DNA from: an uncultured Gemmatimonadota bacterium
GTDB taxonomy: Bacteria; Gemmatimonadota; Gemmatimonadetes; Palauibacterales; Palauibacteraceae
Assembly (NCBI GenBank): GCA_964509895.1
Contig: CAZDZJ010000132.1
Span: forward strand, 18,269 to 82,268
Length of the DNA stretch: 64,000 nucleotides
Direction of reading: 5' to 3'
Shown here: piece after piece, positions 1-64,000 of the stretch
Numbering within the stretch: the first letter of the stretch is position 1
How the letters are laid out: every line of letters begins with the position of its first letter
Notes under the pieces: model-generated
What the model was told of the DNA's origin: nothing
Database searches by the model: none
What the model saw: the letters and a program-made list of their open reading frames with translations, nothing else
Translations under genes and position numbers: made by a program

Positions 1-765
1 GTCCGTCAGAACTACGAAATGGGCGCCCACCACATGAAGCTCACGATCACCGACCGGGCGCGGGTGGGTCCGAACAACGGTACCCCGTACGCTCCGGGCG
101 AGAGCAACTACACGAAGGAAGAGATCGACGCGGCCGTGAACGAACTGCACCGGCTCGGCATCGAGGCCACCGCCCACGCGAACGGGGAGTCGATCCGGCT
201 CGCGGTCGAGGCGGGCGTGAACTCGATCCAGCACGGCGGGAACCTCAACGAAGACCTCATGGACCTCATGGTCGCGAACGATGTGGGCTTCGTGAACACC
301 TACACGATCGGGTTCCAGAGCGTCTTCAACGAGTGGAGCTTCCTCGACAACGAGGCCGGGAACATCCGGGACTGGCTCGCGCGCGGGCGCGAGGTCCACG
401 AACGGGAGTTGTCACGGAACGAAGGTCGCGCCCAGCGGCGCGTCGCCCGTCTCGGACAGCTCAGCCAGTCGAAGGAGAAGGGCGTCAAGGTCGGGATCGG
501 GACCGACAGCATGCACGGCTACATGCCGCTCGAAATGGAGAATCTCGTCGCGGCCGGCTTCACGCCGCTCGAGGCCCTCACCGCCGCCACCGGCCTGAAC
601 GCGGAGATCGTGGGGATCGAAGACGAGGTGGGGACGATCGCGCCCGGGCTGTTCGCCGACATCATTGCGATTGACGGCCGGCCCGATGAGGACATCGACG
701 ACATGGGCAACGTCGCCTTCATCATGGTCGGCGGCCGCGACCGGACCGGCCTCAGTTTCCGTTAG
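1..765 (+). CDS. Amidohydrolase family protein, C-terminal part (5' end lies outside the window)
   Basis: Frame 1 is open from position 1, so the Met at 19 is probably internal. Motifs HANGE, SIQHG, GTDS and the C-terminal GLFADIIAIDG...D strand fit imidazolonepropionase/Xaa-Pro-dipeptidase-like amidohydrolases. The C-terminus resembles the CDSs at 19386 and 26475. Confidence 0.8.
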   Translation, partial: VRQNYEMGAHHMKLTITDRARVGPNNGTPYAPGESNYTKEEIDAAVNELHRLGIEATAHANGESIRLAVEAGVNSIQHGGNLNEDLMDLMVANDVGFVNTYTIGFQSVFNEWSFLDNEAGNIRDWLARGREVHERELSRNEGRAQRRVARLGQLSQSKEKGVKVGIGTDSMHGYMPLEMENLVAAGFTPLEALTAATGLNAEIVGIEDEVGTIAPGLFADIIAIDGRPDEDIDDMGNVAFIMVGGRDRTGLSFR

Positions 766-793
766 CCGGCCGGCGTCCCGGGGGTCGCAGCGC

Positions 794-1969
794 CTACCAG
801 GGCCGCGAGGCTTCGTCGTGGAGCGTAGTGGGCAGGCTGTAGGATTGCTCGAAATCGCCCACGTTGGAGATTTGGAGCATCTCCATGTAGTCGTAGCCCT
901 TGTTGAATCTGTGGAAGCCCGGAATCCACCTCATGGCCCCGCTCTTCAGCCGGTGCTTCAACCACAGCAGCGGGACCTGTTTGACCCGCTGCGATGGAGG
1001 GAACAGGAAATCATCGGCCAGCTCATCTCCAACCAGTTCCCGGCACACCTGATAGATGAACATCGCGAAGGGACGGCGCTCCGAGGGATCCTTGACGCCC
1101 AGGAGGAGCGGAGCGCTGTTGACGATACTGTTCGCCATGATGATCGCGTCATCGTCCGGCTCGGGCTCGCACAGCATCCCGATCTCGAATCTGCGGCGTG
1201 CGTCCTCGTAGTCCTCGAAGAGAATCGCCTCCGGGACGCCCATGATCCAGGCGGTGTATCGCCACACGTGGACGTACCCCTCCCACTCCATGTCGCTGAA
1301 CTTCGCGCCGAGGCGCCTGGAATGCTGCAGGAGACGTGCCGAGAACGTCGTGGAGGCGAGCATGATGTGCGCCGCGCTGACCGGCGCGCCGTGCGCTGCC
1401 GCATCCCATTCATCCGAATCCTTGAGAAGCATCCTGGACTGGGCGTGCACCAGTCGGATGCGAAGCGTCAGTCGCCATCCGTCCCCACCCGGTTCCATCC
1501 CCCCGGGCAGGTACTGGTCGGCCAGGTGCAGGAGATTCTGGCGCAGGCGGCGCACCCCGTTCTGCGTGATGCGGCCCCGAATCCGGAAGGACTTGCTGAT
1601 CAGGGTCGAGAAGCCCTCCACGATCGCGGCGCCGGCGAGAGCGGCGGGAATGATGCTCGAATTGCGGATGAAGCCGCGCGTGGCCGCCTGGGCCAGTTTC
1701 GGATCGTACCAATCCGGAATGACGGCCACTTCACGCACGAGGTGCTCGAGGGAGTCGGGCAGGCCAGCCGGCAACTCGAACGGATCCCGCAGGGCGGCGG
1801 CAATGAGCGGATGCACTTCGCCGGGAGAATGAGCGGCCGCCAGATCCTCGACGACCCGGTCCGCAAGGGGATCTCCGAGGGTGGTATGGCGGATGTAGTC
1901 GTCCGCCAGCCGGGCATCGACGGCGCGCGCGGCCTCGTATCCCGCAACATAGCTGGACGGAATCCTCAT
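794..1969 (-). CDS. DUF2236 / MpaB-family oxygenase-like protein
   Basis: About 390 aa, helical and Arg/His-rich, with overall resemblance to the MpaB/rubber-oxygenase-like DUF2236 family. The ATG at 1969 is preferred over the ORF-track start at 2008; both are in frame. Confidence 0.55.
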   Translation of the reverse strand: MRIPSSYVAGYEAARAVDARLADDYIRHTTLGDPLADRVVEDLAAAHSPGEVHPLIAAALRDPFELPAGLPDSLEHLVREVAVIPDWYDPKLAQAATRGFIRNSSIIPAALAGAAIVEGFSTLISKSFRIRGRITQNGVRRLRQNLLHLADQYLPGGMEPGGDGWRLTLRIRLVHAQSRMLLKDSDEWDAAAHGAPVSAAHIMLASTTFSARLLQHSRRLGAKFSDMEWEGYVHVWRYTAWIMGVPEAILFEDYEDARRRFEIGMLCEPEPDDDAIIMANSIVNSAPLLLGVKDPSERRPFAMFIYQVCRELVGDELADDFLFPPSQRVKQVPLLWLKHRLKSGAMRWIPGFHRFNKGYDYMEMLQISNVGDFEQSYSLPTTLHDEASRPW

Positions 1970-2177
1970 ACGGGGATTGGGTCTCCCATTGCCTCTCCGT
2001 TCGAACACGAAGATGCCCCCGACGCGGGGGGCACGACAAAATACGCATTATCGGGATCGAAGCGACCCGCTGCCCGTTCCGCGGCGCTCTGGCGAATCGA
2101 TCTCGGCGCCTTTAAACCGTAGTGTCCGTGGAGAGTCAAGGAGCGGAAGGCTGGACGACATCGCGGAAGAGAACCGA

Positions 2178-5100
2178 ATGAGCGCCGGCGATCACCTGGA
2201 CCCGGGGAGTTTCCGGGGCCCCATCGGCTTCATGGCGAAGAACGGCATCGCCGCGAACGTCGTCATGCTGTTCCTCGTCCTTGCCGGTCTGGCGTCGGCC
2301 CGGAACCTCGTCCAGGAAGTCCTGCCCGATTTCTCCCTCGACCGCGTCCAGATCGTCGTCCCCTATCCCGGTGCGGCGCCGGAGGAGGTCGAAGAGTCCA
2401 TCGTCCGCCGCATCGAGGAACAGATCCGGGCGGTGGACGGCCTGAGCCGGGTAGAGGCCACCGCCTCCGAGGGGCTCGCGTCGGTGATCGCGGAGTTCAG
2501 TTCGGGCACGGACGTCAACCGCGCCCTCAACGAACTGAAGGCCGAAGTCGACCGCATTCCGACCTTCCCGGCCGCCGCCGAGCGGCCCGAGGTGCGCGAG
2601 ATCACGAGCCGCCAGAGCGTCATTCGCCTCCTGGTGTACGGCGACGTCCCGGAGCGCGCGCTCAAGGAACTGGCCTACGGCATCGAGGAAGGACTCTCCT
2701 CTCTGCCGGAGGTGTCGCTGGCGGAGATCAGCGGCGCCCGTCCGTACGAGATATCGATCGAGGTGCCTCTGCGGACGCTTCGCGCCCTCGGCCTGACCCT
2801 GGAAGACGTCGCATTCGCGGTGCGGCAGAATTCGCTCGAACTCTCCGCGGGGAGGGTGTCCACTCGTGGCGAGGACATCCTCGTCCGCACGCTGGGACAG
2901 AACTACGAGCAGATGGACTTCGAGGAGATCGTCGTCCTCAGCCGTCCGGACGGCACCGCGCTTCGGCTCGGCGAAATCGCGACGGTGCGGGACGGTTTCG
3001 CGGACACGGACCTGAGCGTGCGCTACAACGGGCAGGCCGCGGTACGGGTCGACGTGTACCGGACCTCCGACGAGCAGGTGCTGGCCATTGCCGAGGCCGT
3101 CAAGCGATACCTGGCTGCCGAAGTGGTGCCGACCCTCCCCGAGGGTGTCTCCGTGGAACTGTGGAAGGATGACTCGGAGGAAGTCGGCGGACGCCTCGGC
3201 CTCATGGTGAAGAACGCCCTCATTGGATTTGCGCTCGTCTTTGCGGCGCTGACGCTCTTCCTGCAAATCCGACTGGCCATGTGGGTGGCCGTGGGGCTGG
3301 CGGTCTCGTTCATGGGCACGTTCATCGTGATGGGCCTCCTGAACATCTCGATCAACATGTTTTCGCTGATGGCGCTCGTGCTGGCGCTGGGCATCGTCGT
3401 GGACGACGCGATCGTCGTGGGAGAAAGCGTCTTCGCCGAGAGGGAGCGGGGGCAAAGGGGGCTGGCGGCAGCCATTCGGGGCACGCGGCGGGTCAGCACA
3501 CCCGTCATTTTCTCGGTCCTCACGACGATCACGGCCTTCGCCGCGCTGCTGAACGCGCCCGGCCCGCAGGGAGAGCTCGGGCGGGGGATTCCACTCGTGG
3601 TGATTGCGGTGCTCGTGATCTCGCTGCTGGAATCGCTCCTCGTGCTACCGAACCACCTGTCCCATCTGGCCGCCCCTGGCGAGCGGAAGCCCGGCGCCGC
3701 CATTCGAGTGCTGCACCGGGCCCAGGGGGTCGTGAACCGGATCTTGAAGCGTCTCGCGGACGGGCCTCTCGACCGCGGACTCCGCCTCGCGACGGAACAA
3801 CCCTCCACCATCCTGGCCGGGGCGGTCGGGCTGCTCGTGATCTCGCTGGGGGTCGTCGCGTCGGGCATCGTTCCCAACCAGTTCATCACGCCGATCGAGG
3901 GCGAGGTCGTGTCGGCGAACCTCGAGATGCCGACGGGCACGCCGACCGAACGCACGAGCCGGGTCGTCGCGGAGATCGAAGCTGCGGGGCATCGGGCCGT
4001 GGCCCGCCTCTCGGAGGGTCGGGACGAAGACGCGGATCCGCTGGAGTTCGATGTGGCGGTCACCGTCGGAGAATTCGCTGCCCTGTACGATCCGCTCGGC
4101 GGGGATGCGGTGGAGGCGGCCCGGGGCCACCTCGCTACGGTGCAATTCAAGCTTCATGGCTGGAGCAGCGAGGGGATCGCGGCTTCCACCTTCGAGCGCG
4201 TGTGGCGGGAGGAAGCCGGGACCCCTGCCGAAGCGAAGTCACTCTCGATCTCCTCGAACCTTCTCGGCCTGGGGCTGCCGGTTCACTTCGAGCTGTCTCA
4301 CCCGGACCCCGAGCGCCTGGAAGCCATCGCGACCGAGTTCGCCACCGAACTGACCCTGATGGAGGGGACCCTGGACGTTCGGAGCAATCTCGATGAGGGC
4401 TTCCGGGAGCTGCAAATGGAGTTGACGCCGGAGGGCCGCTCCCTGAACCTGACGCTCGACCGCTTCGCGACGCAGGTGCGGTCGGCCTTCTTCGGGGCGG
4501 AAGCGCTGCGGGTACCTCGGGGCCGCGAGGACATGCGGGTGTGGGTTCGGCTTCCGGAAGCGGAGCGCAACTCCGCGTCCGATGTAGAGAACTATTTCAT
4601 CCGCACTCCGGGCGGCGAAGTGCCGCTGGGCCAGATTGCGTCCGCCGGCTTCTCTCGCTCGTCGGCCGCGATTCACCGGGTCGACGGACGCCGCGCCGTC
4701 ACGATCACCGCCGATGTGGACCCGCGCATCGCCACGAGTCAGCAGGTGAATGCCAGCCTGGAGAACGAGGTTCTCGCACGACTCACGGAAGCGAACCCGG
4801 ATCTCTCCTACACGTACGGTGGCCAGAGAAAGGAGCAGGATCACGCGATCTCCGTGCTGGGCCGGTCACTCATCCTCGCTCTCCTGATCATGTACAGCCT
4901 GATGGCGATCCCGTTCGGCTCGTACTCGCAGCCCCTGATCATCATGGCCGCCGTTCCGCTGGGGGCGATCGGGGCGGTGGCGGGGCACGCGCTGCTCGGC
5001 CTCAGCTGGGGACTGTGGTCGCTCTACGGGCTGGTCGGCGTCTTCGGCGTGGTCGTGAACGACTCGCTCATGATGATCCGGTTCATCAACGACCTGAGGG

Positions 5101-5372
5101 CCTCCGGCATGGGACCTGCCGATGCGATCATCAGCGGGGCCAAGGAGAGGTTCCGGGCCATCATGATCACGTCGGTCACCACGTTCCTGGGCGTGGCCCC
5201 GCTCGTGTTCGAGACGAGCAGCCACGCGCAGCATCTCGTGCCGCTCGCGACCTCCGTCGGATTCGGCGTCCTGATCGCCACGATCCTGCTCATGGTCGTC
5301 GTGCCGGCGCTGGTCATGGCACAGTACAACCTGGCGGCGAGAAGAGAACGCTGGCGACTGTCGCGCGCCTGA
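2178..5372 (+). CDS. RND efflux transporter permease (AcrB/HAE1-like), 1064 aa
   Basis: The ATG at 2178 is in frame with ORF 1977..5372. It shows 12-TM RND architecture with two large periplasmic loops. It has typical AcrB-like N-terminal (FMAKNGIAANVVMLFL) and C-terminal (VPALVM) segments. Confidence 0.9.
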   Translation: MSAGDHLDPGSFRGPIGFMAKNGIAANVVMLFLVLAGLASARNLVQEVLPDFSLDRVQIVVPYPGAAPEEVEESIVRRIEEQIRAVDGLSRVEATASEGLASVIAEFSSGTDVNRALNELKAEVDRIPTFPAAAERPEVREITSRQSVIRLLVYGDVPERALKELAYGIEEGLSSLPEVSLAEISGARPYEISIEVPLRTLRALGLTLEDVAFAVRQNSLELSAGRVSTRGEDILVRTLGQNYEQMDFEEIVVLSRPDGTALRLGEIATVRDGFADTDLSVRYNGQAAVRVDVYRTSDEQVLAIAEAVKRYLAAEVVPTLPEGVSVELWKDDSEEVGGRLGLMVKNALIGFALVFAALTLFLQIRLAMWVAVGLAVSFMGTFIVMGLLNISINMFSLMALVLALGIVVDDAIVVGESVFAERERGQRGLAAAIRGTRRVSTPVIFSVLTTITAFAALLNAPGPQGELGRGIPLVVIAVLVISLLESLLVLPNHLSHLAAPGERKPGAAIRVLHRAQGVVNRILKRLADGPLDRGLRLATEQPSTILAGAVGLLVISLGVVASGIVPNQFITPIEGEVVSANLEMPTGTPTERTSRVVAEIEAAGHRAVARLSEGRDEDADPLEFDVAVTVGEFAALYDPLGGDAVEAARGHLATVQFKLHGWSSEGIAASTFERVWREEAGTPAEAKSLSISSNLLGLGLPVHFELSHPDPERLEAIATEFATELTLMEGTLDVRSNLDEGFRELQMELTPEGRSLNLTLDRFATQVRSAFFGAEALRVPRGREDMRVWVRLPEAERNSASDVENYFIRTPGGEVPLGQIASAGFSRSSAAIHRVDGRRAVTITADVDPRIATSQQVNASLENEVLARLTEANPDLSYTYGGQRKEQDHAISVLGRSLILALLIMYSLMAIPFGSYSQPLIIMAAVPLGAIGAVAGHALLGLSWGLWSLYGLVGVFGVVVNDSLMMIRFINDLRASGMGPADAIISGAKERFRAIMITSVTTFLGVAPLVFETSSHAQHLVPLATSVGFGVLIATILLMVVVPALVMAQYNLAARRERWRLSRA

Positions 5373-5383
5373 TATCCGGTTGC

Positions 5384-5405
5384 CGGCCCCGCGCTGCCGG
5401 GGCTG
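5384..5405. terminator. Hairpin between convergent stop codons (candidate bidirectional terminator)
   Basis: CGGCCCC (5384-5390) pairs with GGGGCTG (5399-5405) in a 7-bp stem with one G-T wobble and an 8-nt loop. It sits exactly between the RND stop (5372) and the stop of the minus-strand gene (5406). There is no clear U-tract. Confidence 0.3.
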
Positions 5406-6404
5406 TCAGGCTCCCCGCGTTGCGAGGCGGTCGCAGTAAAGGGCGATCCAGCGGTTGGAGAAGCCGAAGAGTTTCGCGCGGCGCGTGATCGCGAGGACCT
5501 CGCGGCGGGACATCTTCGTTTCCCGATCCAGCACCTCCGGGTTCGTGCGGCTGATGGCCAGCGTCCGCACGGCGAAGAGAAGCGGGAGCAGGCAGAAGAG
5601 CCGCACCCGGTGGTACCGCCTCGGGATCATGCGCATGTAGCTCCGGGCCGCGGCGAGGTGGCGGTCGGCCTTCTCCACGAGTCGCTCGAGCACGCCCATC
5701 GCCGCTTCCTGGTTGCCGGGTTCGAACAGGTCGCGCGGGTCCATGCCGGGCTCGGGGAGAAAGGAGGCCGGCACGTACACCCAGCCGCGATGGCGGTCCT
5801 CGTGCAGCCCGCGAATCACGTTCACCGTCTGTAGCGCGAGGCCGAACTCCCGTCCCAGCGCCATCATGCGCGTACGGTCCTTCCCGACGCCCCGGAGCCG
5901 GTGGGCGAACAGCTCCGTGAGCAGGTGGCCCACCCGCCCGGCGACCTCGTGCATGTAGTCGTCCAGGTCCGCTTCGGTCTCGAACTCCGACCCCCGCTCC
6001 GTCCAGCGAGCCATCCCCGCGCTGGACCTCCTCACATGGCGCACAATGATCTCGCGCGTCTCGGGCGCCAGCCGGTCGAGTCCTTCGAGAACGCGCGCCG
6101 TGCGCCGGGCTACCGCCGCGTCCGGCGTGTCCTCCGCGGCGTCCCCCAGGCGGTCGATGAGGGCCGCACGACCCGACCCTCCGTCGAGCACCCGGCGCCA
6201 CGCTTCCAGCAGGGAGATCTTCTCCTCCCCGGCGATTTCCTGGTTGTCCTCCAGGTAGTCGGAAACGCGGAGAAGGAGATAGGCCACCGTGATCTCGTCG
6301 CGCAGCGGGGGGGGGAGGATCTCGATCCCGACGGCGAACGTGCGGCTCGCGTGCACGAGCAGGTCGTGAAGGGTGACCAGCCCTTCACCGGGATTCCGGG
6401 TCAA
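5406..6404 (-). CDS. Squalene synthase-type (farnesyl-diphosphate farnesyltransferase) isoprenoid synthase
   Basis: First Asp-rich motif is LLLRVSDYLED (the DxxED type found in eukaryote-like SQS). Second region is DDYMHEVAGRVG. The segment GLALQTVNVIRGLHEDRHRGWVYVP parallels the SQS QKTNIIRDYLED region. The start is TTG at 6404, overlapping the upstream stop by 4 nt. Confidence 0.75.
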   Translation of the reverse strand: MTRNPGEGLVTLHDLLVHASRTFAVGIEILPPPLRDEITVAYLLLRVSDYLEDNQEIAGEEKISLLEAWRRVLDGGSGRAALIDRLGDAAEDTPDAAVARRTARVLEGLDRLAPETREIIVRHVRRSSAGMARWTERGSEFETEADLDDYMHEVAGRVGHLLTELFAHRLRGVGKDRTRMMALGREFGLALQTVNVIRGLHEDRHRGWVYVPASFLPEPGMDPRDLFEPGNQEAAMGVLERLVEKADRHLAAARSYMRMIPRRYHRVRLFCLLPLLFAVRTLAISRTNPEVLDRETKMSRREVLAITRRAKLFGFSNRWIALYCDRLATRGA

Positions 6405-7945
6405 GAGACGGTGCGCCTGGCAGCCCGTGACAAGACCCCGCTGCGTTCGAGCGGCGCTGCATCTCGCCTGAACGCTGCGCTCTGCGTCGCTCCTCGGTCA
6501 CGTGGCGCTACCATGCTCCCTCGTCGCTTCTTGTCAGCCGAGCGCTTCACCGCTCTCGACGCTGACGCGGGGTCTTGCCACGGGCTGCTAGCGGCGGGAT
6601 CGGACTTGATGAGCAGGAGGCGGCTGTTCGCGGGATAGAGCCACTCGGCGCCGCGCTCCGTCACGACGGCATCATCCTCCAACGGAACGCGGAGCTTCGC
6701 GCCACCCCACTCGGGAACGGCGGTGTACGCGAACAGTTCGATCGAGAGGAGATTCGACGGCACGACCTGGAAGGTGAGACGTCGCGGGTTCCACGTCGCG
6801 ATCGACGGTCCGATTCCGTGCCCCAGGTTGCCGACCGAATGGTGTCCCTCCCAGGTGACATCCGTCTGGGGCCCGTCCGTGGGCTGGTTGAAGGGAATGG
6901 GATTGAAGCCGGCCGCTGTGAGGGCCGCGCCGATCCGGTCCATGTTCGCGCGCGCCGTGATCCCGGCCCGGATCGCGCGGCGCGACACCTCGCGCGCCTC
7001 GATCGCCCGGTCGAAGGCGTTCTGCACCCCCGGCATCGCCTCCGTCTCCTCGGGCCGCAGCACGTAGGCGACGCGTTTCATGTCCGTGCAGAAGTTCAGG
7101 TGGCAGACGCCCCAGTCGATCATCATGACGTCGCCGCCCTGGATGATCCGGTCGCTGGATGTCGCCTCGATCCCCTCGGGTCCGGTGATGTAGATGGACG
7201 GGAAACCGAAGGAGGAGCCGAGCCCGCGCTCGAGAAGCCGATCCATGAGCCACCACGCCACGTCTCTGAGCGTCGTGACGCCGGGTGTGATGACCTCGTT
7301 GGAGAGCGCCCGTTCGGCGAGTTCGCGCGAGATCTCGCCTGCCTCGGCGAAGCCCGCGATCTCCGAGGCGACCCGCCGCGCCCTGAAATCGGACACCAGC
7401 TTCTCGGCAGAGACGAAACGCGCCGCCCACGGTTCGCCGAGCGTCTCGGCCAGGTGGTGGTAGGCGGTGTAGGAAAGGCCGTCCGCCGCGCCGATGTTCT
7501 CGCCCATGTTGAGGCCGATCCGCGTCGGGTCGCGCTCCGCGACGAACTCCCGGAGGTCGAAGTTGCCCGTGACGATGTCGTAAGCCCCGTTGCCGGCCAG
7601 CAGGTATCCGCTGATCCCCAGCGCGGCGCGTTCGATCCGGTCTCCGCCACGGTCCGTGAAGACGTAGTAGCCGATCGGATTCACGTAGCCGGGGCCGAAG
7701 TCGGGCGTGAGCGGATCGTCGAGCCCTTCCCTGCGCACGGTGATCCACATGTCGATCCCGTTCTCGCGCATGACCTCGGGCAGCACGACATCGAACTTCT
7801 CGCGCCGCATCTGGTTCATCCGCTCCCAGCGCTGCCGAGCCTCCTGCCCTTCCGCCGGGACGGGAAGCAACGGGAGGAGCAGCACCGACCAGAGGGCGGC
7901 GCGTCCGAGGCGTGCGACCCGGCCCTTCAGGATGATTCGATACAT
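6401..7945 (-). CDS. M24-family (creatinase/Xaa-Pro aminopeptidase fold) peptidase, secreted
   Basis: ATG at 7945 (MYRIILKG...) is followed by a signal-like segment, LWSVLLLPLLPVPAEG. The creatinase-like N-domain and pita-bread C-domain carry metal-ligand-like residues (DVMMIDWG, HSVGNLGHGIG, LSIELF). The last roughly 65 aa are low-complexity and coincide with the inverted repeat at 6420-6588. Confidence 0.75.
   Translation of the reverse strand: MYRIILKGRVARLGRAALWSVLLLPLLPVPAEGQEARQRWERMNQMRREKFDVVLPEVMRENGIDMWITVRREGLDDPLTPDFGPGYVNPIGYYVFTDRGGDRIERAALGISGYLLAGNGAYDIVTGNFDLREFVAERDPTRIGLNMGENIGAADGLSYTAYHHLAETLGEPWAARFVSAEKLVSDFRARRVASEIAGFAEAGEISRELAERALSNEVITPGVTTLRDVAWWLMDRLLERGLGSSFGFPSIYITGPEGIEATSSDRIIQGGDVMMIDWGVCHLNFCTDMKRVAYVLRPEETEAMPGVQNAFDRAIEAREVSRRAIRAGITARANMDRIGAALTAAGFNPIPFNQPTDGPQTDVTWEGHHSVGNLGHGIGPSIATWNPRRLTFQVVPSNLLSIELFAYTAVPEWGGAKLRVPLEDDAVVTERGAEWLYPANSRLLLIKSDPAASSPWQDPASASRAVKRSADKKRRGSMVAPRDRGATQSAAFRRDAAPLERSGVLSRAARRTVS
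6420..6588. repeat. Long imperfect inverted repeat (about 170 bp) with 22-nt terminal arms
   Basis: Arm 1 is gcagcccgtgacaagaccccgc (6420-6441). Arm 2 is gcggggtcttgccacgggctgc (6567-6588). They are reverse complements at 21 of 22 positions. The inner sequence is also partly self-complementary (for example gcgttcgagcgg / ccgctctcgacgc, and ctcgcctga / tcagccgag). Confidence 0.75.
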
Positions 7946-7964
7946 AGGTCCTCTCCCGTCTCTG

Positions 7965-8378
7965 CTAGAGATCCCTCGGCCAGAGTTGTGGCTGCCCGTC
8001 CAGGGACACGGCGCCAAAATCGCGCAAATCGACGGTGGCAATCGCCCGGGCGTGGAGCCGCTCGGCCACGGCCATGACCACGCCGTCCACCAACCCCAAC
8101 CGCAGGGAGCGGTAGGTCGCGTTCAGCTCTTCCGCCCGCCTCAGGTCTGCCAGGCTCCCCCACTCGATCATGAGTCTGCCGTCGGCAAGGTCCCGGCGCA
8201 GCGCAGCCGCCACGGCCCTGCCCAGTCTTGCGGCTGCCATGTAGTCCAACTCCGGGAGGATTGCCCAAGGAAGGATCCATTCGCCGGGTCGCTTCTCGTA
8301 AGCGTCGCGGATCGCGGCGTGATCCCGCGCCCCGCGGTCGAGCAGCGCCAGCATCGCGCTGGTGTCCGCGACGATCAC
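7965..8378 (-). CDS. vapC: PIN-domain toxin VapC
   Basis: MIVADTS..., PELDY, LVDGVV and TVDLRDF supply the four acidic PIN positions. The start overlaps the upstream antitoxin stop by 4 nt. Confidence 0.85.
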   Translation of the reverse strand: MIVADTSAMLALLDRGARDHAAIRDAYEKRPGEWILPWAILPELDYMAAARLGRAVAAALRRDLADGRLMIEWGSLADLRRAEELNATYRSLRLGLVDGVVMAVAERLHARAIATVDLRDFGAVSLDGQPQLWPRDL

Positions 8379-8671
8379 CGTCGGTTTCCGTCCCGTGGGC
8401 TCGGTTCCTGCGCGTCCTCCGGGGCGTCTCCGCCAGGCTCATCCTCCCCGAACCCGTTCAGGTATTCCTCGTACCGCTCGGCCAGGTCCGGCATGCCGCT
8501 GTCTCCCAAGCCAATGCTGCGCGGCAACCGGGCCTGTACCTTGCGGGTGGTGTATTCGCCCACCGCTTCCCGGATCAGTGCAGCCGCGGTGCGGTTCTCG
8601 GCGGCGGCGATCGACTTCAGCTTGCTGTAGTCGGTGGCTCTCAGGTACACCGTCGTCTTGACTCTATCCAT
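8375..8671 (-). CDS. vapB: Ribbon-helix-helix (CopG-like) antitoxin VapB
   Basis: The N-terminal RHH pattern is KTTVYLRATDYSKLKSIAAAENRTAAALIREAV, followed by an acidic disordered tail. It is translationally coupled to vapC. Confidence 0.8.
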   Translation of the reverse strand: MDRVKTTVYLRATDYSKLKSIAAAENRTAAALIREAVGEYTTRKVQARLPRSIGLGDSGMPDLAERYEEYLNGFGEDEPGGDAPEDAQEPSPRDGNRR

Positions 8672-8793
8672 CGATATATGGTATATGGCTGACAGCTATA
8701 CGGCAACCGACTCTCAGGACGATGCAGCGTGGGCATTCCGACCTTGAACAGTGGCGTCGCGGGGGGGGGGCGGGCCCATCGAGCGGCGAGCGC

Positions 8794-10092
8794 ATGACCG
8801 TCCTGGCGCGGCGTCTGACCGATCTGGGGACCGAAAACGCGTTCAAGGTCAACGACGACATCCAGGTGTGTCTCGACCGCGGGATGGACGTCATCCGTTT
8901 CAACATCGGGGCGCCGGACTTCCGAAGCGCGCCTCACCTCAATCGGGTCGCCGTATCCGAACTCGAGGCCGGGAACTCGGGGTACTGCGATGCGGCGGGA
9001 CTCCCGTCCTTCCGCGCGGCGATCGCGCGTCACGTCTCGACGACTCGAGGGATCGAGGCGGGCCCGGATCAGGTCGTCGTCACCCCCGGGGCCAAACCGC
9101 CCATCGGCTACACCTTCCAGACCTATGTGGACCGCGGCGACGAGGTCGTCTATCCGAGTCCCGGATTCCCCATCTACGAGTCCTGGGCCACGTTCGTGGG
9201 GGCGCGTCCCGTGCCCCTGCACCTCTCCGAGGAAAAGGGGTTCGCGTTCACGGCGGACGACCTCGGGGCGCTGCTCACCGAGCGAACCCGCCTCATCATC
9301 CTCTGCTCGCCCTCCAATCCGACCGGGGGCGTGCTCTCGGCCGAAGATCTTGCCGGCATCGCGGCGGTGATCCGCGAACGCTGCCACCCGGACGTGCGGA
9401 TCTATTCGGACGAGATCTACGAACACATTCTCTTTGACGATCTGGAGCACCAGAGCATCGCGTCGCACGCGGGCATGGCGGAGAGAACGGTCATCGCGAG
9501 CGGCCATTCGAAGGGGTTCGCCATGACGGGGTGGCGCTTGGGCTGGGCCGTCCTGCCGACACCGGAGGAGGCCGGCGTCTTCAAGAATCTGAACATCAAC
9601 ATCATGTCCTGCGTGCCGCCCTTCCTCCAGGAAGGGGGCCGGGCGGCGTACGAGGATCCGGCCACGGCCGACGTTGTGGCCCACATGGTGGGAGAGTTCG
9701 AGCGGCGGAGGGACTACATCGTGCCCGCGCTCAATGCGATCGACGGCCTGAGTTGCCGGCTGCCGAAGGGGGCGTTCTACGTCTTCCCGAACGTGTCGGG
9801 CATGTGCGACCGGCTGGGTGTGTTCGAGTCGTACGACGCCATGCCCCCGGAGTCCCGGGCTCGCACGACGCCCTCGGGCATGCTCCAGATGTTCCTCCTC
9901 TACCGGTACGGCGTGGCCACGATGGACCGGGCCTCCTTCTGCCGCATCGGCTCCAGGGGCCAGCACTTCCTCCGCATTTCCATCGCGAACGGCATGGAGG
10001 ACATCGAACGCGGCGTGTCGCGCATCGAGCGGGCCGCCGACGACCCGGACGGATTCAGGGAGTTTGTGGCCACCGAGAGATTGTGGGACTGA
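8794..10092 (+). CDS. Class I/II pyridoxal-phosphate aminotransferase
   Basis: ATG at 8794 (MTVLARRL...). Motifs NPTGG, the PLP-lysine motif SGHSKGFAMTGWRLGW, and FLRIS near the C-terminus. Confidence 0.85.
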   Translation: MTVLARRLTDLGTENAFKVNDDIQVCLDRGMDVIRFNIGAPDFRSAPHLNRVAVSELEAGNSGYCDAAGLPSFRAAIARHVSTTRGIEAGPDQVVVTPGAKPPIGYTFQTYVDRGDEVVYPSPGFPIYESWATFVGARPVPLHLSEEKGFAFTADDLGALLTERTRLIILCSPSNPTGGVLSAEDLAGIAAVIRERCHPDVRIYSDEIYEHILFDDLEHQSIASHAGMAERTVIASGHSKGFAMTGWRLGWAVLPTPEEAGVFKNLNINIMSCVPPFLQEGGRAAYEDPATADVVAHMVGEFERRRDYIVPALNAIDGLSCRLPKGAFYVFPNVSGMCDRLGVFESYDAMPPESRARTTPSGMLQMFLLYRYGVATMDRASFCRIGSRGQHFLRISIANGMEDIERGVSRIERAADDPDGFREFVATERLWD

Positions 10093-11003
10093 AGTCCGCG
10101 GTCGCGGCACTGTGGCTGGCCGTGGGCGCGAGTGCCGCGGAGGCCCAGCCCCGCTCCGCCGTGTATGCGGGTCTGGTACTCGAAGCTCCCGCCGGCATCG
10201 AGGCTGCGGCTTTCGGAAACGCGCCCTATCTCCTTGGCGGCGGGGCCGAGTTGATCTTCTATGCCCCCGCCCTGATCGACCGCGCCGCCGGGATGGCGGC
10301 GGGTCTCCAGCGCTACGGCTCCGAAGGAACGCTGGTCACGCTCGCCGGCACGGGATCGGTGGGACTCGGCGACTTGGCGGCCGGCCTCCGGTACCTCCGC
10401 TACAACACCGAGAGACTCCCCGGTGCGCCGGACCTTCAGTTCCCGGCCGCTACGCCGGACGGCCCGCCGCTGACCGAGTTCGTCGCCTCGCTCGGCCATG
10501 CGCGAGAGCTGTTCGGTGCGGTAGGAGCGGGCGTCGTTGCGACGTACCTGGAGTATCAGTTCGTCAGCCGGACGGAGCGTACGGCCCTGCTGGACTTCGG
10601 CCTCGCGCGCGAGTTCGGACCGACGATGGTCAGTCTCACCGCCCGCAACCTGGGACCGAACCTGAAACTCAGAGGCCGAGAACTCACGATCCCGACGCAG
10701 TTCACCCTGGGGATCTCGACAGAGAGCTTCGAGGTCGGGGAACTCGACATGTTCCTCACCAGCCAGATCGCCCGGAGGCGGGATGGCGAGATCGTCCCAG
10801 CCGGCGGCGTCGAGGTCTCCTACTGGCCCGTTCAGGGCTACACCTTCCGCCTCCGGGCCGGACTCCAGCGCGTCGTCGAGGACAGGAGGAGCCCGTTCAC
10901 CTTCGGCTTCGCGTTCACGGGTGACGCCCTGACGCTCGAATACGCCTTCCAAGCGTTCGATGCGGACGGAAACGCGCACCGCTTCGGCCTCAGCTTCCGC
11001 TGA
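10083..11003 (+). CDS. Putative outer-membrane beta-barrel protein
   Basis: An in-frame GTG at 10083 overlaps the aminotransferase stop. The signal peptide is LKSAVAALWLAVGASAAEAQ. The body has alternating-hydrophobic strand patterns and an aromatic-rich C-terminus (HRFGLSFR). No family was recognised. Confidence 0.5.
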   Translation: MGLKSAVAALWLAVGASAAEAQPRSAVYAGLVLEAPAGIEAAAFGNAPYLLGGGAELIFYAPALIDRAAGMAAGLQRYGSEGTLVTLAGTGSVGLGDLAAGLRYLRYNTERLPGAPDLQFPAATPDGPPLTEFVASLGHARELFGAVGAGVVATYLEYQFVSRTERTALLDFGLAREFGPTMVSLTARNLGPNLKLRGRELTIPTQFTLGISTESFEVGELDMFLTSQIARRRDGEIVPAGGVEVSYWPVQGYTFRLRAGLQRVVEDRRSPFTFGFAFTGDALTLEYAFQAFDADGNAHRFGLSFR

Positions 11004-11012
11004 CGGCCCACG

Positions 11013-11822
11013 ATGATCGAGACCCGCGGGCTTACGCGGCACTTCGGGGAGACGAAGGCGGTCGAGGACCTCGATCTTCGTGTCGAACCCGGTGAGATCC
11101 TCGGTCTCCTCGGCCCCAACGGCGCCGGCAAGACGACGACCGTGAAGGTTCTTACCTGCATGATCAAGCCGACGAGCGGTGCCGCTTCGGTGGCGGGGTT
11201 CGACGTGGAGGCGGACCCGCTGGAGGTCAAACGCCGGATCGGCTACGTGCCGGAGGCCGGGGCGCTCTACGAAACGCTGACCGCCGGCGAGTACCTGACG
11301 ATGGTCGCGAACCTCAGAGGCATCGACGGGCGGACCGCCGACCGGAAGATCAACGAACTGCTGGACCTCTTCGACATCCTCGATGCGAGGGATCGGCGCC
11401 TGGCCGGGCACTCCAAGGGGATGCGCCAGAAGGTCCTGATCAGCGCCGCGTTGATGGGCAATCCCGAGGTGCTCTTCCTCGATGAGCCGCTGAGCGGGAT
11501 CGACGCGAACGCGGCGCTCGTGGTGAAGCAGTTGCTGCGCGAACTCGCCGCCAAGGGCCGGACGATTCTGTTCTGCTCCCACATTCTCGAGGTCGTGGAG
11601 CGAATCTGCACTCGCATCGTGATCGTCGACGCGGGCCGAAAGATCATCGAGGGCGCACCCGACCGGATCGCCGCCGAAGCGGGTACCGACAGCCTCGAGG
11701 CGGCGTTCGCGCAGCTCACCGGCGTCCGCGACGCGGGCGACGTCACACGGGACCTGCTCAGGGCGCTCGAAGACGGCGCGGGTTCCACCGGCACGCCGCC
11801 TCCCACCGACGATCCGTCTTGA
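11013..11822 (+). CDS. ABC transporter ATP-binding protein
   Basis: Walker A is GPNGAGKTT, the signature-like motif is HSKGMRQK, Walker B is VLFLDEP, and the H-loop is CSHIL. Confidence 0.9.
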   Translation: MIETRGLTRHFGETKAVEDLDLRVEPGEILGLLGPNGAGKTTTVKVLTCMIKPTSGAASVAGFDVEADPLEVKRRIGYVPEAGALYETLTAGEYLTMVANLRGIDGRTADRKINELLDLFDILDARDRRLAGHSKGMRQKVLISAALMGNPEVLFLDEPLSGIDANAALVVKQLLRELAAKGRTILFCSHILEVVERICTRIVIVDAGRKIIEGAPDRIAAEAGTDSLEAAFAQLTGVRDAGDVTRDLLRALEDGAGSTGTPPPTDDPS

Positions 11823-13471
11823 ACGTCCCGGAACGGTTCGGCAGGTGGTTCGCAGAAGCGCTCGGCGCGGACTACACGCAATGGCGCGTACTCACATCGG
11901 TGATGCTCAAGACCGATTTCCGGTCGCCCTCGGTCATGCGGATGGGGTCTCCTCAGGAATCAACGAGCTCCGCTACGGTGTGGCTTCCGGTGCTCATGTA
12001 CGGCCTGTTCGGCCTCTACACCGCGCTCGTGGCTTTCGTCCTGCGGGACCTGTTTCTTGCCGGCGTGTGGGCGTTGTCGATGGTCGGGCTCACCGTCGCC
12101 ATGGCGATACTCGTGGAATATCGATCCGTCGTCATTTCTCCGGACGACTACGAAATCCTCGCCCACCAGCCCGTCTCATCGCGAACGTACTTCATCGTCA
12201 AGCTCACCAACCTCCTCGTGTACGCGGGCGGCATCGGCGTGCTGGTGGGCGGACCGACCTGCATCGCTCTCGCCATCAATCACGATCCGACCGCCGTGCT
12301 GGCCTGGCCACCGGTGCTGGTCGCGGCGAGCGCATGGACCGCCCTCCTCATGGTGTTCGTGTACGTCGGGCTGTTGCGCGTGGTGCGCCCCGAACGGCTG
12401 GGTCGGATCCTCTCGTATGTGCAACTGTTGCTCGGCACGCTCGTCATGGCGGCACCGCTACTCGTCCCGGAACTGGCCGATCGTCTGGAGATGCTGGAGA
12501 TCGAGCCATCCCCCGCCATGTTCATCCTTCCCGCCGCCTGGTTTGCGAGCGTCCTTACGCTGGCCGCGGGAGAGTGGAGCACTCCGGGTGCCCTCGCCGC
12601 GTTCACCGCGGGAGTCAGCACCGCCGGTCTCCTCTACGCCGTGGGGCGGCGCCTCTCGCTCTCCTATGCCGAGCGCCTGGGCGCCCTGCTCTCCACCGCG
12701 GATTCCCGCCGGAGTCGCAGCCGGGAGGGGCGCTCTCCTGGGCGAGCCGCGCGAGGCGGCCGCTTGCCCGCCGAAATGCGTGCCGTAGCGACGTTGCTGC
12801 GGGGAAATTTCAGATACGATTTGAACTTCCGGCTTGGCGTGCTGAGCATCCTGCCGATGACGCTCCTCTACCTGTACCTGTCGTTGCGCGACGGCCCCCT
12901 GCCCGATCCGTTCGTCGACCTCGGGTTCGGAGCCGGCGGCCTGTGGCTGCTGCACCTGCTGGCTGTCGCCGGCCCGCAGTGGCTTCTCGAGAGCCTGTTC
13001 CGCAGCCCTTCGTTTCGGGCCGCCTGGATCTTCTTCACGGCGCCTGTCGACCTGGCCAGGCTCGTAGTCCATACGGGCCACTGCATCGCGGTCTTCGCGC
13101 TCCTGCCGTACGTCGTGGTTCTCGGCGGGATCTTCGCGTGGGCCTTCGGGGATGTCCCGCACGCGGTCGCGCACGCAGCCGTCATCGGACTGATCTCGAA
13201 CCTGGCGATCCAGGCCCGGCTGATGTTCTCGCCGCGCCTGCCCTTTTCAGAGCCATTCGTGAAGGGCGGATTCAACGCCAACGTGCTCCTGGGCATGGTG
13301 GGATTCGGGCTCCTGGTCGGGCTCCTCCCCCTCCCGCTCCGCTTCGCCTACGCCAGCACGGGCGCGACGATCGCGACTTTCCTGTTGCTTGCCGTCGCGA
13401 ACGCAAGCCTGCCCCTGATCGCCGCGCGCCGGATCGGCCCGCGTCTCCGCCGACTCGAGTTCACGGGGTGA
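11819..13471 (+). CDS. Polytopic membrane protein, putative ABC exporter permease
   Basis: There is a 4-nt overlap with the ABC ATPase stop. The 550-aa protein has two blocks of about 5-6 hydrophobic helices separated by an Arg/Ser-rich loop. It resembles 'putative ABC exporter' permeases, but that assignment is an inference. Confidence 0.6.
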   Translation: MNVPERFGRWFAEALGADYTQWRVLTSVMLKTDFRSPSVMRMGSPQESTSSATVWLPVLMYGLFGLYTALVAFVLRDLFLAGVWALSMVGLTVAMAILVEYRSVVISPDDYEILAHQPVSSRTYFIVKLTNLLVYAGGIGVLVGGPTCIALAINHDPTAVLAWPPVLVAASAWTALLMVFVYVGLLRVVRPERLGRILSYVQLLLGTLVMAAPLLVPELADRLEMLEIEPSPAMFILPAAWFASVLTLAAGEWSTPGALAAFTAGVSTAGLLYAVGRRLSLSYAERLGALLSTADSRRSRSREGRSPGRAARGGRLPAEMRAVATLLRGNFRYDLNFRLGVLSILPMTLLYLYLSLRDGPLPDPFVDLGFGAGGLWLLHLLAVAGPQWLLESLFRSPSFRAAWIFFTAPVDLARLVVHTGHCIAVFALLPYVVVLGGIFAWAFGDVPHAVAHAAVIGLISNLAIQARLMFSPRLPFSEPFVKGGFNANVLLGMVGFGLLVGLLPLPLRFAYASTGATIATFLLLAVANASLPLIAARRIGPRLRRLEFTG

Positions 13472-13487
13472 CCCCGCCGCGGCGGGG
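13472..13487. terminator. GC palindrome between convergent genes (candidate terminator)
   Basis: ccccgccgcggcgggg is perfectly self-complementary. It lies between the stop at 13471 (+) and the stop at 13494 (-). There is no U-tract. Confidence 0.3.
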
Positions 13488-13493
13488 GCGAGG

Positions 13494-14141
13494 TCAGGTT
13501 TCCTGCTCGCCCGTGTAGAACGCGGTCACGCGGTCCGCCGCCGCTCGGGCGGCTGCTTCGTCGGTCCCGAGTGCGATGGAGGCGGCGCACCAGGCATCGC
13601 TGCTTCGTCGGGCGAAGTCCCGCCCCTCGGCCGATGCGATCCATGCCTCCGCCGTCTCCGGGACGACCGCGGGCTCCGAAGCGAAGTGCTCGTCGAGGCC
13701 GAACAGCGCCATGTCCCAGCCGATACCGACGGCGCCCGGCCCGAACTCCTCCCAGAACTCCGTCGGGAAGTCCGCGAGGTGCTCGAGGCACACCTCCGTA
13801 CGGCGCTCCGACAGTTCCGAGAGGGTCACCGTCACCCAGCTGACGTCTCCGTGCATGCGCCACGTCAGCCCGAAGTGCCCGGGCGGTTCGCACCCCGTGA
13901 TTTCGCCGCCCGCGTTCCCCACCAGCTGGTAGCTGCCGCCGAGTCGCAGTTCACCGGAAATCGGGAGGAACCATTTCGGGATCCGGGCCGCGTTCGTCAG
14001 CGCGTCCCACAGCTCCTCCCGACCCCCACTGCATACCCGTACCGAGACGAGCGCGTGGACAGAGCGGCCTTCGTGCTCGCGGCGCCCGAGTTCGCGCCGG
14101 ACCGAGCCCCCTCCGGTCGATACGTCGGTTCCCCCCGCCAT
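13494..14141 (-). CDS. SRPBCC/AHSA1-like (START-fold) protein
   Basis: ATG at 14141 overlaps the upstream stop by 1 nt (TGATG). The motifs VSVRVCSGGREELWDALTNAARIPKWF and GHFGLTWRM are typical of Aha1/polyketide-cyclase-like SRPBCC domains. Confidence 0.7.
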   Translation of the reverse strand: MAGGTDVSTGGGSVRRELGRREHEGRSVHALVSVRVCSGGREELWDALTNAARIPKWFLPISGELRLGGSYQLVGNAGGEITGCEPPGHFGLTWRMHGDVSWVTVTLSELSERRTEVCLEHLADFPTEFWEEFGPGAVGIGWDMALFGLDEHFASEPAVVPETAEAWIASAEGRDFARRSSDAWCAASIALGTDEAAARAAADRVTAFYTGEQET

Positions 14142-16036
14142 CAGCGTATCGAGAAGCCGATGTCGTCCACGACGACGGTGCCGGCGGGTGTGAGGTCGAA
14201 GAGGAGTCGGATCTCGCGGGGTTCGGCCGGGTCGAAGGAGGGGTTCGCCTCGACGAGATCGGCGAGCGGGATGGAGAACGACTGCAGGACCAGCTCCCAC
14301 TGGTTGTCGAACGACTCCGCATCGTTGCGCCGCCGTACCACGGTCTCGAGCGGTCGCCGGATCGGCCCGTAGTCCGACAGGCGTACACTCGCCGACTCGC
14401 CCCCGGCGTCCGTCACCACGACGGACAGATCCACCGGCCCGTCGTCCTCGTCCCGACGATCATCGTCTCGGCGGAACCCGGCGTCGTCTCCGGCGCCGGC
14501 GGAGTCTCCCTCGTCATCGTTGTCCGATCCTCGAGGGGAGGGGCGACCCTCCACCGCTCCAAGTTGCAGGTCCAGACGGGAGGCGGAGTCCACGCCCCAC
14601 GACGCGGCCAGCCCGTCAGGAAGCGAGATCGCGTAGCTCGCGGGCGTCCGCCGCGCTTCGCCGTCTCCCGGCACTCCGTTGTTCCAGCCCAGCCAGAGCG
14701 CGTTGTTGTCCTGCGAACTCGACGTTGTGGGCCGGTTCCGAGAACGGAGGTCGAGGAGGTTCTCCCGCCACGTCCCGAGCGAATCTCCTTTCAGCGTCAC
14801 GCCCGGAGCGGTGCCCGTCGTGAGGTCGATGTCCTCCTCGAACGACGCGAGCGCCCGGAAGCCGCTCGACTCGAACTGCGTGATGTACATCGTCCGCGGG
14901 AGCCAGCCGCCGATCGTGCGATGGTCCCGGAACATCGGCATGTAGTCGGGACGGTCGCGCAGCGTGGTCTCGAGAAAGGCGGAGATGTAGATCTTTCCGA
15001 ACTCCCGCTGCGCTTCGCTGTCTATGAGTCCGCGCAAGTCGAGACGCCGCGCGCTGCGCGGTCCATTATCCTTGTTCCCCCACACCGTGTTCCACTGTCC
15101 GTGATTGGCCCGGTACATGTAGATCGCGGTCTTGAAATAGTCGCCGCCGTCGGTGAAATCGAGCCGGTTGTAGAGCCGCAGACCGTGGAAGCTCGTGACG
15201 TCCCCGTCGTGCGAGCCATGGAACACCATGTAGTTGACGTTCTCGACGGGGACGAGCCGGCCGGTGGGCAGGTACTGTCCGTCCACCGGCGCGATCGCGA
15301 TGATCGCGCGGATCCCGTGATCGAAGTCGAATTCGAGGGAGGCGTCGTCGGGATACCGGGACAGCCGGTTGAAGGCTGCGGCGTGTCCCACGGCTTCGCC
15401 CCCGCGGGAGTGCCCGATGAGCGCGATGCGGTCGAAGTCGATCTTCCCGTGGAAGGGCGTGGACTCATCGGCCGCGAACTGCCTGAACGCGTCGATGTGC
15501 TTGAGGAGGAACCAGCCGCGCCCGTCGTTCTCGTTGCGGATGCCTCCGTTGATGAAGTTCATGTCGACGGAGGCGAAGACGTATCCGCGGCTGGCCAGGA
15601 GTTCGCCGAGATAGCCGTACCCGGGGTCGGAGAAGTCCTTCATGTCGTGGTTCCCGTGGACGATGAGGACCAGCGGGAAGGGGCCGTCGCCCTCGGGATA
15701 CCATGCGCGGCCGTTGATGGGGAACTCTTTCGGCGTGAACCCCCAGTAGCCGTTCCGTTCGTCGGCGGACGCGCCCAGCGAGACGAGCTTGGAGGCGTCG
15801 ACCGTCTCCGTCACGATCGACACCGAATCCCGGTACTCGGGACGGCGGCTGTCGGTGCCGCTCCCGTAGTAGAGGCGGGAAACGCGGTAGGGCCCGGGCA
15901 GGGCCGGATGCTCGGCGTCCAGCGACTGTGAGGCCAGCACCGTGGCGTGGTCCGAAGGGGTGAGTTGCAGCGGGCCGTAACAGCCCGAAACGGCTACCAC
16001 GGCGGCGATGAGAGCGAGAGCCGCCATCGGGACCAT
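14141..16036 (-). CDS. Alpha/beta-hydrolase lipoprotein with a C-terminal beta-rich domain
   Basis: ATG at 16036 and a lipobox, AVVAVSGC. The nucleophile elbow is GHSRGG, and LVLIVHGNHD is an oxyanion-region-like segment. The roughly 300-aa C-terminal extension contains an acidic stretch (DNDDEGDSAGAGDD...DDDRRDEDD). Confidence 0.75.
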   Translation of the reverse strand: MVPMAALALIAAVVAVSGCYGPLQLTPSDHATVLASQSLDAEHPALPGPYRVSRLYYGSGTDSRRPEYRDSVSIVTETVDASKLVSLGASADERNGYWGFTPKEFPINGRAWYPEGDGPFPLVLIVHGNHDMKDFSDPGYGYLGELLASRGYVFASVDMNFINGGIRNENDGRGWFLLKHIDAFRQFAADESTPFHGKIDFDRIALIGHSRGGEAVGHAAAFNRLSRYPDDASLEFDFDHGIRAIIAIAPVDGQYLPTGRLVPVENVNYMVFHGSHDGDVTSFHGLRLYNRLDFTDGGDYFKTAIYMYRANHGQWNTVWGNKDNGPRSARRLDLRGLIDSEAQREFGKIYISAFLETTLRDRPDYMPMFRDHRTIGGWLPRTMYITQFESSGFRALASFEEDIDLTTGTAPGVTLKGDSLGTWRENLLDLRSRNRPTTSSSQDNNALWLGWNNGVPGDGEARRTPASYAISLPDGLAASWGVDSASRLDLQLGAVEGRPSPRGSDNDDEGDSAGAGDDAGFRRDDDRRDEDDGPVDLSVVVTDAGGESASVRLSDYGPIRRPLETVVRRRNDAESFDNQWELVLQSFSIPLADLVEANPSFDPAEPREIRLLFDLTPAGTVVVDDIGFSIR

Positions 16037-16047
16037 CCGCCGCTGGA

Positions 16048-17379
16048 TCAACCGCCCAGGTCCTCCAGGTCGGGGTCCAGGGCCGCCCCCGGGTCTCGTC
16101 CCTCCGGCCCTTCGAGTGAGAACCTGAACTGTTCCGCCAGTTCCGGGTCGTCTTCGATCTCCAGGACGCGCTTGGCGATGTATTCGCCGAGCACCGGCCC
16201 CTGCTTGAAGGATTCGGCGGTGCCCAGGCCCGCGAGCCACACGTTGTCGAAGTCGGGGTGCTTGTCGATGAGGAAGTTGCGGCTGGGGCCGAAGCAGTAG
16301 TGGCAGGCGCGGGTCTCGTTCACGGCCGCGCCGACCATGTCCGGGAAATACCGCTCGAGGATCTCGCGCGGCCGCTCGTGAGCCTCCGGTGGCACCCAGC
16401 GGTCGCTCGTGTCCGGGTCGTCGCCCCGCTGACCCCCGGTCCGCACCCGGAACCCGCGGTGGTCCGGGCCCAGAGCGGGCCAGCCCGTACAACCCGGGAC
16501 CCCGTAGCTCGGCATGTTCGGGAACATGAAGCGCCCGTCGGGCACCGCGAAGTAGAACACGTTGCCGACCGGGATCCGGACCCGGTCCTCGAACAGTTCC
16601 GGGAATGTCTTCCCGATCCACGGCCCGACCGCGAAGACGAAGGTGGAGGCGGACAGCGATTCATCGGCGCCGATGGCGACGTCATTCAGGCGTCGGCCGT
16701 CCGCCTGTCCGAGGCCGGCGCGTGCGATCCGGATCTCGCCACCCTCCATCTCGAAGCGCTTCGCCACCGATTCGATCGCCCGGCGCGCCCGCACGACCCC
16801 CGCGTTGGGCTCAAAGAGCCCCACGGAGACTTCATCGGTCCGGATCCAGGGCCACCGGTGGCCGATCTCGTCTCCGTCGAGCAGTTCGTATTCGACTCCG
16901 AGTTCATCCCACTGCGCCATGGTCCCTTCGATGTACGGGACCATCTCCTCGCGCATGATGAGGTCGCCCGACTGGTAGAAGACCCTCGGCAGGAGCAGCT
17001 CCTGTCCCTCCTCATCCCACTGGATCCAGCGCCGGATGGCCTCGTTCGCCCATCGGTTCCACTGGAATCCCTCGGGGCGATCGCCATAGGAGGAGCGAAC
17101 GCCGCGGGTCTCGCCCCCGGATGTCGAGCGGGAGTTCCCGGGCCCGTACGCGTCGAGGACCGTCACCGTGGCTCCGAGGCGGACGAGGTTGAGCGCCGTC
17201 CAGATGCCGAAGTTCCCGGCGCCCACCACGACGATGTCCGGGGGCTGTCCGGAACGCCGCCGCAGGGGAGTCGAACGCGAGGGAGGAGGCGCGCCGAAGA
17301 GAGGGTCCGCCCGCCCGAAGGACAGTCCCGCCGCCCCGGCCGTCGCAGCTCTCAGAAAATCGCGTCGATCGATCGCCAA
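16048..17379 (-). CDS. FAD-dependent oxidoreductase (DAO/sarcosine-oxidase-like) with a Tat signal
   Basis: The twin-arginine motif is MAIDRRDFLRAATAGAAGL. The dinucleotide-binding motif is DIVVVGAGNFG. Confidence 0.85.
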   Translation of the reverse strand: MAIDRRDFLRAATAGAAGLSFGRADPLFGAPPPSRSTPLRRRSGQPPDIVVVGAGNFGIWTALNLVRLGATVTVLDAYGPGNSRSTSGGETRGVRSSYGDRPEGFQWNRWANEAIRRWIQWDEEGQELLLPRVFYQSGDLIMREEMVPYIEGTMAQWDELGVEYELLDGDEIGHRWPWIRTDEVSVGLFEPNAGVVRARRAIESVAKRFEMEGGEIRIARAGLGQADGRRLNDVAIGADESLSASTFVFAVGPWIGKTFPELFEDRVRIPVGNVFYFAVPDGRFMFPNMPSYGVPGCTGWPALGPDHRGFRVRTGGQRGDDPDTSDRWVPPEAHERPREILERYFPDMVGAAVNETRACHYCFGPSRNFLIDKHPDFDNVWLAGLGTAESFKQGPVLGEYIAKRVLEIEDDPELAEQFRFSLEGPEGRDPGAALDPDLEDLGG

Positions 17380-17506
17380 GTGGGCCGTCCCCCTCCGGAA
17401 CGAGTCAATCCGGGCTCAAAGCTGTCCCGCGCTTCGAACCCCGGGCAAGCGCGGCGCCGTGACCACCCGCCTTGTAACAAACAGGGCGGTCGCTCGTGGC
17501 GCTGCG

Positions 17507-19210
17507 CTACCGGCGCTCGAACGCCGCATCCATGAGCAGCCAGGTATTCGGGTCGAGGACGACGTCGAGCGGCTCCGCGGGAACGGGGATCGTGAACCGA
17601 CCCTGCCGACCATCGACCTCGACGACTTCGATCCGGGGTGGCCGCGTGGCCCCATGCACGCCGCCCTCCAGCGGACCGTCCGGCGGCAGATGGATCGCGA
17701 TCTCGACCGGCATGCGGAAGGTGTGGCGCTCGTCCTGCGCCTGCCGGATGTCGACCTGTATCGCGCCGCCCGCCGGGTCGTAGCTCCAGCCGCCCTCGTA
17801 TTCGAGCCACCCGCCCCGATGGAGCCACTGGTCGAAGAAGGCACGGAGGTCGAGGCCCGACGCCTCCTCCATCGCCCGCCGGAAGTCCGTCGTCGTCGCG
17901 TTCCGGTCCTGAAACTCCCGGTAGTACGCCTGGATCCCGGCCCAGAACGCGTCCTCCCCGACAACCCCGCGCAGCATGTGAAGCACCCACGAACCCTTCT
18001 GGTAGGTTCCCGGCCCGCTCGTGACCCGGCTCATGTCCGAGAGATTGTCGTGGACGATCCGGTAGTCCGGGTTCTCCGCCATGAAGTCCCGGATCCGGTC
18101 GCGGCTCACTTTCAGTCGCTCGATGAACTCGTCACGACCGTATTGATGTTCGATGAAGAGGAGCGTGAAGTAGGTCGCGAAGCCTTCACTCAGCCAGACG
18201 TCGTCCCAATCGTATTCCGTGACCGCGTTTCCGAACCACTGATGGGCGACTTCGTGAATGATCACGTTCCGCCAGCGCACATCCCGTTCCCCTGTCACCG
18301 AGGCGTCGCCGTAGAAGATGGCGGTGGCCGCTTCCATCCCGCCCCCGACGCTGTTCGACTGCACGTTGGCCAGTTTCTCGTACGAGTAGGGGCCGACCAT
18401 GTCGCCGTAGAACTCCATCGCCTGCTTCGTCGGCACCGCGAAGTCATGGAAGCCCGCGTCGCGGTCCTGGGCGTAGACCCACGTTTGGATCGGCACGCCG
18501 TTGTAGTAGTCCACCGTCTGCACGGCGAAGCGAGCCGCGCCGAGCGCGTACAGCCAGGTGGCGATCGGGACCGACTGCTTCCAGTGCGAGAGGCGCGTGC
18601 CGTCCAGGAGGTCCGTCTCCTCGATGAGCAGCCCGTTGGAGATGACCTGGTAGTGGGCCGGCGCCGTCACGATGAGTTCGTTCGTGGCCTTGTCGTACGG
18701 GTGGTCGATCGTCGGCAGCCAGTTGCGCGCCTTGTTCGGCCAGTTGTCGCTGAAGAAGGTCCGGTCCCCATGCTTGTTGGGACCGATGATGAGACCGGTG
18801 GCCGGCACGCCCTCGTAGCTGACGACGATCTGCCGGCGCTCGCCCGCCTCCGCGGGACGGGCCAGCGTGACGACCAGCGCGTCGTCTCCGTGCGTGAAGT
18901 CCAGCGGGCCCCCGGCGCCGGTTACTCCGCGCACCCGCATGCCCGTGCCGTCCGGCCGCTCGTGGATGAGGTCGAGCCGCAGTCGTTCGATTCCCGGCTC
19001 GAGGAAGCGGAGGTCGATCGTCGCCTCGCCCGAGATCATGTCCGTCTCGTCGCTCAGGGTGAGCGCGAAGGCGTAGTTGAGCGCGTCGATCGCGGGATTC
19101 TTGGGATACGTGTCCGCCGTCGTCGCCGCGCGGGAGCGGGACGCCGGTTCCCCCGCGCCCGATCCGAGCGTCAGCGATGAGACGAGAAGAAGAGGAAGGG
19201 CGTACTTCAT
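17507..19210 (-). CDS. M1-family aminopeptidase, secreted
   Basis: ATG at 19210 and signal MKYALPLLLVSSLTLGSGA. Motifs GGMEAA, HEVAHQWFGN and WLSEGFATY (the gluzincin HExxH+E arrangement). Confidence 0.9.
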   Translation of the reverse strand: MKYALPLLLVSSLTLGSGAGEPASRSRAATTADTYPKNPAIDALNYAFALTLSDETDMISGEATIDLRFLEPGIERLRLDLIHERPDGTGMRVRGVTGAGGPLDFTHGDDALVVTLARPAEAGERRQIVVSYEGVPATGLIIGPNKHGDRTFFSDNWPNKARNWLPTIDHPYDKATNELIVTAPAHYQVISNGLLIEETDLLDGTRLSHWKQSVPIATWLYALGAARFAVQTVDYYNGVPIQTWVYAQDRDAGFHDFAVPTKQAMEFYGDMVGPYSYEKLANVQSNSVGGGMEAATAIFYGDASVTGERDVRWRNVIIHEVAHQWFGNAVTEYDWDDVWLSEGFATYFTLLFIEHQYGRDEFIERLKVSRDRIRDFMAENPDYRIVHDNLSDMSRVTSGPGTYQKGSWVLHMLRGVVGEDAFWAGIQAYYREFQDRNATTTDFRRAMEEASGLDLRAFFDQWLHRGGWLEYEGGWSYDPAGGAIQVDIRQAQDERHTFRMPVEIAIHLPPDGPLEGGVHGATRPPRIEVVEVDGRQGRFTIPVPAEPLDVVLDPNTWLLMDAAFERR

Positions 19211-19385
19211 CGAGCACCTCGCGCTGGTTTGGATTCGCCGGCAGTGAACCTGCAACGGGAGCCGGGGTTCGCGCACCCGCACGTCGTCCTGGCTATCCAC
19301 AAGGAGAAGGCGGGGCCGCGGCGATTTGACGGGCTTCGCCGCAGCCGGCAATCGTGGCAAGAACCGAATCCGCGGAGGTGCCGGA

Positions 19386-20903
19386 ATGAAACGTCGATGC
19401 GCCGTTCTCCTCGTTGCCGGTTTCACCCTTGCCTGGCCGCTCGCGCCACCCGCCGTGGGCCAGGAGACGATCGCCATTGTCGGGGCGACGGTCATCGATG
19501 GGAACGGGGGCGATCCGATGCCGGACGCCACCGTCATCGTCGAAGGCTCCCGGATCACGGATCTGGGTCCGCGCGGTGCCACTCCCGTACCCGACGGCGC
19601 GCGGGTCATCGACGGGGCGGGGAAGTTCCTCACCCCCGGTTTCGTGGATACCAACGTTCACACGAGCCTCTACGGCGCCGGCTTCGGGAAGCACCGGAAG
19701 GAGAACGCGGTCTTCTACTGGGAGCGCGGGGCGGAGATCGCTCTCGAAGCTGCGCAGATGCACCTGAAGCACGGCGTGACGCACCTCCGCGACAGCTACG
19801 GCCAGCTGCCCCAACTCATCGAGGTGCGCGAGGCCATCGCGGAGGGACGGGAAGTCGGCCCACGCATGCAGGTGGCCGGGAACATCGTAGGCTGGGGCGG
19901 CGCCTTCTCCGTCACCTTCTCGCTCATCGCGGACACGGACCTGTCGCTCTGGGAGGAGCAGTTCTCCGACCACCTCGCGCAGGGCGCCGGCGAGGACCTC
20001 ATGGACATGTACCCCGAGGAACTCCGGGTCGCGATCAACGACTACCTCGACAAGGGCGTGGACTTCGTGAAGTACGGGGGGAGCAGCCACTGGTCCTACC
20101 CGACGATGATCGGTTTCTCCCCCGAGGCGCAGCGCGTGATCGTGGAGGAGACCCACCGGCGCGGACTCGTCGCCGAGACGCACGCCACCAACCCGGAGAG
20201 CCTGCGGCTCGCGGTGGAAGCGGGGATCGACCTCATCCAGCACCCGGAACTCCTGGCCGGCCGCCCATATTCGGAGGAACTGCTGACGCAGATCCGCGAG
20301 CGCGGCGTGATCTGCTCGATGCTCGTGAACACGATCACGGGGGCGGCGTGGGAGCAGCACCTGGCGGATGTCGCGGCCGCGGAGCAACGCCTCGCCAACG
20401 AGGGGGAATCCGCCGAATGGGGGCGGCTGCGCCGGCCCGTCGAACGGGAGAAGACGTCGTTCGAACTGCGCCGCGAGCGCAACGCCCTCGGGCACGGCAA
20501 CGCCATGCGCCGCCAGAACGCCAAAAGCCTCATCGACGCGGGCTGCATCGTCACGCTCGGAACGGACAACTTTCCCGCCGCCGACATCCGGTTCCTCCGC
20601 GAGCCGAAGCCGATCTGGCAGGAACCCGGCATCGGCACACTGATGGCCATCGAAGGCCTCGTCGAACTCGGCATGACCCCGTCCGAGGCCATCGTGGCCG
20701 GAACCCGCAACGGCGCCCTCGCCGCCCGCGGCCTCGACGACTTCGGCACGATCGAAGTCGGCAAGTTCGCGGACCTGGTCCTCCTGGACGCCAACCCCCT
20801 GGACGACATCCGCAACATCCGCCGGCAGGCGATGGTGATGAAGGAGGGGAAGGTGATCGACGTCGACGCCCTCCCGACAAACCCCGTCATGTTCGTCCGC
20901 TGA
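19386..20903 (+). CDS. Amidohydrolase family protein, secreted (paralog 1)
   Basis: ATG at 19386 and signal MKRRCAVLLVAGFTLAWPLAPPAVG. Motifs GATVIDGNGG, PGFVDTNVH, ETHATN, IQHP, GTDN, and the C-terminal GKFADLVLLDANPL. It is about 70% identical by eye to the CDS at 26475. Confidence 0.85.
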   Translation: MKRRCAVLLVAGFTLAWPLAPPAVGQETIAIVGATVIDGNGGDPMPDATVIVEGSRITDLGPRGATPVPDGARVIDGAGKFLTPGFVDTNVHTSLYGAGFGKHRKENAVFYWERGAEIALEAAQMHLKHGVTHLRDSYGQLPQLIEVREAIAEGREVGPRMQVAGNIVGWGGAFSVTFSLIADTDLSLWEEQFSDHLAQGAGEDLMDMYPEELRVAINDYLDKGVDFVKYGGSSHWSYPTMIGFSPEAQRVIVEETHRRGLVAETHATNPESLRLAVEAGIDLIQHPELLAGRPYSEELLTQIRERGVICSMLVNTITGAAWEQHLADVAAAEQRLANEGESAEWGRLRRPVEREKTSFELRRERNALGHGNAMRRQNAKSLIDAGCIVTLGTDNFPAADIRFLREPKPIWQEPGIGTLMAIEGLVELGMTPSEAIVAGTRNGALAARGLDDFGTIEVGKFADLVLLDANPLDDIRNIRRQAMVMKEGKVIDVDALPTNPVMFVR

Positions 20904-20951
20904 CGCGATCGCGGGGGCGCTCGTAGGGCCTTATCATGGATGCGATATTGC

Positions 20952-20980
20952 TTGCCCATATGGAGCAATATGGGTAGTAT
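20952..20980 (+). promoter_or_regulatory. Candidate sigma70-type promoter/operator of vapBC-2
   Basis: TTGCCC (20952-57), a 17-nt spacer, then TAGTAT (20975-80), 10 nt before the ATG. Three ATATGG/TATGG direct repeats spaced about 10-11 nt apart overlap it. The region is a local AT-rich island. Confidence 0.35.
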
Positions 20981-20989
20981 GGGTCAGAG

Positions 20990-21256
20990 ATGAAAACGAC
21001 GATCGATATCCATAGCGAGCTGCTCGTTCGTGCCAAACGGTACGCCAGCGACAACCGTCGTTCTCTTCGATCCGTCGTCGAAGAGGGGTTGAGACGGGTA
21101 CTCGAGGCGAGGCCGATCATCTCCGGATACCGGATGCCGGATTGCAGCAAGGGAGACCCCCGCGACGAAGATCCCCTGGCAGCCTATACGTGGCAGGATC
21201 TCTCGGAGATGATCTACGATCCGGGAAGCATCTACAAACATCCCGGCACCGGATGA
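20990..21256 (+). CDS. vapB: VapB-family type II antitoxin
   Basis: The N-terminus MKTTIDIHSELLVRAKRYA is typical of VapB antitoxins paired with PIN toxins. Its stop overlaps the vapC start (ATGA). Confidence 0.7.
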   Translation: MKTTIDIHSELLVRAKRYASDNRRSLRSVVEEGLRRVLEARPIISGYRMPDCSKGDPRDEDPLAAYTWQDLSEMIYDPGSIYKHPGTG

Positions 21257-21699
21257 TCGCGGTAGACACGAACATCCTCGTGTATGCGCATCGCCGCGAG
21301 TCGTCCCTCCACGAGTCGGCGCGCGGCATGCTTGAGATACTCGCGGAGGGCGACGGTGCGTGGGGCATACCCTGGCCCTGCTGCTACGAGTTCCTGGGCA
21401 TCGTGACGAACCGGCGCATCTGGCGCGACGCGGCGACGGAGCCCGACGAAGCATGGACCCAGCTTCGCGCCTGGACCGAGTCGCCGTCCAACCGCTTGCT
21501 GGGAGAGACGGACGGTTTCCTCGACTTGCTGGAGCGTTTGGTCACGCGCCGGCGCATCCGCGGCCCGCTCGTCCACGATGCCCGGGTGGCGGCGATATGC
21601 CTGGCCCACGGCGTGGAAGCCCTGCTCACGCGAGATCGCGACTTTGCGCTCTTTCCGGAACTGGTGACGCGGGACCCCTGGCGAGACCGCCCCGGTTGA
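21253..21699 (+). CDS. vapC: PIN-domain toxin VapC
   Basis: Motifs MIAVDTNILVY, CYEFLGIV, LVHDARVAA and LLTRDRDF carry the PIN acidic residues. Confidence 0.85.
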   Translation: MIAVDTNILVYAHRRESSLHESARGMLEILAEGDGAWGIPWPCCYEFLGIVTNRRIWRDAATEPDEAWTQLRAWTESPSNRLLGETDGFLDLLERLVTRRRIRGPLVHDARVAAICLAHGVEALLTRDRDFALFPELVTRDPWRDRPG

Positions 21700-21795
21700 G
21701 CCGACCGGTATCCTGCAACACAGGTGTCGGGAAGTCCGAGACCGCCGGACGGATCCTGGACCTAAGCTACGGCGATCCCACTGCCGACCAGGAAC

Positions 21796-23079
21796 TCAGC
21801 GATTCCGGCGTAATCGGCGCCGACACTCGGGATGCAGCGTGGACACCAGGCGATTGAAGTGCTCACGCATCCACTCGACGGCTTCGTCGAAGTCGCGGAT
21901 CTTTCCGTCCACGAACTCCGTGCCGCGACTGAAACCCAGGCGCGGTTGGCCTGTGGCATTGATCCATTCCTTCCCTCCGTCAAGCACTCCTCCCAGTTCC
22001 TCATGATGGCCCACGGCACCGACGATCTCATCGAAGATTCTTCCCTCTTCCGCGAAGCCCGCGCGCCTCGTCAGATAGGTTCCGATACTGGATCCGCTGC
22101 GATCGAGGTAGGCGCCAAAGGATATGCCCCACCCTCCGTGCCCCGACCCTTCGACCTTGACCCAGACGGTTGCTGATCTGGAGGTCTGCGGCACCTCGGG
22201 TTCGGGGTCGTCAAAGGCAAAGTCTCTCAACACCGCCGCCCAGAATCGCTCGTTCTCATCCTCGCTCGGAGACGGCTCGTGCTCTTCAATCGGGTCGTCG
22301 TCGGTCCCTTCCAGAATCGTCCTGCGAACGAGAACCGTGCGGGGCAAGAGTTCGGTCCGCGCCAGAACGCGCGGTTGGATGATCAGATCTTCTCTATCCG
22401 CACGGCAAAAGACGGCGGCTTCGACGAGTGCGAGATTGAAGCGGAGACCGCTGTGTGCCTGAACATACGAGACGATGTCCTCGACTCCCTCACGGATTCC
22501 GTCGCCGATGATCAGCAGCAGGAATTCGCCGCGCTTCAGCCGGCGAGCGACGTGATCGACGAAGACGTGCTCCTGGATGTCGCCGTGCGTCTGGGAAACG
22601 ATCTCGAATGGCGACCGTTGGGTTCGGTGCCTGACCTCTCGTTCGAGGTCGTCGTAACTCCACGACGCGAGCACACGGGCGTAGTCGAGGATCTGGCCGA
22701 TCACTTCCCGGCGGGCGCCCGGGTTCCTCCAGAGTTTGAACTCGGCAAGGATGATTCTTCCGGTCGGCGTCAGATACAAAGCATCGGCCGATCCGGCCCG
22801 CGTGCCGAGTTCCAAGCAGACCGGGACTGGCTCGCCGTACGCTGGATCAATCTCACCGAGCGGCAGGATGTCCGCGTGCCGGAACAGGATTCCCTGCAAG
22901 AGCCCCTCGTCGATTGGACCCTCGCCTCGAGTGGATCTAACGGGAACGTGCTGCCAAGTGGTTCTCGCGGTGAGGTCTTCTTCAACTGAACGAGCTTTCC
23001 GTACATTTCGCGCCTTTCCGTGAACAGTTCCGAGGGACAAGGCCGATCTGGCGGCAGCCGATCCCGGGCCGGACTGCAA
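21796..23079 (-). CDS. PD-(D/E)xK (RecB/Cas4-like) nuclease-domain protein with an uncharacterised C-terminal domain
   Basis: GSADALYL...GRIILAEFKLWRN...GQILDY gives a D...ExK...QxxxY pattern. The C-terminal roughly 170 aa begin with ERFWAAVL and end with W..HF, resembling DUF4268 (inference). Many A/T-ending codons are atypical for this window. The ORF-track start is TTG at 23079, and the true start is uncertain. Confidence 0.55.
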   Translation of the reverse strand: MQSGPGSAAARSALSLGTVHGKARNVRKARSVEEDLTARTTWQHVPVRSTRGEGPIDEGLLQGILFRHADILPLGEIDPAYGEPVPVCLELGTRAGSADALYLTPTGRIILAEFKLWRNPGARREVIGQILDYARVLASWSYDDLEREVRHRTQRSPFEIVSQTHGDIQEHVFVDHVARRLKRGEFLLLIIGDGIREGVEDIVSYVQAHSGLRFNLALVEAAVFCRADREDLIIQPRVLARTELLPRTVLVRRTILEGTDDDPIEEHEPSPSEDENERFWAAVLRDFAFDDPEPEVPQTSRSATVWVKVEGSGHGGWGISFGAYLDRSGSSIGTYLTRRAGFAEEGRIFDEIVGAVGHHEELGGVLDGGKEWINATGQPRLGFSRGTEFVDGKIRDFDEAVEWMREHFNRLVSTLHPECRRRLRRNR

Positions 23080-23170
23080 GATAGCGGCTACCTATCGCGC
23101 TCCCCACCGACCGCACCTTCACGACCGGGCGGGCTGGCGGGCGGCGGGGGCGTCCGGTAGAGTCCCGCGC

Positions 23171-23950
23171 ATGGATCTCGGGCTGAAGGGGAAAGTTGCG
23201 GTCGTCACCGGCGGGAGCCGGGGGATCGGCCTCTACATCGCGCGGGCGCTCGGGGCGGAAGGCGCGCGGCTGGCGCTGTGCGCGCGCAACCGCGATCCGC
23301 TCCAGGCAGCCACCGAGTCGCTGCGGGCGGACGGAGTCGCGGACGTTGTCACGGTGGCCTGTGACATCGCCGAGGAGGGCGGCGCCGCGCAACTCGTCGA
23401 GGCGGCCGTCGACCGCTACGGGGCGCTGGACGTCCTCGTGAACAACGTCGGCGGCAACCGGCGCGGTCAGTTCGAGGAGACGAGCGACGAGGACTGGCTC
23501 GACATCCTCCAGCTCAACGTCCTATCGGGCTTCCGGGCGAGCCGGCTGGCGATTCCTCACATGCGCGCGGCTGGCGGCGGGTCGATCGTCTTCGTGTCAT
23601 CGGTCTTCGGGCGCGAGAAGGGCGGTCCCGGCCTTTCGATCTACAACACGACGAAGACGGCGCTCATCTCGGCCGCCGGGATCATGGCGCTGGAACTGGC
23701 GAAGGACGGGATCCGCGTGAACTGCGTCGCGCCCGGCTCCATCCAATTCCCCGGCGGGAGCTGGGACAAGCGCGTCAAGTCGGACCCGGAGGGGATGCGG
23801 AAGTTCGTGGACGCGAACCTGCCGCTGGGACGGTTCGGGCGGGCCGACGAGGTGGCGGATGTCGTGGCGTTCCTGGCCTCCGAGCGGGCCAGCCTGATCA
23901 CCGGCGCCTGTATCGCCGTGGACGGCTCACAGGGACGATCGCTCGTCTGA
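23171..23950 (+). CDS. Short-chain dehydrogenase/reductase (SDR)
   Basis: TGGSRGIG, NNVG and the catalytic SIYNTTKTA (YxxxK) motifs. Confidence 0.9.
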   Translation: MDLGLKGKVAVVTGGSRGIGLYIARALGAEGARLALCARNRDPLQAATESLRADGVADVVTVACDIAEEGGAAQLVEAAVDRYGALDVLVNNVGGNRRGQFEETSDEDWLDILQLNVLSGFRASRLAIPHMRAAGGGSIVFVSSVFGREKGGPGLSIYNTTKTALISAAGIMALELAKDGIRVNCVAPGSIQFPGGSWDKRVKSDPEGMRKFVDANLPLGRFGRADEVADVVAFLASERASLITGACIAVDGSQGRSLV

Positions 23951-23968
23951 CCGCCGCCTGACGGCCTG

Positions 23969-25138
23969 TCAGGCGAAGCGGACCAGTTTCACGTACAGTT
24001 CGCGCGTTGCTCCCTTCGGCGCCCGCCACTGAATGAGGATCGGGCTCTGGTACGTTCCCCAGGGGATCTTGCTCCTTTCGTCCCCTTCGGGGTGGATGAC
24101 GGGCAGGCTGATGTCCCGCCGGAGGCCCTGGAAGCGGGATACCGGCAAGGCCAGCGCCCGGTTCAACATCCGCGCGATCACGGATTCGTCCACTCCCATT
24201 CGTTCGAGGGCCCAGTTGAGAATGTGCACGGCCTCCACCGTGGCGGTGTCGATGACGGGCCCGGGCGAAGTGCGGAGCACGGTCGTGCCCATCCTCGCGA
24301 CGTTCAGCGCCTTGCCGGACAGTTGCAGCGCCTTCCCGGGCAGCCGCAGGGCCTTCCCGGGCAGCGACAGCGGCGTTCTCAGGACCTGCCTGCCCTGATC
24401 GGCCATGAAGCGCAGGGGGCTGAGCAGAGCCCCGCGGAGATCGTTCTTCATCAGCAGCGGCTCGAACTCGTTTACCGTCAGGCTCGCGTCCGTCTCCTCG
24501 GGTGCGAGGGAAACATCGAGCCGTCCGTACGAGATCCCATGTTCCTCGACGAGCTCCTCCAGGCGGTCCACGAAGCCGGACCCGGGTTCCCGCAGGTCGA
24601 CGGCCTCGATCGCCCGCGACGATGCTTCGACGCTCAGGCTGGTTCGGGCCACGATTTCCTCCGACGCGTACCCCACGACCGTCGTTCTCCGGCGCCGGGT
24701 TCCGCCCCTGTGCACGCCGTCGAGATCGACGAACCACACCGGCCGTTCCCCGTGGTTGTCGTACGAGGTCGCGCTCTGGAGTCCCGCGCTGATGAACGTC
24801 AGGTGCGAGTCCGCGTTCTCCGGTTCCGTGGCCTTCTGTTCATCCGAGAGTTCGGTTCGCCGCTCCAGTTCGTCGTGCTCGTAACCGGCGTTGGGCGGAA
24901 ACACCTCGTGGAAGACCTTGATGTATTCCCGCACCTTCTCCGGGTCGTGGTCGAGCCGCTGGGCGAGCCGCTGATCCAGGTATCCCGCCGTCGTGTGATC
25001 GGAGATGTAGAGTGCCTTCGGATACCGGATGAAGTCGGATCCGAACTCCTCGGCCACCCTCGCCCGCACATCGATGAAGTCCGTGCGGGCCGCCGGCCTG
25101 ATCGCGAGTGTGGTTTTGAACGGAGGATCCGACGACAT
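23969..25138 (-). CDS. Tandem YjbQ/UPF0047-like protein
   Basis: ATG at 25138. The first half has DFIDV, SDHTTAGYL, GYEHD and NADSHL. The second half has TDASLTVNE and a C-terminal WGTYQSPILIQW...RELYVKLVRF. These fit two degenerate YjbQ-like halves. Confidence 0.55.
   Translation of the reverse strand: MSSDPPFKTTLAIRPAARTDFIDVRARVAEEFGSDFIRYPKALYISDHTTAGYLDQRLAQRLDHDPEKVREYIKVFHEVFPPNAGYEHDELERRTELSDEQKATEPENADSHLTFISAGLQSATSYDNHGERPVWFVDLDGVHRGGTRRRRTTVVGYASEEIVARTSLSVEASSRAIEAVDLREPGSGFVDRLEELVEEHGISYGRLDVSLAPEETDASLTVNEFEPLLMKNDLRGALLSPLRFMADQGRQVLRTPLSLPGKALRLPGKALQLSGKALNVARMGTTVLRTSPGPVIDTATVEAVHILNWALERMGVDESVIARMLNRALALPVSRFQGLRRDISLPVIHPEGDERSKIPWGTYQSPILIQWRAPKGATRELYVKLVRFA
24305..24367 (-). 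repeat. 3 x 21-nt in-frame tandem repeat inside the YjbQ-like CDS
   Basis: The units are cagcgccttgccggacagttg, cagcgccttcccgggcagccg and cagggccttcccgggcagcga. On the minus strand they encode LPGKALR / LPGKALQ / LSGKALN. Confidence 0.85.
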
Positions 25139-25176
25139 CCTGCACCTCCCGAGACTGTGACGCAGTGGGGCCCGGC

Positions 25177-26247
25177 TTACGGCCGCCAGAGCCACCCGTG
25201 GCGATCTTCTATCCGGCCGGTCTGAATCCCGTGCAGCTCCGCCTTGAGACGGGCCGCGAGGGAGTCGGGACGCTGAGGAAGCATGATGTCCGTGCCGTCG
25301 AACCCCAGTCGGTCGATGGGCTGGACCGTGGCCGCCGTCCCGGAACCGAACGCCTCATCCAGCGTGCCGGCGGCGTACGCCCCCAGAATCTCGTCCACGG
25401 AGATCCGGCGCTCCTCGCACGGAATCCCGAAATCCGCGCACAGCCGGATCAGCGAGTCGCGCGTGACGCCGGGCAGGATCGTCCCCTCGAGCGGCGGCGT
25501 AATCGCCGTGCCGTCGATGACGAACCACATGTTCATGACGCCGCACTCCTCGATGTACCGGCCCTCGTGACCATCGAGCCAGATCACGTTGTCGTACCCC
25601 TGCCTCTGCGCGAGCTGGGCGGCCAACATCGTGGGCCCGTAGTTGGCCGCCGGCTTGTGGCCGCCGACGCCTCCCTTGAAGGCCCGCACGTACTTGCGGG
25701 TGGCCACGAGGCTGACGGTCGCCGATCCGGTGAAGTAGAGTCCGACCGGCGTCGTCATGAGGACGTACCGGAACGACCGGCCCGACACCACGCTGAGCGT
25801 TGGATCCGTGCTGAAGTAGCTGGGGCGGACGTAGAGCGCCCCCTGCTCGGCCGTGGGCAGCCACCCGCGGTCCACTTCGAGCAGCTCCCGCATCCCTTCG
25901 AAGAACAGATCCTTCGGTAGTTCAGGCATCACGAAGCGGGCCGCCGTGCGGTTGAACCGCTTCTGGTTCATCTCCGGACGGAAGACGACAAGATCGCCCT
26001 CGGGGGTCATGTGCGCCTTGAAGCCCTCGAACATCGAGACGGCGTACTGCAGCCCCTTGGAACTCGGGTACATCGGCATCGGGCCGTAGGGCCGGATCTC
26101 CGCGCCGCTCCACTCGCCGTCGATGTTGTCGGCCACGAACATGTGGTCCGACCAGATCGATCCGAAGGGAAGGTTGTCGAAATCCACGGACTCGAGCCGC
26201 GAACGCTCGACGTGTCTGAGGGGGAATCGGGTGGTGATCGTCGCCAT
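25177..26247 (-). CDS. ilvE: Branched-chain amino acid aminotransferase
   Basis: ATG at 26247 (MATITTRF...). Motifs SDHMF, FEGFKA, VRP, the PLP-lysine region AFKGGVGGHKPAANY, and GVTR. Confidence 0.9.
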   Translation of the reverse strand: MATITTRFPLRHVERSRLESVDFDNLPFGSIWSDHMFVADNIDGEWSGAEIRPYGPMPMYPSSKGLQYAVSMFEGFKAHMTPEGDLVVFRPEMNQKRFNRTAARFVMPELPKDLFFEGMRELLEVDRGWLPTAEQGALYVRPSYFSTDPTLSVVSGRSFRYVLMTTPVGLYFTGSATVSLVATRKYVRAFKGGVGGHKPAANYGPTMLAAQLAQRQGYDNVIWLDGHEGRYIEECGVMNMWFVIDGTAITPPLEGTILPGVTRDSLIRLCADFGIPCEERRISVDEILGAYAAGTLDEAFGSGTAATVQPIDRLGFDGTDIMLPQRPDSLAARLKAELHGIQTGRIEDRHGWLWRP

Positions 26248-26474
26248 TATCTCTCGCCTGTAGTCAGTCGTCTGTATCCGTCGTCGCCGGCCGGCCCGTC
26301 GATTCCGCGTCATGCCTCTGACGGAGTCCGGGATGAGCCGGATGCGACAGCCTAACGCGCACCGTCCCGCCCTGCCAACCGATGGCGTCCTCGCCGGCGC
26401 AGACGGCTACTCGCGGGCCGAGCAAGCTGTTAGTCTCAAATTACTCACGCTCCGCTGAAACGAGGAGGTCCCGC

Positions 26475-28010
26475 ATGTTCCCCGCCCCCCGCCGCGCTCT
26501 CCCCGTGGCCACCGCGCTGGCCGCACTCGCCGTCCTCGCCCCGGGCGCCGAACCGCTCCCGGGCCAGGCGACCGCGATCGTCGGCGCGACCCTCATCGAC
26601 GGAAACGGCGGCCCGCCACTCGCCGATGCGACCGTCGTCGTGGAGGGGGACCGCATCGCCGCCGCCGGGCCGCGCGCGGAGGTCGAGGTTCCGGCGGACG
26701 CGAACGTGATCGATGGCGCCGGAAAGTTCGTCACCCCCGGCTTCGTGGACACGAACGTTCACATCTCGCTGTACGGCGGCGGGAACAAGGACCGGAAGGA
26801 GAGTTCGGTCTTCTACCGGCTGATGGGGCCCGAACTCACCCTCGAGGCCGCGCAGATGCACCTCAAGTTCGGCGTCACCCACCTCCGCGACAGCTACGGC
26901 GCGCTCCCGGAACTCCAGCAGGTGCGCGACGCCATTGCCTCGGGGAAGGCCGTCGGGCCCCGGCTCCAGGTGGCCGGCAACATCGTCGGCTGGGGAGGCC
27001 CCTATTCGATCACCTTCGCCCTGATTCCGGAGGACGACCTGTCGCTCTACGAGGAGCAGTTCTCCGACCACATCGCGCAGGGCGCGGGCGAGGATCTCAT
27101 GGACCTCTATCCCGAGGAACTGCGGGTGAGGATCCGCGAGTACCTCGACAAGGGCGTGGATTTTCTCAAGTACGGGGGGACGAGTCACTGGTCGTTCCCG
27201 ACCCTCATCGGGTTCTCGCCCGAAGCGCAGCGCGTGATCGTCGAGGAGACACACGCCCGCGGCCTGATCGCGGAGACCCATTCCACGAATCCCGAGGGGC
27301 TGCGGCTCTCGGTGGAGGCGGGGATCGACCTCATCCAGCACCCCGAGGTGCTGGCGAATCGAGAGATCTCCGATGCGCTGGTGCAGCAGATCGTGGACCG
27401 TCGGATCGTTTGCTCGATGCTGGTGAATACCTTCACCGGTCCGGCCTGGGAGAACCACCTCCGGAACAAGGCGGCGGCCGAAGAGCGGCTGGCGCGCGAG
27501 GCCGAAGGGTCCCGGGCGCGCGAATGGGGCCGGTTGCGCCGTCCCGTCGAACGCGAGAAGACGAGTTACCAGATCCGCCGGGAGCAGCGGGCCCTGGGAT
27601 ACGGGATGGAAATGCGCCGCCTGAACGCGAAGAAGCTCATCGACGGCGGGTGCATCACGACCCTGGGCACGGACAACTACGCGGGCGTGGCGCCGGAATA
27701 CGGACGCGCCCCCAAGCCCATCTGGCAGGAGCCCGGCATCGGGACGATCCTCGCCATCGAGGGGCTCGTCGAAATGGGGATGACGCCGAGCGAGGCGATC
27801 GTCGCCGCCACGCGCAACGGCGCCATCGCGTCCGGCGCCCTGGACGAGTTCGGCACGATCGAAGCCGGCAAGCTCGCCGACCTGCTCGTGCTCGACGCCG
27901 ACCCGCTCGCCGACATCAGGAATATCCGGAAACAGTCCGTCGTCATGGCCGCGGGCCGCATCATCGATGTCGATGCGCTGCCCACCGAGCCCGTCTACTT
28001 CAAGCGTTGA
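26475..28010 (+). CDS. Amidohydrolase family protein, secreted (paralog 2)
   Basis: ATG at 26475 is preceded by GAGGAGG. The signal is MFPAPRRALPVATALAALAVLAPGA. It has the same motif set as the CDS at 19386, including PGFVDTNVH. Confidence 0.85.
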   Translation: MFPAPRRALPVATALAALAVLAPGAEPLPGQATAIVGATLIDGNGGPPLADATVVVEGDRIAAAGPRAEVEVPADANVIDGAGKFVTPGFVDTNVHISLYGGGNKDRKESSVFYRLMGPELTLEAAQMHLKFGVTHLRDSYGALPELQQVRDAIASGKAVGPRLQVAGNIVGWGGPYSITFALIPEDDLSLYEEQFSDHIAQGAGEDLMDLYPEELRVRIREYLDKGVDFLKYGGTSHWSFPTLIGFSPEAQRVIVEETHARGLIAETHSTNPEGLRLSVEAGIDLIQHPEVLANREISDALVQQIVDRRIVCSMLVNTFTGPAWENHLRNKAAAEERLAREAEGSRAREWGRLRRPVEREKTSYQIRREQRALGYGMEMRRLNAKKLIDGGCITTLGTDNYAGVAPEYGRAPKPIWQEPGIGTILAIEGLVEMGMTPSEAIVAATRNGAIASGALDEFGTIEAGKLADLLVLDADPLADIRNIRKQSVVMAAGRIIDVDALPTEPVYFKR

Positions 28011-28042
28011 ACCTCGTGAACCTCCCGCATCAGGAGAGTCGG

Positions 28043-31000
28043 ATGTCTCCCGTCTCCGCTTCTTTTCGTCCGTCCGTCCGCCGCCGCTGGTCTGCGGTCG
28101 CGGCCGGCTTCCTCCTCGCGCCCGCGGTGCTGGCCGCGCAGCAGGCCATGCCCGCGCTGGATCACCAGGACACGTATCGCTGGAACTCCGTCGGAGGGCG
28201 CACGATCTCGGCGGATGGCGCCTGGCTTGCCTATGTCCTGACGCCCTGGGACGGCGACCCCACACTCGTGATCACGCGCACGGACGGATCGGCCGAACGC
28301 CGCTTCCGGGGCCGGTCGCCGTCTTTCACGCGGGACTCGCGCCACCTCGCCTTCCGCGTGCCGCCGGTGAAGGCCGTCGTCGACTCGCTGCGCCTCGAGG
28401 GGACGCGCGGGAACGATCTGCCCGGCGACTCCCTCGCCGTCGTGAACCTCGCGGAGGCGTTCGCGAATGGGGGCGGGGACGATGCGGGCGTCCGGCGCGC
28501 CGGTCCGATCGACTCCTTCCGGATCCCGCCGGATGGGGGTGGCTTCGTCGCCTGGCTCCTCTCGGAGAATCCCGAGGAAGAGGAAAGAGAAGGGGAAGGA
28601 GAGGAGGAGGCCGAAGAGACGGCTGAGGAAGAGGCCGAGGAGGCCGCCGAGGAAGGGGAAGAGGGCGAGGAGGAGGAAGAGGAGGAGCGCTCCGCGGAAT
28701 ACGAGAAGCGGCACGAGAAGGAGGACGGGACGCCGCTGGTCGTCCTGAATCTGGACAGCGGAGCGGAGCACACCTTCGCCGACGTCGTCTCCTTCACGGT
28801 CGCGGACGACGGAAACGGCCTCGCGTACGTGACGTCGACCGAAGATGAAGGCGGGGACGGGATCTACCTCGTGGATCCGGCCAGCGGCGAGAGCGTGGAG
28901 GTGCTCGCGGGCGAGGGCCACTACGAGCAGGCGGTCTTCGACGAGTCGGGCGCGCGCCTCGCCTTCCTCAGCAACGCGGAGGAGTGGGAGATGGACCAGC
29001 CCTCCTTCGCCCTCTACCGCTCCGATGGCGGGGCGGCGGAGAAAGTGGCGGACCATGAGACGTCCGGCGTCCCCGCCGGGTGGTGGATCAGCGAGCACGG
29101 GTCGGTCTCCTTCAGCGAGGACGGAGATCGCCTCTTCTTCGGCACCGCGCCGCGTCCCGAACCCGAGCCCGACGAGGAGATCCTCGAAGCCGACCGGGTG
29201 ACGCTCGACATCTGGAACTGGCGCGACCCCTACCTGCAGCCGATGCAGCTCGTGCAGGCGAACCGCGAGCGCAACCGGACGTACCTGGCGGTGGCGCACG
29301 AGGGCCGCGACGGCGTTGTGCAGTTGGGCACGGGGAGCGTCCCCGACGTGACGCGAAGCGAGACCGGCACGAGCGACTACGTCCTCGCCACGAGCGACAT
29401 GCCGCACCGCCCGAAGGTCTCGTGGGATGGCCGCTACGAGGACGCATATGCGGTGGATGTCCTGACCGGCGAGCGACGCATGATCGTGGAGGCGGTGCGC
29501 GGCTTCGGCGGTGCGAGCCTCTCGCCCGGCGGAACGTACGCCTACTGGTGGGACGAGGCGGACCGCGACTGGAAGGCCGCCCCGATGGACGGCTCGGCGC
29601 CTGCCCACAGCCTGACGGGCCATCTCCCGGTTGCCTTCTACAACGAACTCGACGATCACCCGCAGGGGCCGCCGCCCTACGGCGGCGCCACGTGGGTCGA
29701 GGGCGACGCCGCCATGCTCGTCTACGACCGGAACGACGTGTGGCGCGTCGACCCGAGCGGCGAGGAGGCCGCTCTCCGTCTGACCGACGGGAGAGGCGAC
29801 GACCTTCGGTACCGCGTCCAGCGCGTGTCCGAGGGCGGAGGCGGCAACTTCTTCGCCTTCGGCTTTGGGGGCGGCGGCGGTGCGGGCGAGGGGCTCGAGG
29901 AGGGCGAGGTCCTCTTTTCCGTCTTCGACATGGGGACAAAGGCGTCGGGCTTCGCGCGCGGGCGGACCGACGATGCCGGCGGTCTCGATGAACTGATCAT
30001 GGGTGACGTGCGATACGGGGCGCCGGCGAAGGCCGAGGACGCCGAGCGCTACGTGTGGACGCGTCAGACGTTCGTCGAGTTCCCCGATCTGTGGGTGGGA
30101 GACTCGGACTTCGGCGGCGCCCGGAAGCTGAGCGACGCGAACCCGCAGCAGGACGAATACCGCTGGGGGACCGCCGAACTCGTCCACTGGAGATCGAACG
30201 ACCGCACGCCGCTCGACGGCATCCTGATCAAGCCGGACGGGTTCGACCCGTCACGGCAATATCCGCTCATGGTCTACTTCTACGAGCGCATGTCCGATGG
30301 GCTGCACAGCTATCAGACGCCCGTGCCGAACCGGGCCTCGGTCCGCTTCTCCTTCTACGCGAGCCGGGGCTACGTCGTGTTCATCCCGGACATCCCGTAC
30401 GAGATCGGCTATCCCGGCGAGAGCGCGCTCGACGCCGTCGTACCGGGCGTGCAGGCACTCATCGCGCAGGGCTTCATCGACCCGGACCGGGTCGGCGTGC
30501 AGGGCCACTCGTGGGGCGGCTACCAGATCGCCTACATGATCACGAAGACGAACATCTTCGCCGCCGCCGAGGCCGGCGCGCCGGTGTCCAACATGACGAG
30601 CGCCTACGGGGGCATCCGCTGGCAGAGCGGGATGAGCCGCATGTTCCAGTACGAGCGCACGCAGAGCCGCATCGGCGGGACGCTGTGGGACGAGCGCGAC
30701 CGATACGTCCACAACTCGCCCCTCTTCTTCGCCGACAAGATCCGGACGCCGCTCCTCATGCTGCACAACGACGAGGACGGCGCCGTGCCGTGGTACCAGG
30801 GGATCGAGATGTTCGTCGCCATGCGCCGGCTGGAGCTGCCCGTGTTCATGCTGAACTACAACGGCGAGGGACACGGTCTCGGACGGCAGGCGAACCAGGA
30901 GGACTGGGCCATACGCATGCAGCAGTTCTTCGACCACTACCTGATCGACGCCCCGGCGCCCCGCTGGATGGAGGAGGGTGTGCCGGCCGTCGTGAAGGGC

Positions 31001-31084
31001 CGCGACCTCGGCCTCGAACTCATCGGCAAGCCGGTCTCCGAAGAGGGCGGCGTCTCCGGCGAGCGTGAGAGGCTTGGAGGGTGA
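28043..31084 (+). CDS. S9-family prolyl oligopeptidase / dipeptidyl-peptidase-like serine peptidase, secreted
   Basis: ATG at 28043 and signal WSAVAAGFLLAPAVLAAQ. An N-terminal beta-propeller region is followed by the C-terminal catalytic domain with GVQGHSWGGY, NDEDGAVP and GEGHGL. Confidence 0.85.
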   Translation: MSPVSASFRPSVRRRWSAVAAGFLLAPAVLAAQQAMPALDHQDTYRWNSVGGRTISADGAWLAYVLTPWDGDPTLVITRTDGSAERRFRGRSPSFTRDSRHLAFRVPPVKAVVDSLRLEGTRGNDLPGDSLAVVNLAEAFANGGGDDAGVRRAGPIDSFRIPPDGGGFVAWLLSENPEEEEREGEGEEEAEETAEEEAEEAAEEGEEGEEEEEEERSAEYEKRHEKEDGTPLVVLNLDSGAEHTFADVVSFTVADDGNGLAYVTSTEDEGGDGIYLVDPASGESVEVLAGEGHYEQAVFDESGARLAFLSNAEEWEMDQPSFALYRSDGGAAEKVADHETSGVPAGWWISEHGSVSFSEDGDRLFFGTAPRPEPEPDEEILEADRVTLDIWNWRDPYLQPMQLVQANRERNRTYLAVAHEGRDGVVQLGTGSVPDVTRSETGTSDYVLATSDMPHRPKVSWDGRYEDAYAVDVLTGERRMIVEAVRGFGGASLSPGGTYAYWWDEADRDWKAAPMDGSAPAHSLTGHLPVAFYNELDDHPQGPPPYGGATWVEGDAAMLVYDRNDVWRVDPSGEEAALRLTDGRGDDLRYRVQRVSEGGGGNFFAFGFGGGGGAGEGLEEGEVLFSVFDMGTKASGFARGRTDDAGGLDELIMGDVRYGAPAKAEDAERYVWTRQTFVEFPDLWVGDSDFGGARKLSDANPQQDEYRWGTAELVHWRSNDRTPLDGILIKPDGFDPSRQYPLMVYFYERMSDGLHSYQTPVPNRASVRFSFYASRGYVVFIPDIPYEIGYPGESALDAVVPGVQALIAQGFIDPDRVGVQGHSWGGYQIAYMITKTNIFAAAEAGAPVSNMTSAYGGIRWQSGMSRMFQYERTQSRIGGTLWDERDRYVHNSPLFFADKIRTPLLMLHNDEDGAVPWYQGIEMFVAMRRLELPVFMLNYNGEGHGLGRQANQEDWAIRMQQFFDHYLIDAPAPRWMEEGVPAVVKGRDLGLELIGKPVSEEGGVSGERERLGG
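28574..28687 (+). repeat. GA-rich polypurine tract encoding a poly-Glu insertion
   Basis: The tract runs gaggaagaggaaagagaaggggaaggagaggaggagg... and encodes EEEEREGEGEEEAEETAEEEAEEAAEEGEEGEEEEEEE inside the S9 propeller region. Confidence 0.85.
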
Positions 31085-32427
31085 GGTCCGAGATGCTGCA
31101 AGGCAACCTCCGTCGAACCGGGGGCAGCTTCCGTCGAGCCGTGTGCGCCGTGGCCGTTTACCTGCTCGCGACGGCCGCCTCGCCCGCAATTGGCGCGGCG
31201 GTGCCACCTCTCCCCCAGGAAGTGGCCGTGGACACCCTCGACGACGGCCGCGTCGTCGTAAGGAATCCGGCCCCCGGGCGTCGTGGAGGACCCGACGAGT
31301 GGCGCCTCGTCGAGGAACTCCGGCTCGGCCAGCTCGAAGGCACCGAGCCCGAGGTCTTCGGAGACGTGCACGACGTTGCCGTGGATGAGAAGGGCCACAT
31401 CTACGTGATGGATGGTGGTTCGAAGGAGGTAAGGGTCTTCGATCGGGAGGGGCGGCATCTGCGAAACATGGCCCGAGACGGAGAAGGGCCCGGCGAGTTT
31501 CGCTACTCCGAATGGGCCTCCGAACAGCGGATCATCTGGCAACCTCCGAACCGGCTCTGGGTTGGTGACCTCTGGCAGCAGTTGAGTTTCGACTCGCTCG
31601 GCAACGAACTGAGCCGGACCGGACAGGCTTTCGGCCCAGGCTTCCGGCCGGGCTCGGCGCGCACCCCGGGAGGCGCGCTGCTGTCCAGCACCATCGTCGA
31701 CGCGGACGCGAAAGGCTTCGTCTATCAGGAGGTAACCGTCAGCGACCGGACACGGTCCGGGGATCAGACCATTTCGAGCCACTACAGATACGGAGTGCGC
31801 CTGCCGGTGTACCCGGAGCATCCGAATCCGGTCCTGCCCCGGGATACCGTGCTCCTCGATCGCCGCGTCTCCACGACCACTGCGGTACCGACCAGTAGGA
31901 GCGGCAGCAACATAACAGTCGGCGGCATCATCAAGGCTTCCGTTCCGAGGCGTGTCTGGGGGTTCGCCCGAGGCGAAACCGTATGGGCAGCGAACCGGGC
32001 GGTTCACCGCTTCCACGAAGTCACGTTTACCGGCGACACCGTGCGGACGATCGAACTCGGCAACCCACCCCCGCCGCCCCCAGACGATTCGGACGAGTCG
32101 GAGTTCGAGCCCGTGATTGCGAGTCTGGACGTGTCGCCCGAGGGCTGGCTCTGGGTGCTGCGGTTCCCGGACGACGCCGACGACCCGGACGGCAACCCCA
32201 CCTGGGATCTGTTCGACAACTGCGGCCGTTACCGGGGCGCGGTCTCCCCGCCGGCGCGCCTGGCAACCGTTCGGTTCGGCGGGGATACGGTGGATCCCAT
32301 CGATCTCGGCGCGGGAGGAGTGATCCATGGCGTGGCCCGCGATGCCCTGGATGTGAGCTACGTGCTCCGCCTCCGCCTGGAGAACGCGAACGGAACGCCC
32401 GTGCGGAGGCAGGCCTGCCCCTCCTGA
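31081..32427 (+). CDS. Six-bladed beta-propeller (NHL/TolB-like) protein, secreted
   Basis: The GTG at 31081 overlaps the S9 stop by 4 nt; an alternative ATG lies at 31093. The signal is AVCAVAVYLLATAASPAIGA. The blade motif HIYVMDGGSKEVRVFDREGRHL recurs in the protein. Confidence 0.65.
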   Translation: MRSEMLQGNLRRTGGSFRRAVCAVAVYLLATAASPAIGAAVPPLPQEVAVDTLDDGRVVVRNPAPGRRGGPDEWRLVEELRLGQLEGTEPEVFGDVHDVAVDEKGHIYVMDGGSKEVRVFDREGRHLRNMARDGEGPGEFRYSEWASEQRIIWQPPNRLWVGDLWQQLSFDSLGNELSRTGQAFGPGFRPGSARTPGGALLSSTIVDADAKGFVYQEVTVSDRTRSGDQTISSHYRYGVRLPVYPEHPNPVLPRDTVLLDRRVSTTTAVPTSRSGSNITVGGIIKASVPRRVWGFARGETVWAANRAVHRFHEVTFTGDTVRTIELGNPPPPPPDDSDESEFEPVIASLDVSPEGWLWVLRFPDDADDPDGNPTWDLFDNCGRYRGAVSPPARLATVRFGGDTVDPIDLGAGGVIHGVARDALDVSYVLRLRLENANGTPVRRQACPS

Positions 32428-33773
32428 TGCGGAAGTTCCGGTTTCCCCATCCGCTGACGCTGCTGACGGTCGCGATCCTGGCGGCCGCGGCGCTGTCCTA
32501 CGTGCTGCCGGCGGGGGAGTACGAGCGGCGGGATGATCCGGAGACGGGGCGCAGCATCGTCGTGCCCGGCACGTACCACGAAGTCGAGGCCAACCGGATC
32601 GGGGCCTTCGAGGCGATCGTCGCGATCCCCCGGGGGATGGCGGACCGCGCCGATGTGGTGTTCCTCATCTTCCTCATCGGCGGGGCGTTCGCCGTGTTCG
32701 ATGCGACGGGCGCGCTCCGGCGCGGCATCGCGTGGCTCGTCGAGGCACTCCAGGGGCGCGAAATCCTCGCGATCCCCGTCGTCTGTCTCGCCTTCGCGGC
32801 GGGGGGCGTCACGGAGAACATGCAGGAGGAGATCATCCCCCTCGTTCCCGCGCTCATGCTGCTCACGAAGCGGCTCGGCTACTCTCCCATGGTGGGGGTG
32901 GCCGTCAGCGCGGGCTCCGCGTTCGTGGGGTCGGCCTTCAGTCCCATCAACCCGTTCCAGGTCCTGATCGCCCAGCAGGTGGCCGAAGTGCCGCCGCTCT
33001 CGGGCAGCCTCTTCCGGATCGTCTTCCTCGCCATCGCCCTTGGTCTCTGGATCTGGTGGACGATGCGCTACGCCGCCCGTACGCGGGTTGCCGCAGAAGA
33101 GGCGGACGCGTCCGAACCCGACTCCGCGTTCGGATGGAGGGACGGGACCATCTTCGCCATCGTCGCCGCCACTTTCGGCATCCTCGTGTGGGGACTCGTC
33201 TGGCTGAAGTGGGACTTCGACCACATGTCGGCGCTCTTCTTCATCATGGGCGTGGTCGTGGGGCTCATCGGGCGGCTCGGCGTGACGGGGACGGCCAGGG
33301 CCTACGCCGAGGGCTTCCGCTCGATGGGGTACGCGGCTCTCCTCATCGGTTTCGCGCACGCGATCTACGTGGTCATGGTCGACGGCCGGATCATCGACAC
33401 GATCGTGCGCGGGCTCTTCGTCCCGCTCGCCGACCTGCCGCTCGCGCTCTCCGCCATCGGCATGTCGGCCGCGCAGGGCGTGCTGCACTTCGCCGTGCCC
33501 AGCGTGAGCGGTCAGGCGGTGCTGACGCTGCCGGTCCTCGTTCCGCTCTCGGATCTGCTCGGGCTCTCACGCCAGATCACGATCCTCGCCTACCAGTACG
33601 GGGCCGGGCTGTGTGAACTCATCACGCCGACCAACGGCGCGCTGATGGCGATCCTGGCCGCAAGCGGCGTGCGCTACGAGTCGTGGCTTCGCTTCGTGAT
33701 CACGCGCTACCTCATGCTGATGGCGCTCGGCGCGGTCGCCCTCGTCATCGCCCTAGCGGTCGGCTACAGCTGA
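32427..33773 (+). CDS. YfcC/DcuC-like anion-permease-superfamily transporter
   Basis: ATG at 32427 overlaps the upstream stop by 1 nt. The N-terminus MRKFRFPHPLTLL and the roughly 11-12 TM pattern are typical of the YfcC family. Confidence 0.75.
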   Translation: MRKFRFPHPLTLLTVAILAAAALSYVLPAGEYERRDDPETGRSIVVPGTYHEVEANRIGAFEAIVAIPRGMADRADVVFLIFLIGGAFAVFDATGALRRGIAWLVEALQGREILAIPVVCLAFAAGGVTENMQEEIIPLVPALMLLTKRLGYSPMVGVAVSAGSAFVGSAFSPINPFQVLIAQQVAEVPPLSGSLFRIVFLAIALGLWIWWTMRYAARTRVAAEEADASEPDSAFGWRDGTIFAIVAATFGILVWGLVWLKWDFDHMSALFFIMGVVVGLIGRLGVTGTARAYAEGFRSMGYAALLIGFAHAIYVVMVDGRIIDTIVRGLFVPLADLPLALSAIGMSAAQGVLHFAVPSVSGQAVLTLPVLVPLSDLLGLSRQITILAYQYGAGLCELITPTNGALMAILAASGVRYESWLRFVITRYLMLMALGAVALVIALAVGYS

Positions 33774-33780
33774 CCCGCGC

Positions 33781-33798
33781 ACGTTCCCGCGGGAACGT
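33781..33798. terminator. Perfect 18-nt palindrome between convergent genes (candidate terminator)
   Basis: acgttcccgcgggaacgt is self-complementary. It lies between the stop at 33773 (+) and the stop at 33815 (-). Confidence 0.35.
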
Positions 33799-33814
33799 CC
33801 CTGTCTCGTCCCGG

Positions 33815-36388
33815 TCAGAAGCGATCCGGGTCGGCCTCGCAGGCAACGTCTGAGCCGAGCCACTGTGCCGCCCAGCGGGCGGGGCCGGCGGCGGTCCAGG
33901 CGTCGCCCGCGAGCCAGTCCATTGCGGGCTCGCCGATCGGCGCGCCCGGGGGCGCGTTCGGCGTCCCCGGCATCTCGTAGGGCGCCGAGGGCTTCTCCAG
34001 GAAGCGCGCGATGTCGCGATCGACCAGTTGCACGAAGGCGGCATCCCGCTCCGGGGGCGGGTTGGCGGCCATCTCGGCCCTCAGGTCCACCAGCTTTCGC
34101 GTGGCGAGGGCCCGGACGTGCGGCATCGAGGCCCGATCCGCGAGCGCCATGATCCGATCCACCAACACGCGGTAGGCTGCAAGTCGCAGTTCGGTGTGGT
34201 AGAGCGTCTCGTTCGGCTCGGGGCGGACGGCATCGACCAGCGCCGTCAGCACTTCGGCGAGCCCCGGCAGCTCGGGATCGAGCGCGTGCTGCTGCACGAG
34301 CCGCGCGGCCCTCGACGGCTCGAGGACGCGCGACACCGTGTGGTCCGCCGCCACCACCGCCGGCGTCACCGCATCGAAGGCCGGACCCGTATAACGCGGG
34401 AAGGTCTCGCGCGTGCGCCCGAAGCCCGGCGGCCGCGGCGGCAGCAGATCGACCACACCCGCGGGGATTTCCAGCTCCGCCGGCCGCATCGTCCGGGCCA
34501 GCGCCCGCAGCGCTGACCGCTGTGCCTCCCCGGCGACGCGCTTCATGGGCGTCCGCCCGTCTCCCCGGAAGGCGTAGACGTATTCCTGCCCCCCGAGGAG
34601 CGACGCGGCCGCGTCCACCTGGTAGCGGTGGTGCATGTACAGCGGCACCAGTGCCTCCTCCACCGTGACGATCGGCCGCCCGGCGCGGATCGCCTGCTCG
34701 CCCAGGCGGTCCAGTGAATGCCGCCGCACGTCCATCATCCGCTGCAGTTCGGCCGCCGCGTCCACCCCGTTCGACCACTGGTCGGCGCGCGCGTGGATGC
34801 TGATGTCCTGGTTCGTGAAGTAGATGAGGTCCTCGTCCCAGGCCTCGTCCAGGATCCGCTGGAGTTCGGCGGCCTCGTCCGTTCCCTCCGGGAAGTCCGT
34901 ATAGCCGTACATGATCGCGACCTTGTCCCACTCCCCGATGTCCACGTCGTAGACTGCGGAGTAGTCGAGCCGTCCGTCGTCTCCCAGCGTCACGAGCGGG
35001 TGGGGATAGTCGAGGACCGAGATCCGGCCGCGGCTGCTGTCGTAGTAGTTGTGGCCGAGCCCGAGCGTGTGACCGACCTCGTGCGCCGACAGCTGCCGGA
35101 TCCGGGCCAGGGCCCACTCCGCCAGGTCCGGGGGCATTTCGTCGCCATTGGCGTAGGGGGACAGGAGGCCTTCGGCGATCAGATAGTCCTGCCGCCAGCG
35201 GAGCGAGCCGAGCGTCACGACGCCCTTCAGGATCTCGCCCGTGCGCGGGTCGATCACGGACCCGCCCGTGCTCCAGCCGCGCGTCGACCGGTGCACCCAG
35301 TTGATCACGTTGTAGCGCACGTCGTGCGAACTCACGCCCTCCGGCAGCATTTCGACCCGGAAACCGTCCCGGAAGCCGGCCGCCTCGAAGGCCTGGTTCC
35401 ACCAGCGGGCGCCGTCGAGCAGCGCGGAGCGGATGGGTTCCGGCGCCCCTGGATCGAGATAGTAGACGATCGGCTCGACGGGCTCGCCCATCGCTTCCGA
35501 CGGGTCGCGCTTCTCGAGCCGGTGCCGCCGGATGAACCGCCGGGTCATGTCCTCGCCCAGCGGCGCGGAATAGTCGTCGAAGCTCATGGCCCCGTACCCC
35601 GCCCTCGAATCGAACGCCCGCGGCGTGTACGCGCCCAGTTGCGGCAGTTGCACGAAGGAATGATGCAGCCGGATCGTCGCCGCCTCGCCCGTCGCTGCCA
35701 CGTTCCCGACCCCCTCGAACGCGCCGCCGCCGCCGAAACCTCCAAAGCCGCCGCCACCCCCCGGCTGGCGCACGAACGTGAGCGATGCCTCGATTTCCGT
35801 GTTCTCCGGGAACCCCATCGTCATCGGGAGGTAGATCGCGCTCCGGCTCGCGTCGAAGCGGTACGTACCCGGCCGCAGCCGCTGCGCCCAATTGATCATG
35901 TCGCGCACGACGAAGTCCGTCGCGTCGACGAGGACCCGGCCGTCCGTCTCGGCCGCCGCCGTGAATCCCCACAGCGTCGAGGGCGCGAACGCGTCCGTCA
36001 CCGCCTGCACCTCCCGCGGGTTCGTACTGCTCGCGCGGAACCCGAGGTTGGGCTGAATCATCAGAACCTTCGGGCCCACCCGGTGGAAGCGCACGAGCCG
36101 CGACCCGGAGAGCGCCCCGCGGTCGAGGCCGATATCGTTGGAGCCCAGCCCCGAGGCGAGCCCCGTCATGTGGAGCAGGTCCGCGTCCCAGCGCGAGATC
36201 TCGAGCCACAGCTTGCCCGTCGAGGCCTCCCAGTACATGGGGATGAAGCCATCGATGGCCCGCATCGAAGCGGTCTTCTCCTCCACCGAGGGGAGTCCGC
36301 CCCCCTCATCCTGCGCGTCGGCGAAGACGGGAACGAGGACGAAAAGGGACGCAGTCAACACTGCCCGGAAACGGGTCACGGAATACAC
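33815..36388 (-). CDS. Secreted zinc-dependent metalloprotease (large, DUF4953/DUF5117-like)
   Basis: The signal is MYSVTRFRAVLTASLFVLVPVFADA. The zinc-binding motif is HEVGHTLGLGHN. The protein is 857 aa and has a Gly-rich loop, GGGGGFGGFGGGG. Confidence 0.85.
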   Translation of the reverse strand: MYSVTRFRAVLTASLFVLVPVFADAQDEGGGLPSVEEKTASMRAIDGFIPMYWEASTGKLWLEISRWDADLLHMTGLASGLGSNDIGLDRGALSGSRLVRFHRVGPKVLMIQPNLGFRASSTNPREVQAVTDAFAPSTLWGFTAAAETDGRVLVDATDFVVRDMINWAQRLRPGTYRFDASRSAIYLPMTMGFPENTEIEASLTFVRQPGGGGGFGGFGGGGAFEGVGNVAATGEAATIRLHHSFVQLPQLGAYTPRAFDSRAGYGAMSFDDYSAPLGEDMTRRFIRRHRLEKRDPSEAMGEPVEPIVYYLDPGAPEPIRSALLDGARWWNQAFEAAGFRDGFRVEMLPEGVSSHDVRYNVINWVHRSTRGWSTGGSVIDPRTGEILKGVVTLGSLRWRQDYLIAEGLLSPYANGDEMPPDLAEWALARIRQLSAHEVGHTLGLGHNYYDSSRGRISVLDYPHPLVTLGDDGRLDYSAVYDVDIGEWDKVAIMYGYTDFPEGTDEAAELQRILDEAWDEDLIYFTNQDISIHARADQWSNGVDAAAELQRMMDVRRHSLDRLGEQAIRAGRPIVTVEEALVPLYMHHRYQVDAAASLLGGQEYVYAFRGDGRTPMKRVAGEAQRSALRALARTMRPAELEIPAGVVDLLPPRPPGFGRTRETFPRYTGPAFDAVTPAVVAADHTVSRVLEPSRAARLVQQHALDPELPGLAEVLTALVDAVRPEPNETLYHTELRLAAYRVLVDRIMALADRASMPHVRALATRKLVDLRAEMAANPPPERDAAFVQLVDRDIARFLEKPSAPYEMPGTPNAPPGAPIGEPAMDWLAGDAWTAAGPARWAAQWLGSDVACEADPDRF

Positions 36389-36495
36389 GGACGCCTCCTG
36401 AGGACGATGAGTGGTCGGCTCCCCTCGAGAGTCGGAGGGAGAGAACTACACATTAGGACGGATCGGCGCGGAGAGGGAGCGCGCCGGACACTGGA

Positions 36496-37965
36496 CTAGT
36501 CGATGGCGGCCGTCACCTCGCCCACGATGTCGGACAAATACGCGTTGATGTCGCCCGGGCTCGGCCCCAGGCGGACGATGACGAGGTCACGGGATGGGAT
36601 GATCACGGTGTACTGTCCCATGAACCCCGCCGCCCAGAAGGCGTCCTCCGGGGCGCGGGGCAGCAGGCCGCCGCGATTGAGCCAGAAGAGTCCGCCATAG
36701 TTGAGGAGTTCGGCCCCCGGAGCGGGCGTCCGGATGAAGTCCACCCATCCGTCGGGAAGGATCCGGTCGGACGCGCCGTCCGGCGTCGGCCACACGCCGT
36801 CCCACAGGTGGAGGAGGCCGAAACGGGCCCAGTCCCAGGCGCTCCCGTAGTCGTAACCGCTGATGATGAAATTGCCCCACGCGTCCGTTTCCAGAACGTA
36901 GTTCCGGGCGCCGATGCGGTCGAAGAGGATGCGCTGGGGGTAGCTCAGCCAGTCCTCCCCGCGGGACTCGACCGCGTGACGGACGATACGGTTGGCCGTC
37001 AGCGGATCCGAGTTGCGATAGCGGTAAATCTCGCCGGGCGAGCGGTCCATCGGCTGGTTGACCGCGTGCTCGAAGACATCGATCCCCTCGAAGTAGATCC
37101 GCCGGTGTTCGTCCGCGTGCGTCCACGACAGGGAGTCTCTCCAGCCCAGGTTCACGAAATCGAGGCCGGAACTCATGTTCAGAATGTCGCGGATGCGGAT
37201 CTCCCGGCGCGGATCCCCCTCCGCCTGCCACTCCGGGACGGGCGCGGGATCATCGAGCCCCGCGTCGAGATGGCCGGCCTGAATCGCCGCCCCGACGAGC
37301 GCGCTCGCGATGCTTTTCCCCTGGGACCATGAGATCTGCGGCGTATTCCGCGTGAAGCCGGGGGCGTAGCGCTCACCCAGGATTTTGCCGGCATAGACGA
37401 CCACGAGTGCCCGGGTGTTGTGCTCGCTCTGGGCCATCGTCCAGTCGAGGGCGGCGTCGAGCGCGGCCATGTCGACCTCCGGGGGTGGCGGGTCGTGGTA
37501 CGCCCCGACATCGCCGGTGGGCCAGGCGGTTACCGCCGGATCGGGGCTGAGCCGCTCGACGACCTGCGGCTCGAACGCCACGTCTTCGAGCCCGTCCGGC
37601 AGGACCGTGCATCCCTGGTCCCCATTGTACTCGGCCGACCGCGTGCCGAAGTCCTCGCCCGAGACGGAGGCGGTGCGTGTCTCGTAGTTGACGGCGTACT
37701 CGAAGTCATCCTGCCACTTGAAGATGTCGAAGCGCCGGATGTCCTGCGCCACGACCTCATCTACCGCCCGCTCGTAGTCCCGGCCGACGACGAAGACGCC
37801 CGAACAGATGTGGTGCGCCGCCATCCCCGCGATGTGGCCCCGTACATGTGCCGCGTCCGAGGCGTCGGACACCGCGGACCGATCTCCCTCGTCCGGCCCG
37901 CAGGCGGAGGACAGGAACACGGCCCCGAGTGCGGCCAGGATCCGGGATGGGTGATGCGTGCGCAT
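36496..37965 (-). CDS. Beta-lactamase-fold serine hydrolase lipoprotein (S12-like), copy A
   Basis: ATG at 37965 and lipobox FLSSAC. Motifs SxxK (WSQGKS), YxN (YRYRNSD) and the late AAGFMGQY...VIVRLG. Confidence 0.85.
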   Translation of the reverse strand: MRTHHPSRILAALGAVFLSSACGPDEGDRSAVSDASDAAHVRGHIAGMAAHHICSGVFVVGRDYERAVDEVVAQDIRRFDIFKWQDDFEYAVNYETRTASVSGEDFGTRSAEYNGDQGCTVLPDGLEDVAFEPQVVERLSPDPAVTAWPTGDVGAYHDPPPPEVDMAALDAALDWTMAQSEHNTRALVVVYAGKILGERYAPGFTRNTPQISWSQGKSIASALVGAAIQAGHLDAGLDDPAPVPEWQAEGDPRREIRIRDILNMSSGLDFVNLGWRDSLSWTHADEHRRIYFEGIDVFEHAVNQPMDRSPGEIYRYRNSDPLTANRIVRHAVESRGEDWLSYPQRILFDRIGARNYVLETDAWGNFIISGYDYGSAWDWARFGLLHLWDGVWPTPDGASDRILPDGWVDFIRTPAPGAELLNYGGLFWLNRGGLLPRAPEDAFWAAGFMGQYTVIIPSRDLVIVRLGPSPGDINAYLSDIVGEVTAAID

Positions 37966-37982
37966 GCGTCCTCCTTCGGCCG

Positions 37983-39428
37983 CTACCGGTCGATGGCCGC
38001 CGTCACGTCGCCGACGATGTCGGACATGTACGCGCCGTGGTCGCCGGGACTCGGTCCCAGCCGGACGACCACCAGGTCCCGGGACGGGACGATGACCGTG
38101 TACTGCCCCATGGCGCCAGCCGGCCAGTACGCGTCTTCGGGCGCTCCCGGAAACGCGCCACCGCGATTCACCCAGAAGAGTCCGCCGTAGTCGAGCAGCT
38201 CCGCGCCGGGAGCCGGCGTGCGGACGAAGTCCACCCACCCCTCCGGGAGGATGCGGTCGGACCCTCCATCGGGCGTCGGCCACACGCCGTCCCACAGGTG
38301 GAGGAGGCCGAACCGGGCCCAGTCCCACGCGCTCCCGTAGTCGTAGCCGGTGATGATGAAGTTGCCCCAGGCGTCCGTCTCGAGGACGTAGTTCCGTGCC
38401 CCGATTCGGTCGAACAGGATGCGCTGGGGATAGGTGAGCCACTCGATTCCGCGCGCTTCGACGGCCTGCCGAACGATGCGGGTCGCGGTGAGCGGATCCG
38501 AGTTCCGGTAGCGGAAGATCTCCCCCGGTGCGCGGTCCATCGGCTGGTCGATGGCGTGTTCGAACACGTCGATCCCCTCGAAGTAGATCCGGGAGTGTTC
38601 GTGGGCGTGGGTCCAGCGGCGTTCGAGATCCGAGCCCAGGTTCAGAAAATCGAGGCCCGAACTCATGTTGAGGAGATCGCGCATGCGGATCTCGCGGCGA
38701 GGGTCGCCCTCCCCCTGCCATTCGGGGACCGGCGCGGGATCGTCGAGTCCGACATCGAGGTGGCCGGCCTGGATTGCGGCGCCGACGAGCGCGCTCGCGA
38801 TGCTCTTCCCCTGGGACCACGAGATCTGCGGTGTGTTGCGCGTGAAACCCGAGGCGTAGCGCTCGCCGAGGATCTTCCCCGCGTAGACGACCATGAGTGC
38901 GCGCGTATTGTGTTCGCTCCGGGCCATCGCCCGGTCGAGAGCCGCATCGAGCGCGGCCATGTCGACTTCGGCGGGTGGCGGGTCGTGGTACGCTCCGATG
39001 TCCCCGGACGGCCACGCGGTCGCCTCGGGATCCGGACTCAGCCGCTCGACGACCACAGGCTCGAAGGTCACGTCGTCGAATCCGGCCGGGAGGATCGTGC
39101 ACCCCTGGTCGTCGTTGTATTCGGCGTACTGCGTCGGGACCCCGTCTCCCGAGACCGAGGCCGTGCGCGTCTCGAAATCCACCGCGTACTCGAAACCATC
39201 CTGCCAGTCGAACCGGTCGAAGGGCCGGATGTCCTCTGCCACGACCTCCTCGACAGAGCGTTCGTGGTCCCGGCCCACCACGAAGACGCCGGCGCAGAGG
39301 TGGTGGACCGCCATCCCGGCAACGTGCCCGCGGATATGGGCCTCGTCTTCCACCTCCGCTTCGACCCGCGCGCCCGGCTCGGGCCCGCAGCCGGGAAGCA
39401 GGAGGACAGCCGCCGCGGCGACCGGCAT
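37983..39428 (-). CDS. Beta-lactamase-fold serine hydrolase lipoprotein (S12-like), copy B
   Basis: The ATG at 39428 (MPVAAAAVLLLPGC lipobox) is preferred. The ORF-track start at 39461 would overlap copy C by 17 nt. The SQGK and YRN motifs match copy A. Confidence 0.85.
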   Translation of the reverse strand: MPVAAAAVLLLPGCGPEPGARVEAEVEDEAHIRGHVAGMAVHHLCAGVFVVGRDHERSVEEVVAEDIRPFDRFDWQDGFEYAVDFETRTASVSGDGVPTQYAEYNDDQGCTILPAGFDDVTFEPVVVERLSPDPEATAWPSGDIGAYHDPPPAEVDMAALDAALDRAMARSEHNTRALMVVYAGKILGERYASGFTRNTPQISWSQGKSIASALVGAAIQAGHLDVGLDDPAPVPEWQGEGDPRREIRMRDLLNMSSGLDFLNLGSDLERRWTHAHEHSRIYFEGIDVFEHAIDQPMDRAPGEIFRYRNSDPLTATRIVRQAVEARGIEWLTYPQRILFDRIGARNYVLETDAWGNFIITGYDYGSAWDWARFGLLHLWDGVWPTPDGGSDRILPEGWVDFVRTPAPGAELLDYGGLFWVNRGGAFPGAPEDAYWPAGAMGQYTVIVPSRDLVVVRLGPSPGDHGAYMSDIVGDVTAAIDR

Positions 39429-39444
39429 TCGGCTTCGGCGACTG

Positions 39445-40929
39445 CTAGCGATCGATCGCATCCGTCACCTCGCCGATGATGTCCGACAGATACGCGCCGG
39501 TGTCGCCGGGACTCGGCCCGAGGCGGACGATCACGAGATCGTGGGAGGGGATGATGGCCGTGTACTGTCCCATGAATCCCGCTGCCCAGTACGCGTCCTC
39601 CGGCGCGCGGGGCATCGAGCCGCCCCGGTTGAGCCAGAAAAGCCCGCCGTACTGCAGACCTTCGGCGCCCGGAGCGGGCGTGCTGACGAAGTCCACCCAT
39701 CCCTCGGGGAGGATGCGGTCGCTTCCGCCGTCCGGACCCGGCCACACGCCGTCCCACAGGTGGAGGAGGCCGAATCGCGCCCAGTCCCACGCGCTCCCGT
39801 AGTCGTAGCCGGTGATGATGAAGTTGCCCCAAGCGTCCGTTTCCAGAACGTAGTTCCGGGCCCCGATGCGGTCGAAGAGGATGCGCTGGGGGTAGGTGAG
39901 CCAGTCCTCGCCCCGCGCCTCGACCGCCTGCCGCACGATGCGGTTCGCCGTGAGGGGGTCGGAGTTGCGGTAGCGGAAGATCTCCCCGGGGGCGCGGTCC
40001 ATCGGCTGATCGATCGCGTGCTCGAACACGTCGATCCCCTCGAAGTAGATCCGGAAGTGCTCGTTCGCGTGCGTCCACGACAGCGAATCCGTCAGCCCCA
40101 GGTTCAGGAAGTCGAGGCCCGAACTCATGTTCAGGATGTCGCGGATGCGGATCTCCCGCCGGGGGTCGCCCTCCCCGTGCCATTCGGGCACGGGCACGGG
40201 ATCGTCGAGGCCCGCGTCGAGGTGGCCGGCCTGGATCGCGGCGCCGACGAGTGCGCTCGCGACGCTCTTCCCCTGCGACCACGAGATCTGCGGCGTGTTC
40301 CGGGTGAAGCCGGGCGCGTAGCGCTCGCCGAGAATCTTCCCCGCGTAGATGACGACGAGGGCGCGCGTGTTGTGCCCGGTCTGCGCCATCGTCCAGTCGA
40401 GGGCGGCTTCGAGGGCCTCCATGTCGACCTCGGGCGGCGGGGGATCATGGTACGCGCCAACGTCGCCCGTGGGCCAGGCGGTCACTGCCGGATCGGGGCT
40501 CAGCCGCTCGACGACCTGCGGCTCGTAGGCCACATCCTCGAGGTCGGCCGGCAGGATCGTGCAGCCCTGGTCCCCGTTGTACTCGGCGGAGCGCGTGCCG
40601 AAGTCCGCCCCCGAGACGGAGGCGGTGCGCGTCTCGAAGTTCACCGCGTACTCGAAATCTTCCTGCCACCGGAAGATTTCGAAGCGGCGGATGTCCTGTG
40701 CCACGACCTCTTCCACGGAGCGCTCGTAGTCGCGCCCAACGACGAAGACACCCGAGCAGATGTGGTGCGCGGCCATGCCGGCGATGTGCGACCGCTCGTG
40801 GGCCGCCTCGTCGTCCTCGGCCACGGTTCGTGTGTCCCCGCACCCGGCAACGCACGCGGTGACGATCAAGACGCCGCCCGCCGCCACGCGGCTCCGGAAC
40901 CGATGACGGATCCCCGACAGAGTCTTCAT
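39445..40929 (-). CDS. Beta-lactamase-fold serine hydrolase lipoprotein (S12-like), copy C
   Basis: ATG at 40929 (MKTLSG...) and lipobox ACVAGC. The catalytic motifs match copies A and B. Confidence 0.85.
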   Translation of the reverse strand: MKTLSGIRHRFRSRVAAGGVLIVTACVAGCGDTRTVAEDDEAAHERSHIAGMAAHHICSGVFVVGRDYERSVEEVVAQDIRRFEIFRWQEDFEYAVNFETRTASVSGADFGTRSAEYNGDQGCTILPADLEDVAYEPQVVERLSPDPAVTAWPTGDVGAYHDPPPPEVDMEALEAALDWTMAQTGHNTRALVVIYAGKILGERYAPGFTRNTPQISWSQGKSVASALVGAAIQAGHLDAGLDDPVPVPEWHGEGDPRREIRIRDILNMSSGLDFLNLGLTDSLSWTHANEHFRIYFEGIDVFEHAIDQPMDRAPGEIFRYRNSDPLTANRIVRQAVEARGEDWLTYPQRILFDRIGARNYVLETDAWGNFIITGYDYGSAWDWARFGLLHLWDGVWPGPDGGSDRILPEGWVDFVSTPAPGAEGLQYGGLFWLNRGGSMPRAPEDAYWAAGFMGQYTAIIPSHDLVIVRLGPSPGDTGAYLSDIIGEVTDAIDR

Positions 40930-41143
40930 GCGAACCCCCATTGCCTTGTACCGGCGGCCGGTCGTCCGCCAGGGTTTCGTAGCTGAGCGCATCCGACGCG
41001 TCCCGCGCAAGGGTCCGATAACGTTTTCGGCGGGATCCGTGTCGTTTCAAACGAAGAGGCCGTTCGCCGCGCGGAAGGGAAGCAGGCGACGGCAGCAGGC
41101 GATGGAAACAGCGATGGAAGCAGGCAGGAAAGAGAGGATATCG

Positions 41144-41530
41144 ATGAGAAAGACGATCGGAGCATTCGCTCTCATAATGGTCGCACTCGCCGCCGGGGCG
41201 CCGCTGGAGGCGCAGGCTCAGCGGGGAGCCCGCGGCTTCGGCATGAGCCTCGACGACCAGATGACGGCCCTCACGGAGCGGCTCGCGCTGGACGAGGAGC
41301 AGGTTGTGCAGGTCCGTCAAATCCTCCAGACCCGGGCGGAGAGCCGGCGCGAGCGTTTACAGGCCGCGCGGGGGTCGGGGGACCGGAACGCGATGATGCA
41401 GGTCATGCAGGAACTCCAGCAGGAGACCGAGACCAAGCTGGCCGAAGTGCTGAGCGACGAACAGATGGAGAAGTACCGGGAATACGTGGCCGAGCAGCAG
41501 CAGCGGCGCCGGCCTCCACTCTCCCTCTAA
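41144..41530 (+). CDS. Spy/CpxP-like periplasmic protein (LTxxQ-type)
   Basis: ATG at 41144 and signal MRKTIGAFALIMVALAAGAPLEAQA. The mature part is helical and Gln/Glu/Arg-rich, with LALDEEQ and LSDEQ motifs. Confidence 0.6.
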   Translation: MRKTIGAFALIMVALAAGAPLEAQAQRGARGFGMSLDDQMTALTERLALDEEQVVQVRQILQTRAESRRERLQAARGSGDRNAMMQVMQELQQETETKLAEVLSDEQMEKYREYVAEQQQRRRPPLSL

Positions 41531-41543
41531 CGGACCGGGGCGG

Positions 41544-42515
41544 CTACCTCGAGGCCGGCGCCCGCACGGTCGCCGGCCTCGGGCCGCCCTTCGGCGCCCG
41601 CCCCCGCTGCACCAGCACCACCGCCGCTACGATGATCACCGCGCCGGCCAGCATCGGCAGCGTGAAAGCCTCATCCGCCAGCCACCAGCCCAGAAAGAGC
41701 GCTACGACCGGGTTGACGTAGGCATACGTGCCCGCCGCCGCCGGCCTCACGGTCCGCAGCAGCCACATGTAGGCCGAGAAGGCGACGATCGATCCCATTA
41801 CGGTCAGGTACAGCAGCGACAGCCACGACCTGAGCGCGACGTCGCCGAACGAAAGGCGGGAGAACTCACCCGTCACGGTCGCGATGAGGATGAGCACGAC
41901 CCCTCCGGCCGTCATCGTCAGCGCCGTTCCGTAGAGGGGCGGCCCCGGCAACGAGGCCCGCCGGTTGTACATGGAGCCGAAGGCCCAGCTCAGCGAGGAA
42001 CCGAGGATCGCCAGGGCTCCCAGTCCGACCTGGTCGGCGCTCGCACCGCCGACGCCGATCTCCGCCCCGGAGCCGCGCACGAGGACGACGACCCCCGCGA
42101 TGCCGAGTACGAGCCCCGCAACCTCCAGCGGGCGTGTGGGCTCACGGTCCGGCCCGAACCGGGCCATCGCGACCAGCCAGAGCGGCACCGTGGCGACGAG
42201 CAGGGCGGCCAATCCCGAAGGCACGAACTGCACGGCCCAGCACACGACCCCGTTCCCGCCGGCGACCATGAACGCTCCCGAGATCGTCGCCGCCTTCCAC
42301 TCCACGGGCTTCGGTGCCCGTGCACCCCGCGCGCGGGACACGGCCATGAGCACGAGTCCTGCCGCCAGAAACCGCGTCCCGCCGAGCAGCAAGGGCGGGA
42401 TCGTCTCCACCCCGAAGCGGGTCGCCAGGTAGGTCGACCCCCAGACGAGGTACACTGCCGCGAACGCCAGCAGCAGGTTCCGCCTGGAAGCGGGGGAGCC
42501 GGCGGCCGGGTTCAA
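41544..42515 (-). CDS. EamA/DMT-family transporter
   Basis: Ten-TM pattern with two EamA-like halves (YLVWGSTYLATR... and AFGSMYNRR...). I propose a TTG start at 42515 overlapping the APC stop (TTGA). The start is uncertain. Confidence 0.7.
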   Translation of the reverse strand: MNPAAGSPASRRNLLLAFAAVYLVWGSTYLATRFGVETIPPLLLGGTRFLAAGLVLMAVSRARGARAPKPVEWKAATISGAFMVAGGNGVVCWAVQFVPSGLAALLVATVPLWLVAMARFGPDREPTRPLEVAGLVLGIAGVVVLVRGSGAEIGVGGASADQVGLGALAILGSSLSWAFGSMYNRRASLPGPPLYGTALTMTAGGVVLILIATVTGEFSRLSFGDVALRSWLSLLYLTVMGSIVAFSAYMWLLRTVRPAAAGTYAYVNPVVALFLGWWLADEAFTLPMLAGAVIIVAAVVLVQRGRAPKGGPRPATVRAPASR

Positions 42516-43870
42516 GCGCGCGTCCGCCGATCCCGGGCCCGGGTGACGCCGTAGATGACGAGGCCGACCGCGATGAGCCCCAATCCCAGCCCCGCTTCGA
42601 GTGGCCGGTCGCGCAGGATGTAGGCCAGCGTCCAGCCCGTCACCGCCAGGAAGACGATCGGCGTCACGGGATACCCCCACGTCCGATACGGTTCGGCCGC
42701 CCCGGATCCCCCGCCGGCCCCGGATCGCTCGACCGCCCCGGATCGCTCGGCTGCCCCGGATCCTCCGTCCAGACCCGATGGTTCATCCGCCGTGGATCGA
42801 CGGCTCCGCGCCTGCCGACGGCGAAGGAGAAACACGCCGCCCGCGGCCAGGAACGTGTTGAGGCCCATCGTGAAGCCCGAGAAGACGAGGATCGTCTCGA
42901 ACGATTCGGTGAGGATGAAGAGGAGACTGATCGCGCCCTGCGTGAAGATCGCCACGCCGGGCGTCCCCCGCGCGTTGATCGAACTCAGGAACCGGAAGGT
43001 CGGATAGTCCTCTCCGATCGCGTGCAGCACGCGCGGACCCGCGAGCACCATGGCGCTCACCGTCGAGACGAGGAGGAGGGCGAGCGTGATCCCCATGAGG
43101 TCGGCCCCGACCGGCCCGAAGATGTATCCCGCCGCGATGTACCCGACCTCGAGTCGGCCCGCCATTTCCTCAGCGGGCGCGGCACGGAGGAAGACGTAGT
43201 TCAGTCCCACGTAGAGCGTCATCACGAGCAGCGTACCGGCTGCCAGCGCGCGGGGCAGCGTCCGCCGCGGGTCGCGGAGTTCGCCCGTCACGTAGGTGGC
43301 CGCGTTCCAGCCCGAATACGAGTAGGAGACGAAAATGAGCGACACCGCGAATCCGCTGGAGAGCACGCTCGACACACCGGCCGCAGAGGGGAGAACGCCC
43401 ACCTCCCGAGGTTCCGCGACGAGGAACAGCCCCGCCGCGCAGAAGGCGACGATGAGTGCCACCTTGGCCGTCGTCGACCAGCGCTGAAAGCCCCCCGAGG
43501 TGCGGTGCGTCCGGGCGTGTACGACCGAGAGCACCAACACGAGACCGACCGCGAGCCATCGGGCGGGCAGGGCCGGAAACACCGAACTGAGGTACGTCCC
43601 GAAGGTGATCGCGGCCAACGCCGTGGGGGCCGCGAACCCGATCGTGGCCGAGATCCACCCCGATACGAAACCGGCGGCGGGATGATAGGTGTGCGAGAGA
43701 AACGTGTACTCGCCGCCCGACCGCCGGATCGTCGATCCCAGTTCCGCGTAGGTGAGGGCGCCGCACACGGCCGCGACCCCGCCTACGACCCACAGCATGA
43801 GGAGCGCGAATCCCGATCTCAGCGACTCGAGCTGGAAGCCGAGGCTCGTGAAGACGCCGGTCCCGATCAT
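42512..43870 (-). CDS. APC-superfamily amino acid permease
   Basis: It has the GTGVF motif (TM1), GGEYTF, and a 12-TM pattern. The first canonical start (43870) falls inside TM1. The in-frame upstream sequence (to 43975) reads like the missing N-terminus but has no ATG, GTG or TTG. Confidence 0.8.
   Translation of the reverse strand: MIGTGVFTSLGFQLESLRSGFALLMLWVVGGVAAVCGALTYAELGSTIRRSGGEYTFLSHTYHPAAGFVSGWISATIGFAAPTALAAITFGTYLSSVFPALPARWLAVGLVLVLSVVHARTHRTSGGFQRWSTTAKVALIVAFCAAGLFLVAEPREVGVLPSAAGVSSVLSSGFAVSLIFVSYSYSGWNAATYVTGELRDPRRTLPRALAAGTLLVMTLYVGLNYVFLRAAPAEEMAGRLEVGYIAAGYIFGPVGADLMGITLALLLVSTVSAMVLAGPRVLHAIGEDYPTFRFLSSINARGTPGVAIFTQGAISLLFILTESFETILVFSGFTMGLNTFLAAGGVFLLRRRQARSRRSTADEPSGLDGGSGAAERSGAVERSGAGGGSGAAEPYRTWGYPVTPIVFLAVTGWTLAYILRDRPLEAGLGLGLIAVGLVIYGVTRARDRRTRA
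42700..42771 (-). repeat. 4 x 18-nt in-frame tandem repeat in the APC permease
   Basis: The units are CCCCGGATCCCCCGCCGG, CCCCGGATCGCTCGACCG, CCCCGGATCGCTCGGCTG and CCCCGGATCCTCCGTCCA. On the minus strand they encode GGSGAAERSGAVERSGAGGGSGAA. Confidence 0.8.
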
Positions 43871-43943
43871 GTTGGCGACGACGACCGCCGCCGCCGTGTG
43901 GAGGCCGAAACCGGCCCTTGGCGTCTTCAGCGGATTGGCGTCT

Positions 43944-45299
43944 TCAGGGGATGGGCTCGGCCAGGCCCGCCTCGCTCACGAGCAGGAGGAGGTTCGCCTG
44001 GATCGCGAGGTGGCCGTCACGATTGATCCACCACTCGCCGGGCGAGTGGGCGCCCATCCCTATGCCCCCGCTCCCGATCGTCACCGCGGGGATGCCAAGG
44101 GAGATCGGGATGTTCGAGTCCGTCGACGAGCGGGCCAGCGCGGGCACCGCCCCGAACAGGCGCATGACCTCGATGGCCCGTTCCACCAGCGGGTGGTCGT
44201 CGGCAACCTCCCCGGAGGGACGGTCTCCGATCTGGTCCAGTTCGAGTTCGATCTCCGGCCCCGCGCGGCGCAGCGCGTTTTCCTCGGCCAGCGCGCGGCG
44301 CATGGCGCCCTGGAGGGCGGCGTCGATGCGGGAGAGGCTCTCCTCGCTCTCCGAACGCATGTCCACCTCCATCCACGATTCGAACGGAATCGCGTTGACC
44401 GAGGTGCCGCCGCCGAGCCGCCCCACGTTGTAGCTCGTGCGCGGACCCGACCGCGTGAGCGTGTCGGCCACGTCCTGGAAGTGGCGGATCCCCCGGCCGA
44501 GGGCATGAGCGGGGTTCGCGAGCCCGAACGCGCCCCAGGAGTGTCCACCGGGCCCCCGGAAGGTGACGCGGTAGCGGTGGGACCCGAGCCCCTTGTTCAC
44601 GATTCTTCCCAGCCCGATCCCGTCAACGTCGATCCAGGTGTGGATCGGATCCGCCCCATCGCGAAACAGGTACTTCATGCCCCGCAGGTCGCCGAGCCCT
44701 TCCTCGCCGACCGTGCCGATGAACCGGACGTCCGCCTCCGTCTCGATCCCGGCGGCCTCGAGTGCGCGCAGGACCGTGAGCACCGCCATGAGACCGCGCG
44801 TGTCGTCACCGATTCCCGGAGCAAAGAGCGTGTCCCCGCGCTGTGTGACCGTCACGTCGACGTCCGCCGGGAACACCGTGTCCAGGTGCCCCGAAAGCGC
44901 GACGACCCGCCGCGTCCCGTCGTCCGCCGAGCCGCGCGCGCCTCCACGCCCGTACCGGATCGCTACCGCATTGCCCTCCTCGTCGATGAACACGGAGTCG
45001 GCCCCCGCCTCCCGCAGCCACTCCGCGTAGATCCGGGCGCGCTCCTCCTCCATGAAGGGGGGCGCCGGGATCTCGGTGAGTTCGATCAGTTCGCGGATCG
45101 TTGTCGGGTCGAGTTCCTCGATGATCCGGAAGGCGTCCCGTACCGCAGGATGTTCGGCGAGGCGGCGAACCTCTTCACCCGGCGTCTGGGCGGTCAGCGC
45201 GTCCGGTGTCCCCGCGCCGAGGATGGCGCCGAACAGAAAGGCGCCGCGGACGAGGGAGGCGAACGAGGCGGCGATAACGTCGGTGTGGGATCCTGGCAT
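43944..45299 (-). CDS. M20-family metallopeptidase
   Basis: Motifs LSGHLDTVFP, PGIGDDTRG, TVGEEGLGDLRG, and SSTDSNIP...GMGAHSPGEW. Confidence 0.85.
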   Translation of the reverse strand: MPGSHTDVIAASFASLVRGAFLFGAILGAGTPDALTAQTPGEEVRRLAEHPAVRDAFRIIEELDPTTIRELIELTEIPAPPFMEEERARIYAEWLREAGADSVFIDEEGNAVAIRYGRGGARGSADDGTRRVVALSGHLDTVFPADVDVTVTQRGDTLFAPGIGDDTRGLMAVLTVLRALEAAGIETEADVRFIGTVGEEGLGDLRGMKYLFRDGADPIHTWIDVDGIGLGRIVNKGLGSHRYRVTFRGPGGHSWGAFGLANPAHALGRGIRHFQDVADTLTRSGPRTSYNVGRLGGGTSVNAIPFESWMEVDMRSESEESLSRIDAALQGAMRRALAEENALRRAGPEIELELDQIGDRPSGEVADDHPLVERAIEVMRLFGAVPALARSSTDSNIPISLGIPAVTIGSGGIGMGAHSPGEWWINRDGHLAIQANLLLLVSEAGLAEPIP

Positions 45300-45427
45300 G
45301 GCTCGTGGGTCTCCGGGACCTGGGACATCGGAGACGGCTACCCTCCACCGCTCCGGCTGTAGCTGTCGATCTCCGCGAAGGTACCGGACACTGAGCGCCG
45401 CGCCAGATGCAGGCGTGCGACACTACA

Positions 45428-46843
45428 CTAGTTGCCGAAGCGGGCGAGGATCCAGTCGGAGACCGTGTCGAGGAAGCCTTCGATGAAATCGGGCTCGAGC
45501 AGCGCGTACTCGGCCGGGGACCCCGTTGTGGCGGCCTGGAAGAGATGGTTGGCCCGCGGGATGACCTCGACCGTGACGTCCGGGTTCCCGGCGAGCGCCT
45601 CTTCCAGCGGCGGACGGTTCTGGTTGACGACCACCTGCAGGTCGAGGCCGCCGAAGAGCGCCAGCGCCGGCACGCGCGTACCGCGCAGGCCCTCCGCCGG
45701 ATCGTACGTGAGGAAATACCGGAACCAGGGCGTCTCGACGCGGTCGATCTGCCCGTCGATCTGTGTCTGCACGTAGGCATCCACGTCGCCGATCGCGGCG
45801 CGTTGTTCCTCGGGCATCTCCGCGATACCCTCCCGCAAAGCGGCCCCGAGTTCTTCGCGGAAGGGGTCCAGCCCGTCCCCGGCCTCCAGGGCCGCGAAGA
45901 GTCGGCGCTGGAAGTCGGTGTTCCATTCGATGCGATCCTCGGGCACGCCGCCCGCGCGCTGGATGGCGGCGGACTGCACGTACAGAATCTCGGTGCCCGG
46001 CACGGTCGAACCCGCCAGCAGGACGACGAAGCGGACCGCGTCCGAGCGCGAGGCCGCCAGGGGCGCCACGATGGCCCCCTCGCTGTGTCCCACGAGACCG
46101 ACCCGGTCGGGGTCGACGTCCGGATGCCCGGAAAGCCTGGCGAGCCCGGCCAGCGCGTCCCCCGCGAAGTCGGACGAAGTGGAGGCGGAGACGCTCCCCG
46201 TGGAACCGCCGACGCCGCGGTCGTCATAGCGGAGGACGGCGATGCCCTGCCGGGTGAGATGATCGGAGAGGACCCGGAAGATGGGGAAGCCGGCCACGAC
46301 CTCGTCCCGGTCCTGGGGCCCCGACCCCGTGATGAGGACGACGCCCGGGAAGGGTCCCGACCCCTCCGGCACCGTCAGCGTGCCTTCCAGGTGGATGTCC
46401 CCGCTCTCGAACGAGACCTCTTCGGCGCGATAGGGGGGCGGCTCCTCCGGCTCCGGCTCTTCGGCTGCTGCCCGCGAGACGGAGAAAGTGGTCGCCAGGA
46501 CTCCCTGCTTGAATTCGCCCGCGATCGTATCGCCCTCGTGGGTTCCGTCCCATGCGGCGAGCCCGATGGGCGACTCGAGTTCGAAGTGCACGCGGCCGTC
46601 GGCATAGGAGACGGAGAGGAGCGGCAGACCCACCTGGGCCTGGATGTCCATCGTCGCGGAGAGTACGCCGTCCGCCCGTTCGAACGTGACGGCGAAGGGC
46701 AGCTGGCCCGTGGGGATGACGACGGCGCCCACCCACCTGCCCTCGATGGGTCCGCCGCCAGCGTCCAGTCCCGGATCCGGTTCCTGCGCAAGCACCGGTG
46801 AGGAAACGACGCAGCCGATCGCCAACAGCGTTCGCAGGGCCAT
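45428..46843 (-). CDS. Secreted alpha/beta hydrolase
   Basis: ATG at 46843 and signal MALRTLLAIGCVVSSPVLAQ. An N-terminal beta-domain precedes the hydrolase core, which has VVLITGSGPQDRD, the nucleophile elbow GHSEGA, and a late NHLF. Confidence 0.75.
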   Translation of the reverse strand: MALRTLLAIGCVVSSPVLAQEPDPGLDAGGGPIEGRWVGAVVIPTGQLPFAVTFERADGVLSATMDIQAQVGLPLLSVSYADGRVHFELESPIGLAAWDGTHEGDTIAGEFKQGVLATTFSVSRAAAEEPEPEEPPPYRAEEVSFESGDIHLEGTLTVPEGSGPFPGVVLITGSGPQDRDEVVAGFPIFRVLSDHLTRQGIAVLRYDDRGVGGSTGSVSASTSSDFAGDALAGLARLSGHPDVDPDRVGLVGHSEGAIVAPLAASRSDAVRFVVLLAGSTVPGTEILYVQSAAIQRAGGVPEDRIEWNTDFQRRLFAALEAGDGLDPFREELGAALREGIAEMPEEQRAAIGDVDAYVQTQIDGQIDRVETPWFRYFLTYDPAEGLRGTRVPALALFGGLDLQVVVNQNRPPLEEALAGNPDVTVEVIPRANHLFQAATTGSPAEYALLEPDFIEGFLDTVSDWILARFGN

Positions 46844-46845
46844 CG

Positions 46846-47166
46846 TCAGTTTTCCTCGACCCGAACGGCGGAGCCGTAGACGACGATCTCCGCCGTGCCC
46901 CCCAGGATGTAGGAGGTAGAGAAGCGGACGCAGAGGATCGCGTTGGCCCCGAACGCCGCCGCCTCGCTTTCCATGCGATCGATCGCCTGTTCGCGCGCCT
47001 CGGCCATCATCTTCGTGTACTCCTGGATCTCGCCTCCCACGAGCGTCTTGAGGCCCGCGAGGATGTCGCGTCCCAGGTGGCGCGCCCGGATCGTGCTGCC
47101 GCGCACGAGGCCGAATTCCTCCACGATGCGGTATCCGGCGAGGTCGTTTCGGGAGGTGGAGATCAT
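46846..47166 (-). CDS. YbjQ/UPF0145-family protein
   Basis: Its 106 aa show the characteristic pattern GYRIVEEFGLVRGSTIRARHLGRDI...GANAILCVRF. Confidence 0.85.
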   Translation of the reverse strand: MISTSRNDLAGYRIVEEFGLVRGSTIRARHLGRDILAGLKTLVGGEIQEYTKMMAEAREQAIDRMESEAAAFGANAILCVRFSTSYILGGTAEIVVYGSAVRVEEN

Positions 47167-47633
47167 CGGACCACGTCCTTGTAGGGGTCTTTCTTCTGCA
47201 TGAAGAGCCGCTCACGCACGACGGAGACGAAGAGGACAACGAGGCCGGCGATCAGCACGAGCATGCCCCAGCGAACGTAGACGGGCATCGTCGTGTCCCG
47301 GATCAACTCGCTGACGGCCATCCACAGGGTCCAGGTTCCGACCGTGATCGCGCCCAGCGAGATCAGGACCCAGCCGATGCCGCGCTCGAGTCGGCGATAC
47401 ACGTGTTCCCAGTAGCTGTCCCACGTCTCTTCCGGGGGTTTCAGGGGACTCATGGTATCGGTGACCTCCTTAAGGCGGTGGTACGTCCGCAGCTCGTCGC
47501 GCAGATCCGGGTTGTTCTGGAGCGCCGACTCGAGTTCGGCGCGTCCCTCTCCCGAAATCTCCCGGTCCACCTCGGCCATCATGAGTTGGCGCACCCGGTC
47601 GTCGCCGGGCGGGTTCGGCTTCCTCTCAGTCAT
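47163..47633 (-). CDS. Putative membrane-anchored anti-sigma factor
   Basis: It lies immediately downstream of the ECF sigma gene and overlaps it. An N-terminal helical cytoplasmic region is followed by two TM helices. There is no HxxxCxxC zinc motif. The ATG at 47633 is preferred over the GTG at 47642. Confidence 0.5.
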   Translation of the reverse strand: MTERKPNPPGDDRVRQLMMAEVDREISGEGRAELESALQNNPDLRDELRTYHRLKEVTDTMSPLKPPEETWDSYWEHVYRRLERGIGWVLISLGAITVGTWTLWMAVSELIRDTTMPVYVRWGMLVLIAGLVVLFVSVVRERLFMQKKDPYKDVVR

Positions 47634-48201
47634 CGCCCGCACCTCCCTCCCGGACGGGCCCCACTCTCGCCGTTTCGATCTCGCTGGCCAGAGACCGCCG
47701 CGCCCGGTAGAGGCGCGACATCACCGTGCCGATGGGGATTCCCAGCAACTCGGCGATCTCCCTGTATCGCAATCCCTCGAACTCGCGCAGGACGAGCGTC
47801 TCCCGCTCCCGCTCCGCAAGACGTTCGATGGCCGCGCCGACCTGTTCTCGCAGCTCGGAGCGCTCCGCCGCCTGATCGGGGGCGAGAGGGCGCCGGCCCA
47901 TCGTCGTGTCGCCAAGCCAGCTTCCCGCTCTCTCCAGCTTGAGGCGGCGGGAGCGCTGGTCCCGCGTATGGTTGAAACAGAGTCGTCGGATGATCTGGTA
48001 CAGCCAGGGGAAGAAGGGTCGCTCGGCATCGATCGTGGCCCGCGCCCGAAATGCCCTGGCGAAGGCCTCCTGTGAGAGATCCAGTGCGTCGTCGTGGTTC
48101 CCGACCAGTCCGAGCGCGGTATAGTAGGCACGCTGCATGTATCGTGTGACGAGTTCGCCGAAGGCCGCACGCTCGCCGCGCTGCGCGCGAAGCACGAGCA
48201 T
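47626..48201 (-). CDS. ECF (group 4) sigma-70 factor
   Basis: Region 2 is DALDLSQEAFARAF...FFPWLYQI. Region 4 is YREIAELLGIPIGTVMSRLYRAR. The start is ATG at 48201, or possibly the in-frame TTG at 48228. Confidence 0.85.
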   Translation of the reverse strand: MLVLRAQRGERAAFGELVTRYMQRAYYTALGLVGNHDDALDLSQEAFARAFRARATIDAERPFFPWLYQIIRRLCFNHTRDQRSRRLKLERAGSWLGDTTMGRRPLAPDQAAERSELREQVGAAIERLAERERETLVLREFEGLRYREIAELLGIPIGTVMSRLYRARRSLASEIETARVGPVREGGAGDD

Positions 48202-48342
48202 GCGGTCGGTTGCCTCCGAGCTGTTCAATTGCGGCTCCCATTGTCGCGGACACCCCGTGACGGCCTGTTTGCCAACGCGCGGGTTACACGGAGCCGCGAC
48301 CTTTATTCCCGGCAGTCCGGGATCAACGAATCGAGACAAAGA

Positions 48343-48807
48343 ATGAGCGAGTTCCCGGTCGGAGCAAGCCTGCAGCCCGAGATCGTTCCCTCCCGCTGGA
48401 CGCTGATCCGGGATGTGGCGGTCTTCCAGCTCAAGCTGCTCCTCGATGGTTTGAGGGATGCGTTGCTGGTGCCGATCTCGCTCTTCATCGCCGCGCTCGA
48501 CCTGCTCGGCGTGGGCCCTCGGGCGGGTCGGCAGTTCTACCACCTGCTGGAGTGGGGGCGCCGGACGGAGTACTGGATCAACCTGTTCGGCGCCACCGAT
48601 CATGTTCGCGCTCTGGCGTCGTCTCCGCGGCCGGGCGTCGATACGCTCGTCGACCGCCTCGAACGCCTGGTGGTGCAGGAGTACGAGCGGGGCGGGATCA
48701 CGGCCTCGACGAAGGACGCCGTGGACCGAGCCCTCGATGGCCTTACGAGGCGCGAGCCCTCCGGCGGGAGTCCGTCCGGCCGGGATCCCTCCGGACCATC
48801 GCCGTGA
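48343..48807 (+). CDS. Hypothetical membrane protein
   Basis: ATG at 48343. It has one or two hydrophobic helices (VAVFQLKLLLDGLRDALLVPISLFIAALDLLG). No family was recognised. Its 3' end overlaps the convergent his fusion ORF by 65 nt. Confidence 0.4.
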   Translation: MSEFPVGASLQPEIVPSRWTLIRDVAVFQLKLLLDGLRDALLVPISLFIAALDLLGVGPRAGRQFYHLLEWGRRTEYWINLFGATDHVRALASSPRPGVDTLVDRLERLVVQEYERGGITASTKDAVDRALDGLTRREPSGGSPSGRDPSGPSP

Positions 48808-51379
48808 GCCGGCGTTCAGCGGAGCGCGCGTGCGCCTCCAGGCCCTCCAGTCTGGCGAGCGCGGCCGTGTCGCGGAGCAGGTCCTCGTAGCCGTCCTCTT
48901 CCGGCGAGAGCGACAGCCACGTCGGACGGCGCAGGAACGAGAACACCGAGAGTCCCGAGTCGAACGCGGCCGCGCCGGACGTGGGGAGCGTGTGGTTGGG
49001 TCCGGCTCCGTAGTCTCCGGCGGCCTCGGGCGTGGCCGAGCCCAGGAAGAGCGATCCGTAGCGGCCAAGGCGGGGAGCGAGCGACTCGGCCCGATCGCCG
49101 TGCAGGTGCAGGTGTTCCGGCGCCACGGCGTTGCAGATGGCGGCGGCCTCGTCGGGGCTGGCCGCGAGGAGGGCGCCGCCGGCCGCCAGGGCCCGGCGCG
49201 CGATCGGTGCGGTCGGCAGCGCGGCCAGCTGCCGCCCGGCCTCTTCGCGGACGGCCTCGACGGTCGCTTCGTCGAAGGCGCACAGGAGCGGGACGGCGTC
49301 CGGGTCGTGCTCCGCCTGGGCGAGCAGGTCGGCCGCGACGCGCGCCGGCTCGGCATCCGGCGAGGCGACGACGAGCAGCTCGGAGGGGCCGGCGATGGTG
49401 TCGAGGCCGACCCGGCCGTAGAGGAGCCGCTTCGCCGCGGTGACGAAGCGGTTGCCGGGCCCCACGATCTTCTCGCAGCGCGGGACCCCGCCCACGCCGA
49501 ACGCGAGTGCGGCGATCGCCTGCGCCCCGCCCGCGGCGAGCAGGCCGTCCGCGCCGGCGATCAGCGCCGCGGCCTGTACGACCGGCGTCGGCCGAGGTGA
49601 GGCGACCCAGACCGAGGCGGCCCCCGCGACGCGCGCCGGAAGGGCCGTCATGAGGACCGAAGAGGGAAGCGGGAACCGTCCCCCCGGTGTGTAGCACCCC
49701 ACGCTCTCCAGCGGCACGAGCCGATGTCCGGCACGCCCGGCCGGGACGGGCGTGTCGAGTGCCGCGGCCGAGGCGAGCTGCGCCTCGGCGAAGGTTCGGA
49801 TCCGCCCCGAGACGCGTTCGAGCAGGTCGCGAGCCTCCTGGTCGATCTTATCGGCGGCCCGGGCGAGGGCCGCCCGGTCGAGCAGCAGGTTTGCGCCGGG
49901 CGGCAGATCGTCGAGGCGCGCCGCGTGTTCGCGAAGGGCCGTCTCTCCCCGCCGCTCGACGTCCTCGAGGATCGAGCGGGCGATCTCGAGCGCCTCCGGG
50001 TCGAGCGCCGGCCGGCGCACGGCCCGCACGGCTTCGTCGAGACCGATGGCCGGCAGGATGCAACCCGGCGGCGGGTCGCCCGCCGCGGCCGCCCGCCCGG
50101 TCGGCATCGCCGGCGGACGGCGGGGCGCGCGACGCCGAACCTTGAGCGCCCTCCGCGCAAGTTCGCCCCTCACGTCCGCGAGCGACCCGCCGGCTTCCAG
50201 CAGCCGCGTGAGGGCGAAGTAGCAGAGATCGGCGAATTCGGACACCGCCTCGTCCCTCGACGCGGCCGCCGCGAGCTCGCCGGCCTCCTCGACGAGCTTC
50301 CCCTGCAACAAGTCGGGTTCCCGAACGAGGCGCGCCGTCAGCGATCCGGGCTCCGCGTCGGCGATTCGCTCGCGAAGCCGCGCTTCGAGATCGGAGAGCC
50401 CCATCGTCGTCGGCGACGTCTCGGAATCGAAGCAACCCGCCGCGCCCGTGTGGCAGAAGCCGGAGCCGTGCTGCCGCACCGTGAAACGCAGCGTGTCCCG
50501 GTCACAGTCGAGCGCCACCCGCAGGAGTTCCTGTGTGGCGCCCGAGGATTCCCCCTTGCGCCACAACCCCCGCGAGCGGCTCCGGTAGATGCCGCGCCGT
50601 TCCTCGACGGCGGCCCGCAGGCTCTCCGGGCTCGACCACGCGAGGCCGAGGGCACGGCCGGCCTCATCCTCCACCAGCGTTGCCCACAACCTGTCGGGCC
50701 GGTCCGACGTCAGTGGGGCCGCGATGGCATCGCCCAGGTCCATGCGTCCGCTGTAGATCGCCATCCCCACCTGCGCGTCCGCTCCCAGCCGGTCGAGGGC
50801 CGCGACCTCCGAGGCGTCGCGGACGCCGCCGGCCACCGTGATCCGAGCCGCCCCCGCGGCGGTGACGAGCGCCGGAACGCGGTCCAGCGGGAGCCCTCCC
50901 AGCGTGCCCTCGACTTCGACGAACGTGACCAGGTAGCCTCCTGCCAGGCCATCGAGTTCCCGCATCCGCTCGGCGACGCCGCGGCCCGTCCCGCGGCGCC
51001 AGCCCTCGACGACGATCTCCCCGTCGCGCGCGTCGAGGGCCGCGATGACTCGATCGGGCGGGAGTCCGGTCAAGACGCCGGGATTGGCCGCCGTGCCCAG
51101 AATCACGCGCCGCGCCCCGGCGTCGAGCCAGTCGAGCGCGGCTTCCCGTGACCGGATGCCGCCGCCGACGCGGCAGGGCGCGAGCGCCAGCAGTTCACGG
51201 ATGACGGCGGCGTTGTCGCCCCGCCCCAGCGCCGCGTCGAGATCGATGACCGCGATCTCGCCCGCCACCGCGAACCTCTCCGCCAGCGGCCGTGGATCCC
51301 CCGCGTCGATCTCCAGCGTCGCGCCCTGGCGCAACTGCACGGCGCGGCCGCCCATGAGGTCGATCGATGGAACGATCAT
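48743..51379 (-). CDS. hisA-hisIE-hisD: Single ORF fusing HisA (ProFAR isomerase), HisI (PR-AMP cyclohydrolase), HisE (PR-ATP pyrophosphatase) and HisD (histidinol dehydrogenase) domains, 878 aa
   Basis: One uninterrupted frame carries all four domains. HisA spans aa 1-222 (MIVPSIDLMGGRAVQLRQG...VAGGVRD...GMAIYSG). HisI spans about aa 228-318 (YRSRSRGLWRKGESSG...LDCDRD...CHTG). HisE spans about aa 326-412 (LEARLRER...LVEEAGELA...EFADLCYF). An Arg/Pro/Ala linker follows. HisD spans about aa 441-878 (GCYTPGG, GGAQAIAALAFG, IVGPGNRFV, IAGPSE, AQAEHD, APEHL, GDYGAGPNHTLPT). The ATG overlaps the hisF stop (ATGA). Confidence 0.8.
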   Translation of the reverse strand: MIVPSIDLMGGRAVQLRQGATLEIDAGDPRPLAERFAVAGEIAVIDLDAALGRGDNAAVIRELLALAPCRVGGGIRSREAALDWLDAGARRVILGTAANPGVLTGLPPDRVIAALDARDGEIVVEGWRRGTGRGVAERMRELDGLAGGYLVTFVEVEGTLGGLPLDRVPALVTAAGAARITVAGGVRDASEVAALDRLGADAQVGMAIYSGRMDLGDAIAAPLTSDRPDRLWATLVEDEAGRALGLAWSSPESLRAAVEERRGIYRSRSRGLWRKGESSGATQELLRVALDCDRDTLRFTVRQHGSGFCHTGAAGCFDSETSPTTMGLSDLEARLRERIADAEPGSLTARLVREPDLLQGKLVEEAGELAAAASRDEAVSEFADLCYFALTRLLEAGGSLADVRGELARRALKVRRRAPRRPPAMPTGRAAAAGDPPPGCILPAIGLDEAVRAVRRPALDPEALEIARSILEDVERRGETALREHAARLDDLPPGANLLLDRAALARAADKIDQEARDLLERVSGRIRTFAEAQLASAAALDTPVPAGRAGHRLVPLESVGCYTPGGRFPLPSSVLMTALPARVAGAASVWVASPRPTPVVQAAALIAGADGLLAAGGAQAIAALAFGVGGVPRCEKIVGPGNRFVTAAKRLLYGRVGLDTIAGPSELLVVASPDAEPARVAADLLAQAEHDPDAVPLLCAFDEATVEAVREEAGRQLAALPTAPIARRALAAGGALLAASPDEAAAICNAVAPEHLHLHGDRAESLAPRLGRYGSLFLGSATPEAAGDYGAGPNHTLPTSGAAAFDSGLSVFSFLRRPTWLSLSPEEDGYEDLLRDTAALARLEGLEAHARSAERRLTAMVRRDPGRTDSRRRARAS

Positions 51380-52143
51380 CGCCGCACCGCCACGCCAAGC
51401 TGCTGCAGACGATCCTTGAGCCGGCCGATCGACCATTCTTCCTGATGGAATATGGATGCCGCCAACACGGCGTCGGCCCCCGCCCCGACCGCCGCGCACA
51501 TGTGTCCCGGATGGGCTCCACCCCCGGAGGCGACGATGGGTACCGGAACGGCGCCGCGAATCGCCGCGATCAGATCCAGGTCATAGCCGCTCCGCGTCCC
51601 GTCGCGGTCGAAGCTCGTGAGGAGGATCTCGCCCGCGCCCAGCTCCACCGCGCCGCGCGCCCAGTCCGCCGCGTCCCGTCCCGTGCGCTTCCGGCCGGAG
51701 TGCGTGAGCACCTCGAAGCCGCTGGGGCACTCGTCGGCCGGGGTGCCGGTCGCGTCCAGCGCCAGCACGGCGCACTGGGCGCCGAAGCGCATCGAGATCT
51801 CCTCCAGCAGGGAGGGCCGCTCGACGGCGGCGGTGTTCACCGCCACCCGGTCGGCCCCCGCCTCCAGCAGGGCGCCCGCGTCTTCCACCGTACGCACGCC
51901 GCCCCCGACGGTGAGCGGAATCGATATCTCGTCGCGGACCCGGCCGATCGTGCCGGCCCGGGCCAGCCGCCCGTCCTCGGTGGCCGACACGTCGAGGATC
52001 ACGATCTCGTCGGCGCCCTCCCGCTCGTAGCGCCGCGCGAGCCGCGCCGGCTCCCCCTGGTCCGCGAGATTCGCGAACCGGATCCCCTTGACGACCCGCC
52101 CGTCCTTCACGTCGAGGCACGGGATCACGCGTACATTCAACAT
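51376..52143 (-). CDS. hisF: Imidazole glycerol phosphate synthase cyclase subunit
   Basis: Motifs MLNVRVIPCLDVKDGRVVKG, TVGGGV, DRDGT and ASGG. Confidence 0.9.
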   Translation of the reverse strand: MLNVRVIPCLDVKDGRVVKGIRFANLADQGEPARLARRYEREGADEIVILDVSATEDGRLARAGTIGRVRDEISIPLTVGGGVRTVEDAGALLEAGADRVAVNTAAVERPSLLEEISMRFGAQCAVLALDATGTPADECPSGFEVLTHSGRKRTGRDAADWARGAVELGAGEILLTSFDRDGTRSGYDLDLIAAIRGAVPVPIVASGGGAHPGHMCAAVGAGADAVLAASIFHQEEWSIGRLKDRLQQLGVAVRR

Positions 52144-52820
52144 GCCGCGGCGACCCTCAAGGGCACCGGGGGCCTCTCGCGGCCGGCGGCCGCACTCGGG
52201 GCCAGTTCGAGCCATCGGGTCAGGAGCGCCGCGCCGACTCGCCCGGACAACTCCGGGTGGAACTGGCAGGCCAGTACGCCGGCCCGCTCGATCCCCGCCA
52301 CAAAGCGGGCCCCGTGCCGGCTCAGAGCCGCAGACCAGCCGTTCGGTGTAGCGGCGAGCCCATAGGAGTTGGCGAAGTAGACGATGCCCGGCCGGAGGAA
52401 GACGGTGCCCGCGGGAGCCGACAGCCGGTTCCAGCCAAGTTGCGGGACCCGTCCCGCCCCTTCGAGCCGGACCACTCGACCCGGCACGCAGCCGAGACCC
52501 GGGACTCCCGGCGCCTCGTCGCTTGCCTCGCACAGGAGCTGCAGGCCCAGGCAGATGCCCAGCGTCGGCCGGCCCGCCTCCACTCGCCGGCGGATCGCCT
52601 CCACCCATCCCCTGCGCCGAAGTTCGGCCATGCCTCCGGCGAAGGATCCCACGCCGGGCAGCACGACAAAATCCGCCCCCGCGATCCCGGCTGCGGAATC
52701 CAGCAGTCGGGGCGTCCTGCCCAGTCGCCGGAACGCCGCGGCCACTGCCTCGATGTTCGCCAATCCCGTCGGGACGATGCCCACCTCGTCCGGCCGCCTC
52801 ACGACGCGCGCGGCGCTCAT
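52137..52820 (-). CDS. hisH: Imidazole glycerol phosphate synthase glutamine amidotransferase subunit
   Basis: Motifs LPGVGSF, the catalytic GICLGLQLL, and QFHPE. The ATG at 52820 overlaps the hisB stop (ATGA). Confidence 0.85.
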   Translation of the reverse strand: MSAARVVRRPDEVGIVPTGLANIEAVAAAFRRLGRTPRLLDSAAGIAGADFVVLPGVGSFAGGMAELRRRGWVEAIRRRVEAGRPTLGICLGLQLLCEASDEAPGVPGLGCVPGRVVRLEGAGRVPQLGWNRLSAPAGTVFLRPGIVYFANSYGLAATPNGWSAALSRHGARFVAGIERAGVLACQFHPELSGRVGAALLTRWLELAPSAAAGRERPPVPLRVAAAC

Positions 52821-53506
52821 CGGGCCGCCGCTTCGAGGGCGCAATCCCTCGAATCCTCCTTGCCGGCGAGGTCAGGGGGGGCGTCCGACTCGAGGACCCC
52901 CTTCGTACTGGGAATTCCGCCCGCGGCCCGCCGGGAGACCGCCTCTCCGAGCGCGAGCCCGAACGACTTGAAGGCCGCCTCCGCCCGGTGGTGGTCGTTG
53001 TCGCCCCGCAGCACGTCGAGGTGAAGCGTCAGACGGGCCGACGTTGCGAGCGACGTGAAGAAATGCGCCAGGTTCTCGGTGGCCACGCTGCCCAGCATCT
53101 CCCGCCGGAGACCCAGATCCACGGTGGCGGAGGGGCGGCCCGACAGATCCACGACGGCCCTCGCGAGCGCCTCGTCGAGCGGCGCGTAGGCGTAGCCGAA
53201 GCGGCGGATTCCGCTCCTCTCGCCGAGCGCGTCCCGAATCGCGGAGCCGAGAACGATCGCGCAGTCCTCCACCGTGTGGTGGTCGTCGACTTCGAGATCG
53301 CCGCGCGCGCACAGATCCAGCGTCATCCCGCCGTGGAAGGCCGCGGCCCCGATCATGTGGTCCAGAAAGGGCAACCCGGTCTCGACCTGACTCGGTCCTC
53401 GCCGGTCGAGATCGAGTCGTGCCTCGATCGCGGTCTCGAGCGTCCGCCGGGATCTCCTGCCCGTGCGGTTGCCGTCCGGTGAAGGATTCCTCGTGTGGCT
53501 ACCCAT
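52817..53506 (-). CDS. hisB: Imidazoleglycerol-phosphate dehydratase (dehydratase domain only)
   Basis: Motifs FLDHM, DDHHTVED, NDHHRAEAAFK and STKGVL. There is no N-terminal histidinol-phosphatase domain. ATG at 53506. Confidence 0.9.
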   Translation of the reverse strand: MGSHTRNPSPDGNRTGRRSRRTLETAIEARLDLDRRGPSQVETGLPFLDHMIGAAAFHGGMTLDLCARGDLEVDDHHTVEDCAIVLGSAIRDALGERSGIRRFGYAYAPLDEALARAVVDLSGRPSATVDLGLRREMLGSVATENLAHFFTSLATSARLTLHLDVLRGDNDHHRAEAAFKSFGLALGEAVSRRAAGGIPSTKGVLESDAPPDLAGKEDSRDCALEAAAR

Positions 53507-54545
53507 CGGTCTTCTCTCCGCAAGGTTCGTCAAGGGTCGGGCCAAGTGTCGTATCGAGTACGGCGAGCACGCGGCGGAAGGTCGCCTCGTCCCCGGGAAG
53601 CGTGATCCGGATGAGCTCCGGGCGGTTCGGGAAGCGCCGCACGGCGATCCCGGCGCGTCGGAACCCCTGGTGCAACGCGCCCGACCGGTCGCTGGCGGCG
53701 AGCACGAAGTTCGCCTCGGAGGCGAATGGGTCGGCGCCCCATGCCTGCAGCGCGGCGCACAGCCGGCTGCGTTCGCCGCGGACGGCCGCCACGTGCGCCT
53801 GGGTGATGCGGTCGCCCAGCGAGAGCGCCCGCTCCGCGAGCCAGATGGACGGGCCCGACAGCGGGAAGGGTGGCCCGGAGGTCCGGAGGGCATCGATGGC
53901 CGGGCGCGCTCCCAGGACGCACCCGACCCGAAGCCCCGCGAGCCCCCACGCCTTCGAGAGCGTCCGCACGACGAGGACGTTGTCCCGCTCCAGCAGGGCC
54001 CGGGTGGGATCGGAATCCGCGTACTCCACATACGCGAGGTCGGCGAGGAGCAGGGCCCCACCCGGCAGGTGCTCGGCAATCTCGAGCATGCGGAACGCGG
54101 GGACGACCCGGCCGGTGGGGTTGTGCGGCGAGATCACCGTCACGAGTCCGGTCCGCTCGCCGAGCCGCCCGAGGATCGGCGCCAGGGGCGCGGGGTCCCG
54201 AAGCGTGGGGATCTGGCGCACGCGTCCGCGCGCCAACCCGGCGAAGTGCGGCATCATCTCGAACGTCGGCGCCACCGTGATCATGTCCCGCCCGCCCGCG
54301 AGCTGGAGGCGACAGATGCGGTCGATCGCATCGTCCGCTCCCGCGGTGACGAGGACGCGGCCCGGCTCGAGGCCCCAGAGATCGGCCAGTTGCCGCTCCA
54401 GACCCGAAGCATCCGGGTACCGCGTCAGGGTCGTCGCCGGAACCCGGGCGAGAAGGGGCGCGAGTCCGGGCGCCGGGAAGAGACGCTCGTTGCGGTCGAG
54501 CCTCAGCAGCTCACCCGGCGCCGCCGCCACCGCTACGGTGTTCAC
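53499..54545 (-). CDS. hisC: Histidinol-phosphate aminotransferase
   Basis: Motifs LDRNE, YPD, NPTG, and the PLP-lysine motif TLSKAWGLAGLRVG. The gene sits inside the his operon. Confidence 0.85.
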   Translation of the reverse strand: MNTVAVAAAPGELLRLDRNERLFPAPGLAPLLARVPATTLTRYPDASGLERQLADLWGLEPGRVLVTAGADDAIDRICRLQLAGGRDMITVAPTFEMMPHFAGLARGRVRQIPTLRDPAPLAPILGRLGERTGLVTVISPHNPTGRVVPAFRMLEIAEHLPGGALLLADLAYVEYADSDPTRALLERDNVLVVRTLSKAWGLAGLRVGCVLGARPAIDALRTSGPPFPLSGPSIWLAERALSLGDRITQAHVAAVRGERSRLCAALQAWGADPFASEANFVLAASDRSGALHQGFRRAGIAVRRFPNRPELIRITLPGDEATFRRVLAVLDTTLGPTLDEPCGEKTDG

Positions 54546-55405
54546 GCGACGATCTGCCCCGGCGCGGTCACGACGAGGTCCGTGCCGCCTCGCGCCTTCA
54601 CCAGTGGAATCAGCGTCGGCAGCGCCTCGCGAAGCACCGCGACGCGAATCGCGTACCCCCCGTCTTCGTGCAGACGCGACACGGTGGGTTTGCGCATGCA
54701 GGGAAGGACCGACACCAGCTCGTCCAGACGTCCGGAGTCCACATTGACTTCGAGCATCACGCGCCTGCGGGCCTCGAGGACCGATTCCAGTACCAGCACG
54801 AGGTCGGCGATCCGGTCTCGGTGGGGCGGCGTCTCGAGGGCCCGCGGATTCGCGTAGAGGCGGGTCGACGAGGTCATGAGTTCGTCCACCACCTCGAGTC
54901 CGTTGGCCTCCAGCGTTGCGCCCGTCGCGGTGTTGTCGACGATCACGTCGGCGTCTTCGGGCGGGAACACCTCGGTCGCCCCGTACGAGCGGACGAGCGT
55001 CGCGTCCAGTCGGCGCCCGTCGATCCAGCGCGACGCCAGCCGGCGGTATTCCGAGGCGACCGTGAGGGGGCGTACGGTCTCGAGGCCGGCTACCGCCAGC
55101 GGCGCCGGGGCGGCCGCGACGACCCGCACCGGGTCGAGTTCGGTGTCGAGCAGTTCGACGAGCGATCCGTCAAGCTCCGCCACCCAGTCGGCCCCCGCGA
55201 ACCCGAGATCGCGCGAGCCCGCGTGGAGCATCTCCACCACGTTCTGCGGCTTGAGCAGCTTGGCGGTGAATCGCGGGACCGAAACGGCCGGGCGGTAGCG
55301 GCGCTCCCCCAGGTCGACGCGCACGCCGGCGGCGGTCAGCAACTCGAGTACGCCCGCCTGCATGCGGCCCTTCGGCAGAGCCAGTCTGGTGTCGTCGTGG
55401 GTCAT
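54542..55405 (-). CDS. hisG: ATP phosphoribosyltransferase, long form with C-terminal regulatory domain
   Basis: ATG at 55405. Motifs LALPKGR, DLGFAGADW and DNTATGATLEANGL. The C-terminal roughly 80 aa form an ACT-like domain (VMLEVNV...). Confidence 0.9.
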   Translation of the reverse strand: MTHDDTRLALPKGRMQAGVLELLTAAGVRVDLGERRYRPAVSVPRFTAKLLKPQNVVEMLHAGSRDLGFAGADWVAELDGSLVELLDTELDPVRVVAAAPAPLAVAGLETVRPLTVASEYRRLASRWIDGRRLDATLVRSYGATEVFPPEDADVIVDNTATGATLEANGLEVVDELMTSSTRLYANPRALETPPHRDRIADLVLVLESVLEARRRVMLEVNVDSGRLDELVSVLPCMRKPTVSRLHEDGGYAIRVAVLREALPTLIPLVKARGGTDLVVTAPGQIVA

Positions 55406-55444
55406 GTCGGCTCTCGGTGCCGACACCGGAGGGGGGAGGCGGCG

Positions 55445-55472
55445 AAAAAAAAGCCGGCCACCCCGGGCCGGC
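55445..55472 (-). terminator. Intrinsic terminator in the his operon 5' leader (attenuator terminator)
   Basis: The minus strand reads GCCGGCC-CGGGGT-GGCCGGC followed by TTTTTTTT. That is a 7-bp GC stem, a 6-nt loop and a U8 tract, ending 39 nt upstream of the hisG ATG. No minus-strand gene lies upstream that it could terminate. Confidence 0.65.
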
Positions 55473-55513
55473 ATCGATCGTTCGCAACCTCTGTTCAGAA
55501 AATGGCTAGACGA

Positions 55514-55579
55514 TCACCGGCCTCCGCTCTCGCGGTGGTAGTAGTAATAGTGGCCGAAAAAGGAATGCCGGTTCGTCAT
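55514..55579 (-). CDS. Candidate 21-codon leader peptide MTNRHSFFGHYYYYHRESGGR
   Basis: The sequence is ATG ACG AAC CGG CAT TCC TTT TTC GGC CAC TAT TAC TAC TAC CAC CGC GAG AGC GGA GGC CGG TGA. It is an AT-rich codon run in a GC-rich genome, 41 nt upstream of the terminator. Its 3' end (GGCCGGTGATCG) is complementary to CGATCGATGCCGGCC, which includes the terminator's 5' arm. Confidence 0.5.
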   Translation of the reverse strand: MTNRHSFFGHYYYYHRESGGR

Positions 55580-55747
55580 AGGGCGCGGAGGTTGGCACCC
55601 TGTCGCCTGCTTGTCAAGGTCGTATGCTTGTCGCTCCCGGTCTGGCCATACTCGCGTCCCCGATCCGACCGTGCTCGAACAGCCGAGACACTTCCGGACG
55701 GACGCCGTCGCCGGACCCCCGAACTCACTTCGGCCCTGGACGCGAGA

Positions 55748-56749
55748 ATGACCGATTCCCCGGCCCGGCCCGGCCGGACCCCGACGCCCGAGTCGAGCAG
55801 GGAAACGCGGGCGCGGATCGACCCCTGGATCGAACGGACGCCCGTGCGAAGGTGGATCCCCGACCGGGGTGTGGTGTCGCTTCCGGAAGGGTCCGAACTC
55901 TTCCTCAAGCTCGAGTTGTTCCAGCGCACCGGCTCCTACAAGGTGCGGGGGGCTCTCAACAACGTCCTCGCCGCGGATGCTGAAACGCTGCGGCGCGGGG
56001 TTACGGCCGTGAGCGCCGGGAACCATGCCATCTCCGTGGCCTATGCCGCGCAGTCCGTGGGCACCACGGCGAAGGTCGTCATGCTTTCCTCCGCCAACCC
56101 GGCACGCGTCGCGCGCTGCCGGAACTTCGGGGCGGAGATCGAGTTCGCCGACGATGGCGCGCGCGGATTCGAACGCATGGAGGAGATCGCCCGCGCGGAG
56201 GGGCGGCTGACGATCCATCCCTTCGAAGGTGAAGCCACGGTGCTCGGGACCTCGACCGTAGGCCTCGAGGTCGCGGAGCAACTTCCCGATCTCGACGCGC
56301 TCGTTGTCCCCATCGGGGGCGGAGGACTCATCTCCGGCACTTCGAGCATCGTGAAACAGCTCGCGCCCGCGTGCCGCGTCTACGGGGTGGAACCGGTGGG
56401 TGCCGACTCCATGCGGCGGAGCCTCGACGCGGGCGAGCCGGTGGCGCTCGACCGTATCGATACGATTGCGGACAGCCTCGGAGCCCCCCATGCGGCGCCT
56501 TACAGCTTCGGGCTCGTCCGGCGGTACGTGGACGATGTCGTGCTCGTTGACGATGACGCGATCCGCGGCGCGATGCGGGCCCTCTTCCTCGACGCGAAAC
56601 TGGTCGCCGAGCCCGCCTCCGCCGCCCCGCTCGCCGCGGCATGCGGTCCGCTCCGAGAGCGGCTGGCCGGGCTGCGCGCAGGTCTCGTCCTGTCCGGTTC
56701 CAACATCGACCTCGACACCTTCGCGGCACACATCCGGGCGGGCGGCTGA
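55748..56749 (+). CDS. PLP-dependent threonine/serine dehydratase (threonine ammonia-lyase-like, no regulatory domain)
   Basis: ATG at 55748. The PLP-lysine motif is TGSYKVRGA; other motifs are SAGNHA, GGGGLISG and SGSNID. Confidence 0.85.
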   Translation: MTDSPARPGRTPTPESSRETRARIDPWIERTPVRRWIPDRGVVSLPEGSELFLKLELFQRTGSYKVRGALNNVLAADAETLRRGVTAVSAGNHAISVAYAAQSVGTTAKVVMLSSANPARVARCRNFGAEIEFADDGARGFERMEEIARAEGRLTIHPFEGEATVLGTSTVGLEVAEQLPDLDALVVPIGGGGLISGTSSIVKQLAPACRVYGVEPVGADSMRRSLDAGEPVALDRIDTIADSLGAPHAAPYSFGLVRRYVDDVVLVDDDAIRGAMRALFLDAKLVAEPASAAPLAAACGPLRERLAGLRAGLVLSGSNIDLDTFAAHIRAGG

Positions 56750-56933
56750 TGCCCCGCCTCCGCGTCGGCCTGACCCGGGCCCGCCCGCGCGGCCGGCGGG
56801 GGCGTCGTCCGGGGGCCGATGCGGCGGCGTTCGAATGGCCGCGCTATTTCCGCGGCACTACACTGGAATCAGGTGCCCCGGCACTCCTGCCCGGGCCGGC
56901 CGTCCCTGGTCTTGCCATGAAGGAGGGAACGGA

Positions 56934-58040
56934 ATGAGCGAAGGAGCCGTGAGACGTCTTCCGGCGGTGACCACCCTGGGGCTGGTTGCGCTTCTCTCCA
57001 GCGTCTCTCCTCTCCCCGTCGCGGCGCAGTCGATCACCGTCGTGTCCTGGGGCGGGTCCTATGGCCGGGCCGTCGACGAGGGCGCCAACATTCCCTTCAC
57101 CGAGGCGACCGGCATCCGTGTCAGGATGGAGGACTACAACGGTGGCCTCGCCCAGATACGGGCCCAGGTGGACATCGGAAACATCCATTGGGATGTCGTC
57201 GACCTGGAGATCGCGGATGCCGTGCGCGGTTGCGACGAGGGGCTGCTCGAGCCGCTAGACATCGACGATCTGCCTCCCGGTGCCGACGGCACTGCCGCGG
57301 CCGACGACTTCGTGGCCGAGACCCAGACCCGGTGCGGGGTTGCCAATGTGTACTGGTCGACCGTGTACGCCTACAACGACGAGAGCTTCCCGGGCGAGAA
57401 GCCCGCGACCATGGCCGACTTCTTCGACCTGGAGAAGTTCCCGGGCCGCCGGGGGATGCGGCGGGTACCGCAGGTGAACCTGGAGTTCGCCCTGATCGCC
57501 GACGGCGTGCCGCTCGATGAGGTCTACGGCACGCTGAAGACGCCGGAGGGCCTGGACCGGGCCTTTGCCAAGCTCGAAACGATCAGGGACGAGGTGGTGT
57601 GGTGGGAGGCGGGCGCCCAGCCGCCGCAGCTGTTGGCCGACGGGGAAGTGGTCATGAGCACGGCGTACAACGGCCGCATCTTCAATGCCCGGATCATGGA
57701 AAACCAGCCGTTCGTGATCGTGTGGGACGGGCAGTTGCTGGACGTGGGCCAGCTCGGGATCGTCGCGGGTACCCCGAGGCTTGAGGAGGCGCTGAGATAC
57801 GTGGCCTTCAGCACCAGCGCCGAGTCTCTGGCGCGCATCGGCCGCCGCATCTCCTATTCCCCGGCGCGCAGATCCGGCAGGCCACTGGTGACGACCCATG
57901 TAGTCGCGGGAATCGACATGGGGCCCCACCTGCCGGCCGGCGCGGGCAACGTGGACCGTGCGCTTCAGTACGACTGGGCGTTCTGGGTCGACTACCAGGA
58001 CGCGCTGAACGAGCGTTTCAGCGCCTGGCTGGCGCGCTAG
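56934..58040 (+). CDS. ABC-type periplasmic solute-binding protein (polyamine/PotD-like family 1), orphan
   Basis: ATG at 56934 is preceded by AAGGAGGGA. The signal is LGLVALLSSVSPLPVAAQ. The mature start ITVVSWGGSYG is typical of the PotD/PotF-like family. No permease or ATPase gene is adjacent. Confidence 0.75.
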   Translation: MSEGAVRRLPAVTTLGLVALLSSVSPLPVAAQSITVVSWGGSYGRAVDEGANIPFTEATGIRVRMEDYNGGLAQIRAQVDIGNIHWDVVDLEIADAVRGCDEGLLEPLDIDDLPPGADGTAAADDFVAETQTRCGVANVYWSTVYAYNDESFPGEKPATMADFFDLEKFPGRRGMRRVPQVNLEFALIADGVPLDEVYGTLKTPEGLDRAFAKLETIRDEVVWWEAGAQPPQLLADGEVVMSTAYNGRIFNARIMENQPFVIVWDGQLLDVGQLGIVAGTPRLEEALRYVAFSTSAESLARIGRRISYSPARRSGRPLVTTHVVAGIDMGPHLPAGAGNVDRALQYDWAFWVDYQDALNERFSAWLAR

Positions 58041-58049
58041 TGTCGGGCG

Positions 58050-60320
58050 TCAGAACACCACCCGATAGCTGGCGTTCAGACTCCGCCCGCCCTCCGGCAT
58101 GATCTCCTTCACGCGCGAGAGGTGGTTGCGGTACTCGGTATTCGCGGCGTTGGCCAGGCTCACGGTCAGGACGTTCAGGCGCCCGCCGAGCGTAAACCGC
58201 ACCCCTGCCGCGGCGTTGAAGACGGTGTACCCATCTGTCCGCGTCTCGAATTCGCCGACCCGGTCCTGACGGTCCGCCATCTCGACCTCCGTGCGCACAT
58301 ACCACGACGGCCTCTCGTACTTCACGGCCACATGTCCCTTGAGCGGAGGCACGAGAGGCAAGGGTTGACCGGTCTCCTTCAGGCTGCCTTTCACGGATGA
58401 GGCCACTCCCTCCAGCGCCAGTCCCCGCCCCGCGTCGACGTCCACGCCGGCTTCGAAACCGCTGAATACGGCGTCGTTGCCCTGAAACTGATAAACGGGG
58501 AGGCGCACGCGGCTCAGGCGGCCCGTGTCCTCCCCGTAGATGTGGTTCTTGATGTCGTTGTGGAAGCCGGTGACCTCGGCCCTCAACCGGTCGGACTCGA
58601 AGCGGAGGAAGATGTCGAACCCCCTCCCGACCTCGCTCTCCAGCGACGGGTTTCCGACTTCGAAGACGTAGGCCGCCAGATGCGGCCCTTCCGAATAGAG
58701 TTCGGCGATGTCGGGTGTGCGAACCGCCCGGGCAACGCTGGTGCCGATGACCAGCCCGGCGGCGGACTTGTAGAGGACACCCAACGACCCCGACAGCGAG
58801 TGGAATCTGCGGTCGCGGATCTCACCGATGTCCGACACCCGATCTTCCCCCGGATCGGTCAGGGTCCAGTCGTAGCGTAGCCCCGACTCGATCTGGATGG
58901 AGCCCAGGTTGACCTCCTCGAGCAGGTACAGGGCCGCCTTGAACCGACGCGTGTCCGGCGTGTGGAGGGATCCCCCGTATGCGAAGTCCTCCCAGGACGC
59001 ACGGCCGCCCATCGCACCCCCGGAAAACGGTCCCCAGCTCCCATGCCGACCCAGGACGTCCGCGTTCGCCCTCCTTTGCTCGAAGAGCGTGCCCAGAATG
59101 TCCGCGGCTTCGATCTCGCGGTGCGTATACCACGTGTGCGTCGCGTCGAGGCGGAGGTTGTGGAAGGGTCCGACCGGCTCTTCGACCACGGTCCGGAACT
59201 TCGATGAGACCCGCTCCATTTCGATGCGCACCCCCTCCGCGTGCCCACCCGTGAAACCTCCCGGGATGCCGTAGTAGTTGCGGTAGCCGCGGAAGGAGCC
59301 CCCCAGGCGGCCCCAATCGGCGACGTAGGCCGTCCCCGCACCCCCGCTCCACATTTCGCCGTCGGTGTTGAGAAGCGTGCCGACGGGGGTCTTCAGGTCT
59401 CCCGCCGTCCGCGCGGCCACCTCCACACGCAGCGGCACGCGCTCCGCGATGGCGAACGCGGCCGTCGCGCTGCCGGCCAGCGAGCCGGTCGCGGTCTCCG
59501 TCTGCAGGTTCGCCGCGCCCGTCAGGCGGTGCGGCACGGCCGTGGGAATCTCGTCGCGGGTGACGTTGATGACCCCGCCCAGCGCGTTGCCCCCGTACAG
59601 CAGCGCCCCCGGGCCCCGCACAACCTCGATCCGTCGCGCCGAGGAGGGATCGAGTGCGGTGGTGTGGTCGGCGCCCGCATTGGACGCATCCCCCACCGCG
59701 GTCCCGTCCTCGAGCATCAGTACCCGATCGCCGCTCAGTCCGCGGATCACCGGTTGCGCAACCGCTGGACCCATCTTGGTGGCGGCCAGCCCCGGCATTG
59801 ACGCCAGCGTCCCCGCGACGGTCGCCGTCATCTGGCGTTGCAGGTCATCGCCCGTCATGACGCTGACCGGCCGGAGCGCCTCGGCGGCGGTGCGCTCGCT
59901 GATGGTGGCCGTCACGACCAGGTCGTTCATCGCAATCGGAGATGGTGACAACTCGATCACGACCTCCGCCGACTCCGCCACCGCGCGGCGGGCGCGTACG
60001 GTCCCCACGGTCACGTCCACGGTGGCGCCCCGGTACCCCAGGCGATCGGCCCGAAGGGTGTACACGCCCGCGGCCAGCCCGGTCAGGTGGAAGGTGCCGT
60101 CCGCGCGCGTTACCGCCCTGGTCTCCCTCCCGACCACCGATACGTGCGCTCCCGCCAGGGGGAAACCGGTACCCGCGTCCCGCACATTGCCCTCGAACAC
60201 ATACGCTTGCTGTCCCTGCCCGGCCAGGTCGGCGATGTCGGGAAGCGTGGGCCACGAAAGGCCCACCGCCGCAAGCATTGGGGCGAGAAGGCGGATTCGC
60301 TTTGCGATCGCTGAAGGCAT
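58050..60320 (-). CDS. TonB-dependent receptor with an N-terminal carboxypeptidase-regulatory-like domain
   Basis: ATG at 60320 is preceded by GGGAGGAAC. The CarboxypepD_reg-like segment is GNVRDAGTGFPLAGAHVSVVG...GTFHLTGLAAGVYTLRADRLGY. The plug region has VRGPGALLYGGNALGGVINV. The beta-barrel ends in ...ASYRVVF. Confidence 0.9.
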   Translation of the reverse strand: MPSAIAKRIRLLAPMLAAVGLSWPTLPDIADLAGQGQQAYVFEGNVRDAGTGFPLAGAHVSVVGRETRAVTRADGTFHLTGLAAGVYTLRADRLGYRGATVDVTVGTVRARRAVAESAEVVIELSPSPIAMNDLVVTATISERTAAEALRPVSVMTGDDLQRQMTATVAGTLASMPGLAATKMGPAVAQPVIRGLSGDRVLMLEDGTAVGDASNAGADHTTALDPSSARRIEVVRGPGALLYGGNALGGVINVTRDEIPTAVPHRLTGAANLQTETATGSLAGSATAAFAIAERVPLRVEVAARTAGDLKTPVGTLLNTDGEMWSGGAGTAYVADWGRLGGSFRGYRNYYGIPGGFTGGHAEGVRIEMERVSSKFRTVVEEPVGPFHNLRLDATHTWYTHREIEAADILGTLFEQRRANADVLGRHGSWGPFSGGAMGGRASWEDFAYGGSLHTPDTRRFKAALYLLEEVNLGSIQIESGLRYDWTLTDPGEDRVSDIGEIRDRRFHSLSGSLGVLYKSAAGLVIGTSVARAVRTPDIAELYSEGPHLAAYVFEVGNPSLESEVGRGFDIFLRFESDRLRAEVTGFHNDIKNHIYGEDTGRLSRVRLPVYQFQGNDAVFSGFEAGVDVDAGRGLALEGVASSVKGSLKETGQPLPLVPPLKGHVAVKYERPSWYVRTEVEMADRQDRVGEFETRTDGYTVFNAAAGVRFTLGGRLNVLTVSLANAANTEYRNHLSRVKEIMPEGGRSLNASYRVVF

Positions 60321-60465
60321 GGTTCCTCCCACTCCTGCGTGTCCAGGGCGTGTGCAAGGGCCGCAGGCCGAATCGCGGTATGGCAGGTTAGAGCGGTGCC
60401 AACACTCCGGGCAACCTGGTGGAGGCGTGAAAACCCTTTGGTGCCCCCGGGGCGTCAAAGACGGT

Positions 60466-62784
60466 GTGAGAGACAGCGGAAGGACTCGGCGGTGGCTGCC
60501 GCGGAGAGCGAAGAAGCGCAGGGGTCGGTGGCTCATGCTCGTGGCCGCGGCGATCCTCGCCGCCGGCTTCGGCTATCACGCATTCGAGGCCCGGGTGGCG
60601 CGCGAGTTCGCGTCGCTCGACGCCGCTTCCCCGACCCGTTTCGTGGCGCGACCGTGGACCCTCCGAGCCGGGGATCGGGTCGACCCACAGCGCCTCATCG
60701 ACCACTTGAAGAAGGTGGGCTATCGATCGGTCTCCGGCAGAACGCCACAAGCCGGAGAGTTCAGCGCACGCGGTCGCGATCTGTTCGTGGGCCGCCGCGC
60801 GCTTCGTCTCGGCGGATTCTTTGAGCCCGGCGTCCGCGCGTGGGTGCGATTCCGGGGCGGCGTGCGCATCTCGGCGATCCGGGACGCCGAAGGGCGCGAC
60901 CTCGCCCAGCTGCTGCTCGATCCAGAGGTGATCGGAACGTCCCTCGGGAAGCGCGGCCGGGATCGGGTACCCGTCCGGCTGGACGAGGTGCCGGAACACC
61001 TGGTCGACGCGTTGTTGACGGTGGAGGACCGCCGCTTCTACGAACACGGGGCGCTGGATCCCCGCCGCATCGCCGGCGCCGCGCTCTCGAACCTCCGCCA
61101 GCGGCGCGTCGTCGAGGGTGGCAGCACCATTACCCAGCAGCTCGCCCGTACGCTCTTCCTGTCAACGGACCGGACCGTGTTCCGCAAGCTGCGCGAGGCG
61201 GCCATCGCGGTGGCGCTGGAACGACGTTTCTCCAAGCAGCGCCTCCTCGAGGCCTACGTGAATCACATCTACCTCGGGCAGCACCGGGGGACCGCCATCC
61301 ACGGCTTCGGACGCGCCGCGCAATTCTACTTCGGCCGTGACATCTCGGAGCTGACGCTGGGCCAGTCGGCGATGCTGGTCGGGATCGTCCGGGGGCCGAG
61401 CGTGTACTCGCCCCATCGCCACCCGGAGCGGGCCCGGGCCCGGCGCGACCTTGTGTTGCGGCAGATGCACGCCGTTGGCCACGTGGACGACGCGCGGCGC
61501 GACGCCGAGTTCGAAGCGGATCCGGGGATTCGACATCCGCCGGAGCGGAACTTCGATGCCCGCTGGTATCTGGATTTTATGCGCCGGGAGCTGGCCGCCG
61601 GCGACGATTCGCCGGCACCGGAGCGTGGCGGTCCAACGGTGGTTTCTTCGCTTTCGCCGGAGATGCAACGCGCCGCCGAGACCGCGGTCTCAAACGGGAT
61701 TCGCGGCATGGAGCGCCTGCGTCCCCGGCTGAAGGAAGGGGCGGAGCCGCTTCAGGCGGCGCTGGTCGCCCTGGATCCGCGTACCGGTGACATCCTGGCG
61801 ATGGTCGGGGGCCGCTCGTACGGGGAGTCGCAGTTCAATCGGGCTGCGCACGCCCGGCGCCAACCTGGAAGCGCCTTCAAGCCCGTGGTGGCGCTGGCTG
61901 CCCTGGCACCGGGAGCGGGCCCGTCGTTCACCCTGGCTTCCGTGCTGGAAGACGAACCGCTCGCGCTGGATACGCCAGCCGGCGTGTGGCAGCCAGTGAA
62001 CGCAGACCGCGAGTTCCTCGGACGCATCAGGCTGCGCGAGGCGCTGGAGGGGTCGCGCAACGTACCGTTCGCCCGCCTGGGCCTGGCGGTCGGTACCGAC
62101 AGGATCATCGAGACGGCGCATCGGCTGGGCATCGAGGGTCCCCTCGCACCGTATCCGAGTCTGGCGCTCGGCGCCTCCGAGGTCACGCCGCTCGAACTGA
62201 CGGCGGCCTATGCGGTGCTGGCCGCGGAGGGCCTGCGTACGCCGCCTCGCTCGGTGATCGCGGTGCTCGGCCGCGACGGCGTTTTGCGGGAGCAGGCTGC
62301 GGGTCGCAGCGAGTGGGTCATCAGCCCGGCGGAGGCGTATCTGATCACGTCCGCGCTGCGCGGCGTGGTCGAGCGCGGGACCGGGAGCGGCGTCCGCAAC
62401 GCGGGATACCGCGGTCCCGTGGCGGCGAAATCCGGGACGACGAACGGTTCCCGCGACGCCTGGTTCGTCGGCTACACACCGGAACTGGCGGTAGGCGTGT
62501 GGGTTGGATTCGACGACGGGACGCCTGTCGGTCTCCCCGGCTCCAGGGCCGCCCTCCCGATCTTCGCGGACTTCATGATCCGCGTCCTTGGCCCCCATGG
62601 AGGCCGCAGGTTCCGCATGCCGCGGGGCGTGGAGTGGATAGAAATCCAGCCCGAGACCGGTCTGCGCGCCGGCTGGGGCTGCCGCGGCGAACCCGAACTC
62701 TTCCTCACGGGCACGGCGCCCGAGGCTTCCTGTGGCTACCGGCCGCGTCCCTGGCGCCGGCTGGGGTCACTCAGGACTCGGTAG
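60466..62784 (+). CDS. Class A penicillin-binding protein (glycosyltransferase GT51 + transpeptidase)
   Basis: GT51 motifs are EDRRFYEHGALD, GGSTITQQL and RKLREA. Transpeptidase motifs are SAFKP (SxxK), SRN and KSGTT. I propose the GTG at 60466, which gives a basic cytoplasmic tail before the TM helix. ATG at 60535 and GTG at 60427 are in-frame alternatives. Confidence 0.85.
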   Translation: MRDSGRTRRWLPRRAKKRRGRWLMLVAAAILAAGFGYHAFEARVAREFASLDAASPTRFVARPWTLRAGDRVDPQRLIDHLKKVGYRSVSGRTPQAGEFSARGRDLFVGRRALRLGGFFEPGVRAWVRFRGGVRISAIRDAEGRDLAQLLLDPEVIGTSLGKRGRDRVPVRLDEVPEHLVDALLTVEDRRFYEHGALDPRRIAGAALSNLRQRRVVEGGSTITQQLARTLFLSTDRTVFRKLREAAIAVALERRFSKQRLLEAYVNHIYLGQHRGTAIHGFGRAAQFYFGRDISELTLGQSAMLVGIVRGPSVYSPHRHPERARARRDLVLRQMHAVGHVDDARRDAEFEADPGIRHPPERNFDARWYLDFMRRELAAGDDSPAPERGGPTVVSSLSPEMQRAAETAVSNGIRGMERLRPRLKEGAEPLQAALVALDPRTGDILAMVGGRSYGESQFNRAAHARRQPGSAFKPVVALAALAPGAGPSFTLASVLEDEPLALDTPAGVWQPVNADREFLGRIRLREALEGSRNVPFARLGLAVGTDRIIETAHRLGIEGPLAPYPSLALGASEVTPLELTAAYAVLAAEGLRTPPRSVIAVLGRDGVLREQAAGRSEWVISPAEAYLITSALRGVVERGTGSGVRNAGYRGPVAAKSGTTNGSRDAWFVGYTPELAVGVWVGFDDGTPVGLPGSRAALPIFADFMIRVLGPHGGRRFRMPRGVEWIEIQPETGLRAGWGCRGEPELFLTGTAPEASCGYRPRPWRRLGSLRTR

Positions 62785-62800
62785 CCGGCCGGCCTCCCGC

Positions 62801-62818
62801 ACGCGCACTGGTGCGCGT
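62801..62818. terminator. Palindromic hairpin between convergent genes (candidate terminator)
   Basis: In acgcgcac-tg-gtgcgcgt the arms ACGCGCAC and GTGCGCGT are reverse complements. A GCCGGCCGGC palindrome lies just upstream at 62785-62794. The hairpin sits between the PBP stop (62784) and the stop of the minus-strand gene (62818). Confidence 0.3.
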
Positions 62819-63426
62819 CACTCGTGCCCGTCGTGCGCGTGATCGTGGCGCCCCTGGTGGAAGACGACGTGGAGCAGCGAGCCCGCAACGAAAGCCTGGT
62901 AGATTTCGAGGGCATGGTGCTCATCGGGCAGCAGCTCGGTGCCCGCCCCGAAGCCGACTACCGTGGCGACCAGAATCGCGCCCACGCCGGCCACGGCGAC
63001 GACGACGCCATGCCGCGGTTCGAGCAGCCACCAGATCAGAAGCCCGACGGCGACCCGGTGCAGGATGACGGCAAAGGCGAAGGGTGCGCTCGCGGTGGCC
63101 GGCATCAGGGCGCCGCCCTCCAGGAGGGCGTGCAGCACCATCGATGCCACGCCCAGCATGATCGTGACGTTGTCCGTGTGGTGCGCCAGCCGGTGGGAGA
63201 GTTTCTCGAGGAGGTAGAGCACGCCCCCGCCCGCAACGACGGCAAGCAGGGGCGTGATCTGACGCTCCAGCCACACATGCGGGAAGATCTGCCACGCTAC
63301 CAGCACCGGTAGCGCCACGAAGACAATCGTGTCGATCAGCCGCATCGTCTGCGGCCTGCGGTGCAGAAAGATGTAGAGGAGAACTCCGCCCACCGGCGCG
63401 ACGAGCGCTGCTATGAACGGGGTCAT
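62818..63426 (-). CDS. ZIP-like metal transporter / His-rich membrane protein
   Basis: Six to seven TM helices. The LHALLEGGA and ILHRVAVG motifs resemble ZIP HxxxEG motifs. The C-terminus is His/Asp-rich (HQGRHDHAHDGHE). The gene is adjacent to a CDF gene. Confidence 0.55.
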   Translation of the reverse strand: MTPFIAALVAPVGGVLLYIFLHRRPQTMRLIDTIVFVALPVLVAWQIFPHVWLERQITPLLAVVAGGGVLYLLEKLSHRLAHHTDNVTIMLGVASMVLHALLEGGALMPATASAPFAFAVILHRVAVGLLIWWLLEPRHGVVVAVAGVGAILVATVVGFGAGTELLPDEHHALEIYQAFVAGSLLHVVFHQGRHDHAHDGHE

Positions 63427-63448
63427 TCAGAACCCGTCGGACGTTCCT

Positions 63449-63496
63449 TCAGTTCGCCGGACCGCGGTGGTCGCAGTCGTGGTCGTGCCCGCCCAT
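63449..63496 (-). CDS. Candidate 15-codon micro-ORF MGGHDHDCDHRGPAN
   Basis: An ATG lies 7 nt downstream of AGGAG (the minus strand reads caGGAGcgaatcaATG). It sits between the CDF stop (63522) and the ZIP-like start (63426) on the same strand. Seven of its 15 residues are His, Asp or Cys. It could be a chance ORF. Confidence 0.3.
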   Translation of the reverse strand: MGGHDHDCDHRGPAN

Positions 63497-63521
63497 TGAT
63501 TCGCTCCTGTTGGCTTTCGCC

Positions 63522-64000
63522 CTAGTGCGGCCGCGCGGTGGCGACGAGGTGGTCGACGTGGTGGTCTTCGTTGCAGCGCTTGGCACTGCCTTCCACCTGG
63601 ACCGTGACGTGCTGCAGGTTGAACTCGTTGTATGCGATGTCCTGGATCTTGTGGAGAAGATCCGCGGTGTCGCTCTCATGCTCGGGATCCACCAGCACGT
63701 GCGCCGTGAGCGCGTCGTAGCCCGGCGCGAGCGTCCACACGTGGACGTCGTGGATCACCGTGACCCCCTCGAGATCCTCGATCCGGTGACACAGCTTGTA
63801 CACGTCGACGTGTTCCGGCGTCCCTTCCAGCAGCACGTGCACCACCTTCGCCAGCAGGCGCCACGTGCTGAGCAGGATCAGAATCCCGATCAGGACGCTG
63901 AGGATCGGGTCCGAGATGTACCACTCGAACGCCCACACGAGCACACCGGACACAATGACCGCCACCGACCCGAGGAGGTCGGCGATCACGTGGGCCAGGG
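63522..64000 (-). CDS. Cation diffusion facilitator (CzcD/ZitB-like) exporter, C-terminal part (5' end outside the window)
   Basis: The frame is open to the right edge. HVIADLLGS is the TM5 HxxxD motif. The C-terminal cytoplasmic domain reads VHVWTL...LTAHVLV, with a His-rich tail. Confidence 0.85.
   Translation of the reverse strand, partial: LAHVIADLLGSVAVIVSGVLVWAFEWYISDPILSVLIGILILLSTWRLLAKVVHVLLEGTPEHVDVYKLCHRIEDLEGVTVIHDVHVWTLAPGYDALTAHVLVDPEHESDTADLLHKIQDIAYNEFNLQHVTVQVEGSAKRCNEDHHVDHLVATARPH

Follow-up and report, generated by a model that had tools for sequence, protein, structure and literature searches.

The window, as we call the whole 64,000-nucleotide stretch of DNA that was analysed, comes from a member of the Gemmatimonadota closely related to Candidatus Palauibacter and very probably contains a genuine gene of 878 codons in which hisD is joined to hisA-I-E, a union that recurs across lineages, the product being one polypeptide of ~93 kDa. 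Judged from its domains, this polypeptide would carry five catalytic steps of histidine biosynthesis: HisE catalyzes step 2, HisI step 3, HisA (ProFAR isomerase) step 4 and HisD the last two oxidations. Histidine biosynthesis is a classic model for the influence of gene fusion and operon compaction on pathways.

A first, sequence-only reading had proposed a stop-free frame of 878 aa, and reading of the minus strand bears this out, the frame running unbroken from the ATG at 51379 to the TAA at 48745–48743 (Table 1). Long spurious open reading frames are common in DNA of 75% G+C; since all four domains exceed their Pfam gathering scores, their scores lie far beyond chance even in DNA of this composition. 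The HMM domain scan that had been suggested as a check thus placed HisA, HisI, HisE and HisD above threshold and in the proposed order. The longest version of the frame begins at a GTG (position 51499; 918 aa), and the part so added falls within hisF. The start at ATG 51379 is backed by its overlap, as ATGA, with the stop codon of hisF, and both M1 and the ‘MIIPSIDL’ N-terminus are near-invariant among 69 homologues.

Table 1 Features of the hisA-I-E-D gene, its domains and its neighbours (positions in the window)
Feature	Position	Strand	Description
hisA-I-E-D coding sequence	48743..51379	-	878 aa plus stop; open frame, four Pfam domains, AlphaFold2
HisA (ProFAR isomerase) domain	50717..51379	-	residues 1–221; PF00977
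HisI (PR-AMP cyclohydrolase) domain	50414..50695	-	residues ~229–322; PF01502
HisE (PR-ATP pyrophosphohydrolase) domain	50138..50404	-	residues ~326–414; PF01503
E–D linker	50045..50137	-	residues ~415–445; Arg/Pro/Ala-rich
HisD (histidinol dehydrogenase) domain	48806..50044	-	residues ~446–858; PF00815, TIGR00069
C-terminal tail and stop codon	48743..48805	-	residues 859–878, unconserved; overlaps convergent gene
hisF	51376..52143	-	PF00977, 238 bits; stop overlaps hisA-I-E-D start as ATGA
hisH	52137..52820	-	position and homology kept across related loci
hisB	52817..53506	-	229 aa; PF00475 (IGPD), residues 43–186
hisC	53499..54545	-	348 aa; PF00155 match; without C-terminal HAD domain
hisG, long form with C-terminal regulatory domain	54542..55405	-	PF01634 and PF08029 matches
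Terminator-like hairpin upstream of hisG	55445..55472	-	7 G-C pairs, then T8
Convergent hypothetical gene	48346..48807	+	153 aa; 3′ end overlaps hisA-I-E-D tail by 65 nt
ECF sigma factor gene	47626..48201	-	Sigma70_r2 and Sigma70_r4_2 matches; separate downstream transcription unit

Alignments and structural modelling together indicate that every domain retains its own active site and is predicted to fold as an independent unit. The HisA domain represents a divergent subtype, marked by the beta-6 strand motif T-F-V-E-x-E-G. It matches His_biosynth (PF00977) over residues 1–213 with 124 bits against a gathering score of 23.6, and it scores below the NCBIfam equivalog cut-offs (TIGR00007, 139.7 vs 243; NF010112, 130.6 vs 228.95). 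AlphaFold2 models residues 1–221 as a complete (beta-alpha)8 barrel, eight strands alternating with helices (pLDDT ~95). D7 and D116 align to the beta-1 catalytic Asp and the beta-5 conserved Asp of PriA/HisA structures; together with E157 they are invariant in 73/73 family sequences, and E155 is kept in 72 of the 73. The catalytic Asp of the beta-6 ‘D-G-T’ motif, presumably the counterpart of S. enterica D176, is absent, and Glu157 stands in its place within ‘FVEVEGT’. Because this Glu is itself invariant (73/73), we read the exchange as a conservative one, specific to this HisA subtype.

The sub-threshold equivalog scores and the Asp-to-Glu exchange do raise the question of whether one domain, most likely HisA, is a non-catalytic relic, with the true enzyme encoded elsewhere in the genome; the predicted N-terminal barrel of fungal HIS4 suggests that such decay can occur, and the window brings 64 kb of the genome into view. 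We consider this very unlikely. In 69–73 sequences from many phyla, D7, D116 and E157 are invariant or almost so, as are the GGGIR motif and the glycines that bind phosphate; this degree of conservation points to strong purifying selection on the HisA active site. Moreover, neither the operon nor the remainder of the 64-kb window holds another hisA (or a second hisI, hisE or hisD), and the FVExEG motif is also found in those protist fusions that have to provide HisA activity. ProFAR isomerase activity of the HisA domain is accordingly the reading suggested by its conservation.

PRA-CH (PF01502) is matched at residues 246–317 (81.3 bits; gathering score 27) and PRA-PH (PF01503) at residues 329–410 (46 bits; gathering score 21.3), HisE also passing the TIGR03188 cut-off (49.3, cut-off 42.7), while the HisIE part as a whole scores under the cut-off of the NCBIfam equivalog NF002747 (110.2 vs 187). 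The HisI metal ligands (DCDxD and C...CH...C) and the HisE acidic motifs (EExxE and ExxD) match 6j22 and 1zps in alignments and do not vary in any of the 73 sequences. The strongest match is that of Histidinol_dh (PF00815) to residues 462–858 (409.5 bits vs 27, E 2e-122). The Zn-binding and catalytic motifs QAEHD, APEHL, GDY..NHTLPT and EAHARSAE are all present when the domain is aligned to solved HisD structures, and they are invariant or nearly so among 69 homologues. Dehydrogenases for sulfopropanediol or DHPS share this fold, and solved HpsN-type enzymes (223–246 bits) rank moderately under true HisD structures (243–290 bits). That the C-terminal domain is such a paralogue is nonetheless scarcely credible: it scores 393.4 against the TIGR00069 hisD cut-off of 243.8, its best PDB matches are HisD, the his operon around it is complete and contains no further hisD, and the equivalent gene of split relatives is the sole hisD of its operon.

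Across the 878-aa protein the AlphaFold2 model has a mean pLDDT of 90.3, and predicted disorder is limited to linker residues 422–435 and tail residues 867–878 (pLDDT <50 in both). Alignment to HisD structures stops at about residue 858. Since pTM is 0.54, the model does not fix the mutual placement of the domains. The Arg/Pro/Ala linker that had been noticed between HisE and HisD is thus present, at residues ~415–445, the site that in split relatives is taken by the overlapping hisA-IE stop and hisD start. This ancestral start site, the disordered and exposed state predicted for the linker and a Met at residue 423 would all suit a scheme in which separate proteins are mainly used, HisD arising by internal initiation within the linker or by its proteolysis. 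We judge this scheme very unlikely, since Met423 is not kept in the closest relatives (G, L or S takes its place in L001, L002, P0002 and P0007), the linker of the clade has no evident conserved start codon or Shine-Dalgarno-like motif, and the existence of such fusions as single large products is exemplified by fungal HIS4 and the Acanthamoeba gene.

The gene is the last cistron of an operon ordered hisG-C-B-H-F-(A-I-E-D), in agreement with the order and the 4–8 nt junction overlaps of the sequence-only reading. The overlaps are, in order, 4, 8 (hisC stop with hisB start), 4 (hisB with hisH), 7 or 4 (hisH with hisF; 7 nt for the hisH coordinates in Table 1) and 4 nt, and the operon is translationally coupled. 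For hisG, the most likely start is ATG 55405 (287 aa) rather than 55474, because a strong terminator-like hairpin occupies 55472–55445. The Pfam scan of the 229-aa HisB finds IGPD as its sole domain and no phosphatase domain, as had been proposed. In many related operons, HisC ends in a fused HAD phosphatase-like domain, and no HAD homologue of this type occurs anywhere in the 64-kb window. Downstream, the 65-nt tail-to-tail overlap with a convergent hypothetical gene also stands, that frame ending at 48807; its start is most likely ATG 48346 (153 aa), and its product matches no Pfam family. L001–L003, the nearest relatives, keep this gene beyond the end of hisD in the opposite orientation, with overlaps of differing length, and the ECF sigma factor gene is conserved as well. 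The operon had been described as rearranged; instead, it belongs to a conserved type. Within a comparison set of 80 species-representative related loci, the order G-C-B-H-F-A-IE-D recurs in at least 47, and the operon occurs in many phyla.

A search for orthologous HisA+HisIE+HisD proteins, proposed with the warning that such an architecture could prove to be common already, found all four domains in 118 of the 120 best database clusters. The A-I-E-D architecture thus occurs in at least 118 protein clusters from many bacterial phyla, the closest of them (78–98% identity) from Gemmatimonadota (Ca. Palauibacter). These same relatives bear on the concern that the single frame is an assembly or sequencing artefact, with a one-base indel masking the stop/start overlap of what are in reality two genes. 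The region is very G+C-rich (74–78%), and most related genomes do have two genes with a 4-nt overlap, from which one indel error would give a false fusion. However, the fusion is continuous in ~45 independent clusters at 78–98% identity, which come from different samples, assemblers and sources, are all fused at lengths of 859–884 aa and include several on 3.7–4.1 Mb contigs; this database evidence already favours a continuous frame. In addition, the linker motif RRRAPR.PP..PTGR is kept in the window's own clade down to 62–67% identity, and no trace of an ATGA junction is left in the window's linker. An artefact is therefore exceedingly improbable here, and we retain the reading of one fused gene; some singleton fused MAG genes of other lineages could be frameshift errors.

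Comparison of the 80 loci suggests that the three-domain hisA-I-E is the older and commoner unit, to which hisD is a lineage-specific, recurrent in-frame addition. A three-domain hisA-I-E followed by a separate hisD is found at ~61 of the loci, with the stop and start overlapping by 4 nt as ATGA/GTGA at 38 split loci, and hisD is fused in frame at 12. HisA-I-E proteins of 400–430 aa make up most of the nearest relatives of the HisA domain. Fused forms lie scattered among split ones in a neighbour-joining tree, and their disordered linkers are unrelated: they vary from 24 to 90 aa with unlike sequences, and that of the window's clade is not homologous to those of other fused lineages. From this scatter and these linkers we infer that the fusion arose repeatedly by small indels, the basis for polyphyly being a neighbour-joining tree without support values, pairwise identities and linker dissimilarity. 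A less likely course is that one ancient fusion was followed by repeated fission. Under repeated fusion, the ancestral layout would have been hisA-I-E followed by hisD, the hisD start overlapping the stop as ATGA/GTGA. Either a small indel that restored the frame or the loss of this stop would have united the two frames, and the old junction would have turned into a flexible, disordered linker, independently in several lineages, the window's among them.

Such a fusion would convert translational coupling into a covalent 1:1 stoichiometry. As HisD and HisIE are dimers, the A-I-E-D protein is, by analogy, probably a homodimer. The closeness of E, I and A might, speculatively, favour hand-over of the intermediates of steps 2–4. 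For HisD, whose substrate is made five steps later, there is no obvious channelling benefit, and the most plausible view of its attachment is that of an event which mutation achieves easily and which was nearly neutral or mildly useful.

One of the closest known likenesses is fungal HIS4, the ‘trifunctional’ HisI-HisE-HisD protein (S. cerevisiae YCL030C), which has the same I-E-D order. Residues 100–791 of HIS4 align with residues 179–861 of the window protein in one collinear BLASTP alignment (35% identity, E 3e-125). Both proteins have ‘DRPD(G/R)L’ before HisI, an ‘LKV.RR.GDAKP’-type end of HisE and a disordered or variable linker before HisD. They differ at the N-terminus, where the window protein has an intact-looking HisA and HIS4 is without the catalytic Asp of beta-1; PF00977 finds no match in HIS4 N-termini, which contain no recognisable HisA sequence. 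Given the conserved HisA on the one side and the missing PF00977 match on the other, the sequences place the window protein as a sister architecture to HIS4 rather than a HIS4 member. HisA of yeast comes from a separate gene, HIS6. Structure prediction gives the N-terminal region of fungal HIS4 a TIM-barrel fold, and among natural structures it is HisA that matches this fold best. On account of this predicted HisA-like barrel, HIS4 may be a decayed A-I-E-D protein, a hypothesis with moderate support.

Larger eukaryotic fusions, published and unpublished, also contain the A-I-E-D block. The heptafunctional protein of Acanthamoeba (HisH/F-HisA-HisI-HisE-HisD-HisG, 1682 aa; Rice et al. 2018, PMC6029752) includes it in the order of the window protein, and protist proteins in the database are 47–49% identical to the window protein over the full length (P0156: HisA domain) and share its FVExEG HisA motif. 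The window protein, in contrast to these giant fusions, is bacterial and has four domains only; its HisH, HisF, HisG and HisC are separate overlapping cistrons, whereas HisH/F and HisG are fused in Acanthamoeba. The extra modules of the protist fusions (H-F upstream, C-HAD) mirror neighbours in this bacterial operon type. It is conceivable, if somewhat short of probable, that the hisG-C(HAD)-B-H-F-(A-I-E)-D operon type was the prokaryotic source of the eukaryotic multi-enzyme his genes, with the protist H-F-A-I-E-D(-G) and A-I-E-D-C-HAD proteins as ‘frozen’ operon pieces and HIS4 as a decayed A-I-E-D with a catalytically dead HisA barrel. In the textbook account, HIS4 originated when hisIE and hisD fused, specifically in fungi (Fani 2007), an account that a prokaryotic source would, if true, revise.

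Among bacterial proteins, classical HisIE of E. coli and Salmonella has the same I-then-E order and catalytic motifs but, unlike the window protein, no attached HisA or HisD, and the hisGDC(NB)HAFIE operon of these organisms (G-D-C-B-H-A-F-IE) differs from that of the window. Three-domain HisA-HisI-HisE proteins receive a one-sentence mention in Witek et al.; their A-I-E part belongs to the same family, shares its motifs and is likewise encoded between hisF and hisD, whereas they end after HisE (~400–430 aa) and leave hisD separate, usually ATGA-overlapping. Reviews list five his fusions (hisA/F elongation, IE, HF, NB and IED) and do not name hisA as the fusion partner of a different gene. The initial reading knew of no described bacterial A-IE-D protein, and the papers that we found do not describe one either. 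In databases these proteins are named only ‘histidinol dehydrogenase’ or ‘histidinol dehydrogenase/phosphoribosyl-ATP pyrophosphohydrolase’; the fusion is common yet under-annotated.

The locus is one member of a large bacterial family, overlooked so far, that joins hisA to hisIE. Because hundreds of A-I-E-D proteins carry the label ‘histidinol dehydrogenase’ alone, HisA, HisI and HisE may be wrongly scored as missing in pathway reconstructions for Gemmatimonadota, Planctomycetota, Myxococcota and others. Split and fused states both persist in related genomes, and the in-frame joining of hisD can be seen repeatedly, with coupling through ATGA overlaps giving way to covalent fusion through a disordered linker. 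The family also offers a plausible prokaryotic origin for the giant his enzymes of eukaryotes and a testable explanation of the N-terminal domain of HIS4.

The frame that runs on the minus strand from the ATG at 51379 to the TAA at 48745–48743 comprises 878 codons without a stop, and a Pfam scan of this frame recovered HisA, HisI, HisE and HisD domains, each scoring far over its gathering threshold (see table). The sequence-only reading had placed four histidine-pathway domains in one uninterrupted ORF; that call holds, and the gene is genuine. The start at ATG 51379 is supported by its ATGA overlap with the hisF stop and by the conserved N-terminus ('MI(I/V)PSIDL', near-invariant among 69 homologues); a 918-codon longer version was discarded, as its extension merely reaches back inside hisF. 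The C-terminal domain passed the NCBIfam hisD equivalog cut-off (393 versus 244), a score that, with comparison to solved structures, ruled out an HpsN-type dehydrogenase. The HisA (139.7 versus 243) and HisIE (110.2 versus 187) parts missed their cut-offs and are therefore divergent subtypes. No second hisA, hisI, hisE or hisD was found within the 64-kb window.

Alignment to solved structures showed that active-site motifs are retained in HisI (DCDxD and C...CH...C), HisE (EExxE and ExxD) and HisD (QAEHD, APEHL, GDY..NHTLPT and EAHARSAE), as are the beta-1 Asp (D7) and beta-5 Asp (D116) of HisA. Strand beta-6 of the HisA domain reads T-F-V-E-V-E-G-T-L in this alignment, where canonical HisA/PriA has T-D-(I/V)-x-x-D-G-T-L. 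Among 73 members of the family, drawn from many phyla, D7, D116 and E157 never vary and E155 is kept in 72; the domain is a conserved subtype under purifying selection rather than a decaying one. Across the family T-F-V-E-x-E-G-x-L-x-G replaces the canonical beta-6 motif; a comparable 'DVEG' occurs in eukaryotic HIS6. In an AlphaFold2 model built from 69 homologues (mean pLDDT 90.3), the HisA barrel is complete with eight strands, and pLDDT falls below 50 only at residues 422–435 (within the Arg/Pro/Ala HisE–HisD linker) and 867–878 (the C-terminal tail); at a pTM of 0.54, the single domains are well defined and their mutual arrangement is not.

Features of the his region, the compared loci and the eukaryotic fusion proteins (locations are window positions unless residues, a locus or a protein length are named)
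Feature	Location	Strand	Details
His_biosynth (HisA)	residues 1-213		Pfam 124 bits
PRA-CH (HisI)	residues 246-317		Pfam 81 bits
PRA-PH (HisE)	residues 329-410		Pfam 46 bits
Histidinol_dh (HisD)	residues 462-858		Pfam 409.5 bits
Family-wide HisA beta-6 motif	50900-50935 (residues 152-162)	-	
Terminator-like hairpin	55445-55472	-	GCCGGCC...GGCCGGC, 7 G-C pairs then T8
Putative 405-aa ORF directly upstream of hisG	55514-56731	-	no Pfam family
Convergent 153-aa gene	48346-48807	+	no Pfam family
ECF sigma gene	47626-48201	-	next after 153-aa gene
Same-frame stop, locus L005	6344-6346		
Same-frame stop, locus L008	7572-7574		
Same-frame stop, locus L009	9998-10000		
Same-frame stop, locus L015	9995-9997		
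Same-frame stop, locus L065	9321-9323		
Protein P0112, eukaryotic transcriptome set	1351 aa		H-F-A-I-E-D
Protein P0108, eukaryotic transcriptome set	1501 aa		A-I-E-D-C-HAD
Protein P0156, eukaryotic transcriptome set	1586 aa		A-I-E-D-C-HAD

A search of 5.8 billion proteins showed that hisA-I-E-D belongs to a large, under-annotated bacterial family: 118 of the best 120 clusters listed carry all four Pfam domains, and the architecture is not rare. The closest matches listed are 98% and 87–89% identical, followed by ~40 clusters at 78–83%, with lengths of 859–884 aa. Those that are named come from Gemmatimonadota, chiefly Candidatus Palauibacter (order Palauibacterales), and they derive from many independent assemblies, including contigs of 3.7–4.1 Mb. 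Sequencing errors hiding stops between the domains are thereby excluded as the source of the fusion for the window's lineage. More fused proteins, at 50–60% identity, occur in Phycisphaerales, Myxococcota/'Deltaproteobacteria' and others. In their sources the matches bear no fuller name than 'histidinol dehydrogenase', to which JGI adds '/phosphoribosyl-ATP pyrophosphohydrolase'.

To place the fused state among its relatives, 80 species-representative bacterial loci were compared using stop-to-stop ORFs and BLASTP. All four domains lie in one ORF in only 12 of these loci (Palauibacter-like Gemmatimonadota, two Phycisphaerales, one Krumholzibacteriia, one Polyangia, two 'delta/proteobacteria', one Gemmatimonadales and two Planctomycetales). 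The split state, found in ~61 of the 80, consists of a hisA-I-E ORF (query residues 1 to ~417), a stop and then immediately a separate hisD; Gemmatimonadota other than the fused ones are of this type. When the HisA domain by itself was used for an exhaustive HMMER search, the 131 closest representative clusters (E ≤ 1e-30) were mostly HisA-I-E proteins of 400–430 aa, alongside a small number of ~860-aa proteins and of very long eukaryotic ones; standalone HisA of ~235 aa appears in it only at ≤44% identity. The fused hisD is probably an addition to a widespread hisA-I-E gene. Furthermore, the whole order G-C-B-H-F-A-IE-D is kept in at least 47 of the 80 loci, with most remaining loci interrupted by contig ends. 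It is therefore a common operon type, present in Gemmatimonadota, Planctomycetota, Myxococcota, Acidobacteriota, Armatimonadota, Krumholzibacteriia, Methylomirabilota and others, and not a local rearrangement.

The gene junctions of split loci suggest how such an addition could occur. In 38 split loci the hisD start and the hisA-I-E stop share an ATGA or GTGA, often preceded by a GGAGG-like motif, and in five loci the two genes share a frame with a single stop between them (TGA in three, TAG and TAA in one each) and a hisD start 3–96 nt downstream; a small frame-restoring indel or the loss of a stop would thus merge them. At the same-frame loci, one point mutation or stop-codon read-through would yield a four-domain protein. 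The E–D linkers of the fused lineages range from 24 to 90 residues and differ in sequence, and that of the window clade (RRRAPR.PP..PTGR) is conserved down to relatives at 62–67% identity. Fused proteins resemble split ones as much as, or more than, fused ones of other lineages (L006, for instance, shares 75% identity with a split relative versus 66% with the nearest fused protein). In a rough neighbor-joining tree they also occupy six or seven positions interspersed with split proteins; this tree is star-like, carries no support values and was read only together with linker dissimilarity and nearest-neighbor identities. Recurrent, independent fusion is the simpler reading because the linkers are unrelated, with repeated fission from one old fusion, for which a tree lacking support values leaves formal room, as the less likely alternative. 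In this tree, which covers the A-IE region, the window and its nearest loci (L001–L003) lie apart from the split-type Gemmatimonadota (L049–L073) and near Phycisphaerae. Horizontal acquisition of the Palauibacter operon from Planctomycetota-like donors is hinted at by this unsupported tree and is not claimed here.

Within its operon, hisA-I-E-D is the final cistron of hisG-C-B-H-F-(A-I-E-D), and the short overlaps previously noted at every junction measure 4 (GTGA), 8, 4 (ATGA), 7 and 4 (ATGA) nt. HisG is of the long form, with its C-terminal regulatory domain present. Its gene most likely starts at ATG 55405 ('MTHDDTRLALPKGR'), because a strong terminator-like hairpin occupies 55472–55445; in the longest hisG ORF this hairpin would fall within the 5′ end, and its T-run is ~40 nt from that ATG. 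Scanning of 47500–56800 found no sigma-70 promoter, and terminator-like sites there were no commoner than in shuffles, the 55472 hairpin alone being notable. Rfam, applied at its gathering thresholds to the entire window, had no match and hence no recognized his leader or riboswitch. A His-codon leader peptide or attenuator upstream of hisG was rejected, as the 'GHYYYYHR' in question is the C-terminus of the upstream 405-aa ORF. This Tyr/His-rich terminus ('GHYYYYHRESGGR') lies just ahead of the hairpin, and the surrounding DNA is G+C-rich. At the other end, the convergent gene does overlap the 3′ tail of hisA-I-E-D by 65 nt, in the stretch that follows the HisD domain and is predicted to be disordered and is not conserved. 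Both this gene and the ECF sigma gene are kept in the closest relatives (L001–L003), and the overlap looks incidental because its extent varies among them. The two genes diverge from a ~145-nt intergenic region, and the ECF sigma stop overlaps the next ATG (ATGA, about 47633–47630), which suggests that the following gene may be a coupled anti-sigma gene.

HisB, at 229 aa, consists of the IGPD domain alone and so lacks a phosphatase domain, as first read, and the histidinol-phosphatase is probably encoded elsewhere, as that reading inferred. Searching the whole window by tblastn for a phosphatase homologue of the HAD type gave nothing better than E 0.2, and Pfam scans of ten flanking ORFs gave no phosphatase candidate. 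In many related operons (L004, L012, L015, L020, L023, L061 and L075; e.g., L012:5742-6803), the hisC frame runs on into a C-terminal HAD-family domain (PF00702/PF13419) with the motif 'FDMDGVLADV...VTGRPR...KPDP...GDTPDD'. This domain, a candidate histidinol-phosphate phosphatase, would take as its substrate the product of the aminotransferase to which it is fused; the window hisC (53499–54545) and the Palauibacter relatives lack this extension.

The protein comprises four independently folding domains that keep their active-site motifs, with a flexible linker ahead of HisD; as a working model, this single polypeptide would supply pathway steps 2, 3 and 4 and the last two oxidations. The gene closes an operon whose cistrons are translationally coupled, and fusion would swap this coupling for covalent 1:1 stoichiometry. 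Dimerization is likely, given that solved structures show both HisD and HisIE as dimers. The A-I-E part is tight, and its short connector, which holds the conserved 'SDRPD.L' motif, could favor hand-over of the step 2–4 intermediates. Because HisD acts five steps later, substrate channeling would explain its attachment less well than a fusion that was easy to reach by mutation and was tolerated.

For the part of fungal HIS4 that precedes HisI, Fani et al. (2007) reported neither a conserved domain nor any PSI-BLAST match. Yeast HIS4 and the window protein form a single collinear HSP (35% identity, E 3e-125), which starts near a shared 'DRPD(G/R)L' motif. For the region before it, we used the N-terminal 117–210 residues of the HIS4 proteins P0269–P0388 (P0269, from S. 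cerevisiae, being 100% identical to the bait). Profile–profile comparison (hhalign) with the HisA family gave a weak match, reproducible, collinear and HisA-specific, always to HisA beta-3 to beta-5 (scores 26.5–30.8, P ~1e-3), compared with decoys at ≤21.0 (40 trials) and ≤18.1 (60 trials), 8.5 for the reversed control and 16–17 for the paralogous HisF. An AlphaFold2 model of Komagataella HIS4 (P0369, residues 1–191; 26-sequence alignment; pLDDT 93.9, pTM 0.89) has eight strands alternating with eight helices in a (beta-alpha)8 barrel. Foldseek against the PDB returned TIM barrels, with Salmonella HisA the best natural match (ranks 2–8, E ~1e-4, TM 0.58–0.64) and IMPDH, DERA, TrpC and HisF behind; its lead over the other ribulose-phosphate-binding barrels is small. 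The catalytic beta-1 Asp is absent, and 26 HIS4 N-terminal regions gave no match to Pfam His_biosynth/HisA/HisF at E ≤ 10; what supports the link is therefore its fold, its position and a profile–profile signal that is weak, rather than ordinary sequence homology. The N-terminal region may be a dead HisA domain, and the hypothesis that HIS4 is a decayed A-I-E-D protein has moderate support.

Ultimately, hisA-I-E-D belongs among the multifunctional histidine-biosynthesis fusion proteins. Papers of the Fani group list five his fusions (hisA/hisF elongation, hisIE, hisHF, hisNB and hisIED/HIS4) and count D, N, B, H, F, I and E as the seven his genes that took part in fusions; hisA is not named in them as the partner of a different gene. 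Witek et al. devote one sentence to bacterial three-domain HisA-HisI-HisE proteins, and a 2024 survey mentions HisA/F-HisIE fusions in four archaeal MAGs. We found no description of a bacterial HisA-IE-D protein in the literature, in keeping with the sequence-only reading. Rice et al. (2018; PMC6029752) described a 1682-aa Acanthamoeba protein with HisH/F, HisA, HisI, HisE, HisD and HisG, which contains the same A-I-E-D block as the window protein. Eukaryotic transcriptome proteins are 47–49% identical to the window protein, and the modules of these protist giants mirror gene neighbors of the bacterial operon type, the C-HAD module also occurring in bacteria. The closest relatives are bacterial HisA-I-E proteins, the Acanthamoeba/protist giant fusions and fungal HIS4. 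The family exposes an annotation gap, makes a fusion process visible while both states still exist in related genomes, and suggests a prokaryotic origin of eukaryotic HIS genes.

Follow-up and report, generated by a model that had tools for sequence, protein, structure and literature searches.

The his operon carried by the genome of a sponge-associated Candidatus Palauibacter (Gemmatimonadota) is very probably controlled by a ribosome-mediated (leader-peptide) transcription attenuator, which is located upstream of hisG and would govern the expression of hisG, a hisC-like gene, hisB, hisH, hisF and a hisA-hisIE-hisD fusion. The mechanism is of a known kind; new are the phylum, the likely leaderless start of the leader open reading frame and the graded replacement of His codons by aromatic ones in its sensor block.

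The leader upstream of hisG

The elements listed below lie in a 64-kb stretch of DNA, here called the window, which encodes a HisG protein with 100 % identity to one protein of a public collection and 82-94 % identity to HisG of Candidatus Palauibacter. An earlier note, made from the letters alone, had listed a short open reading frame (sORF), a terminator and its spacing to hisG, a TTGACA hexamer, a divergent neighbour, an antiterminator and a CCGC-GAGA-GCGG hairpin in a leader read from the minus strand, and all of these were recovered at the following coordinates:

55612-55617, minus strand: -35 hexamer TTGACA, identical in 24 of 24 leaders
55589-55594, minus strand: -10 hexamer CAACCT, with A2 and T6 kept in 24 of 24 leaders
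55514-55579, minus strand: leader-peptide sORF of 21 codons plus TGA, MTNRHSFFGHYYYYHRESGGR (ATG at 55579, TGA at 55516-55514)
55565-55573, minus strand: second 5' partner, specific to the window, AACCGGCAU
55535-55561, minus strand: regulatory block, codons 7-15, TTT TTC GGC CAC TAT TAC TAC TAC CAC (FFGHYYYYH)
55552-55558, minus strand: region 1, UUCGGCC, able to pair with GGCCGG of region 2 or with region 4
55524-55535, minus strand: hairpin P1, CCGC-GAGA-GCGG, with a 4-bp stem paired in 18 of 18 sequences
55509-55522, minus strand: region 2, GGCCGGUGAUCGUC, forming the antiterminator's 5' arm and holding the sORF stop codon
55466-55483, minus strand: region 3, GAACGAUCGAUGCCGGCC, forming the antiterminator's 3' arm and sharing nucleotides with the terminator's 5' arm
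55445-55472, minus strand: intrinsic terminator with a 7-bp all-G/C stem, a 6-nt loop and U8, 100 % paired over 18 sequences
54542-55405, minus strand: hisG, long form with C-terminal regulatory domain (Pfam HisG and HisG_C, NCBIfam)
48743-54545, minus strand: downstream operon genes, namely the hisC-like aminotransferase gene, hisB, hisH, hisF and the hisA-hisIE-hisD fusion (Pfam/NCBIfam)
from 55748, plus strand: divergent neighbour, a PALP-family dehydratase gene

The sORF, which is predicted to be translated, is placed between the divergent PALP gene and hisG, the first gene of the operon. The terminator (GCCGGCC-CGGGGT-GGCCGGC at 55472-55453, followed by T8 at 55452-55445) begins 41 nt past the sORF stop, and the hisG ATG at 55405 follows 39 nt past the U-tract. 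It is the only terminator-like site between 54500 and 57000, and its T8 is the only run of at least seven T on either strand of the window. A conserved hairpin downstream of the terminator and ahead of the hisG ATG was also considered and found unconvincing, its 3-bp core alone being conserved. Genes of the aromatic pathways were sought within the operon, which turned out to hold his genes only; an ECF sigma-factor gene comes after hisD. Both the sORF and the hisA-hisIE-hisD fusion are missed by standard annotation pipelines, and this is probably one of the reasons why published work has predicted His 'auxotrophy' for these uncultured sponge symbionts.

A generic promoter scan of the region returned no match, because the -10 hexamer fits the consensus only at A2 and T6, and the promoter was recovered instead by comparison of orthologues. 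In all 24 leaders compared, the -35 and -10 elements are separated by 17 nt, the -10 element taking forms such as GATCCT, GATGCT, CATCGT, GAACAT, GAGAAT and similar ones, and the distance from this element to the ATG is 7-10 nt (9 nt in the window, where TTGACA at 55617-55612 lies 32 nt upstream of the sORF ATG). The pattern TTGAC[AC]-N16-18-NANNNT-N5-11-[AG]TG has a single match on both strands of the window, and this match is the leader promoter. Since the -10 element is found only 7-10 nt from the AUG and no Shine-Dalgarno sequence precedes the sORF, the message is probably leaderless or near-leaderless, with a putative start site deduced from the promoter geometry. Leader peptides translated from leaderless messages have been described in Deinococcus deserti (PMC4007540) and in mycobacteria (bioRxiv 10.1101/834739).

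The leader element stands out beyond what chance would produce, given the unique T-run and the unique promoter match in 64 kb, its conservation upstream of hisG and the composition of the sORF itself, in which six of the 21 codons specify Phe or Tyr against a background of 3.4 % in neighbouring genes (p = 5e-5).

Conservation of the leader and predicted operation of the switch

The hisG genes of 11 Palauibacter genomes, two metagenome contigs and five outgroup lineages are all preceded by promoter, sORF, P1, regions 2-4 and U-tract, so that 13 Palauibacter sequences and five outgroups make up a set of 18 orthologous leaders. The covariance model built from these leaders gives scores of 99 bits or more for every one of them, as well as for a further Palauibacter locus outside its training set, and matches the window once. 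Leaders L163, L011, L164, L160/L162 and the L012 clade are homologues that share promoter spacing, sORF length, P1 and regions 2-4 with the window, and also its synteny, in which hisG-hisC-hisB come after a divergent PALP gene. When metagenomes were scanned with a DNA pattern for the region 2/region 3 motif, 79 loci were returned, of which two (L126 and L149) are real leaders and the remaining 77 were dismissed as chance matches in GC-rich DNA.

From a structural point of view, the stems of the 18 leaders are constant and their loops and spacers variable. The stretch GGCCGGUGAUCG(UC) at 55522-55509 and its complement (GAA)CGAUCGAUGCCGGCC at 55483-55466 make up the antiterminator, a pairing which is the RNAalifold consensus of the 18 orthologues and is 98.4 % paired over the set; the UAA stop variant of L162 maintains its pair in region 2 as A-U. 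P1, which is possibly a pause hairpin, keeps its stem under loops reading GAGA, GCAA, GUAC, GUGC, CCGC, CAGA, GGGA or CACU. The earlier note had proposed that an alignment of regions upstream of hisG might reveal both a conserved short ORF and compensatory changes in the two helices. The former is clearly present, and the latter are nearly absent: the helices are almost invariant, with one pair changed on both sides, which renders the covariation test uninformative, and the structural support thus consists of conservation and energetics, not of covariation.

The upkeep of the sORF, judged in the 13 Palauibacter and five outgroup leaders, extends to its length (20-21 codons), to the C-terminal HRxxGGR of the leader peptide and to the reading frame, which survives an in-frame 3-nt insertion, swaps between TGA, TAA and TAG as stop codons and the presence of many stop-adjacent TAY codons. 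Gly9-His10 (GGC-CAY) is kept in 16 of the 18 leaders, with Arg9 in L001 and L008, and His10 is invariant and His14 nearly so across the alignment. In the window, three His codons occupy positions 5, 10 and 15, Tyr or Phe is found at the other sensor positions, and codons 7-15 are aligned to the His runs of the orthologous leaders L011 (HHGHHHIH) and L163 (HHHGHRHIH). Homologous leaders in the nearest outgroups carry true His runs on the same RNA scaffold, which is shared by L163 (MINNAHHHGHRHIHRESGGR) and L011 (MMRYTDHHGHHHIHRGSGGR); L160/L162 are intermediate with HTGHYYHH, and the Palauibacter peptides are of the FFGHYYYH type. Whereas the His-run leaders of neighbouring lineages keep four to six His codons, those of Palauibacter combine two or three with four to six Phe/Tyr codons. 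The stall block, which is not a plain His run and had seemed unusual in a single sequence, is real, HY(Y/F)(Y/F)H plus FF being a genus-wide trait. Among hisG loci from several phyla, about 60 of 80 have His-rich sORFs, compared with 0 of 11 among Palauibacter loci.

According to the proposed mechanism, transcription would begin at the σ70-type promoter (TTGACA, 17 nt, CAACCT), and the 21-codon sORF would be translated as a leaderless or near-leaderless message. Once translation proceeds to UGA, the ribosome would cover region 2, leaving region 3 to pair with region 4 in a GC-rich hairpin that, followed by U8, would end transcription 39 nt before hisG, with a predicted 3' end at the U-tract. 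If no ribosome is present, the 5' half of the sORF would pair with region 2, and termination would also be permitted. A ribosome stalled at a starved codon within codons 1-15, a range that takes in all the His, Tyr and Phe codons (His5 and codons 7-15), would leave region 2 free to capture region 3 in a stronger helix; this helix would block the terminator and RNA polymerase would continue into hisG, a read-through expected to depend on starvation. The ancestral sensor would have been a His run, of which Palauibacter retains two or three His codons, with four to six Tyr/Phe codons at other sensor positions. The device should still respond to the charging of His-tRNA and, by the logic of the mechanism, should also respond to that of Tyr- and Phe-tRNA; as most sensor codons specify Tyr or Phe, the operon may respond to a shortage of those amino acids too. 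With only two or three His codons left, and just one within the central block of L007, sensitivity to His may in turn be weak.

The fold comparison suggested by the earlier note gave the stronger conformer as the antiterminator, with segment energies of -23 to -28 kcal/mol for the region 2-3 fold versus -15.4 to -19 kcal/mol for the terminator. In ribosome-masked folding of the window, the antiterminator forms with the A-site at codons 1-15, being the minimum-energy fold for any one of codons 7-15, and the terminator takes over at codon 16 and holds up to the stop; a ribosome at the stop masks the 5' arm of the antiterminator, which excludes the terminator, and the masked fold flips between codons 15 and 16. 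The clade of leaders L012, L013, L029 and L058, which differs in sequence, follows the same switch logic. In a footprint-only model, however, the window-specific AACCGGC can re-pair with region 2 behind the stalled ribosome and restore the terminator, a result that counts against the attenuator. The masking scan across orthologues, cut at the U-tract, was noisy and served no quantitative use; the evidence for the switch comes from the window-specific masked folding, the segment energies and the L012 clade. Together with the 18 conserved leaders and the His runs of the outgroups, the flip of the masked fold favours the ribosome-stalling attenuation model advanced at the outset for this leader.

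Alternative readings of the sORF and of its Tyr and Phe codons

It is highly improbable that the sORF is untranslated and that terminator and antiterminator are switched by a protein, by a tRNA in a T-box-like manner or by a metabolite. The lack of a Shine-Dalgarno sequence ahead of the sORF would agree with such a scheme, but the promoter geometry suits leaderless initiation, the ORF, its frame and the position of its stop in region 2 are conserved along with an in-frame indel and synonymous changes, and the His runs of the orthologues make sense only under translation. In addition, Rfam covariance scans (54000-57500 at E up to 10, and the whole window at gathering thresholds) returned no His_leader, T-box or other family, and a His-specific T-box riboswitch was rejected on this basis. 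Even less credible is a nascent-peptide sensor of the TnaC type, in which an aromatic-rich peptide would arrest the ribosome on a small molecule instead of reporting tRNA charging. This idea draws on the conserved aromatic-rich composition and on the conserved HRxxGGR C-terminus; the latter, however, is fully explained by the RNA helices that it encodes (P1 and region 2), the aromatic positions exchange freely among Tyr, Phe, Cys and Ile, unlike those of arrest peptides, and a ribosome arrested at the stop would cover region 2 and thereby favour termination, not induction.

Within the ribosome-mediated attenuator, the Tyr and Phe codons may tentatively be regarded as adaptive, i.e. as codons selected in a multivalent device so that the his operon is de-repressed by aromatic as well as His shortage, a reading that refines the attenuator model and is compatible with it. 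All 13 Palauibacter leaders hold four to six Phe/Tyr codons in sensor positions, as against 3.4 % Tyr plus Phe in neighbouring codons (p = 5e-5); changes within the genus are mostly between Tyr and Phe, about four of six non-synonymous events keeping aromaticity (p of about 0.003-0.04, according to the neutral rate chosen); and the His-to-Tyr-to-Phe series at positions 7-8 requires two successive mutations. Moreover, although the genome has 70 % GC, rare AT-rich codons are retained, TAT at codon 11 in 13 of 13 leaders and TTT at codon 7 in 12 of 13, whereas in local usage TAT accounts for 24 % of the codons for Tyr and TTT for 10 % of those for Phe. Selection for a stretch poor in G and free of structure could nevertheless yield the same codon pattern, since the ancestral CAC run also lacks G. 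Only slightly less probable is an attenuator sensing His only, through its two or three His codons, with the Tyr and Phe codons representing tolerated C-to-T drift from CAY devoid of regulatory meaning. Two Trp codons do the sensing in E. coli trpL, and CAY to UAY takes one transition; His-to-Tyr replacements affect different positions in different lineages (7 and 14 in L164, 11-12 in L160/L162, 14 in L007), which suggests a recurrent mutational path; and, next to the retained His10 and His14, variable positions also take Cys and Ile (L003, L005). Yet, at 70 % GC, drift would not be expected to keep AT-rich aromatic codons across species with considerably diverged spacers, and in a working device five to six aromatic codons must have some regulatory effect, because any starved codon in the stalling stretch halts the ribosome.

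The genomic context also bears on adaptive, multivalent sensing. In published annotation, prephenate dehydratase is recorded in 18 of 18 sponge Palauibacter MAG columns versus 1 of 30 other Palauibacterales, and Palauibacter has extra HisC-family copies, mostly 2-4 paralogues per genome; furthermore, subfamily I-beta aminotransferases cross over between histidinol-phosphate and aromatic substrates (PMC4703992). Against this stand the absence of any aromatic-pathway gene from the operon, the histidinol-phosphate-type pocket residue of its aminotransferase (Asp in GADD) and the very number of paralogues, given which aromatic synthesis need not be a task of the copy in the operon. Further Tyr-pathway KOs (K00220, K00500, K15226, K11358 and K14187) are missing from the published-table rows listed, which is weak evidence. 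The earlier idea that HisC might double as an aromatic aminotransferase gained no support and was set aside: the best structural matches of the HisC-like protein are histidinol-phosphate enzymes, the aromatic enzyme of M. tuberculosis coming third, and its specificity position holds Asp, as in histidinol-phosphate enzymes, where the M. tuberculosis enzyme has Val (PMC4703992). Against NCBIfam hisC the protein scores 195 bits, under the cutoff of 276.

Finally, it is conceivable, if doubtful, that an ancestral His-only attenuator was re-tuned by selection in Palauibacter into a multivalent one, with interchangeable Tyr/Phe codons as the main stalling sites. Aromatic shortage would then switch on the his operon, possibly because the divergent HisC-like aminotransferase feeds Phe/Tyr synthesis, or possibly because Tyr is a proxy for the amino acids supplied by the host, prephenate dehydrogenase being absent from the published annotation of these genomes. 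In that case, the series from HHHGHRHIH through HTGHYYHH to FFGHYYYH would offer a rare observable attenuator in the course of changing its sensed amino acid.

Comparison with known attenuators

The Palauibacter attenuator works like enterobacterial hisL (RF00514), with which it shares a short ORF upstream of hisG, mutually exclusive terminator and antiterminator, masking of the stop-proximal arm and the pathway controlled. It is nevertheless not a member of RF00514, as cmscan detected no sequence or structure homology to this family, and its sORF is probably leaderless instead of being led by a Shine-Dalgarno sequence. Whereas the E. coli his leader contains seven consecutive His codons, the two or three of Palauibacter are scattered, with Tyr/Phe in the other sensor positions. 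The His leaders predicted in Firmicutes (Bacillus cereus group, Peptostreptococcaceae and Erysipelotrichales), which have 3-5 consecutive His codons, were likewise found through an upstream His sORF and alternative hairpins, outside Proteobacteria and RF00514 (PMC9413887), but the Palauibacter leader belongs to another phylum and is unrelated in sequence.

With respect to its probable start, the leader would resemble that of Deinococcus deserti (PMC4007540) and the polycysteine sORFs of mycobacteria (bioRxiv 10.1101/834739), in which an sORF at or a few nt from the 5' end controls downstream genes by codon-specific stalling. Those starts were mapped experimentally, whereas the one proposed here is deduced from promoter geometry, and both the phyla and the sensed amino acids differ.

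As regards the sensor, the E. coli thr (Thr and Ile) and ilvGMEDA (Leu, Val and Ile) leaders are similar to the Palauibacter block in having codons for more than one amino acid, the stalling window here reading F F G H Y Y Y Y H. Each amino acid sensed by the thr and ilv leaders depends on the enzymes of the operon itself. The operon of the window has no gene of the Tyr or Phe pathway among its his genes, but crossover activity is known in the subfamily of its HisC-like enzyme (PMC4703992). Runs of aromatic codons are in themselves known as sensors, for instance the Phe runs of pheL leaders (PMC3082878).

No paper on leader-peptide attenuators in Gemmatimonadota was found in the searchable literature. 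The his attenuators known so far come from Proteobacteria, apart from a few predictions for Firmicutes, and the Palauibacter case would extend the mechanism to Gemmatimonadota. It makes the testable prediction that Tyr or Phe starvation de-represses a his operon and, with a sensor block whose composition changed along a lineage that can be traced, on an RNA switch that did not change, it provides a natural experiment on how the specificity and sensitivity of attenuators evolve.

Layout of the leader in the window

When read along the minus strand, the leader elements described in the earlier note are found in the order it gave, from the TTGACA hexamer to the hisG ATG, and its distances of 41, 39 and 32 nt are all correct. 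The elements, including the leader-peptide ORF (sORF), were read from the sequence as follows.

55617-55612, minus: -35 hexamer TTGACA, 17 nt from CAACCT
55594-55589, minus: -10 hexamer CAACCT, 9 nt before the sORF start, without a Shine-Dalgarno sequence
55579-55514, minus: sORF, 21 codons, product MTNRHSFFGHYYYYHRESGGR
55535-55524, minus: P1 hairpin, CCGC-GAGA-GCGG
55522-55509, minus: region 2 (antiterminator 5' arm), GGCCGGUGAUCGUC, across the UGA stop
55483-55466, minus: region 3 (antiterminator 3' arm), GAACGAUCGAUGCCGGCC, separated from region 2 by a spacer
55472-55445, minus: terminator GCCGGCC-CGGGGU-GGCCGGC plus U8, its 3' arm being region 4
55405, minus: hisG ATG, 39 nt past U8

On both strands of the full 64 kb, the leader terminator is the sole T-run of at least seven and the leader is the sole match to the promoter-plus-start pattern, so that chance is excluded as the source of these features. 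Since the upstream neighbour, a PALP-family dehydratase gene starting at 55748, is divergent, as had been claimed, the terminator lies in a 5' leader. In 24/24 leaders, TTGACA is followed after a 17-nt spacer by a -10 hexamer whose second base is A and whose sixth is T; the ATG comes 7-10 nt past this hexamer without a Shine-Dalgarno sequence. Given this short distance and missing ribosome-binding motif, we infer that the sORF is leaderless or near-leaderless; mapped leaderless precedents are known in Deinococcus deserti (PMC4007540) and mycobacteria (bioRxiv 10.1101/834739).

The interval that separates the terminator from the hisG AUG (55406-55444, minus strand) carries a C-rich tract, CGCCGCCUCCCCCCUCCGG, kept across the genus, and a small hairpin, GUCGGC-ACCGAGA-GCCGAC (55424-55406, minus strand), of which only a 3-bp core is conserved; a clear Shine-Dalgarno sequence was not found in this interval.

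Conservation and folding among relatives

A scan of hisG loci, with one genome per species, returned 80 loci, and the element from TTGACA to the U-tract is present upstream of hisG in all 11 Palauibacter loci, as well as on two metagenome contigs. Further lineages were recovered by exact-protein lookup of HisG proteins with 73-78 % identity. Across 18 leaders, the short ORF and its scaffold are conserved, namely the promoter, ORF length, P1 stem, regions 2-4 and U-tract, with varying loops and spacers. The sORF frame withstands a 3-nt in-frame insertion in the window's leader, and persists despite many TAY codons, each one mutation short of a stop. The exact stop position is flexible within region 2, because the sORF of L162 (1325-1455) stops at UAA, with the region-2 pair retained as A-U, and that of L160 (1321-1453), in which GGA has replaced the usual UGA and the frame is shifted by 1 inserted nt, is rescued by a conserved UAG that lies 9 nt further on. 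The covariance model made from the leader alignment reaches 99 bits or more in every one of these loci, including P. irciniicola (L166, outside the training set), matches the window only once, and gives weak (15-35 bit) full-length matches at the equivalent position 5' of hisG in loci of other phyla.

RNAalifold on the 18 leaders yields the antiterminator (region 2 with region 3) as consensus, together with a helix that joins CGGCC of codons 8-10 to the 3' arm of the terminator. Since CCGGCC-like sequence is found in both region 1 (UUCGGCC, in the sORF) and region 3, and GGCCGG in both region 2 and region 4, the leader has the classical four-region layout. The orthologues agree in their segment energies, at -16 to -30 kcal/mol for the sORF-to-region-2 fold, -23 to -28 for the antiterminator and -15 to -19 for the terminator. 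When the RNA was masked up to the ribosome leading edge, the minimum-energy fold was the antiterminator for any A-site position within codons 1-15 and changed to the terminator from codon 16 to the stop, a flip that bears out the switch proposed earlier and places every His, Tyr and Phe codon inside the read-through window. In the L012 outgroup clade, helix sequences differ and the switch is the same. By pair counts, terminator positions are 100 % and antiterminator positions 98.4 % paired, with almost no variation. This is conservation rather than covariation, as would be expected of segments that must each fit two alternative pairings.

The his operon and its neighbours

HisG, a long-form ATP phosphoribosyltransferase, shares 82-94 % identity with proteins assigned by name to Candidatus Palauibacter, a sponge-associated Gemmatimonadota genus (PMC10469786). 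The operon order is hisG, HisC-family aminotransferase, hisB, hisH, hisF and a HisA-HisI-HisE-HisD fusion ORF.

53499-54545, minus: HisC-family aminotransferase
48743-51379, minus: fusion of HisA, HisI (PRA-CH), HisE (PRA-PH) and HisD (histidinol dehydrogenase), 878 aa
47626-48200, minus: ECF sigma-factor gene, immediately 3' of the operon
58050-60536, minus: TonB-dependent receptor with CarboxypepD_reg domain

The last two are ordinary context with no bearing on the attenuator. An 881-aa gene of Ca. Palauibacter irciniicola (L166, 11977-14622) matches the fusion from end to end, also in the linkers, at 81 % identity. Joining these four activities is an unusual composition; yeast HIS4 is an I-E-D fusion only. 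ARAGORN placed an 86-nt tRNA-Gly(GCC) antisense to the hisD part (49198-49283, plus strand), probably a false positive, since the Rfam tRNA model finds nothing above threshold anywhere in the window. The operon is intact in the window and in L166, and hisD (K00013) and hisH KO calls vary erratically from one near-complete sponge Palauibacter MAG to another (PMC10469786 Table S3). KO assignment is probably confused by the fusion gene, and the 'putative histidine auxotrophy' published for some Palauibacter species (PMC10469786) may therefore be an annotation artefact.

Histidine and aromatic codons, and known attenuators

His-rich sORFs (4-7 His in a 7-codon stretch, 100-310 nt upstream of long-form hisG, within L012-L080) occur in ~60/80 loci from Gemmatimonadota, Acidobacteriota, Planctomycetota/Phycisphaerae, Spirochaetota and others, and in 0/11 Palauibacter loci, so that the ancestral state is a His run. 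Many of these loci have no obvious U-tract, so that some may act on translation instead; many also give weak full-length matches to the Palauibacter-derived covariance model at the same position.

Leader peptides 5' of hisG
L163 (outgroup): MINNAHHHGHRHIHRESGGR
L011 (outgroup): MMRYTDHHGHHHIHRGSGGR
L012 clade (outgroup): MNTRTPTPTHHHHGHREAVV
L162 (intermediate): MRNSMLHTGHYYHHRESGGR
L164 (intermediate): MREFQDYTGHTHHYRHCGGR
Palauibacter (typical): MTNTHPFFGHYYYHRVRGGR
Palauibacter variants, H10-H14 block: HYCYH, HYFIH, HYFFH, HYFYY

At the same codon positions, His has been replaced step by step by Tyr and then by Phe, and the window's leader stands at the end of this series, with 2-3 His and 4-6 Phe/Tyr retained in 13/13 Palauibacter leaders. 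That this replacement is adaptive, multivalent sensing is a tentative reading, favoured by Tyr/Phe making up 6 of 21 leader codons, against 1.2 % Tyr and 2.1 % Phe in 3,392 neighbouring codons (p = 5e-5), by the persistence of the rare AT-rich codons TAT (codon 11, 13/13) and TTT (codon 7, 12/13), and by replacements inside the genus being mostly Tyr-Phe swaps. A response to Tyr/Phe starvation would also be close to a mechanical consequence of the stalling device, because any starved codon in its window causes read-through. However, the operon holds his genes only, a His-to-Tyr change takes just one transition and has recurred at positions that differ between lineages, and the real constraint could be a G-poor, unstructured stretch; tolerated drift is an equally tentative explanation.

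The suggestion that HisC doubles as an aromatic aminotransferase finds no support, and the enzyme's features also count against an adaptive link, since it best matches histidinol-phosphate aminotransferases and has Asp where the M. tuberculosis aromatic enzyme has Val (PMC4703992). Against NCBIfam hisC (TIGR01141, cutoff 276 bits) it reaches 195 bits, only slightly more than its 169 bits against CobD; it is a divergent HisC-family enzyme, which keeps its place in the operon throughout the relatives, and its subfamily has documented crossover activity (PMC4703992). In sponge Palauibacter MAG columns versus other Palauibacterales (PMC10469786 Table S3), prephenate dehydratase (K04518) is found in 18/18 and 1/30, prephenate dehydrogenase (K04517) in 0/18 and 5/30, and HisC-family K00817 in mostly 2-4 and 0-2 copies, an intriguing correlation, though one based on automated annotation of MAGs. 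Whether the Tyr/Phe codons reflect adaptation or drift is directly testable.

The conserved scaffold, the His-run homologues and the masked-folding switch support the attenuator interpretation of the earlier note, and the leader is very probably a ribosome-stalling leader-peptide attenuator, functionally of the hisL/trpL type. It belongs to neither Rfam His_leader nor T-box, a full-text literature search for Gemmatimonadota with leader peptide and attenuation found no report, and recent surveys give his attenuators for Proteobacteria and some Firmicutes only (PMC9413887). New here are the phylum, the probably leaderless sORF and the sensor His codons largely replaced by Tyr/Phe along a traceable lineage. 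In codon composition, the mixed block resembles those of the multivalent thr and ilv leaders, which are defined by their metabolic logic.
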